Shown: positions 1 through 32,000 of the stretch, in pieces | How the letters are laid out: each line of letters opens with the position of its first letter | Position numbering within the stretch: the stretch's first letter is position 1 | Source: a bacterium | Lineage (GTDB): Bacteria; UBP7; UBA6624; JBBIMK01 | DNA length: 32,000 nucleotides | Direction of reading: 5' to 3' | NCBI GenBank assembly: GCA_037444445.1 | Contig: JBBIMK010000006.1 | Location: 54,267-86,266 of the forward strand | Translations under genes and position numbers: made by a program | The notes under the pieces: generated by a model | Databases searched by the model: none | Seen by the model: the letters and a program-made list of their open reading frames with translations, nothing else | What the model was told of the DNA's origin: nothing

Positions 1-3000
1 CAAAATGTCTTTGTGAACTATCCCTATGCCTATGTGTCCACCACACAGGCTGGCTTGAGGATTCTTGATGTGAGTGCTCCCACCCAGCCCAAAGAAGTAG
101 GATTCTTTCGGGATATTCCGTGGATAAATGAAGTGGTGGTGGAGGGAAATTTCGCCTATCTGGCTGCCGGCGCCGCTGGCGTTCACATCCTGGACATTTC
201 CAACCCCAATAACCCGGTGAGGGCAGGATTCCTGGATATACCGGGCGGTGCCAACGGAATTTTCATCTCCGGCTCTTACGCCTATGTAGCAGGTGGAACA
301 GAAGGTGGCTTTCGTGTTATTGACATTAGCAGTCCTTCCAGCCCCAGAGAAATCAGTTATCTTTATACTGCCGGTGAGGCTTACAAAGTGTTTGTCTCTG
401 CAAATCAGGCTTTTGTGACGGATGGAGAAGGGATATGGGTAATAGACATCAGCGACCCGAATAATCCAATAGAAATGGGATTCGTGGGTGCATCCGGAAA
501 GGAATGGGATGTTTGGGCTTCCGATGGCCGTGCCTATGTAGTAGATGAAGAAAGAGGAGTTCAAACCATACACTTGAGCCAGTTGATTCGGCTTGAGGAA
601 GTCGGAACTTACCCAGCGCCAGGAGAAGATATGCGAGTGTTCGTTTCCCGTGGTTATGCCTATGTAGCCGACCGCACCAGAGGGCTTCGGATTCTGGATG
701 TGAACAATCCTACACATCCCAGAGAAGTGGCTTCCTATACTCCACCGGTCGGAATCCAGAAAGTATTCGTAGCCGGGGAATATGCCTGTGTGTCCACGAC
801 GGAAGAAATTAGGATTCTAAATGTCAGTAACCCGTTAAAGCCTGTAGAGGAAGGTTGGATTCCCGGGCGCCCCCTGGAACTATTCATCGCTGGAAACTTT
901 CTCTATTCTGCGGGAGACAGGAGGGTATTTATCTACGATATTCGGAACCCCAAAAACCCCGTATTGACAGGATATTACGATGCACCCGGATTCGTCCAGA
1001 ATGTGTTTGTCACCGAAAGATATCTTTATGTGGCAACTTCTGATGCCGGCCTCCTAATTTTGGATATTTCCGACCCCCTCAATCCCGTAGAAGTTGGGGC
1101 TTACACGAAGGGAGGTGGAGCGATTAGCGTCTTCGTCTCCGGTTCTTACGCCTATGTGAGCACCGCCGGCGGGACCCGCATTCTCAATGTCCGCAACCCG
1201 GCCGCACCAACCGAAATGGCGATATTTTCGCCCACTGGAATGAGATTTCTTTCCGAGAAGTATGCCCTGGGGTATACAACAGCGCCCTATCTCTATCGTA
1301 AACTGGGACCCTTTCTTATAGACCTCCAAAATCCCGCTTTTCCTGTGCAGGTGGGACGATTTCCAGAGGCAGATTTTCCCTTCACAGATTTTTTTCTATC
1401 TGACGAGACTTTGTATGCAGTGGGTCCTCGCAGTGGCTTGCACATTTATCAGATGACTCCGGCTCTTTCAGCGTCACAAGAGGAAAAAGTAAAGGCTTCA
1501 GAAAAAGCCCCAGCAGAAGGGTTCTCCATCCCACCCCAACGCTTTCAGTTGACGGTAGAAATCACGGGGAAAGGAACCGTTACCAGCACACCCAAGGGTA
1601 TCCGGTGCGGGACTACCTGCTCCGCCCCATTTCCAGTAGATTCTACGGTAACTCTGAATGCCACGCCAGAAAAAGGCTGGGCATTTTCCCGCTGGGTAGG
1701 ATGCGACATCTCTCAGGAGAACCAGTGTTCCATCACCCTGAATTTTAACCGCACTGTGAATGTGGATTTCATTTCCCTGGATTCCTGGAGCAAAATTTAT
1801 GCTCCGGCTTATATCCGCACCATTCATCCCACTCCGGATGGAGGATATATCGGTGCAAGTGGAGGCTGGGCTTTCAAATTCAGCTCTCAGGGGAATCTGG
1901 AGTGGCAAAGGGCTTTCACCTTCACTGATAACTCTCGCTCTTTCTGGTTCAATTCCACTATGCCAGCAAAGGATGGTGGATATATCCTGGGCGGAGGCGC
2001 ACAAATTAGTGAAAAGAGGGGAAACGATTTGGTGACCGTCCGTTCTGACGCCTGGGTAGTGAAACTGAATTCTAAACTTCAGGTGGAATGGCAAAAGGCT
2101 TATGGCAACACGGTTAACAGTGAGGTAAAATCCATCATGCCCGCCAGTGATGGTGGGTTCATCGCCGTGGGAAGTATCGGGAATCCGAGATTTTTAACAG
2201 ATTCCCCCTGGATATTCAAATTGGATGCCCGGGGAAACATAATCCAGCAAAGGTCCTTTGAAAACGCTCTATTTGTTAAAGCCTTCAACATTCAAGAAAC
2301 TCCGGATGGCGGTTATATCACAGCACTCAGCAATGGCACGGTCATAAAAATGGATTCCCAACTCAAAGAAATCTGGCAGAAAAAATTCTGGATTCAAGAG
2401 CAGGATACCTACCGTTTTCATTCCATACTTCTGGCGAAAGATAATGGATTTCTGGTGGTGGGTGACACTACCGGCTGGAACCCCAGCAATACGGATTTCT
2501 TCCTCCTGAAACTGGATGCCACCGGGAATATGGTATGGAGCAAAGCCTATGACCTTCAGTGGCGCGACCGAATACGCTCCATTGCCCGAACCCTGGAAGG
2601 TGGATATATTGTGGCAGGAACCTCGGAACCACCTTCAGCGGGATTGGAAGAAGAGGAAATCTTCCCATCCAATCATATCTCCAGTAAATACTTTGCCACC
2701 ATCTGGGTGGTGAGGCTGGATGAGGAAGGCAATATCCTGTGGCAAAAAACTTACTCCAGTCCTTCAGGAAATCAATTGTATGGAATTCATCCCACCGGGG
2801 ATGGAGGTTTTCTCTTAGCCCTGCAGAGTTTTGTTATCACCCGCCCGGACCCGGAGTTGAGCCAGCCAGCGATATGGCTTTTGAAACTGGACGCCCAGGG
2901 CGATATAGCCTCTTGCGACCTGCCAGGCCTGGGGCAGGTTGCTTCTGGCAGGGTGAGAACTTTACAAGTTTCACCCGAAGAACTGAATCAACCTCCCTTC

Positions 3001-3165
3001 TCTCCCCTCACCCTAAAGACCACTTCCTTGAAAGTTAGAGATACCGAGGCTATTGTCCAACCGGCGGGTTATGTCAAACTTTTCACTGACCGTTGCGTCC
3101 CCGACCCGGAATTCTATAAAATTTTCCCTCTCTTGCAGACATCTCCTGAACTCGGCTTCTATTAA
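1..3165 (+). CDS. Multi-domain surface/secreted repeat protein, 5'-truncated by the window edge: LVIVD repeats + InlB-B-repeat-like domain + seven 'DGGY' propeller-like repeats
   Basis: Frame 1 is open from nt 1, and the first residues (QNVFVNYPYAYV) are already mid-repeat, so the GTG at 13 is not the true start. About 12 LVIVD-type units (YAYVA-x4-GLRILDVSNP-x2-P-x-EVG) run to about nt 1440. Nt 1543-1770 encodes 'GKGTVTSTPKGIRCGTTCSAPF..VTLNATPEKGWAFSRWVGCD', typical of divergent InlB B-repeat-like domains. Nt ~1830-2900 carries 7 spaced repeats 'P-x-DGG(Y/F)I-x-G ... (V/L)KLD-x-x-G-x-x-x-W-x-K-x-(Y/F)'. Confidence 0.8.
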   Translation, partial: QNVFVNYPYAYVSTTQAGLRILDVSAPTQPKEVGFFRDIPWINEVVVEGNFAYLAAGAAGVHILDISNPNNPVRAGFLDIPGGANGIFISGSYAYVAGGTEGGFRVIDISSPSSPREISYLYTAGEAYKVFVSANQAFVTDGEGIWVIDISDPNNPIEMGFVGASGKEWDVWASDGRAYVVDEERGVQTIHLSQLIRLEEVGTYPAPGEDMRVFVSRGYAYVADRTRGLRILDVNNPTHPREVASYTPPVGIQKVFVAGEYACVSTTEEIRILNVSNPLKPVEEGWIPGRPLELFIAGNFLYSAGDRRVFIYDIRNPKNPVLTGYYDAPGFVQNVFVTERYLYVATSDAGLLILDISDPLNPVEVGAYTKGGGAISVFVSGSYAYVSTAGGTRILNVRNPAAPTEMAIFSPTGMRFLSEKYALGYTTAPYLYRKLGPFLIDLQNPAFPVQVGRFPEADFPFTDFFLSDETLYAVGPRSGLHIYQMTPALSASQEEKVKASEKAPAEGFSIPPQRFQLTVEITGKGTVTSTPKGIRCGTTCSAPFPVDSTVTLNATPEKGWAFSRWVGCDISQENQCSITLNFNRTVNVDFISLDSWSKIYAPAYIRTIHPTPDGGYIGASGGWAFKFSSQGNLEWQRAFTFTDNSRSFWFNSTMPAKDGGYILGGGAQISEKRGNDLVTVRSDAWVVKLNSKLQVEWQKAYGNTVNSEVKSIMPASDGGFIAVGSIGNPRFLTDSPWIFKLDARGNIIQQRSFENALFVKAFNIQETPDGGYITALSNGTVIKMDSQLKEIWQKKFWIQEQDTYRFHSILLAKDNGFLVVGDTTGWNPSNTDFFLLKLDATGNMVWSKAYDLQWRDRIRSIARTLEGGYIVAGTSEPPSAGLEEEEIFPSNHISSKYFATIWVVRLDEEGNILWQKTYSSPSGNQLYGIHPTGDGGFLLALQSFVITRPDPELSQPAIWLLKLDAQGDIASCDLPGLGQVASGRVRTLQVSPEELNQPPFSPLTLKTTSLKVRDTEAIVQPAGYVKLFTDRCVPDPEFYKIFPLLQTSPELGFY

Positions 3166-3246
3166 CCTGCGCCCCATGACAAAACAGCAATGAACACGGT
3201 GGAGGAGATGAGCATGAATGAAAACGTGAGAAAAAGGAGGTAAAGT

Positions 3247-5196
3247 ATGATTCTACAAAAATTCCCCGGGGGAGTCCTTTCTATCCTGATTCTCTGGTTG
3301 TGTTTCCTTCCAATCACCGGTGACGAACCACCTGGCATCATTCAAGAAAGTTACTCTGGATTCTATATGAAGAACGCTGACCCGGCATTTGATGTTGTGG
3401 TGCGAGGTAATTATGCCTATGTGGCAAGTGCAGGGCTCAAAATCCTGGATGTAACTCACCCTTCTTCCCCTGAGGTGGTGGGCTTTCTTCCTTCTCCTCA
3501 CAAAACCCTTCTCACCCGTCTCTTCCTTGCCCATCCCTTCATCTATATGAACGATGGGAAAAATCTCTCTATTGGGGATGTGAGCGACCCAAAACAGCCC
3601 AAGTTATTAGGCTCCTTCACCTCCCCCAATTCAGTGGTGGACCTGGCGATTTCAGACCCCTATGTCTTCCTGGCGGAAGGGGAAAAGGGAATCCGCATCC
3701 TGAACATCACCAACCCCTCTGATCCTAAAGAAATCCATGTCAATCCCATCCACGCCGATGCCCTCTTCTCCTCCGGAAAATATCTCTTTGTAGCAGACCG
3801 AATCCGGGGGCTATCCATTCTGGACATCTCCACCCCCACACAACCCAAGGAAGTGGGATTCCATCGTGGATTCCCAGGAGCAGACAGTGTCTTTGTTTCA
3901 GGTGAGAACGCATTCCTCTCCCAGAGTGGTTATAAACTCCTGATATTAAATGTGAAGAACCCCGTAAATCCCACGGTGTTGTGGGAAGAAGAAAAAACCT
4001 CACTTGAGGACACGGGGTCCGTTCAGGCTGTCTCGGGTAAGTATGTGTATACCCACACACGCAGTGGATTTCGCATCCTCCAATGGAGTAAAACTTCAGA
4101 ACAGCCTGTGGAAATGGCAAATTATAGCGTAGACCATTCGGAGCATTTGTTTGTCTCCGGTTCCTACTTATATCTGGCTACAGGAATGCAAGGGTTACGC
4201 ATCTTTGACATCAGCCAGCCATCTAAACCCCGACATATGAGCGGTGCAGACCCGGGTTGGGTCAAGGAAGTCCTCCTCGTGGGTGATTTTGCTTTTATCA
4301 CAAACGGCCATTACATCCATATCCTCCGCGTGGCACAACCCTCTGACCCAAAGGAGGTAGGGCGAATTGATTTGAACCCACCGAGCCCATACTCCTACGG
4401 TCTTGGAAGCGCCATAGCCCAGGATATTTCTTTCTCTAACCCTTACCTTCTCAGCACCAGTATCAGCGGCATGGGTAGCAGTAGTCTGGCCATCCACGAT
4501 GTCAGTAATATCGCAAAGCCAAAGTTGGTGGGGAAACTTGAATCTTTAGGGATGGCCTCTGCTCTCTCCATCTCCGGAAATTATGCCTACATTCTGGATG
4601 AAACTCCCCTCGTGATTGTAGACATCTCCGACCCTTCCAAGCCGAAAAAAGTGGGAGAGTATCGCAGGATACCTTCGGCGTTGTTTCTCAACGCTGGCAT
4701 TGATGTGTCGGAAGATTATGCCTATTTGCTCCAGGATAAACTCCTGATTCTGAATGTGAGCAAGCCTTCTATGCCCAGAGAAGTAGGAACTTATCCTACC
4801 TATGGAAACGGCATTTTTGTCTCCGGGCCCTATGTCTTTGTGGCAGGGGGTTTCAAAGGGTTGACCATCCTGGATGTGAGCAACCCTCAACTCATTTCAG
4901 AAGTGGCATCCTATGCCACACCATCCGGGTTACCCAACAATGTTTTTGTTACAGCAGGATATGCGTATGTGGCGGATGGAGAAAAAGGCGGGCTTCGGAT
5001 TTTTGATGTGAGCCACCCATCAAAGCCCGAAGAAGTGGGATATGTGGATACTCCCGGGGAGGCGTGGAGTGTGTTTGTGAAAGGGAAATTCGCCTATGTG
5101 GCCGATGGGGGCGGGCTCCGCATCTACGATGTCCAAAACCCCACTAAACCCGTTGAAGTAGGCTACTGGCACGCCCCACCGGTGCAAGTCTGGTAA
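3247..5196 (+). CDS. LVIVD-repeat protein with N-terminal signal-like peptide (paralog of the upstream gene's N-terminal half)
   Basis: ATG 3247 follows GGAGG (3236-3240) with a 6-nt spacer. The N-terminus has a hydrophobic segment (GGVLSILILWLCFLPITG). The rest consists of LVIVD-type units (YAYVA..GLKILDVTHPSSPEVVG, YAYVADGEKGGLRIFDVSHPSKPEEVG, and similar). Confidence 0.8.
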   Translation: MILQKFPGGVLSILILWLCFLPITGDEPPGIIQESYSGFYMKNADPAFDVVVRGNYAYVASAGLKILDVTHPSSPEVVGFLPSPHKTLLTRLFLAHPFIYMNDGKNLSIGDVSDPKQPKLLGSFTSPNSVVDLAISDPYVFLAEGEKGIRILNITNPSDPKEIHVNPIHADALFSSGKYLFVADRIRGLSILDISTPTQPKEVGFHRGFPGADSVFVSGENAFLSQSGYKLLILNVKNPVNPTVLWEEEKTSLEDTGSVQAVSGKYVYTHTRSGFRILQWSKTSEQPVEMANYSVDHSEHLFVSGSYLYLATGMQGLRIFDISQPSKPRHMSGADPGWVKEVLLVGDFAFITNGHYIHILRVAQPSDPKEVGRIDLNPPSPYSYGLGSAIAQDISFSNPYLLSTSISGMGSSSLAIHDVSNIAKPKLVGKLESLGMASALSISGNYAYILDETPLVIVDISDPSKPKKVGEYRRIPSALFLNAGIDVSEDYAYLLQDKLLILNVSKPSMPREVGTYPTYGNGIFVSGPYVFVAGGFKGLTILDVSNPQLISEVASYATPSGLPNNVFVTAGYAYVADGEKGGLRIFDVSHPSKPEEVGYVDTPGEAWSVFVKGKFAYVADGGGLRIYDVQNPTKPVEVGYWHAPPVQVW

Positions 5197-5380
5197 TCCC
5201 TGCTCTCTCTTACTCCTGCCCTCAGGGTAAACCACGCAGGTTGGGCTTTACCTATCTGGCTTAAATTCGTTTAAAATCTGGCATTGCGTATTTTGAACTT
5301 CATACCCTCCAGTCTCCCCTGAAAAAACACCCATTTCCTCACTGCTCACGCAAGCCCTGATTGATGATACGAATTCTGAC

Positions 5381-5938
5381 TCAGTGAAATTCGTTCGCCA
5401 CCACAAACCAGTTCGCAAACAACTCCTTCTCTATCTTTGGATAATCTTTATACCTTCTCCGTATCAAGCCCCAGAATTTATCATTATGCCTTCTTTCACA
5501 CAGATGGGCAACCTCGTGGAATATCACATACTCTATTAAATCATCGGGCAGATACTTCACCCATGTATTGATGGTTAAGTTTTTTTTGTGGCTCAGGCTT
5601 GCCCACCTGGTTTTCATTCTCCGGTAGTAAATGCGATTCAACTTCACACCCAATCTTTTGCACGCCTCCTGGCTTGAAGCATACACAAGGATTCTGAAAT
5701 CCTCATCTTTTCTGCGTATCACTTGCTTCCTTGAGGTGCTTTTTATGCACTCCTCTATAAAACCCATCTTCTTCCGAATCCACCGCTTATGCTTCTCTAA
5801 TATAGGCTCAGGTTTACAGCCGAAGGGTAAAATCAACACGAGTTCTCCTGTGTTCAATTCAATGCGCGGATATTTCACCGCACGATATAAAACTTTATAC
5901 GGTATGCTCTCCCATTCCATAAGAATCCAACTTTTCAC
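5381..5938 (-). CDS. DUF45 / YgjP-like (M48/WLM-like) zinc-dependent hydrolase linked to type I R-M
   Basis: Contains the HExxH motif in 'VIFHEVAHLCERRHNDKFWGLI' plus an N-terminal 'IPYKVLYRAVKYPRIELNTGELVLILP', both typical of DUF45 proteins. The 5' end overlaps the hsdR 3' end (hsdR stop at 5895-5897). The start is either GTG 5938 or ATG 5920. Confidence 0.75.
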   Translation of the reverse strand: MKSWILMEWESIPYKVLYRAVKYPRIELNTGELVLILPFGCKPEPILEKHKRWIRKKMGFIEECIKSTSRKQVIRRKDEDFRILVYASSQEACKRLGVKLNRIYYRRMKTRWASLSHKKNLTINTWVKYLPDDLIEYVIFHEVAHLCERRHNDKFWGLIRRRYKDYPKIEKELFANWFVVANEFH

Positions 5939-8900
5939 TCAAGTTGTGATACAACTCCTCCATTTCCTTCATTGGAAGGCGATATTGCACCTTATATTTT
6001 CTTACGAATTCTCGGATTTTGCTTTTCACAGCCTGTTTTGCAGTCGCCTGATTCCACCATCCCGGGAACATATATTCTCGCACTCTTTCTAAAAGAAGTT
6101 TCACATCATCCTTGAATATCTCATACCTGCCAAACTTTTTCTCCAGGTCAAGCAACCAACTGTATTCTAAGTTAGATAGCCCCAGTTCCTGCTGTCTTTC
6201 CGTTAACGCTCGTATCTCCTGGAATATCCCGGTGGCTTCGTCATAAATCGCCTTGTAATTTTTCGTTTTCTCCTTCCAGAGTTTTAAAAGTCTCTCCACT
6301 TTATCCACCAACGACTCGTAGATGGGGTTATTCCGCTTTTCCACAAGGACAAGTCGGTGTAAGATGAAAAGCATACTCGCTGCCTTTTCTTCCCTGCTTT
6401 TTACCTTTTCCTCTATGGCAGTCAGAGCCTCAACACCTAATTCTAAGGACGGCAATCTCGTCTCCAAATTCTCAATTTCTGTGGATTTGTGGATATATCG
6501 CAAAGTTTTGGCATAATACCGCTCATAGGCCGACTCCTCAGGCTTCTGAAGCACAGTTTTTATATAATGAACATAAATTGCGGAAATCCACTTGTAATCT
6601 TCAAAATGCTCCAATTTAACCTCATCCGGACCCAGAAGTTCAAAGATTTTTCTCAGCCTCTTATAAGCATTCACGAATTCTTTTCCCTTCTCCTCCTCCG
6701 AAGTAAGAATTTCCACAGCCTTCAGAAGACTTTCCCGCTCATAATCCCTTGGCACCTCCTTCAGGAGATGTAGAATACCCTGGATTGTAGTGATAAAGTC
6801 TTGTCTAATAGCATCATAGTCACAGAGCGCTCCCTGGATGTCCTCCTCACTATACATCTCCAGAGCCTTGTGCAACTGTTTCAGGACGCCAGCATAATCA
6901 ATGACCAGTCCCGCCTCCTTCACATCCTTATAAGGGCGATTCGTCCTCGCCACCGCCTGAAGAAGGCGATGCTCCCTCAACGGCTTATCCAGATACATTG
7001 TTTGAAGAATGGGAGCATCAAACCCCGTCAGAAGCATATCCGTCACTATCAGAATTTTAGGGTATTCCTCTTCCTTAAACTTTTCAATGACACTTTTCCG
7101 TATCTCCTCGGCATCCCTCCTCCCGTATTTTTCCACAGTTTTACTTACATATTCCTGAATCACCGGCTCTTCTTCTGCAGTCGTATAGGTCATAATCACT
7201 TCGGAGCATTCTTCAGGCAGAAGTTGGTCTAACGCATTCTTATACAGGACGCAAGCCTTCCTGGAGCAAGCCGCCACCATCGCCTTGAACCTTCCATCCA
7301 CATTCTCCTGAAAATGCTTTACAATATCCTTCGCAATCATTCGGATTCGCTCCGGGTTTTCCAGCACCACCCGGATGGCATTCAAACTCCTTTTCACCTT
7401 TTCTTCCACTTCCTCCCGAATCTCCTCTGGCAACTCTTCCATCTCCGCTTCCCAGAATGCCTCAAGCATTTCCTTCTTCAAATGGACTTCATCTTCCAGC
7501 CTCGGTTGATAGACAATTTTCACCGTAAAGCCATCTTTGATAGAATCCGTGATGAAATATCTGTCCAGATAAACCTCTGCAGGCGGGTAACTGAATTCAA
7601 GAAAAGTATCTCGTCCCCTTTTGGATATAGGAGTGCCGGTGAGGGCAAAGAAGAAGGCATTTTTCAGGATGGCTTTCATCTGCGCCGCAAGGATTCCATA
7701 TTGAGTTCTATGCCCTTCATCCACGAAGGCAATCACATTCCGCCGGGTCATTATGGTCTCCTTTTGCCCGGAGACCTCCTCCAGTTCCTTTTGAAGGGCC
7801 CCCAACTCCTCCGGTCTGAATTTATGAATCAGAGTGATGAACACTCCCCTTTTTCCCCGATAATCGTCGTGCACGAGCACATTTTTCAGTTCTTCCGCAG
7901 TCTGGATAATTTCAGGCTTTACGATGTCCAAAGAATAAAACTCTTTGTGGAGTTGGTCCTCCAGTTCAATTCGGTCCACGATAAAGAAAATAGAGGGATT
8001 TCCCAACTCTTCGTGGTAATAAAGTTTATTGGCAGCAAAAACCATCGTCAGCGTCTTCCCGGACCCCTGCCAGTGCCAGATTAAGCCTCTGTTCTTTTCC
8101 TCCTCGCCCCTGAGATTCCCAACAACCCTGCTCACCATCTTATTCGCCGCCCTGTATTGCATATATCTCGTGATTATCTTTGTGGCTTCTCCCCGTTCTA
8201 TCCTGAAGAAAAGAAAATGGTGGATGATGTCCAGGAGGATATCGGTAGAGAGCATTTCAATCATGGAATCAATAGAATTGTAGGGGCGATTTGATAAATC
8301 GACCTTTTCTGGGCGACCCAACGGGTCGCCTCTACCATTCTTCCATTCTTCAGTCCTAACATCATCCTGCCACGGAACTATCGGGAAATATCTCGCTTTC
8401 GCCTCAGCCGCAATTCCTATTTGAACATATTTATACAGTTCTGGAACTTTTTCTTGATAATCCTGAATCTGCCGGCAGGCGTGATACCAGGTTTCTGTCA
8501 TACTCACCGGGCTTTTACACTCTATATTCACAAGAGGAATCCCGTTGATATAAAGCAAAATATCATTCCTTATAGGCTCCCTTCCGTAATGCCACACTTG
8601 CCTTGACACGATGAATTCATTATTCGCAATATCTTTATAATCAAAGAGTTGCACGAACTTCACCACTCGCTCCTTTTCAAACTTCATGCTTATGCCGAAT
8701 TTATAGAAGTTCAGAATCCGTTTAGCTCCTTCCTGACCAGCGCCAGCCAGTTTCAGTTCACTCAACGCTCTTTGAATTTCTTCATCCCCAATCCCGCTGT
8801 GCTGATTGATTCTTTTTAATCCTCTCATCAGAGGCAGTATCAGGCGAGGTTCATCCAGCGATTCCCTCTCCAAATCTTCCGCGGGCACAAACTTCCACCC

Positions 8901-8963
8901 CTTCTCCTGCAGTTTCTCAACGATATAATCTTCTACCAACGCTCTCTCCGTAAAATCACTCAT
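5895..8963 (-). CDS. hsdR: Type I restriction enzyme, R (endonuclease/translocase) subunit
   Basis: N-terminal PD-(D/E)xK-like 'NDILLYINGIPLVNIECKSP'. SF2 helicase motif I 'WQGSGKTLTM', motif II 'FVDEGHRTQYG', 'LTGTPI', and motif VI 'QAVARTNR'. Long helical C-terminal domain. Length 1022 aa. Sits in an operon with hsdM and hsdS. Confidence 0.95.
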   Translation of the reverse strand: MSDFTERALVEDYIVEKLQEKGWKFVPAEDLERESLDEPRLILPLMRGLKRINQHSGIGDEEIQRALSELKLAGAGQEGAKRILNFYKFGISMKFEKERVVKFVQLFDYKDIANNEFIVSRQVWHYGREPIRNDILLYINGIPLVNIECKSPVSMTETWYHACRQIQDYQEKVPELYKYVQIGIAAEAKARYFPIVPWQDDVRTEEWKNGRGDPLGRPEKVDLSNRPYNSIDSMIEMLSTDILLDIIHHFLFFRIERGEATKIITRYMQYRAANKMVSRVVGNLRGEEEKNRGLIWHWQGSGKTLTMVFAANKLYYHEELGNPSIFFIVDRIELEDQLHKEFYSLDIVKPEIIQTAEELKNVLVHDDYRGKRGVFITLIHKFRPEELGALQKELEEVSGQKETIMTRRNVIAFVDEGHRTQYGILAAQMKAILKNAFFFALTGTPISKRGRDTFLEFSYPPAEVYLDRYFITDSIKDGFTVKIVYQPRLEDEVHLKKEMLEAFWEAEMEELPEEIREEVEEKVKRSLNAIRVVLENPERIRMIAKDIVKHFQENVDGRFKAMVAACSRKACVLYKNALDQLLPEECSEVIMTYTTAEEEPVIQEYVSKTVEKYGRRDAEEIRKSVIEKFKEEEYPKILIVTDMLLTGFDAPILQTMYLDKPLREHRLLQAVARTNRPYKDVKEAGLVIDYAGVLKQLHKALEMYSEEDIQGALCDYDAIRQDFITTIQGILHLLKEVPRDYERESLLKAVEILTSEEEKGKEFVNAYKRLRKIFELLGPDEVKLEHFEDYKWISAIYVHYIKTVLQKPEESAYERYYAKTLRYIHKSTEIENLETRLPSLELGVEALTAIEEKVKSREEKAASMLFILHRLVLVEKRNNPIYESLVDKVERLLKLWKEKTKNYKAIYDEATGIFQEIRALTERQQELGLSNLEYSWLLDLEKKFGRYEIFKDDVKLLLERVREYMFPGWWNQATAKQAVKSKIREFVRKYKVQYRLPMKEMEELYHNLSEKLDSYGMGEHTV

Positions 8964-8989
8964 GATAAGTTATATCCTCAAAAACATAT

Positions 8990-9844
8990 TTATTTCTCTG
9001 AAGATGGGGCATCTCGTAACCACCGGGATAAATACGACATAAGGGAGACCGTTATGTAGTAAGAGAGTGTGGCGTCTTCCGGAAACACGCAATAAGCCTC
9101 GCGATGAACACCAACATTAGCCCACTGCCGCGCTTTGTCTATCAATTCTTTGATCCGATTAGACTTCGCTAGCCTCCCATCCTCTCCGGGAAAACCTCCG
9201 TCAATCTGTCGAGCAATGTGCTCCCATTTGGCTTTGAGCAGTAGTTCAAGGGAGTCCCAGGCAACGCGCGTGTTCGCCATACAGCCCTCGTAGTTTCGTG
9301 CAAGCAGGTCATCATAAGCCTTCTGTAGGTGCTCCACTACCGTGTGGAAGCCTTCTATTCTGGGGCGCGATATTTCCAGTACCCACGACTCAGAGTAGCC
9401 CAACTTTTTAAGTATTCCAGACCATTCCTTTTGCGAGTACTTGATTGGAACTGTCCCAGGCCTCCCCAAGTAGAACGGTAAAGAGCCTTGAAGTACAGGA
9501 ACATGGTCTTGAAAACTCTGAATGTAGAAGTACATCCCGATATCCAAGTTAAGGACCACATCATCCACTCGCCTGGACTCTATCGCAGTAACTACATCAC
9601 GGGGGAAAGGAAATCTGAGTTGCAGGGTCTTATAATAACTAACCTTTTCAGCGGAGATTATCGGAACCGAACTGGTTAACGGGGAACCGTCCGAGCCAAG
9701 ACCAAGGTAGGCGAACGCCATTAAAAAACACACCTCTTCATCCCTGGAATCAATTTGGAGGTTAACGTTGTATTCTAACTGGGGGATCGCCCCCTCTATC
9801 ACATTACCAGATGGCGGAGATATCTCAGTTCGTTCAATTCTCAT
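8990..9844 (-). CDS. Uncharacterised 284-aa protein between hsdS and hsdR; beta-rich N-terminal half, helical C-terminal half resembling DUF4145
   Basis: ATG 9844 is preceded by GAGGTG with a 6-nt spacer. The ORF fills the whole hsdS-hsdR gap (48 nt and 26 nt intergenic). The C-terminal 'NTRVAWDSLELLL....IKELIDKARQWANVGVHREAYCVFPEDATLSYYITVSLMSYL' matches the DUF4145 pattern as I remember it (R..alE.ll / iR-x2-GN-x3-H / eDA). The R-x3-N-x3-H motif lies at nt 9104-9130. The family call is from memory only. Confidence 0.6.
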   Translation of the reverse strand: MRIERTEISPPSGNVIEGAIPQLEYNVNLQIDSRDEEVCFLMAFAYLGLGSDGSPLTSSVPIISAEKVSYYKTLQLRFPFPRDVVTAIESRRVDDVVLNLDIGMYFYIQSFQDHVPVLQGSLPFYLGRPGTVPIKYSQKEWSGILKKLGYSESWVLEISRPRIEGFHTVVEHLQKAYDDLLARNYEGCMANTRVAWDSLELLLKAKWEHIARQIDGGFPGEDGRLAKSNRIKELIDKARQWANVGVHREAYCVFPEDATLSYYITVSLMSYLSRWLRDAPSSEK

Positions 9845-9892
9845 TTACATCACCTCTTTTAGTTCTTAATCTCTTTCTTCCATCCTCTTTCG

Positions 9893-11143
9893 TCATAAAA
9901 ATTTCTCCGCTTTCAAGCGAAATTTTCCGGTGAGCAAGGCCTGCATTAGACCTTTTTTCAACCTTTCCAGTTTCCCCTTTCTCTCGCGTTCCAGTTCCAG
10001 TCTCTCATCCACGGTTGAAAGAATCTCAGCGATTTTCTGCTGTTCGGGGAGAGGGGGGAGGGGGATTTGGAGGGATTCTAAAACGTTTTTATCTACATGA
10101 GGAATTCCTGTGCCTCTTGTCAGTCCACGTAAATAATTTTCTTTTGTTTTCAATAAGTAGAATAGGAATCTCTGATAGACGTTCTCTTTTTTAGGTTGAA
10201 TTTTAACCATTGTTGAAGAAAGAACTCCAGCTTTGCCAACAAAAAATTCCCCTGCGTTAGAACCATCCCACAACAAAATTAAATCACCCTCATTAACTAT
10301 AATTGTGCCACTAGAAGGTTTAGCAAATTTCGGTATTTCGTTGTTTCTTAAATATTCGGTCGAAAGATATGGGATATAACCTTCCTGAAATTTTTCATCC
10401 ATCTCTTCAGGTTTTCTGCCTTTTACAAACTCGATGGCATCCCCCAGTCTCACCACCTCCCACTCCTCCGGTATCCTCCCAATCTCTGTCTCCTTGAATT
10501 TTGTGTGCCCAATCCCCTTTGTAAGCAACTCCTGCATCATGCCTTTTTTTAACCGCTCAGTCTTCTCTATCGCCTCATCAACCTTCTCTATCGCCTCATC
10601 AGCAGTTGAAAGAACCTCGGCGATTTTTTTCTGTTCGGGGAGAGGGGGGAGGGGGATTTTTACACGGCTAAGCTCTGTTTGGTTAATGGAAGCTTGATTA
10701 ACCGCTTTTTTAGCCATCGACCTAAATCTATTTCTCGTTTGCTCCCATTTGAGATATTGAATTAAATACGGAGGACTACATCTTTCTTTGGCTGGTCTTA
10801 ATAAAAGGAGATTCATGCCATGAATCAGCAAAGGCGGGGCGCCCTCATAAATTGCTGTTTTAGCTATATGCTCAACACTATTGATATGACTAAAAAGTAT
10901 ATCTCCTACTTCTAATTTGTTATCTTCAATTTCCCCTTCTGTTAGGTTGTCCAAATAGCCAACTTTTGTTTTATCGATTTTACCCTCTGAGATCGTTTCT
11001 ATTCTCGTAATTGGATAACCGTTACCATCTTTTGTTTGTTTGTAGGTCAATCCATTTTTTATTAACGTAAGAATATCCCCCAGTCTCACCACCTCCCACT
11101 CCTCCGGTATTTCTCCAGTTTCAGTTTTCTTATATCTACTCAT
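9893..11143 (-). CDS. hsdS: Type I R-M specificity subunit with two target-recognition domains
   Basis: Two TRDs each open with 'IPEEWEVVRLGD'. Two conserved helices: 'LPPLPEQKKIAEVLSTADEAIEK..ERLKKGMMQELLTKG' and 'LPPLPEQQKIAEILSTVDERLE..ERLKKGLMQALLTGK'. Length 416 aa. Confidence 0.93.
   Translation of the reverse strand: MSRYKKTETGEIPEEWEVVRLGDILTLIKNGLTYKQTKDGNGYPITRIETISEGKIDKTKVGYLDNLTEGEIEDNKLEVGDILFSHINSVEHIAKTAIYEGAPPLLIHGMNLLLLRPAKERCSPPYLIQYLKWEQTRNRFRSMAKKAVNQASINQTELSRVKIPLPPLPEQKKIAEVLSTADEAIEKVDEAIEKTERLKKGMMQELLTKGIGHTKFKETEIGRIPEEWEVVRLGDAIEFVKGRKPEEMDEKFQEGYIPYLSTEYLRNNEIPKFAKPSSGTIIVNEGDLILLWDGSNAGEFFVGKAGVLSSTMVKIQPKKENVYQRFLFYLLKTKENYLRGLTRGTGIPHVDKNVLESLQIPLPPLPEQQKIAEILSTVDERLELERERKGKLERLKKGLMQALLTGKFRLKAEKFL
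10040..10659. repeat. Pair of 29-bp perfect direct repeats inside hsdS (10040-10068 and 10631-10659)
   Basis: 'ctgttcggggagaggggggagggggattt' occurs twice. It encodes the LPPLPEQ start of the two conserved helices. Confidence 0.9.
10439..11110. repeat. Pair of 36-bp perfect direct repeats inside hsdS (10439-10474 and 11075-11110)
   Basis: 'atcccccagtctcaccacctcccactcctccggtat' occurs twice. It encodes IPEEWEVVRLGD at the start of each TRD. Confidence 0.9.
10562..10603. repeat. 21-bp tandem duplication (20/21 identical) in the central conserved helix of hsdS
   Basis: 'cttctctatcgcctcatcaac' is followed directly by 'cttctctatcgcctcatcagc'. Together they encode DEAIEKV/DEAIEKT. Confidence 0.85.
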
Positions 11144-11147
11144 AATT

Positions 11148-11921
11148 TCACCACCACGCTTTTATTCCCCAGCCACTAACTGTCCCATTTCGTGGATTCT
11201 TTATAAAAAGGGGCCAGTAGATTTCTAAATAAGGACTGTATTTTGGTAGTTCCTCAATTTCCACAATTTCCCCAAGATGGCACCGAACCTCACCGCGAGT
11301 AAGTCGACGTTTTCTAACCTCTTTAATCTTTTGCCAAATAGCCTGGTTAAGAGAAGTTGCTATTAAATCAGTTACCTGCAATAAAACATTGAATTCATCA
11401 TTTGAAAATAAAACCTCGGGAAATATGCGTGACCTGTAGTATCCTTTTATTTTCCCCCGCATCTTCTGGGGTTCCATTGTGATATACTCAAATATCTTTC
11501 TTTTTAACTTTTTTTTCTTTTTCTCATCCAGTTCGTCAAATACGAGGATGCCTTGAGCATTCTCCAACTGAAGATTTATAAAAAATCTTTCAATGAGAAA
11601 ACACATCGCATCAAAGTAACAATTGTCAACTTCATCAACCTTACCTAAAGCAATGTCTCCTAATATAGAAGAGAGGACTATGCATTTGTGGCCTCTCAGA
11701 GTACCTGCTATTTTCTCTGTTATTTCTCTTTTTTTTCCGCGGGCAAGTTTCCCTCTTACATCCTTAAAACTTGTCATATCATAATTATTCTTAATATTCC
11801 CTAATGCGAGAATCGCATCAATCAGAGAAGTGTAGTCTATCATTAAACCACAAAGGCAAAATGAATACTTATGAGTTCCCATCTTTTGCCTTTCGGATTC
11901 ATCTATAAATAAAAATTTCAT
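11148..11921 (-). CDS. DUF3800-like protein
   Basis: N-terminal 'MKFLFIDESE' (the DES motif at the very N-terminus) and C-terminal 'LLQVTDLIATSL' (Q-x-x-D motif) are the two hallmarks I associate with DUF3800. The gene is very AT-rich and encodes a KKKKKLKRK stretch. Its ATG lies 1 nt after the stop of the upstream 111-aa ORF (TGAcATG). Confidence 0.65.
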   Translation of the reverse strand: MKFLFIDESERQKMGTHKYSFCLCGLMIDYTSLIDAILALGNIKNNYDMTSFKDVRGKLARGKKREITEKIAGTLRGHKCIVLSSILGDIALGKVDEVDNCYFDAMCFLIERFFINLQLENAQGILVFDELDEKKKKKLKRKIFEYITMEPQKMRGKIKGYYRSRIFPEVLFSNDEFNVLLQVTDLIATSLNQAIWQKIKEVRKRRLTRGEVRCHLGEIVEIEELPKYSPYLEIYWPLFIKNPRNGTVSGWGIKAWW

Positions 11922-11922
11922 G

Positions 11923-12258
11923 TCAATACTTCAGTGCCAAATAAACTGTCTGAAGTTTATTCAGTGGGCATCCGCCACGAGCATCGCAAGCATGCCCTTT
12001 GAACTTCCGATGGTCACAGAAATAACTCAGCAAATTGCCCTCAATATTACCTGCTTCTTCACAAGTGAGATAGTTCGTTAGAGGCATTATCTTGTCATAT
12101 TCTTTTGACCGTGATATGGGGTCACCGGTCCTGCCAATCCAAAATCCTTCCACTCCTGGCTGGTCAATGATTGAACAAATACGAGCAATAAGAGTCGTCA
12201 CTATCCCTACCTCCCACTCTTCTGGAATCTCACCGATTTTCGTTTGTTTGAAGTTCAT
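11923..12258 (-). CDS. Hypothetical 111-aa protein whose first 17 residues mimic an HsdS N-terminus
   Basis: ATG 12258 is preceded by GGAGG (12267-12271) with an 8-nt spacer. 'MNFKQTKIGEIPEEWEV' parallels the HsdS 'KKTETGEIPEEWEVV'. The remainder (FWIGRTGDPISRSKEY...EEAGNIEGNLL...VYLAL) has no family I can name with confidence. Confidence 0.5.
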   Translation of the reverse strand: MNFKQTKIGEIPEEWEVGIVTTLIARICSIIDQPGVEGFWIGRTGDPISRSKEYDKIMPLTNYLTCEEAGNIEGNLLSYFCDHRKFKGHACDARGGCPLNKLQTVYLALKY

Positions 12259-12298
12259 TTCTTCATCCTCCTTTCTTCACTCTTTATCTTAAAGTATT

Positions 12299-12346
12299 AA
12301 AAGCAGGAGACGGATAGCAATACAACTACCCGCCCCCCCTGCTTTT
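12299..12346 (-). terminator. Hairpin with flanking A/T runs between the ankyrin gene and the 111-aa ORF (possible intrinsic terminator or attenuator)
   Basis: AAAAGCAGG (12299-12307) pairs with CCTGCTTTT (12338-12346). An inner CGG/CCG 3-bp stem lies at 12311-12313 / 12330-12332. On the coding (-) strand the stem is followed by TTTT. The loop is large, so function is uncertain. Confidence 0.35.
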
Positions 12347-12353
12347 CAGCCAC

Positions 12354-12617
12354 CTACCTTTCGTCGGGAGTGGAACCTCCGCCACAAGCATACATCAGTG
12401 GCGTTCTCCCGTGTGCATCTCGGGCGTTCACGTCCGCTCCTGCTTCAACCAGAGCTCTCGCTACATCAAGAAAGCCCTGCTGACAGGCCAGCATCAACGC
12501 CGTCCGGCCTAAACTATCCTTGGCGTTGACATCCGCTCCTTTCTCAAGAGCCAGCCGAACTCCATCCAAGTCGCCAATTCCACTGGCGTTCAATAACGCC
12601 AAGTCGACCTCCTTCAT
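12354..12617 (-). CDS. Small ankyrin-repeat protein (about 2.5 ANK repeats)
   Basis: 'GADVNAKDSLGRTALMLACQQGFLDVARALVEAGADVNARDAHGRTPLMYA' is canonical ANK. I prefer ATG 12617 (GGAGG at 12626-12630, 8-nt spacer) over the track's GTG 12626, which overlaps the RBS. Confidence 0.8.
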   Translation of the reverse strand: MKEVDLALLNASGIGDLDGVRLALEKGADVNAKDSLGRTALMLACQQGFLDVARALVEAGADVNARDAHGRTPLMYACGGGSTPDER

Positions 12618-12648
12618 ATCATTCACCTCCTTTAATGAACACTCTTCA

Positions 12649-13107
12649 TTATCCTATCTCATCCATTGCCTCTGTTTTTTCCTTCAGCCATTTTACGAAA
12701 CCATCAAGCACGATTTTTATCTCATCAAGATGATTCTTGCATATATCGTAAAGTTCCTCAGGGGTAATCTCCTGATAGAAATGAATCATACGATTTCTGT
12801 AACCTGCCATCTTTAGTAAGAGTTCACCCTCTTTCCGGGGTAGTATCATCTTTTCCATAAGTGCCTTCGCTACCTCTTTGTATTCTGCCACAGGCTGCCC
12901 AAACCCTTTAGCAAGAATATGCCTTCCCAGGTCAAAGAGTGCCTCTAATACCCTTCTTAGATAAGACTCAGCGGATGCTATGTTTCGGTGGTCATCAAAA
13001 AAGTCTTCCCCCTTATCCAGTGGAAGTTCTTTTATGGAATTCATCGCCTTCTGAATCCACAATATCCGATTAACAACCACCCTTTTGTTGACCCTACCTC
13101 CCTCCAT
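12649..13107 (-). CDS. hepT: HepT-family (DUF86, HEPN) RNase toxin of a type VII toxin-antitoxin pair
   Basis: 'GYRNRMIHFYQEI' contains the Rx4HxY motif (nt 12775-12798). The DUF86-like helical body reads 'AESYLRRVLEALFDLGRHILAK'. The start lies 4 nt after the hsdM-fusion stop. Confidence 0.85.
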   Translation of the reverse strand: MEGGRVNKRVVVNRILWIQKAMNSIKELPLDKGEDFFDDHRNIASAESYLRRVLEALFDLGRHILAKGFGQPVAEYKEVAKALMEKMILPRKEGELLLKMAGYRNRMIHFYQEITPEELYDICKNHLDEIKIVLDGFVKWLKEKTEAMDEIG

Positions 13108-13111
13108 AGGC

Positions 13112-15292
13112 TTATCCCCCCAACACCATCCTATCCTTCATTTTTTCGTAATCCTTCAACTCTGCTGCCTGCCGCATAATAGATAACTGATACTCTGCCT
13201 CCAGAGCAGGGTTATTTGCATAAAGCAATTGCCCTGTTACTATCTCAAGGGCTAAAAAAATAGAGGCATCCGGGATAGGGATAAGGTCCACTTTTGAAAC
13301 CCCGAATATCTCTTCAAATCTTTGAGTAATCTCTACCTTTTCTTCTATCGTGAGTTGCCTTTCAGGTTTTATCCCTATATCCAAGTCAGAGGTGCTTCCG
13401 GAGAGGTGTTCTATCTCGCCCTTGAGGAGCCTAACCAACTCTTTCGCTCGGCTACCAAAGGCATATATCATCTGAAGATGATACCTGTCTGCGACCTTCT
13501 GAACTTCCTCTTTTATCCGTAGATTTTCCTCCTTCTTATTTCCCAGTTCTTTCAGGTATTCCCCTATCCTCTTTTCAGCACTTATCAACTCTTCCTCAAC
13601 TCTCTGTAACGCCTCCCATTCCCCATCTATATCTATTTTCTCAACCTCCTCTTCCGGAAACACATAAAGGGTCACATTCAGGTTATAGTCGTTGCCCTTG
13701 ATTTCTTCCAAGGAAACAGCGCGAGCGAAGCTCTCTATGTCCTGAAAATCCCTGTATGCCTTCGCCATTCTTTCAATGTTTTTCTCCCCCAATCGGTTGA
13801 GTTTCCTCACCTCAGGGTGCTGTTCATATTCAGAAGAAGCGTTGATAAAAAGAACTTTGCCCTTTCTTCCCGGATTTTTATTCTTTTTCAAAATGAGGAT
13901 GGCTCCGGGGGCGCCAGTGTTGTAGAACAATTTTTCAGGAAGAAGAATGACGCATTCCAATAAATCCTTCTCCAGAACGGAGGTTCGGATTGCTTTCTCT
14001 TTTCCGCCCCGGAATAAGCAACCATTGTCAATCAACACACCCACCCTGCCATTTTCATCCTTCGCAGAGGCGAGCATATGCTGAATCCACGCCCAGTCGG
14101 CGGATTGCCTGGGCACATACCCGAAGCGGAAGCGCTGTTTGGAGAATTCCGCCTGCTTCAGCGTCTCATCGTCGTAGCCGTCCTGGTTCCACGGGGGATT
14201 AGTTAAAACCACATCAAACTTCTTTATCCCTTCTCCTTCCTTGAATTTCGGGGAGCGCAGGGTGTCGCCGTGGAGAATATGCGCATTCCGGATGTCGTGG
14301 ATATACAGGTTCATCTTTGCCAGGGCAAGGGTTTTGAAATTAATCTCCTGCCCGTAAAGGAAGAGCCTTTCCGCCTCGGACTCGCCGAAATGTTTTTCAA
14401 TATGCTTATAAGAAGTAATGAGCATACCGCCAGAACCGCAGGCGGGGTCATAGACGCTTTCTTTCGGCTCCGGGCTCAGGATTTCTACAAGAAGTTTAAT
14501 GACCTCTCGGGGTGTATAAACTTCTCCTTCCTTCGCCTTTGTGGGGGCGAAATAGCCTAATATCCACTCATAAGCATCCCCTAAGACATCCGGGGAAACA
14601 TTGTGCAGAGGTCTGGCGCTGAAGAGTTCCACCAGTTGCCTCAGGATTTCCGCATTCTCCCGGCTGGTGGTGAACTGGACGAAATCCACATTCTCAAAAA
14701 TATCCTTAAACTCCGGGTTCCTTTCTGCCAGCATTTTCATCGCTCTGGAGAAATTTTCAGGTATCCTTGCCGGCTCCTTCCGAATATTCTCCCATAACAA
14801 GTTTTCCAGGACATCAAAGTCATGGTGGACAGAATGTTTCGCCTCCATTTTTGCCTCTTCTTCACTCAACCCGTCTGCAAGGGCTTCCTGGAATGCTTCT
14901 TCATATTCCATCATCCATTTGTCGCTGAGCCGTTTGTAGAACAGGAGGAGAAGGATGAAGGTGTAATCCACACGGGTTCGAATCAAGTCCGCGGCGGATT
15001 TCAGAAGCCCATTCAGTTCCTCTCTCGTCAACGCTTTCTCTTCTCTTAATAAATCTTCCGGAATTATCTTCACCGGTAGCAGACGATAAATTTTTTCTCT
15101 AGCATCCTTCGGGTCGGATTGAGACTCTAATAACCCAGCCCTCCTCAACTCGGAAAGCACCACATTCACCTGGTCCTCTCCAGCCTCAAACTTTTTCTTC
15201 AGCACTTCTCTTGCCTCTTCTGAACGAAACTGTGACCCCGAAAAAGCTTCCTTCAGGGCTTCATAACGCTTATTCAGCCATTTTTGAACCAT
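13112..15292 (-). CDS. hsdM: Type I R-M methyltransferase subunit with N-terminal wHTH-like extension and C-terminal MntA-like nucleotidyltransferase domain (in-frame fusion)
   Basis: HsdM_N-like 'AADLIRTRVDYTFILLLLFYKRLSD'. AdoMet motif I 'VYDPACGSGGML'. Motif IV 'VLTNPPWNQ' (NPPW at 14189-14200). C-terminal 'MIYAFGSRAKE...SGSTSDLDIGI'. I place the start at ATG 15292 (GGAGG 15301-15305, 8-nt spacer), not the track's 15346, because a strong promoter lies inside that 54-nt extension. Confidence 0.9.
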   Translation of the reverse strand: MVQKWLNKRYEALKEAFSGSQFRSEEAREVLKKKFEAGEDQVNVVLSELRRAGLLESQSDPKDAREKIYRLLPVKIIPEDLLREEKALTREELNGLLKSAADLIRTRVDYTFILLLLFYKRLSDKWMMEYEEAFQEALADGLSEEEAKMEAKHSVHHDFDVLENLLWENIRKEPARIPENFSRAMKMLAERNPEFKDIFENVDFVQFTTSRENAEILRQLVELFSARPLHNVSPDVLGDAYEWILGYFAPTKAKEGEVYTPREVIKLLVEILSPEPKESVYDPACGSGGMLITSYKHIEKHFGESEAERLFLYGQEINFKTLALAKMNLYIHDIRNAHILHGDTLRSPKFKEGEGIKKFDVVLTNPPWNQDGYDDETLKQAEFSKQRFRFGYVPRQSADWAWIQHMLASAKDENGRVGVLIDNGCLFRGGKEKAIRTSVLEKDLLECVILLPEKLFYNTGAPGAILILKKNKNPGRKGKVLFINASSEYEQHPEVRKLNRLGEKNIERMAKAYRDFQDIESFARAVSLEEIKGNDYNLNVTLYVFPEEEVEKIDIDGEWEALQRVEEELISAEKRIGEYLKELGNKKEENLRIKEEVQKVADRYHLQMIYAFGSRAKELVRLLKGEIEHLSGSTSDLDIGIKPERQLTIEEKVEITQRFEEIFGVSKVDLIPIPDASIFLALEIVTGQLLYANNPALEAEYQLSIMRQAAELKDYEKMKDRMVLGG
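13115..13525 (-). other. mntA: MntA-like minimal nucleotidyltransferase domain (last ~137 aa of the HsdM fusion)
   Basis: The G-S ... D-x-D signature appears in 'YAFGSRAKELVRLLKGEIEHLSGSTSDLDIGIKP', followed by a helical tail. It is joined to the methylase by a charged coiled segment (EELISAEKRIGEYLKELGNKKEENLRIKEE). The GS-to-DxD spacing looks about 10 aa longer than in textbook MNTs. Confidence 0.7.
15074..15292 (-). other. About 73-aa N-terminal extension of HsdM with a winged-helix-like pattern
   Basis: 'FRSEEAREVLKKKFEAGEDQVNVVLSELRRAGLLESQSDPKDAREKIYRLL' precedes the usual HsdM_N start. It shows a helix-turn-helix plus wing pattern (L..LrraGLle......r...Y.l). Pattern recognition only. 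Confidence 0.4.
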
Positions 15293-15325
15293 TTTTTCTA
15301 CCTCCTTTTTTCCCCTACCGTATTT

Positions 15326-15354
15326 ATTGTAACTGATAGAAAGCAAAAAGTCAA
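15326..15354 (-). promoter_or_regulatory. Sigma70-type promoter of the R-M/defence operon
   Basis: On the - strand: TTGACT (15354-15349), 17-nt spacer, TACAAT (15331-15326). This sits about 30 nt upstream of the GGAGG/ATG 15292 start. Confidence 0.6.
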
Positions 15355-15414
15355 GGGCTTATTAGATAAGTAATGATTATTTAACTTTTATTATGAAAAC
15401 ATAAATACCGGGGG

Positions 15415-18120
15415 TCAGGGCTTGAGGAGGGCTTTGAGTTCCTCCAGTTTTTTGCCGAAGGTTGCGAAGTCGCCTCGCTTAAACGCTTCCTCCAGTTCTT
15501 GAAAAACTCTCCAGGCTTCGGCAGGCTTTTCTGCCATCACAGGGGCTTTTTCCTCTGCCATCGCTTCCCTGCCGGTTAAAAGGCTTATGGCTTCCCTCAG
15601 GTTCGCACCCATCACTACTTTCTGCCCGTCGGAAAGCAGAACCCTTTTCAATTCTGGGATTTTGCCTTCCTCCGCTTGAATATATAAAGGCTCAGCGTAA
15701 AGAAGGGAGCCGTCTATGGGAAGGACGAGAAGATTGCCCCGAATCACAGAGGAACCCCGCTGGCTCCAGAGAGTGAGTTCTCTGGAGATGACCGGGTCCT
15801 GGTCAATCCGCGCCTCCACCTGCATAGGACCGTAGATAAGGGCTTCTTTGGAGAACTTAAACAGAGCCAACCGGCCGTAGTGAGCCGGGTCGTTTGAGGC
15901 ATACAGCCAGCCAATCAAGTTGTCGCGATTTAAAGGGGTGAACGGGAGCATCAGGAGGAACTCCGGGCTTTCCAGCCCCGGTGGGCGAACCATCACATAA
16001 TAGGCTTCTACTGCCCGGGGGGAGTTTGCAAAAATTTCCCTCGCCCGCGTCCACAGATCCTCCTTATTATAAAATACGCTCACATCCTCCATATGATAAG
16101 TTGCCAGCAATTCGCTCTGGATGTTAAACAATTGAACCGGATAGCGGATATGCCCCTTCAACGCCTGGGGCATCTCGCTCCAGTCCCTGAATACGCCCGG
16201 AAATATCTTTTGATAGGCTTGAAATACAGGCTCCGGCTGAACGGCATAAAAAAACACTGAACCATCGTAGGCATCCACCACCACTTTCACTGGATTCCGA
16301 ATGTAATTCCATTTCAACGCAGGAGCCGGCTGGGCGTAAGGATATAGAGATGTGGAGGTATACGCATCCAGAATCCAGTAAAGGCGTCCATTGGCAATCA
16401 CCAGGTAAGGGTCAGGGTCGTAAGTAAAGTAAGGGAAAAGGGTCCTGACACGCTGGAGGATTTGCCGGCGGAAATGAATCCTGGAATTGCTCTTCACGGC
16501 GGAGGAAAAGAATAGGCGGGCATCGTCAAAATACAGAGCAAACAGGAAGCGGCGAAATGGAGAGCCTATCACCAGCCCATCCTTCCCCTGATATGCGGTA
16601 TACACATTTTCATCCCCTCTGGGGTAATCAAACTCTTCCTCTCTCGTTGCCGTCAGAATATAGGGCAGAGTCAATTCACCGAAATAGATTTCAGGACGCT
16701 GAATGTCAAACACTGGATACCGGCTCTTCGGCGGGATGTCTTGAACGAAGAAATCCGGAAGCCCCTCGGCAAGGATGCGCTCCACCGGGCTGACCACCGC
16801 ACCATACCCATGCGTGAACACCAGGTGCTGATTCACCCAGGTTTGAGCCTTCTGCGGCAGGAGGCGGGAATCCAGTTCCCTCGCCGATAGCATCACCTGC
16901 CTCCATTCACCTTCCACCCGATAGCGGTCAATATCTACATCCAGAAATCGGTAATAAGTTCGAATCTCCTGCAGTTGCCTGTAAGTGTCCATCAGAGGGC
17001 GATAATCCCACAGGCGAATATTTTTTACCGTGCTCTCCTCCTCCAGCTGGATTTCCGGTAGACTCCCAATTTTCACAGGATAAAACGAGGATTGAACTCT
17101 ATCCAGTCCATAGGCTTGACGGGTGGCTTGAATGTGGTTTTTGAGGAAAGGTTCTTCTTTATTTAACTCATCTGGAGTTACGAGGAGGGCCTGGAGGAGA
17201 GCGGGATAAAGCACACCGCCGACGAAGGAAAAAGCCAGCCAGCCACCCCAGCCATAAAACGGCAACAGGAGTTTCTTCCGATAAGGAGCCAGAAAAAATA
17301 GAATTGCCACCAGAACAGCACCCACCTGAAGCAGGCGGAAAACGGGCAGACGCGCATGCACATCCGTCCATCCTGCGCCGTAAAAAATGCCCGAAGGAGA
17401 ATACAAAAGCCCCCAGACGGCTAACTGGTAGCCGAAGGCTTTCCAGAGGAAAAAGACTCCGAGAAAACGGTAAAGGTAGAACCAGCCATGTGGAGAAGTG
17501 AAAGTGAAGAAGCGGGTCAAAAACCTCAGTACACCACTGAGAGCATAATAAACGGCTGAAGCGAGAAATGCGACAATCAGTGGAAACCAGAGGATGTTAT
17601 AAACACTCCGAAGGAAGGGGAGTTGAAATACATAAAACCCTATATCCTTTCCAAAGATAGGGTCCCGATTCTGGAAGGAAACCGGATTCAGAAAGAACAG
17701 GAACTCAAGCCACCGACTGGAAAACGCCAGAGCCACCACAAACGCCACGACTCCCGCTAACGGCCAGTAAACTTTTCGGAATCCTCCTGCCAGAAGGCGG
17801 TGTGGACGGAATCGCTCCCCGGGAAAGTAAACCTCCGTCTCTTCCTCCGGCTCCTTATCCAGTAGAAAAATCTGAAACCGGAAGAATAGCAGGGTCAGAG
17901 AGAACATCAGGAAAAATAGCCCGAAACGCACCAGTATCGGCTTTAACCATAAAGAAAGGTAACCCAGAGAAGAAAACCAGAGATAATCCATATAGGATTG
18001 CAACAAAAGGCTGGAACCCAGGAAGATGAAAAAGAGGACGGCCAGGAGAACCCACAGCATCTTCCACCGTCTACTCCGATACTCTCCCTCTCCGCGTCCG
18101 ACGCTGATTCTGATTCTCAT
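15415..18120 (-). CDS. UPF0182-family large membrane protein
   Basis: About 900 aa. The N-terminal third has multiple hydrophobic helices and 'YLWFSSLGY', which I recognise from UPF0182 proteins. The C-terminal part is a large soluble region. The true start may be the internal Met at 18060. Confidence 0.65.
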   Translation of the reverse strand: MRIRISVGRGEGEYRSRRWKMLWVLLAVLFFIFLGSSLLLQSYMDYLWFSSLGYLSLWLKPILVRFGLFFLMFSLTLLFFRFQIFLLDKEPEEETEVYFPGERFRPHRLLAGGFRKVYWPLAGVVAFVVALAFSSRWLEFLFFLNPVSFQNRDPIFGKDIGFYVFQLPFLRSVYNILWFPLIVAFLASAVYYALSGVLRFLTRFFTFTSPHGWFYLYRFLGVFFLWKAFGYQLAVWGLLYSPSGIFYGAGWTDVHARLPVFRLLQVGAVLVAILFFLAPYRKKLLLPFYGWGGWLAFSFVGGVLYPALLQALLVTPDELNKEEPFLKNHIQATRQAYGLDRVQSSFYPVKIGSLPEIQLEEESTVKNIRLWDYRPLMDTYRQLQEIRTYYRFLDVDIDRYRVEGEWRQVMLSARELDSRLLPQKAQTWVNQHLVFTHGYGAVVSPVERILAEGLPDFFVQDIPPKSRYPVFDIQRPEIYFGELTLPYILTATREEEFDYPRGDENVYTAYQGKDGLVIGSPFRRFLFALYFDDARLFFSSAVKSNSRIHFRRQILQRVRTLFPYFTYDPDPYLVIANGRLYWILDAYTSTSLYPYAQPAPALKWNYIRNPVKVVVDAYDGSVFFYAVQPEPVFQAYQKIFPGVFRDWSEMPQALKGHIRYPVQLFNIQSELLATYHMEDVSVFYNKEDLWTRAREIFANSPRAVEAYYVMVRPPGLESPEFLLMLPFTPLNRDNLIGWLYASNDPAHYGRLALFKFSKEALIYGPMQVEARIDQDPVISRELTLWSQRGSSVIRGNLLVLPIDGSLLYAEPLYIQAEEGKIPELKRVLLSDGQKVVMGANLREAISLLTGREAMAEEKAPVMAEKPAEAWRVFQELEEAFKRGDFATFGKKLEELKALLKP

Positions 18121-18221
18121 ATCAAGTGATGTTCATCTATGAATACCGGGAGGGCTGTTCTCTTCCCGGCAGGAAATAAAACCCATCCCTGTGAATTTTT
18201 CAAACTCAAAAGGGGTAGGAA

Positions 18222-19184
18222 TCACCGGAGCCTGCTCTGAAACACCCGCAGAAAATTTCCGCAAAAAATGTTTTCCACCTCTTCCAATGTAAAACCCCTT
18301 TGAAGAAAGGCATCCCGAAGAATAGGATAACAAGAGGCATCAGGGAGGATAGGATTTTTCGTTCCGTCAAAATCGGAGCCCAGTCCTATTGTGTTCACGC
18401 CCGCGACATTCTTCAGCGCCACTGCGTGGTTCAGGAACTTCTCCATCTTTTCCGGGAGCGAAAGGGGAGGAGATTCGGGTGTGGAAGAGTACACGAAATC
18501 CTGCACGAAAGTGAGCCCGATAACTCCTCCAACGGAAGCCACCGCTTCTGCCTGCCGCTGACCTAAATTCCGAAAACAATCGCACACCTCACGAAAGTTG
18601 GAATGAGAGGCAATGAAGGGCTGATTGGCATATTCCACGACATCCCAGAAACCAGGCTCTGCCAGATGAGACACATCCACCACAATGCCTAACTCCTCAC
18701 ACTCCTGTAAAATCTTCTTTCCCGCCTCCGTCAATCCCGATGGATAATGCCCTACACCCACGCCATCCGCCAACTCATTCCTGTGATTCCAGGTCAGGGT
18801 CAAGCACCGCAAGCCCAGGCGGTAAAAAACTCGCAGGGCTTCCACTTCACCCATCAGAGGCGACCCACCCTCCAGGGAAAGAATCCCCTTCACCACTCCC
18901 TCTTCTGGAATCAGGTCGGAAGAAGTCAAGACAAACTTCAATCTCCCCTCGCTGGCTTCCATCATCTGCCATGCTGATTCAAAGTAGCGGAGAGCGTAGT
19001 AAAAGGCTTCCTTCCCCGACAGAGAAGAAGGAGTATAGATGGCAAGGATTTGAAAGGCTCCCCCCCCTTTCAAAAATCTGGGAATATCCCAGTGCCCCTC
19101 CGTTCCCTCTTTCAGCAGGTCCAATGGGTTCCTTGCCGTCAGCGAATCGCAATGCGCATCAAACACCCAGACTTTCTTTTCCAT
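18222..19184 (-). CDS. Membrane dipeptidase, peptidase family M19
   Basis: 'VFDAHCDSL' (HxD metal site), 'IASHSNFR', 'GLGSDFDG'. Length 320 aa. Confidence 0.85.
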   Translation of the reverse strand: MEKKVWVFDAHCDSLTARNPLDLLKEGTEGHWDIPRFLKGGGAFQILAIYTPSSLSGKEAFYYALRYFESAWQMMEASEGRLKFVLTSSDLIPEEGVVKGILSLEGGSPLMGEVEALRVFYRLGLRCLTLTWNHRNELADGVGVGHYPSGLTEAGKKILQECEELGIVVDVSHLAEPGFWDVVEYANQPFIASHSNFREVCDCFRNLGQRQAEAVASVGGVIGLTFVQDFVYSSTPESPPLSLPEKMEKFLNHAVALKNVAGVNTIGLGSDFDGTKNPILPDASCYPILRDAFLQRGFTLEEVENIFCGNFLRVFQSRLR

Positions 19185-19281
19185 CGCCTACTATCATAAC
19201 ATAAAGAAAAAAAACTCCCAGAATTTCCACAACAGGCGATGATGACTGTTCTATCACGCCCATCTCTCGCTGTTCACACTC

Positions 19282-20085
19282 TTACGACGCTACCACAGAT
19301 TTCTTCCGGAAAAAATAAAGATAGGTCAACATCAGGAAAAGAGCATAAAAAAGGTTATGAGCCATCAGGAGAAGGTATCGCATATCCTGCACCTCACCCG
19401 AGGGAATCAATGCAGATAATCTGGCTGCGCGAAAGCCAAACATAGGGATGTTAATCCGGTCCAGAGATGGCAAAAGATAGTACAATACGGTCAGGATTTT
19501 CTGGAGATACGGCATAGAAGTTGAGATGACCACGAGCACGAGGATGGATGGAGAGAAATAGAATCCTATCCCCAGCAGGAGAGCCGCGATGGGATGCAGG
19601 AAAAGGGTTAAAATCAGCGTGATGGAAAATTCCACCAGCATCACCACAATCAGAAAAACAAAAGGAAGAATGTGGTCGGCTCCGATTTCTTTCCAGGGAA
19701 TATGAAAATTCACGAGGAAATAAACAAAACAAAAAGCCGAGTAGAGGATGAAAAATAAGAAAACACCCAGAATTTTCCCCAGAAAATACTCGGTGCGAGT
19801 GAGAGGCTTGGAAAGGATATTCAGGATATATTTTCTTCGGACATCCGTTTCCACCAGGTATGCCCCCAGGGAAACGGCGATAAAAAGACCAAACAGAAGG
19901 ACGAATAGCAAGAAAATGACGTACCGAATGGGCAATACACCCATCTCCATCGGCTGTCCCGTTTGCCGGGCAACCCGGTTTATCATCACAAAGAAGGAAT
20001 CGCAGCCTTTGGTGAAGAGAAAGAGAGCCAGCAGGAGGGCAAAGGAACGCATTCCTCGCCGCCCCAGGATGCTCTTGAATTCCAC
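19282..20085 (-). CDS. ABC-2-type transporter permease
   Basis: Highly hydrophobic, with about 6 predicted helices. Lies immediately downstream of an ABC ATPase (29-nt gap). Confidence 0.6.
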   Translation of the reverse strand: MEFKSILGRRGMRSFALLLALFLFTKGCDSFFVMINRVARQTGQPMEMGVLPIRYVIFLLFVLLFGLFIAVSLGAYLVETDVRRKYILNILSKPLTRTEYFLGKILGVFLFFILYSAFCFVYFLVNFHIPWKEIGADHILPFVFLIVVMLVEFSITLILTLFLHPIAALLLGIGFYFSPSILVLVVISTSMPYLQKILTVLYYLLPSLDRINIPMFGFRAARLSALIPSGEVQDMRYLLLMAHNLFYALFLMLTYLYFFRKKSVVAS

Positions 20086-20114
20086 ACCCGTGATATTCAG
20101 TATCCCTGAAATGT

Positions 20115-21041
20115 TCAGGGCATTCCCTCCACTGTCTTCACAAAAAGTTCTTCCAGCGTGGTTTTTTCGGGATTGATGGACAGGATTTGTGCGGTTTCAT
20201 CCTCCAGAAGCAAGGAAATCACCGTTTTCTGGCTGTCTTCACCCAGAACAGCAGAATAAGCCTGTTCACTTTCGTTGAAATAAATCTGTGAAAGGTAGGA
20301 AGATAAGCGTTGATGAGTTTCAGTGGTCCCACCCCGAAAAAGGATACGGCAGTTTTCACCCACGCGAAGCAGGTCATGAATCTTTCCCTCCATCACCATC
20401 TCACCATTTCTCAGGATGCCAATGCGGTCGCAGAGAAGCTCCACTTCCGTGAGTAAGTGAGAAGAAAGGAGAATGGTTTTTCCTTCCTCTTTCATCTTTT
20501 TCAAGAGGTCTTTCACTCTTTTGGCGCCAGCGGGGTCCAGCCCCCAGGTGGGTTCATCCAGAATCAGAATCTGCGGGTCGTTCAAGAGAGTATGGGCAAC
20601 CCCCAGCCGTCGCAACAACCCCTTGGATAACATTCCCACCCGCTTATGACGGTGCTCTTCCAGCCCCAGTATGTGTATCAACTCTCCTATCTTCTCCGTT
20701 TTTGACTTTCCCGTATCCGGATAAAACCCGCTGTAAAACCGAAGGGTTTCCTCCACGGTTAGAAAATCGTAGGTGAAGAAAACTTCCGGCAGGAATCCAA
20801 GACGGGCAAGAACCTCGCGGGAACCCGGTGGGCATCCCATCATTTCCGCCTCGCCTGAGGTCGGGGAATAAAATCCCATTAAAATATGAAAAGTGGTCGT
20901 CTTTCCTGCACCATTATGCCCCAGCAAGCCGTAGATTTCCCCTCTAACAGCCTCAAACGAAATCCCTTTCAATGCTTGCGTTTTCCCGAAGGATTTTTTC
21001 AGGTTCCTGACCCGGATGGGAACAGCGTCGCTTCCACTCAT
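20115..21041 (-). CDS. ABC transporter ATP-binding protein
   Basis: Walker A 'GHNGAGKTTT', signature 'LSKGLLRRLGVA', Walker B 'ILILDEPTWGLD'. I prefer ATG 21041, which forms an ATGA overlap with the upstream mini-ORF stop. GTG 21059 is the alternative. Confidence 0.9.
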   Translation of the reverse strand: MSGSDAVPIRVRNLKKSFGKTQALKGISFEAVRGEIYGLLGHNGAGKTTTFHILMGFYSPTSGEAEMMGCPPGSREVLARLGFLPEVFFTYDFLTVEETLRFYSGFYPDTGKSKTEKIGELIHILGLEEHRHKRVGMLSKGLLRRLGVAHTLLNDPQILILDEPTWGLDPAGAKRVKDLLKKMKEEGKTILLSSHLLTEVELLCDRIGILRNGEMVMEGKIHDLLRVGENCRILFRGGTTETHQRLSSYLSQIYFNESEQAYSAVLGEDSQKTVISLLLEDETAQILSINPEKTTLEELFVKTVEGMP

Positions 21042-21202
21042 TTTCCGCGATGCTCCCACCGAATTTGCCCGGATGCCCCCACGACTTTCCTCAACTCATG
21101 GATATCCTGAAGTGCTTTCTGCTTCACGAAGTAATTCAGAGCCGCAACGATAAGGAAGACAGAGAGCCAGAAAAATAGAAAGGAAGATTTCTTACCGTTC
21201 AT
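21038..21202 (-). CDS. Possible 54-aa single-pass membrane mini-protein coupled to the ABC ATPase
   Basis: 'MNGKKSSFLFFWLSVFLIVAALNYFV..' has one clear TM helix. Its TGA stop overlaps the ATPase ATG (ATGA at 21041-21038). Confidence 0.4.
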   Translation of the reverse strand: MNGKKSSFLFFWLSVFLIVAALNYFVKQKALQDIHELRKVVGASGQIRWEHRGK

Positions 21203-21575
21203 GGCAAACCCCTTTCTCAAAGTCCGGGATGTTCGGGATAAAGGAAGAGGATAAGGAGCCGTAAACCCGCTTTCCCTTCTTCAAAATCTCCCCGATAAAA
21301 AGAGGGTGCACCTCCTGAAGCACTATGCAATCCACCATCTGATTAAGAATTTCTTCCAGGTGATTCATAAGAGCGGTTCTCATTTTTTCTATTTCAGAAG
21401 TTGAAAGAGGACGACTCAAAAAAATCCCGAAATTCAGTGGAAAATCAACTTTATCACAATTCTCTCCGAAGAGATATACACACTCAATTTCTTCCCATCG
21501 TGAAAAAAGAGAACTTATTTTATCCTGCATATTCCGTGAGGCTTCGGAAAGGGGAGAACCGGGAGAATCCCGCAT
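21192..21575 (-). CDS. Degenerate MNT-like nucleotidyltransferase-fold protein (catalytic residues apparently lost)
   Basis: 'IECVYLFGENCDKVDFPLNFGIFL...MVDCIVLQEVHPLFIGEILKKGKRVYG' follows the MNT layout (vyLFGS...D.D..v...vDlv.l.....l...i...G..ly), but GS is GE and the DxD is absent. Its ATG lies 1 nt after the TIM-barrel gene stop. Confidence 0.4.
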   Translation of the reverse strand: MRDSPGSPLSEASRNMQDKISSLFSRWEEIECVYLFGENCDKVDFPLNFGIFLSRPLSTSEIEKMRTALMNHLEEILNQMVDCIVLQEVHPLFIGEILKKGKRVYGSLSSSFIPNIPDFEKGVCHER

Positions 21576-21576
21576 G

Positions 21577-22404
21577 CTAAAGTCTCTGATAGGTTTTTTT
21601 CAACAGCACCGCATCTTCTTCCAGATTCGGGCTTTCCACGATGATAACGCCCTGGCAGTTAAATTCCTTCAAGGCTTTCAGAAAATCCTTATAATTGAAA
21701 TCCGATTCTTGCAGGTTCAAATGGTGAAGTTCACCTTTGTCCGAGTAAGCGATGCCAGAAATATGCATGTGAAGGTCAGCGAGGGCTTGCTTGCCCAATC
21801 CCTTCTCCAGAGCGGATAGCATCTGACAAAACTCTTCATAGGAATTCATTTTTCCTCCGGTACGCGCATGATAGTGGGCAATGTCAATGCAGGGAAAAAC
21901 GCCGGGAATCCGCCGGGAAAGTTCAATCAACTCCTGAAAATCGCCGAATTGGGCAGACTTCCCCGTGAGTTCGGGGCGGATTTGAACCCCGTTGCTCTCC
22001 TTTCGCAATTCTTTCACGACGATTTCTACCTGCCCCTGAATGTGCTGGAAGGCTTTCTGTGGAGTCAAGTTACGATAGGTTCCACTGTGAAAAGTAATAC
22101 TACGGGCTCCGTAAACTTTAGCCGCTCGCGCGGTATCCAGAATCATCTCCCTCGCCCCCGATACCTTTTCTTCCGTATCCGCCGTCAGATTGATGTAATA
22201 CGGACCATGTGCCGTCAGAGTAATATCCAGTTTTTTTGCCAGAAGACAGGCTCTCTCCGCCCTCTCCCGACTATACTGTATTCTCCTCACGAACTCCAGT
22301 TCCATGGCATCCAGTCCGAGGCTCCGAAGTGTTTCCAACGCCGAATCCGCTGATTTCCCTTTGGCAACCATCGGAAAGCCACCGGTTCCAAATCGCAATG
22401 CCAT
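21577..22404 (-). CDS. Endonuclease IV-like / AP endonuclease family 2 (xylose-isomerase-like TIM barrel) protein
   Basis: Metal-ligand-like motifs in the Nfo order: 'LTAHGPYYINL', 'ITFHSG', 'IRPELTG', 'CIDIAHYHARTG', 'LHMHISG..HH'. Confidence 0.65.
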   Translation of the reverse strand: MALRFGTGGFPMVAKGKSADSALETLRSLGLDAMELEFVRRIQYSRERAERACLLAKKLDITLTAHGPYYINLTADTEEKVSGAREMILDTARAAKVYGARSITFHSGTYRNLTPQKAFQHIQGQVEIVVKELRKESNGVQIRPELTGKSAQFGDFQELIELSRRIPGVFPCIDIAHYHARTGGKMNSYEEFCQMLSALEKGLGKQALADLHMHISGIAYSDKGELHHLNLQESDFNYKDFLKALKEFNCQGVIIVESPNLEEDAVLLKKTYQRL

Positions 22405-22451
22405 CCCTTTTTTCTTCCCCCTTCTCTTCTATTATATTACATCACTCACTT

Positions 22452-22560
22452 AGATGACATCCTGCTTCTCTTCCCCGAGGAGGCTGTTTTTTCAAAACAA
22501 AAATGTCACATCCTGGCACCGCATCCCCAAAAACGAAAGTAACCGGAATGTGACATCTTC
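22452..22560 (+). promoter_or_regulatory. Three copies of an ATG(T)SACATCYT motif upstream of the S8 protease promoter (candidate operator/activator sites)
   Basis: gATGACATCCTg (22454-22464), ATGTCACATCCTg (22503-22515), ATGTGACATCTTc (22548-22560). ATGTCACAT and ATGTGACAT are reverse complements of each other. The last copy ends 21 nt upstream of the -35. Confidence 0.3.
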
Positions 22561-22580
22561 ACCGACAAATCACAGGAAGG

Positions 22581-22609
22581 TTGAAAAAACTATCCAAAAG
22601 TAGTAGGAT
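22581..22609 (+). promoter_or_regulatory. Candidate promoter of the S8 protease gene
   Basis: TTGAAA (22581-22586), 17-nt spacer, TAGGAT (22604-22609). GGGGAGG RBS before ATG 22637. Confidence 0.4.
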
Positions 22610-22636
22610 TAGTATGAGAATGGGGAGGTAGAGAGA

Positions 22637-25456
22637 ATGGTCAAATTTTTGCGAAAATCGGTATTTTGGTTTTCCCTTTTCTGGATTTCCCTTTCATGGA
22701 TGGCGGTAAGCGGGGCCACCTTTGAAATAGAGTATTACACCGTGCCCGAGACAGGGAAAACCGTAGAAGTGGCAAAGGGACATATTAACCTGATGCTGTG
22801 GGAACCCAGGCCAGTGGAAGAGGTGAAAACTCTGCTGATGCCCTACGGAATTAAGGTGAGGGGCGATGTGGCAAACATGGGGGGGTACTTCTTGCAACTT
22901 CCTGATTTTATGCCTCTGGATGAAGGAATTCGCCTGCTGAAATCTTTGCCAGAAGTGCGGTATGCAGGGCCGGATTATGTGATTTATCCTCTTGCCACCA
23001 CACCCAACGACCCCCGCTTCCCCCAGCAAGGCCTCCTGAACACCATCAAAGCCCCCGATGCATGGGACATTACTACGGGCATTCCGGATGCCTGGGTAGC
23101 CGTTCTGGATACGGGCGTGCGACTGGACCATGAGGACCTGAGAGACAAAATTGTCTTCTGTCGGCAAGGGGACATTGTGGATTTTGTAGATAACGACACC
23201 GACCCAAGCGATGAAAGCGGGCACGGCACTGGTGTGGCGGGCATTGCCGCCGCCACTACCAATAATGCCCTCGGAGTGGCAGGGGTTGCCTGGCTACCCA
23301 AAATCCTCCCTCTGCGGGTCCTCTCCGGAGGAGGCGGCTTAACTTCCTGGGCCGTTTCCGCCATCAATTATGTCACCCAGAACTGCCCCAATGTTAGAGT
23401 GATCAACATGAGTTTCGGCGGGTACGGACCGGACTCTATGCAGGAGCAAGCGCTGAATAATGCTTACAATCGCGGCATCGTGCCCGTGGGAGGAGCAGGG
23501 AATGACGGCACGGAGACTCCATTTTTCCCCGCCGCCTTTGACCGCGTTGTAGCCGTTTGCGCCACCCATTTAAACGACCAAAAATGGGACTATTCCAATT
23601 ATGGAACCTGGGTGGACATCTGTGCCCCTTCCAATGAAGGGATGGTGACCACTTCTATCGGGGGTGGCTACGGGGGCTTCGGTGGAACCTCCGGCGCCAC
23701 CCCTGTTGTCTCCGGTGTCGTTGCCCTCATTGCTTCCCTTCACCCCAATTGGACCGCTGAACAAATCGTTCTGAAACTCCTGCAATCCGCAGATAACATT
23801 GATGCCCAGAACCCAGCCTATGCTGGAAAATTAGGCAGTGGACGAGTGAACGCCAACCAGGCTCTCCGTGGGTCAGGCCCTGACATTGCTCCCCCTATCA
23901 TCAGCATTACGAATCCGCCTGACAATTCCTCCGTCCGCGGAGGGCAAATCCCATTTACTGCTGTAGCTACGGATGACTCCGGCTCCGTCCCGAAAGTGGA
24001 GTTCTTTGTGGACGGGCAAAAAATTGGCGAAGATACTACAGGTGACCAGAATAATCATGTCTTCACCACCGTCTGGGATACTTCAACCGCCTCTGAAACA
24101 ACCCACATCCTCTTAGTTAGAGCGTTTGACCCCGTTAATAACACAAGCACCGACCAGCATTCCGTGAAGGTAGACCGCTCCCCACCACAGGTACTCTTCA
24201 CCTATCCTCCAGCCAACTCTATCGTCTCAAAGACCATCAATGTGCAAATTTCGGTCATTGACAATTCACCCCTGAAATTTGTTAATCTTTTTATTGACGG
24301 CCTGTTGAGGCAATCTTTCTTCTCCCCGCCCTATGTGTATGTATGGGATACGACCTCGGTGCCCGAGGGAACCCATACCCTTATGGCAAGCGCCCAGGAC
24401 ATCCTGGATAACCCTCCCACCAGTGCTACTCTCACCATTCAGGTGGATAACACTCCTCCATCGCTGAACATAGATAGCCCCCAGGCAGGAGCCCTCCTAT
24501 CCGGTGTGGTCCCCATCCAGGTGTCCGCCACTGATTCCATCGGCCTGAACACCGTGGAAATCCTGGTGGATGGACAGGTGGTGAGTGCCTTCGGTGGAAC
24601 CCCACCCTTCACCTACAACTGGGACACTATGCCGGTGGTAGGGAAGAACCACCGTATCGGAGCCAGAGCGGTTGACCTGGCGGGCAATGTAGCCTCCCAG
24701 GAAATCTCCGTCCAGGTGAAGAATGATTTCATCTCCCCTCAGGTCCGCTTCGCTCTCCCACCCGCAGGCATCCGAGCCTGCGGCACCATCCACTTCCTCG
24801 TGGACGCCACCGACAACCGGGAAGTGCTTTCCGTTGATATTATGGAAGGCAACACCCTCCTCACACGCCTCACCTCCAGCCCCTACGCCTTTGATTATGC
24901 CTGGCTGACCTCCCAGGAAGGGGCTCATTCCCTCACTGCCACCGCCTCCGATGCCTCCGAAAATACCTCCCAGGCAAGCCTCAGCGTAGAAGTGCTCTAC
25001 CCCCAGCACTCCCCTCCCTCCTCTTACCCCGCTTCCGGTCCATTAAACCTCTCTTTCATCGCCCCTGAAACCGCAGTCACCGATGGCTTCCTCATCTACC
25101 GGGAAAAGGGCTCCCAGGGCTTCTTCACCGCCCTGAACCCCTCTGCACGCCTGGGAAATACCTTCCTCTTCCAGATCCCCTCCTCTGCCCTTCCCCCCGC
25201 AGGACTGGAATACATCTTCTCCATCAACTCCCTTTACTTCACCTGTGAAACCCAGCGCTACGAAGTGGCTTCCCTGTATCCTTTCGGCGACCTGAACCTG
25301 GATGGAAAAGTGGATGAACTGGATGCCCTGGAAATAGGCTTCTACTTCGGCACCCCCGCCTCCAGCCCCCGCTTCAAACCCCACATGGATTTGAACCGGG
25401 ATAACATCATTGACATCAATGACCTGAATATCCTCGCCGGGCTTATCACCTTGTGA
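22637..25456 (+). CDS. Secreted subtilisin-like serine protease (S8) with propeptide, Ig-like domains and C-terminal dockerin-like module
   Basis: Signal-like N-terminus (VFWFSLFWISLSWMAVSGA). Catalytic D 'AVLDTGV', H 'GHGTGVAGIAAA', S 'GGTSGATPVVSG'. Repeated 'VD(N/R)(T/S)PP..' Ig-like units. C-terminal 'DLNLDGKVDELD...DLNRDNIIDINDL' at nt 25289-25453. Confidence 0.9.
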   Translation: MVKFLRKSVFWFSLFWISLSWMAVSGATFEIEYYTVPETGKTVEVAKGHINLMLWEPRPVEEVKTLLMPYGIKVRGDVANMGGYFLQLPDFMPLDEGIRLLKSLPEVRYAGPDYVIYPLATTPNDPRFPQQGLLNTIKAPDAWDITTGIPDAWVAVLDTGVRLDHEDLRDKIVFCRQGDIVDFVDNDTDPSDESGHGTGVAGIAAATTNNALGVAGVAWLPKILPLRVLSGGGGLTSWAVSAINYVTQNCPNVRVINMSFGGYGPDSMQEQALNNAYNRGIVPVGGAGNDGTETPFFPAAFDRVVAVCATHLNDQKWDYSNYGTWVDICAPSNEGMVTTSIGGGYGGFGGTSGATPVVSGVVALIASLHPNWTAEQIVLKLLQSADNIDAQNPAYAGKLGSGRVNANQALRGSGPDIAPPIISITNPPDNSSVRGGQIPFTAVATDDSGSVPKVEFFVDGQKIGEDTTGDQNNHVFTTVWDTSTASETTHILLVRAFDPVNNTSTDQHSVKVDRSPPQVLFTYPPANSIVSKTINVQISVIDNSPLKFVNLFIDGLLRQSFFSPPYVYVWDTTSVPEGTHTLMASAQDILDNPPTSATLTIQVDNTPPSLNIDSPQAGALLSGVVPIQVSATDSIGLNTVEILVDGQVVSAFGGTPPFTYNWDTMPVVGKNHRIGARAVDLAGNVASQEISVQVKNDFISPQVRFALPPAGIRACGTIHFLVDATDNREVLSVDIMEGNTLLTRLTSSPYAFDYAWLTSQEGAHSLTATASDASENTSQASLSVEVLYPQHSPPSSYPASGPLNLSFIAPETAVTDGFLIYREKGSQGFFTALNPSARLGNTFLFQIPSSALPPAGLEYIFSINSLYFTCETQRYEVASLYPFGDLNLDGKVDELDALEIGFYFGTPASSPRFKPHMDLNRDNIIDINDLNILAGLITL

Positions 25457-25524
25457 AATAAAGTCCCCTTTGGTGCCTGGCACCAAAGGTGTTATTATTT
25501 CTGATTGAGCAATCATAACTCCTT
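24428..25524. repeat. Copy 1 of a 1,097-bp apparently perfect direct repeat (offset 3,056 bp)
   Basis: Boundaries found by direct comparison: mismatch at 24427 vs 27483 and at 25525 vs 28581. Track translations in three different frames and strands are identical between copies (345-aa C-termini, 170-aa minus ORFs, 61-aa plus ORFs). Confidence 0.9.
25467..25500 (+). terminator. Intrinsic terminator after the S8 gene (inside repeat copy 1)
   Basis: Palindrome CCTTTGGTGCC-T-GGCACCAAAGG (25467-25489), about a 9-bp stem, followed by the T-rich GTTATTATTT. Confidence 0.6.
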
Positions 25525-25629
25525 CTTTTTTTCTATCCCTATGAGGGAGGGAGAGTAACAACCGAAGCAATCCTCTTCACCCTTTCCTCTTGACGCTCAA
25601 GAGTGGATTGACTCAAAAAGTGGAGCCTA

Positions 25630-25658
25630 TTGAAAAAAGTATCTCTATAGGGTATAAT
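25630..25658 (+). promoter_or_regulatory. Promoter of the M6 metalloprotease gene
   Basis: TTGAAA (25630-25635), 17-nt spacer, TATAAT (25653-25658). GGGAGGGAGG RBS before ATG 25693. Confidence 0.55.
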
Positions 25659-25692
25659 AAAACTGTGAAAATTGAAAAGGGAGGGAGGTAAG

Positions 25693-28512
25693 ATGAGGAG
25701 ATGGCAGATTGTAGTTCCTTTCTTATTCTTTTTTGCGGTTCTTTCCCTTGGTGTGAACGCTCCATTATATGGGATGCCATGGAAGGAGCATCACTTTGGT
25801 CGGGGGTACTCTGCCTTGCTGATTCGGGAGAAAATTCCAGGGGTGTGGGAACCGGTAGGGATAGATAATAAAATGACTACCACAGGAACACACAAAATTC
25901 TCGTTCTTCGCGTGGATTTCTCGGATGTTCAATTTCGTTCTGACCACGACAAGGCATATTATGAAAATATCTTCAACGGGAGTAATGGGGTTTCCGCATT
26001 TTATACCGACCAGTCAGAGGGCAAATTGACGCTAAATTTTGAGATTTCCAGCAAAGTTTATCGCCTGGGAAGCATTTACTCATACGGAGGATGTACCCCG
26101 ATTATCCGAGATGCTGTAAATGCGGCGGACCCCGACATTGACTTTCGGAATTATGATGCCCTGTTCACACTTTACGCAGGTCCTGGAGATTTGTGGGCGT
26201 TCTTCTGCCCCACCAACTCGTTCCAGTCGGTGAGAACAGTAGATGGCGCAACAGTGTACGAGAGCGTTGTGTGCCCGGAGTCTGACCCTGGCGATTACGA
26301 AAACTTAGATGACCCCATTTACGGCGCAGCCTCCCATGAATTGGGGCATCAAATGGGCTTGCCTGACCTGTATGCCTACAGTTGGAGTGGAGTAGGTGTT
26401 TGGGATTTAATGGGAAATGGCCAGGATTACCGGACCTGGCGTCCCTTTTCCTTTGGCGCCTGGTCCAAAGTAATGACCTCCTGGATTCTGCCTGTCCTGA
26501 AAGCAGGAGTGAATGAAGACCTGACTCTATCGCCCGTGGAAACCTCGTTGGATGTGATTTATAAAGCCCCTGTGGGAGGTTCTCCCTCCTCCCAGGAGTA
26601 TTTCCTGTTAGAATACCGGGCAAAAACCGGGCTGGACCAAAATCTTCCAGGACAGGGCTTGCTCATCTGGCACATCAAGGATGATAGCCCCTATGAATCT
26701 AACACTGCAGTTCCTCAGAGTCAAGCGCGCACCCTGGCTCCCGTCCTGGTGGAACAGGGAGATGGAGATGATGATTTGGAAGACGGCAATAACTATGGAG
26801 ATAGCGGCGACCCCTTCCCCGGCTCCACCGCCAATCGCAATTTCACATATACCTCCAACCCCAACAGTCAGACCAGAAACGGCAGCGATAGCGGTGTCAG
26901 CGTCACTGACATCCGAGAAGAGGGAGGGCAAGTCAAATTCCACCTCGTCGTGGTAGCCGGCCCCGGCTCCTTCTTCATCACCATCACCAGTCCCACTAAC
27001 CAGCAAGTTGTCAGTGGCACTGTCCTCATCCAGGCCAGCATTACAGGCTCTCAAACCATTGATAAAGTTACCTTCCGGGTGGATAACACTCCTTTGGGCG
27101 AGGATACTTCTGCACCCTATGAATTCTCCTGGGGCTCTTCAGCCGTTTCTGACGGCACTCACCAGATTGTAGCAACGGCAATTGATAGAAGTGGAAACAT
27201 TGCGACCGATAGTGTTACAGTGAGAGTGGATAACGACCCTCCTTCCCTCACCTTTATTTCTCCCCAGAATAATGCTCTCGTGTCTGGAATGCTCCGAATT
27301 CAAGTGTCCGCAGTTGATGCAGGTTCCGGAGTTCAGCAAGTTGCCTTCTACCTGGATGGCATCCTGCGTGAAACAGACACCTCCCCACCTTATGAAATGA
27401 TGCTGGATACCCTTCCCCTGACTGTGGGTGCTCACACGGTAGAAGCCAGAGCCACAGACCAAACCGGAAAAGCTTCTACCCGCACTCTCACCATTCAGGT
27501 GGATAACACTCCTCCATCGCTGAACATAGATAGCCCCCAGGCAGGAGCCCTCCTATCCGGTGTGGTCCCCATCCAGGTGTCCGCCACTGATTCCATCGGC
27601 CTGAACACCGTGGAAATCCTGGTGGATGGACAGGTGGTGAGTGCCTTCGGTGGAACCCCACCCTTCACCTACAACTGGGACACTATGCCGGTGGTAGGGA
27701 AGAACCACCGTATCGGAGCCAGAGCGGTTGACCTGGCGGGCAATGTAGCCTCCCAGGAAATCTCCGTCCAGGTGAAGAATGATTTCATCTCCCCTCAGGT
27801 CCGCTTCGCTCTCCCACCCGCAGGCATCCGAGCCTGCGGCACCATCCACTTCCTCGTGGACGCCACCGACAACCGGGAAGTGCTTTCCGTTGATATTATG
27901 GAAGGCAACACCCTCCTCACACGCCTCACCTCCAGCCCCTACGCCTTTGATTATGCCTGGCTGACCTCCCAGGAAGGGGCTCATTCCCTCACTGCCACCG
28001 CCTCCGATGCCTCCGAAAATACCTCCCAGGCAAGCCTCAGCGTAGAAGTGCTCTACCCCCAGCACTCCCCTCCCTCCTCTTACCCCGCTTCCGGTCCATT
28101 AAACCTCTCTTTCATCGCCCCTGAAACCGCAGTCACCGATGGCTTCCTCATCTACCGGGAAAAGGGCTCCCAGGGCTTCTTCACCGCCCTGAACCCCTCT
28201 GCACGCCTGGGAAATACCTTCCTCTTCCAGATCCCCTCCTCTGCCCTTCCCCCCGCAGGACTGGAATACATCTTCTCCATCAACTCCCTTTACTTCACCT
28301 GTGAAACCCAGCGCTACGAAGTGGCTTCCCTGTATCCTTTCGGCGACCTGAACCTGGATGGAAAAGTGGATGAACTGGATGCCCTGGAAATAGGCTTCTA
28401 CTTCGGCACCCCCGCCTCCAGCCCCCGCTTCAAACCCCACATGGATTTGAACCGGGATAACATCATTGACATCAATGACCTGAATATCCTCGCCGGGCTT
28501 ATCACCTTGTGA
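25693..28512 (+). CDS. Secreted M6-type (immune-inhibitor-A-like) zinc metalloprotease with Ig-like domains and C-terminal dockerin-like module
   Basis: Signal-like 'RRWQIVVPFLFFFAVLSLGVNA'. 'HKILVLRVDFSDV...FYTDQSEGKL' is typical of the M6 domain. HExxH in 'ASHELGHQMGLPDLY'. Ig-like units 'VDN(T/D)PPSL'. The last 345 aa are identical to the S8 protein. I prefer ATG 25693 over the track's TTG 25672 because of RBS position. Confidence 0.85.
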   Translation: MRRWQIVVPFLFFFAVLSLGVNAPLYGMPWKEHHFGRGYSALLIREKIPGVWEPVGIDNKMTTTGTHKILVLRVDFSDVQFRSDHDKAYYENIFNGSNGVSAFYTDQSEGKLTLNFEISSKVYRLGSIYSYGGCTPIIRDAVNAADPDIDFRNYDALFTLYAGPGDLWAFFCPTNSFQSVRTVDGATVYESVVCPESDPGDYENLDDPIYGAASHELGHQMGLPDLYAYSWSGVGVWDLMGNGQDYRTWRPFSFGAWSKVMTSWILPVLKAGVNEDLTLSPVETSLDVIYKAPVGGSPSSQEYFLLEYRAKTGLDQNLPGQGLLIWHIKDDSPYESNTAVPQSQARTLAPVLVEQGDGDDDLEDGNNYGDSGDPFPGSTANRNFTYTSNPNSQTRNGSDSGVSVTDIREEGGQVKFHLVVVAGPGSFFITITSPTNQQVVSGTVLIQASITGSQTIDKVTFRVDNTPLGEDTSAPYEFSWGSSAVSDGTHQIVATAIDRSGNIATDSVTVRVDNDPPSLTFISPQNNALVSGMLRIQVSAVDAGSGVQQVAFYLDGILRETDTSPPYEMMLDTLPLTVGAHTVEARATDQTGKASTRTLTIQVDNTPPSLNIDSPQAGALLSGVVPIQVSATDSIGLNTVEILVDGQVVSAFGGTPPFTYNWDTMPVVGKNHRIGARAVDLAGNVASQEISVQVKNDFISPQVRFALPPAGIRACGTIHFLVDATDNREVLSVDIMEGNTLLTRLTSSPYAFDYAWLTSQEGAHSLTATASDASENTSQASLSVEVLYPQHSPPSSYPASGPLNLSFIAPETAVTDGFLIYREKGSQGFFTALNPSARLGNTFLFQIPSSALPPAGLEYIFSINSLYFTCETQRYEVASLYPFGDLNLDGKVDELDALEIGFYFGTPASSPRFKPHMDLNRDNIIDINDLNILAGLITL

Positions 28513-28580
28513 AATAAAGTCCCCTTTGGTGCCTGGCACCAAAGGTGTTATTATTTCTGATTGAGCAATCATAACTCCTT
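27484..28580. repeat. Copy 2 of the 1,097-bp apparently perfect direct repeat
   Basis: See copy 1. It includes the coding 3' end, the stop codon, the terminator palindrome and about 68 nt of 3' flank. Confidence 0.9.
28523..28556 (+). terminator. Intrinsic terminator after the M6 gene (inside repeat copy 2)
   Basis: Same palindrome, CCTTTGGTGCC-T-GGCACCAAAGG, at 28523-28545, followed by a T-rich tail. Confidence 0.6.
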
Positions 28581-28640
28581 GCAATACATAAAGAATCGTA
28601 GTAAAGTCGTAATAATGGTGCGGAGGGAAGAGAGATAAAA

Positions 28641-29786
28641 ATGAAATTGCACGAACATCAGGCGAAGGAAATTTTTAAGAAATTCGGCATTCCTGTGCTT
28701 CCAGGCGATGTGGCAGAAACGCCAGAGCAGGCAAGAATGATTGCTCGCGAAATAGGAAAACCGGTGGTAGTAAAAGCCCAGGTGCTGGTGGGTGGACGTG
28801 GCAAGGCGGGCGGCATCCAGTTAGCCCGGGACCCCCAGGAAGCCTATGAAAAGGCTTCCTCCATCCTCGGAATGTCCATTAAGGGATTGAGGGTGAAAAA
28901 AGTGCTGGTCACACAAGCGGTTACGATTAAAACGGAACATTACATCGGAATCGTGATGGACCGGGACCAGCAGTCCTACACGGCAATGGCTTGTGCAGAA
29001 GGGGGTGTAGACATTGAGGAAGTGGCATCCCGTTCTCCTGAAAAAATCGCCAAATTCACCCTGGACCCCTATACGGGATTCTTGCCCTACCAGGCCCGGG
29101 GACTGGTTCTGCGCGCCGGTTTTGACCCTCCCCTGACACCTAAAATCGGCTCCATCTTTGTAGCCCTCTATTCAGCCCTCGTGGCGAATGATGCCGACCT
29201 GGTGGAAATCAATCCCCTCGCCCTGACTCCAACGGGCGAGGTCTTCGCTCTGGATGCTAAAATGACCATTGACGATAATGCACTCTTCCGTCATCAGGAC
29301 CTTCTTCAATTCCGTGAACTGGAAGGAGAAGACCTCCTGGAATTAGAAGCGAGGAGCAAGGGAATCGCTTTTGTCCGCCTGGAAGGCGATATTGGAATCG
29401 TGGGAAATGGCGCTGGTCTGGTGATGGCCACCATGGATGCCGTGAAGAATGCGGGTGGACGCCCCGCTTGCTTTTTAGATTTAGGCGGTGGCTCCCGCGA
29501 AGAAAAGGTCCGCGAAGCCCTCACCCTCCTCCTCAAAATGCCCACTCTCAAAGGAATTTTCATCAATATCTTCGGAGGAATTACCCGAGGAGATGAAGTT
29601 GCACGGGGGCTACTGAAAGTCCATGCTGAACTTCATCCGGCCATCCCCACGGTCATCCGGATGACCGGGACGAGAGCAAAGGAAGGCCTGGCTCTCCTTC
29701 ACGACTCTCCTCTCATCCCCGTGGAAGATATGGAGGAAGGAGCAAAAAAAATCGTGCAATCCTGTTATGGCGTCTTCAAGGAGTGA
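28641..29786 (+). CDS. sucC: Succinate--CoA ligase (ADP-forming) beta subunit
   Basis: 'MKLHEHQAKEIFKKFGIPV', ATP-grasp 'VVKAQVLVGGRGKAGG', 'NIFGGITR'. Length 381 aa. Followed 3 nt later by sucD. Confidence 0.95.
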   Translation: MKLHEHQAKEIFKKFGIPVLPGDVAETPEQARMIAREIGKPVVVKAQVLVGGRGKAGGIQLARDPQEAYEKASSILGMSIKGLRVKKVLVTQAVTIKTEHYIGIVMDRDQQSYTAMACAEGGVDIEEVASRSPEKIAKFTLDPYTGFLPYQARGLVLRAGFDPPLTPKIGSIFVALYSALVANDADLVEINPLALTPTGEVFALDAKMTIDDNALFRHQDLLQFRELEGEDLLELEARSKGIAFVRLEGDIGIVGNGAGLVMATMDAVKNAGGRPACFLDLGGGSREEKVREALTLLLKMPTLKGIFINIFGGITRGDEVARGLLKVHAELHPAIPTVIRMTGTRAKEGLALLHDSPLIPVEDMEEGAKKIVQSCYGVFKE

Positions 29787-29789
29787 ATC

Positions 29790-30665
29790 ATGGGAATACT
29801 GGTAAACTCAAAAACTCGCGTGGTCGTTCAGGGAATAACGGGTCGGGAGGGGATGTTTCACACGGAGCGAATGCAGGAATTCGGAACTCAGGTGGTCAGC
29901 GGCGTGGCGCCGGGGAAGGGGGGCACGATGGTGCTGAATCTTCCCGTGTTTAACACCGTCTGGGATGCTATCGCTTCCACGGCAGCCACTGCCAGCGTCA
30001 TTTTCGTTCCCGCCCCCTCCGCCGCTGATGCCGTCCTGGAAGCCGTAGATGCAGGGCTGAAAGTGATTGCAACCATCACGGAGGGAGTTCCAATCCAGGA
30101 TGCCATCCGGATGGCGCAGGCAGCCCGAAAGGCTGACGCCCATCTGATTGGCCCCAACACCCCTGGTATCGGCACTGCCACAGAATGCAAACTCGGCATT
30201 ATGCCCAACGATATCCTCCAGAAAAAAGGTCCTGTGGGGTTGATTTCTCGCAGTGGCACTCTTACCTATGAAATCGTCCACCGCATCAAAGAAAGTGGCC
30301 TGGGTATCTCCACCGCCGTAGGGGTAGGAGGCGACCCGATTCCCGGCTCCACCATCTCTGATTTGCTACAATTGTTTGAAAAAGACCCGGAAACGGAAGC
30401 AGTTGTCATTATCGGTGAAATCGGTGGAAGCGATGAAGAGCGGTCAGCCGAGTTGATTCCCACCCTCCCGAAATTGAAAAATCGTGTCGTGGCCTTCATT
30501 TCTGGTCGCACTGCCCCACCAGGAAAGCGGATGGGGCACGCCGGGGCTATCATCTCCGGTGGCCGCGGCACCGCTCAGGGCAAAGTGGAAGCCTATCAGA
30601 AAGCCGGCATCCCCGTTGCCGATTCTATCCCTGATATTCTCTCCATCCTGAAATCCTTCTTCTAA
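29790..30665 (+). CDS. sucD: Succinate--CoA ligase alpha subunit
   Basis: '[10 protein letters not shown]', 'SRSGTLTYE', phosphohistidine loop '[11 protein letters not shown]'. Length 291 aa. Confidence 0.95.
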
Positions 30666-30725
30666 CCCTGCATAATGCCCGTCCGTGCCATTCTGAGCCG
30701 AAGGTGAAATCTCCCATGCATCCCA

Positions 30726-31409
30726 TCACTTCTGTTCTTTCTCCATCAGAAAGCCCTGATAGAGGAAACCCGCTAAGAGACCCCCGAGGATAGGTCCTAC
30801 CCAGTAGACCCAGTGCCATGCCCAGTGATTAGCCACGAGAGCGGGTCCGAAGGTGCGGGCGGGGTTCATACTTGCCCCCGTGAGGGCTCCGCCCATCAGA
30901 ATATCAAAGGTGAGAACCAACCCAATGGCAAGCCCGGCAAATCCCTTCGGGGCTCGCTCATCTATCCCCGCCCCGAAAATGGTGAAAACCAGTAGAAAAG
31001 TCAAAATCAGTTCCGTCAATAAGCCAGCGGTGAGGCTCACGCCTTCGGATAGTGTCGTCGTTCCTAAAAAGACGGTTCCCACCTGGGCAGGAAAAATGCC
31101 TCTCAGGAAAAATCCAGCGATGACGGCTCCCAGTAACTGAGCAATGATGTAAAAAAGCCCTCTGACCGGCTCTATCCTCCTCTGGCTCATCAATGCAACA
31201 GTTACAGCAGGATTGATGTGCGTTCCCGAAATATGCCCCATAGCATAAACCATCGCCATCAGAACCAATCCGTGAGCCAGGGCAATGCCCACGACGCCCA
31301 CCTTCCCGGCAGTCCAGTCATTGGCGCACACCGCTCCTGCCCCGATAAACACCAGGGCGAAAGTTCCCACCAGTTCCGCCACGCTGGCTCTCCACATTTC
31401 TTTATCCAT
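30726..31409 (-). CDS. MIP-family channel (aquaporin/aquaglyceroporin)
   Basis: Two NPA boxes, 'HISGTHINPAVT' and 'GASMNPARTFG'. Six hydrophobic segments. Length 227 aa. Confidence 0.9.
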   Translation of the reverse strand: MDKEMWRASVAELVGTFALVFIGAGAVCANDWTAGKVGVVGIALAHGLVLMAMVYAMGHISGTHINPAVTVALMSQRRIEPVRGLFYIIAQLLGAVIAGFFLRGIFPAQVGTVFLGTTTLSEGVSLTAGLLTELILTFLLVFTIFGAGIDERAPKGFAGLAIGLVLTFDILMGGALTGASMNPARTFGPALVANHWAWHWVYWVGPILGGLLAGFLYQGFLMEKEQK

Positions 31410-31714
31410 TTCCTTTCCCCCCTCGTCTTTTCAACCGAAAGCCTTTCCGTCCAACCCACCCCACATTGTAACCCCTGTTTTCTTTCTTAAAGTATGCTCG
31501 TAATTTCTGCCTGATTTGCCATATCACCTGATGAATGTGCTCTCTGACACGAGGATTTTCCTCCCCTCCACTCATTGGCAAACTCCTCATACCCGCAAAC
31601 TTCCGATGGATTTTTCAGGTATTTTTTTACCAGCAGTTCGGCGCAGGCGTATTTGCAGGTCCAGCGCTTCCGAAAACCTGCCAAAAAACCCTCCAGCACT
31701 TCCCTCTCACCCAT
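31402..31714 (-). pseudogene. Stand-alone OmpR/PhoB-type winged-helix regulator split by a 1-nt frameshift (or a sequencing error) in a C4/G4 run
   Basis: The frame of ORF 31487..31714 gives '..YACAELLVKKYLKNPSEVCGYEEFANEW'. The frame of ORF 31402..31590 continues with 'GGEENPRVREHIHQVIWQIRQKL....GYNVGWVGRKGFRL'. Joined, they follow the Trans_reg_C pattern (E..LL..L..nP..V.s.eel...vW......r.vd.hI..lR.KL....i.tv.g.Gyrl). The frames switch at the cccc run 31563-31566. The downstream-frame stop overlaps the aquaporin start (ATGGATAA, 31409-31402). Confidence 0.45.
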
Positions 31715-31724
31715 CTTCCCTGTT

Positions 31725-31752
31725 ATATTATCACTTTTTCTGAAAAAATCAA
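31725..31752 (-). promoter_or_regulatory. Candidate promoter for the wHTH-aquaporin unit
   Basis: On the - strand: TTGATT (31752-31747), 16-nt spacer, TAATAT (31730-31725). It is very close to ATG 31714, so the leader would be very short. Confidence 0.35.
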
Positions 31753-31837
31753 GGAAATATCATAAAAGATTTATGCGATAACAACAGGGGTTATGGCATA
31801 ACGAAAAGAATCGTAAACTATCAAAAAAGAAAACATA

Positions 31838-31865
31838 TTGACGCACCCGCTATGATCCGTATACT
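31838..31865 (+). promoter_or_regulatory. Candidate outward-facing promoter near the window end
   Basis: TTGACG (31838-31843), 16-nt spacer, TATACT (31860-31865). Only an 18-codon ORF (31871-31927) containing a G8 run follows within the window. Confidence 0.3.
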
Positions 31866-31924
31866 CACTTATGATGGACGATAGAAAAGGAATCCAGATG
31901 CTTGCAAAAGAGAGGGGGGGGCAG

Positions 31925-31963
31925 TAAAATAACCCCTTTTGGGGTCAGGCACCAAACGGTGTC
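31925..31963 (+). repeat. Degenerate third copy of the protease-gene terminator element
   Basis: 'taaaataaccccttttggggtcaggcaccaaacggtgtc' aligns by eye with 'tgaaataaagtcccctttggtgcctggcaccaaaggtgtt' (25454-25493 and 28510-28549). The shared parts are aaataa, cccttt, ggcaccaaa and ggtgt. Confidence 0.4.
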
Positions 31964-32000
31964 AAAATGGGTGTGATTTTAACCCTGTCAAGAAAAAAAA

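Follow-up and report, generated by a model that had tools for sequence, protein, structure and literature searches.

The closest described systems to the locus reported here are the type VII toxin-antitoxin pairs. In HepT/MntA of Shewanella oneidensis (SO_3166/SO_3165; PDB 5YEP/7BXO) and in the HEPN-MNT pair of Aphanizomenon flos-aquae (7AE9) the antitoxin gene is tightly followed by the toxin gene, and MntA is a free protein of ~140 aa. In type VII systems the toxin is neutralised by AMPylation, a covalent and catalytic modification that outweighs complex formation (PMC7641770). MntA with an N-terminal tag is produced and remains stable in its native host, and fusion of MNT to HEPN stabilises the MNT (PMC13000451). 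Such a fusion is FhepTA of Shewanella (PMC13000451), where MNT and toxin share one polypeptide and the MNT modifies its partner in cis. By a published rule, the subunits to which HEPN toxins associated with R-M are fused are those for restriction and helicase activity, as opposed to methylases (PMC3710099). Besides, the HEPN-superfamily RNase PrrC, encoded beside hsdM in the type Ic R-M operon of EcoprrI, bears an N-terminal ABC-ATPase and, without an enzyme antitoxin, is kept latent through its non-covalent contact to EcoprrI.

We analysed a stretch of bacterial DNA of 32,000 nucleotides (the window) in which an HsdM-MNT fusion is followed by hepT, an observation that was confirmed as a whole. 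The supposition that such a fusion had not been characterised also stands, as our literature search found no publication describing an HsdM-MntA fusion.

The fusion, its toxin gene and the R-M locus

The sequence-only reading had proposed that HsdM is joined in frame to an MntA-like antitoxin domain with hepT 4 nt downstream. A single ORF (13112-15292) carries the Pfam and NCBIfam domains of both partners, making the antitoxin domain a covalent part of HsdM, and the TAA of the fusion is followed 4 nt on by the hepT start. The proposed identities of HsdM, an MntA-like MNT and a HepT with Rx4HxY were borne out by family matches and motif alignment, and the motifs DPACGSGGML, NPPW, FGSRA and SDLDIGI all lie in the one fusion polypeptide. 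The features are as follows.

15354..15326 (-), promoter-like TTGACT-17-TACAAT, 10/12 matches, 5' of the ATG at 15292
13112..15292 (-), hsdM-mntA fusion ORF, 726 aa plus stop, uninterrupted, with Pfam HsdM_N, N6_Mtase and Polbeta
14621..15010 (-), HsdM_N domain, aa 95-224, PF12161, E 3e-13
13640..14596 (-), N6-adenine methyltransferase catalytic domain, aa 233-551, PF02384, E 2.3e-113, with DPACGSGGML and NPPW
13511..13639 (-), HsdM C-terminal helix and fusion junction, aa 552-594, placed from the ends and starts of unfused relatives and DNA comparison
13528..13534 (-), probable relic Shine-Dalgarno AAGGAGG inside the coding sequence, 5 nt before the codon CTA (13520-13522) at the expected mntA start
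13115..13510 (-), MNT/MntA-like nucleotidyltransferase domain, aa 595-726, GS at 614-615, DLD at 637-639, third Asp at 670
12649..13107 (-), hepT, HEPN/DUF86 RNase toxin gene, 152 aa, 4 nt after the fusion stop (TAA)
12775..12798 (-), HepT catalytic/modification motif RNRMIHFY, aa 104-111, with R104, H109 and Y111

The frame is open over 13112..15346 if a TTG start is used, and the ATG at 15292 gives the 726 aa of the ORF listing. The latter is weakly favoured because of the promoter-like sequence just upstream, such sites being no more numerous in the scan than expected from shuffled sequence. With HsdM_N and N6_Mtase, motif I DPACGSGGML and motif IV NPPW, the first part is a type I HsdM and is complete, every methylase motif and the C-terminal assembly helix having been kept. 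It is matched by PADLOC MTase_I at 9e-99 and by TIGR00497 with 214.8 bits, below the equivalog cut-off of 242.75, and hundreds of HsdM proteins of 585-596 aa are ~70% identical to it.

For the C-terminal part, the suggested profile search gave Polbeta PF18765 over aa 595-694 (E 1.8e-11, 44.5 bits, cut-off 26.9), and NCBIfam MntA_antitoxin matched aa 602-715 with 51.9 bits, below the equivalog cut-off of 60 set for the whole protein. Free-standing MNTs of 137 aa are ~60% identical to the domain, which keeps all the catalytic or family-invariant residues (G24, S25, D47, D49 and D80 in domain numbering). The AF2 model (pLDDT 93.6) folds as an MNT, and its best PDB matches by Foldseek are MntA 7bxo/6m6u (TM 0.74 query-normalised, 0.81-0.82 target-normalised), with the MNT 7ae9 also among the top matches. 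By sequence, 5yep_A was matched by the MNT profile at 2.3e-7; a PDB phmmer search with the single domain sequence returned no match, so that a profile was required. With G614-S615, D637-x-D639, D670 and a predicted MntA fold, the domain is by sequence and model a minimal nucleotidyltransferase. Its GS-to-DxD spacer is of 21 residues, as in 120/120 free relatives, against 10 in Shewanella MntA. The domain departs from 10 of the 69 columns that are at least 90% conserved among 120 free MNTs, for which the mean is 2.0 and the maximum 9. No functional free-standing mntA adjoins hepT; the other MNT-like ORF of the window lacks the catalytic residues.

21192..21575, second MNT-like ORF, GS and DxD residues missing

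The downstream ORF, read earlier as DUF86/HepT, matches PF01934 at 1e-20 and NCBIfam HepT_toxin NF047751 with 81.6 bits (cut-off 60), and phmmer relates it to 5yep_B/6m6u_B. Its RNRMIHFY aligns with RNIAVHDY of Shewanella HepT (5yep_B), Tyr111 corresponding to the AMPylated Tyr104 there, and it thus has the HEPN/DUF86 fold family and the Rx4HxY of a type VII toxin. HepT departs from 7 of 62 conserved columns, against a mean of 1.4 in relatives.

The fusion and hepT lie inside a 10-gene cluster that is of type I R-M, as hsdS and hsdR run in the same direction as the fusion. The genes beyond hepT are listed below.

12354..12626 (-), small ankyrin-repeat gene directly after hepT, 90 aa, Pfam Ank, only in the window and in the sister strain L001
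12305..12338 (-), terminator-like hairpin after the ankyrin gene, 14-bp stem, by consensus match only
11923..12258 (-), ORF of 111 aa, its first ~17 residues a copy of the N-terminal motif of HsdS (IGEIPEEWEV), the remainder without assignment
11148..11921 (-), DUF3800 gene, accessory insertion, PF12686, E 1e-10, missing from L001 (blastn)
9893..11143 (-), hsdS with two target-recognition domains, 416 aa, PF01420, E 1e-61, PADLOC Specificity_I
8990..9844 (-), ORF of 284 aa between hsdS and hsdR, no Pfam, NCBIfam or PADLOC match, only in the window and L001
5895..8963 (-), hsdR, 1022 aa, TIGR00348 with 705.8 bits (cut-off 284.55)
5381..5938 (-), gene for a YgjP-like metallopeptidase, in overlap with the 3' end of hsdR, PF01863, E 1.5e-26

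The gap between hsdM and hsdS is a hotspot for accessory genes, with inserts in 35/41 loci (Schlafen, Fic, NYN, AbiEii, TIR, PIN and others), and DUF3800 occupies it at three other loci.

Junction, sister strain and relatives

The only other fusion of the same type that was found is P0001 of the sister strain L001, a protein 97% identical from a strain with 96% nucleotide identity, and the junction is the same in both carriers. In the fusion HsdM ends naturally at about ...EYLKELG and the MNT starts at about L591-R592; unfused HsdM relatives stop at ...YLRELEY or ...YLKELG, and free MNTs begin MNRIKE. Between the two, AAGGAGG is probably the relic of an mntA ribosome-binding site, and no in-frame ATG, GTG or TTG could start a separate MNT before Met611, which is inside the domain. 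A relic ribosome-binding site without its start codon, together with the same junction in a second strain, signifies a recent fusion and not an assembly artefact. Judged by its sequence, the fusion is rare and recent and appears to have arisen when the hsdM stop and the mntA start were lost; until then the two genes were tightly packed and probably overlapping. For reconstruction of the exact mutation the two carriers are of no help, their junctions being identical, and the DNA of the closest unfused relatives has diverged too far. MAFFT placed the free MNTs on an unrelated segment of HsdM (NDYNLNVTLYVFPEE vs RYHLQMIYAFGSRA).

That a one-base error at an hsdM/mntA overlap has counterfeited the fusion is hardly credible. 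The two genes do overlap in different frames in relatives, where a single indel would be enough to join them, and the analogous fusion at locus L163 (described below) comes from a single short metagenome contig. However, the identical junction is present in two assemblies made independently and ~4% apart in sequence, both with the methylase and NTase parts in one ORF, and reversing an indel would not restore mntA, as a separate MNT has no start before Met611.

In L001 the fusion has been retained while a deletion of 163 nt removed the HepT motif RNRMIHFY and the HepT remnant was joined in frame to the ankyrin gene. The module is hence dispensable in at least one close relative, and the deletion, in the only near relative with the fusion, speaks against strong selection for a guard role in this lineage. 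Between the window and L001, omega is 0.23 in HsdM, and the MNT together with HepT(1-104) has 7 nonsynonymous changes against 1 synonymous, tiny counts that are compatible with relaxed constraint and to which the L001 branch may have contributed some relaxed signal after its toxin was deleted.

Among more distant relatives, Ca. Desulfofervidus auxilii (L002, JAJSZS010000005.1) has separate genes for HsdM (585 aa), MntA (137 aa, 8-nt overlap) and HepT (152 aa), and the three are likewise separate in L007 and in Aminicenantes JdFR-78 (L009). L002 and L009 share with the window the HsdM clade (~70% identical), the MNT clade (~61%), the HepT clade and the gene order; they differ in that their three genes are separate with an hsdM/mntA overlap of 8-23 nt, where the window has one ORF. 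The notion of a module built into the R-M enzyme as an architecture consequently fails, since hsdM and mntA are separate and overlapping in all other relatives examined. None of 80 species-level genomes of the HsdM clade has the fusion, and mnt is directly downstream of hsdM in 2/80; at 80 metagenome loci of the MNT clade hepT is downstream in 70/80, hsdM upstream in 4/80 and fusion found in 0/80. HsdM-HsdS read-through fusions also occur in the same HsdM clade.

The junction query against cluster representatives gave no protein covering both halves among the best 150, a search in which clustering at 50% may bury fused proteins beneath an unfused representative, as in the window's own cluster, whose representative is an HsdM of 591 aa. 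Word-indexed protein searches with the MNT alone and with the junction query do not amount to a census, as they missed the 97%-identical P0001. The latter query did bring up P0460 (JGI 3300035099, Ga0373621_078901; locus L163), an HsdM-MNT fusion of the same HsdM clade, fused at the same point after ...YLEELGY and followed by a HEPN gene with a 17-nt overlap. Its MNT is of the PF01909 type and its HEPN of the PF05168 type, and because these families differ we regard it as a separate fusion event, known from one 1.8-kb contig that is incomplete at both ends and without independent confirmation. In the plasmids of PLSDB, tblastn with the MNT domain alone found no match; with the junction query it found one place with at least 80% query coverage, absent from the 60 matches listed, which is not an MNT fusion because the MNT alone matches no plasmid. 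A scan of viral contigs found nothing.

Possible modes of action

The most likely function, going by sequence, is ordinary type VII neutralisation by an antitoxin that happens to be tethered to HsdM. We consider it reasonably probable that an mntA-hepT pair was captured in the R-M operon, that the stop and start were lost, and that the tethered MNT still silences HepT by AMPylation. In an operon ordered hsdM ... hsdS ... hsdR and then the ygjP-like gene, the pair would have entered the variable gap after hsdM, as in a few relatives. Fusion at the MNT N-terminus would leave the remainder of the domain unaltered, and the tethered MNT would use ATP to AMPylate Tyr111 of HepT and thereby, like free MntA, keep the RNase inactive. 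The MNT would be made only with full-length HsdM and would follow its level and stability, so that truncation or deletion of hsdM would remove both antidotes, the one against self-restriction by HsdR and the one against HepT. In our view, the fusion is a tolerated, possibly mildly stabilising accident and not an evolved sensor.

A competing account, to which we grant a minor chance, takes the fusion as a step in the erosion of the toxin-antitoxin module, with MNT or HepT non-functional or unneeded and the join harmless to HsdM. It would explain the vanished mntA start codon, the L001 deletion with its remnant fused to the ankyrin gene, the 7:1 ratio set against the omega of HsdM, and the excessive departures of both MNT and HepT at conserved columns, which could be incipient decay or merely a divergent branch. 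The substitutions are, however, too few to be decisive and may stem in part from L001. The window's hepT is untruncated, retains R104, H109 and Y111 and scores above the NCBIfam equivalog cut-off, next to an MNT with all its invariant residues and a confidently modelled fold. An intact toxin beside a dead antitoxin should be lethal, so that the MNT ought to be working unless something else silences HepT.

We find it distinctly improbable that the locus is a guard of the PrrC kind, in which HepT would be docked via the MNT on M2S1/R2M2S1 and kept latent until inhibition, proteolysis or titration of HsdM left unmodified HepT to abort infection. The covalent joining of the antitoxin to HsdM would suit such a role, as would the position of the module where PrrC-type and other Abi/TA genes occur in type I loci; methylase and MNT antidotes joined together mirror the published rule on HEPN fusions (PMC3710099), and the recurrence of an independent HsdM-MNT fusion ahead of a HEPN gene, in other families, could mean selection. 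Yet AMPylation is covalent (PMC7641770) and AMPylated HepT would remain inactive after HsdM inhibition, nor would blocking the DNA-binding groove of HsdM obviously undo it; the release of HepT by Ocr/ArdA-like proteins, as suggested from the sequence earlier, would therefore fit type VII biology poorly. Neither a de-AMPylase nor a sensor is evident at the locus, PrrC's regulatory ABC-ATPase domain is missing from HepT, the fusion is limited to one species-level lineage and one unrelated contig, and L001 kept the fusion after its HepT had lost the active site. An equally slim chance attaches to an HsdM subunit carrying both antidotes, with HepT docked on the MNT tail and the type I complex thereby bearing a latent RNase, in which loss, cleavage or phage inhibition of HsdM would set off restriction of DNA and cleavage of RNA at once.

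Provided that the tethered MNT is active, an antitoxin of the enzyme type can be moved onto another defence protein without loss of function, and one gene could hold the antidotes to two toxins, HsdR and HepT. The fusion is a natural construct for asking whether HepT/MntA modules embedded in R-M loci cooperate with restriction, and it bears on the rule that toxins fuse to restriction subunits and antidotes to methylases. Were HsdM truly a double antidote, this would be a new, enzyme-antitoxin-based guarding of R-M, with the L163 fusion as convergent evidence of selection for coupling. Even as a mere accident it is a clean, dated case of gene fusion via lost overlapping stop and start, complete with a relic ribosome-binding site, and L001 shows the next step, toxin inactivation.

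Comparison with described systems

The locus resembles type VII HepT/MntA in its antitoxin-then-toxin order, in its DUF86-type HEPN with Rx4HxY and in an MNT with GS...DxD, a third Asp and, by modelling, the same fold; by analogy, AMPylation of the motif Tyr is the chemistry to be expected of the pair. It departs from these systems in that antitoxin and toxin are not two small separate proteins: the genes are adjacent, and the antitoxin is the C-terminal domain of an HsdM of 726 aa. Unlike typical HepT/MntA, the pair is also embedded in a type I R-M operon, and its GS-DxD spacer is the longer one (21 against 10).

With PrrC/EcoprrI the window shares an HEPN-superfamily RNase gene beside hsdM in a type I operon, and a coupling of RNase control to R-M status is conceivable. 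The RNase itself differs: HepT carries a HepT-like domain only in its 152 aa, with no N-terminal ABC/Rad50-like NTPase of the PrrC/RloC kind, and in place of non-covalent latency this minimal toxin would be under nucleotidyltransferase control. FhepTA is similar in that an MNT antitoxin domain sits inside a larger polypeptide. In FhepTA that polypeptide includes the toxin, whereas in the window a stop and a 4-nt gap keep MNT and HepT in two polypeptides, the antitoxin being carried by the unrelated HsdM and the toxin remaining separate.

The HsdM-MNT fusion gene and its HepT partner

The sequence-only reading had described a type I methyltransferase subunit (HsdM) joined in frame to an MntA-like nucleotidyltransferase (MNT) domain and followed by a gene for HepT with the motif RNRMIHFY, and all of its observations were borne out, including the uninterrupted ORF, the HsdM, MNT and HepT family matches and the 4-nt gap. 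The fusion begins a co-directional cluster with the order hsdM-mnt, hepT, a 90-aa ankyrin-repeat gene, a 111-aa ORF, DUF3800, hsdS, a 284-aa ORF, hsdR and a YgjP-like gene, of which the following features are discussed here:

15346 (TTG) or 15292 (ATG) to TAA at 13112-13114, minus strand: hsdM-mnt fusion, one uninterrupted ORF
13528-13534, minus strand: AAGGAGG in the linker, 5 nt ahead of a CTA codon (13520-13522)
12649-13107, minus strand: hepT, 152 aa, 4 nt past the fusion stop, PF01934 at 1e-20
11923-12258, minus strand: 111-aa ORF, starts with MNFKQTKIGEIPEEWEV, which copies the N-terminal motif of HsdS
8990-9844, minus strand: 284-aa ORF between hsdS and hsdR, no match in Pfam, NCBIfam or PADLOC
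5381-5938, minus strand: YgjP-like (PF01863) HExxH metallopeptidase gene, overlapping the hsdR 3' end by 44 nt

The ATG start, which gives 726 aa, is slightly favoured by a promoter-like TTGACT-17-TACAAT at 15354..15326, the support being weak because the site count in the scan was not above that of shuffles. Pfam places HsdM_N at aa 95-224 and N6_Mtase at aa 233-551 (E 2e-113). The extra N-terminal region of about 90 aa (aa 1-90; 15023-15292, minus strand) is common to all 585-aa HsdM relatives and gives weak winged-helix matches (HTH_27 and MsvR, both below threshold). For the C-terminal part, the expected profile match was obtained with Polbeta/PF18765 at aa 595-694 (E 1.8e-11, 44.5 bits against a cut-off of 26.9), and the NCBIfam MntA_antitoxin profile matched aa 602-715 at 51.9 bits, under its whole-protein cut-off of 60.

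Over its final 134 residues the protein shares about 60% identity with a large family of nucleotidyltransferases that occur as free-standing 137-aa proteins; the family profile matches Shewanella MntA (5yep_A) at 2.3e-7. When 40 family members are aligned, no invariant residue is missing from the fused domain: it has the GS and DxD pairs, E71, a third Asp (D80), G98 and L114. Its AlphaFold2 model (mean pLDDT 93.6) is closest in the PDB to the MntA chains 7bxo/6m6u, with TM-scores of 0.74 by query and 0.81-0.82 by target, followed by the cyanobacterial MNT 7ae9. The sole structural peculiarity is a GS-DxD spacer of 21 residues, as against 10 in Shewanella MntA, and this spacer is common to the whole MNT clade. 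HepT scores 81.6 bits with NCBIfam NF047751 (cut-off 60), and the RNRMIHFY motif at aa 104-111 lines up with RNIAVHDY in Shewanella HepT (5yep_B), in which Tyr104 is the poly-AMPylated residue (PMC7641770). Besides, a free-standing MNT-like ORF lies at 21192-21575 (minus strand; PF18765 at 29 bits) with the catalytic GS and DxD replaced (FGENC, FPLNFG) and no HEPN partner nearby; it resembles a degenerate and probably inactive nucleotidyltransferase.

Origin and rarity of the fusion

Where HsdM is unfused, it ends in ...YLRELEY or ...YLKELG and free MNT proteins start with MNRIKE, while the junction reads ...EYLKELG-NKKEEN-LRIKEE... The CTA codon behind the linker AAGGAGG occupies the position expected of the mntA start codon, and before Met611, which sits inside the domain, no in-frame ATG, GTG or TTG is available for a separate MNT. 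We read the AAGGAGG as a relic ribosome-binding site, and the junction as one at which hsdM lost its stop and mntA its start. An assembly artefact could also produce an open frame of this kind; the junction is, however, identical in the window and in L001, the corresponding locus of a sister strain differing at about 4% of positions, and was therefore inherited, which leaves an artefact scarcely credible.

The protein of that locus, P0001 (97% identical to the window fusion; from the Logan assembly of SRR11582170), was alone fused among the 120 best HsdM homologues in a search of 5.8 billion protein clusters; the remainder are 585-601 aa long, with one of 628 aa, and all are without a nucleotidyltransferase domain. 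The census of the architecture suggested with the sequence-only reading was empty in both samples, with no fusion in 80 species-representative genomes carrying this HsdM and none in 80 MNT-clade loci from metagenomes; P0001 and a second fused protein, P0460, came from homologue searches. An mnt gene directly followed hsdM in only 2/80 of the genomes. Among the metagenome loci hepT was downstream in 70/80 and this hsdM upstream in 4/80, the longest upstream open frame of any MNT being 74 codons. Separate genes are seen in Candidatus Desulfofervidus auxilii, with hsdM (585 aa), mntA (137 aa, 8-nt overlap) and hepT (152 aa), and in two other unfused loci, where hsdM and mntA overlap by 23 nt in another frame (L009) or are parted by a spacer of about 200 nt (L007). 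With a junction-spanning query in exhaustive HMMER against 1.84 billion cluster representatives, none of the best 150 matches covered both halves, and the long HsdM proteins returned were HsdM-HsdS fusions. The fusion census is nevertheless incomplete, since P0001, the expected top match, was missed by a word-indexed homologue search with either its C-terminal 147 or 287 residues as query; negatives of such searches are therefore unreliable for long multidomain proteins.

P0460 comes from a single short contig of 1.8 kb and is unconfirmed:

JGI 3300035099, Ga0373621_078901, 31-1780: HsdM-MNT fusion and HEPN gene

Here the same HsdM clade is joined at the same fusion point to a PF01909-type MNT, and a PF05168 HEPN gene follows with a 17-nt overlap. 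Judged by its families, P0460 is an independent fusion event with different toxin-antitoxin partners.

An accessory-gene hotspot between hsdM and hsdS

In this HsdM clade (loci L003-L082), 41 loci had an hsdS that could be placed downstream of hsdM, and in 35/41 the two genes are separated by 0.3-5.6 kb of other genes. The cargo includes Schlafen/AlbA_2 with HATPase_c_4 (17 ORFs), Fic (14) and Polbeta (3), apart from NYN, AbiEii, DUF3800, TIR, PIN, Abi_2, Shedu SduA_C and SIR2 families. This gap is an accessory-gene hotspot holding a typical defence and toxin-antitoxin assortment, and mntA-hepT is therefore one of many cargoes in a hotspot of a known kind. The 111-aa ORF, conserved in L001, continues past its HsdS-like start into unrelated sequence with no family match, and resembles a recombination or insertion scar at the hsdS 5' end. 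Among the fetched loci the 284-aa ORF has its other copy only in L001, and YgjP-like homologues come after hsdR in at least four related loci (L010, L035, L043, L049). Two large LVIVD-repeat beta-propeller proteins (13-3165 and 3247-5196, both plus strand; the former with at least nine repeats) flank the R-M cluster and appear unrelated to the fusion.

The sister strain, possible function and known systems

L001 retains the fusion intact, with 25 amino-acid differences from the window, four of which fall in the MNT. Through a deletion of 163 nt with AAA microhomology (window 12631-12793), HepT has lost all residues past Arg104, the catalytic His and target Tyr among them, and the HepT(1-104) remnant is joined in frame to the ankyrin-repeat protein (L001:3424-4014); by its sequence, L001 is a natural toxin knock-out beside an intact fusion. 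It also lacks the DUF3800 gene (11148-11921, minus strand) and differs in the first HsdS target-recognition domain (10069-11143), with about 1 kb of unrelated sequence in place of both, a cassette-like variation in a locus otherwise 92-96% identical. Across 12794-16533 divergence is 0-2% in MNT-HepT, 1-4% in HsdM and about 15% upstream of hsdM (15284-15533), and synonymous divergence is 0.068 in HsdM as against 0.011 in MNT; such unevenness suggests a mosaic history.

We lean towards a tethered MNT that still AMPylates HepT Tyr111 with ATP, like free MntA, a working antidote being argued for by an intact and high-scoring hepT. The MNT is joined to HsdM by its N-terminal end; in the native host, MntA carrying an N-terminal tag is expressed and stable, and an MNT domain is stabilised by fusion to a HEPN domain (PMC13000451). 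The supply of MNT would then be that of HsdM, and any hsdM truncation would cost the cell methylase and antitoxin together. The main alternative, a decaying module, is possible though unlikely. HsdM evolves with an omega of 0.23 between the two strains, whereas the MNT part has one synonymous and four nonsynonymous changes and HepT codons 1-104 have none and three, a departure from HsdM-like constraint at p ~0.02 by a binomial estimate on eight substitutions, some of which may be later than the toxin loss in L001. The fused MNT is off at 10/69 highly conserved columns (120 free MNTs: mean 2.0, maximum 9) and HepT at 7/62 (mean 1.4, maximum 5); these departures are mostly conservative, spare the catalytic residues and may only mark a divergent branch. 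The sequence-only reading had preferred a PrrC-like guard, in which inhibition of HsdM frees HepT. This is improbable, as covalent modification outweighs complex formation in type VII systems (PMC7641770), blocking the DNA-binding function of HsdM would leave modified HepT inactive, and no trigger or de-AMPylase is visible.

The HsdM-MNT fusion is real, rare and recent, and would be much more interesting if the tethering is functional. No published description of it was found in the literature, in agreement with the earlier statement that it was not known as characterised. That HEPN-MNT pairs exist and are associated with R-M loci has long been known (PMC3632139, PMC3710099); fused HEPN-MNT proteins are likewise known and have now been characterised (PMC13000451), and established R-M guards include PrrC and PARIS (PMC12707154). 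According to Anantharaman et al. [quoted passage not shown]
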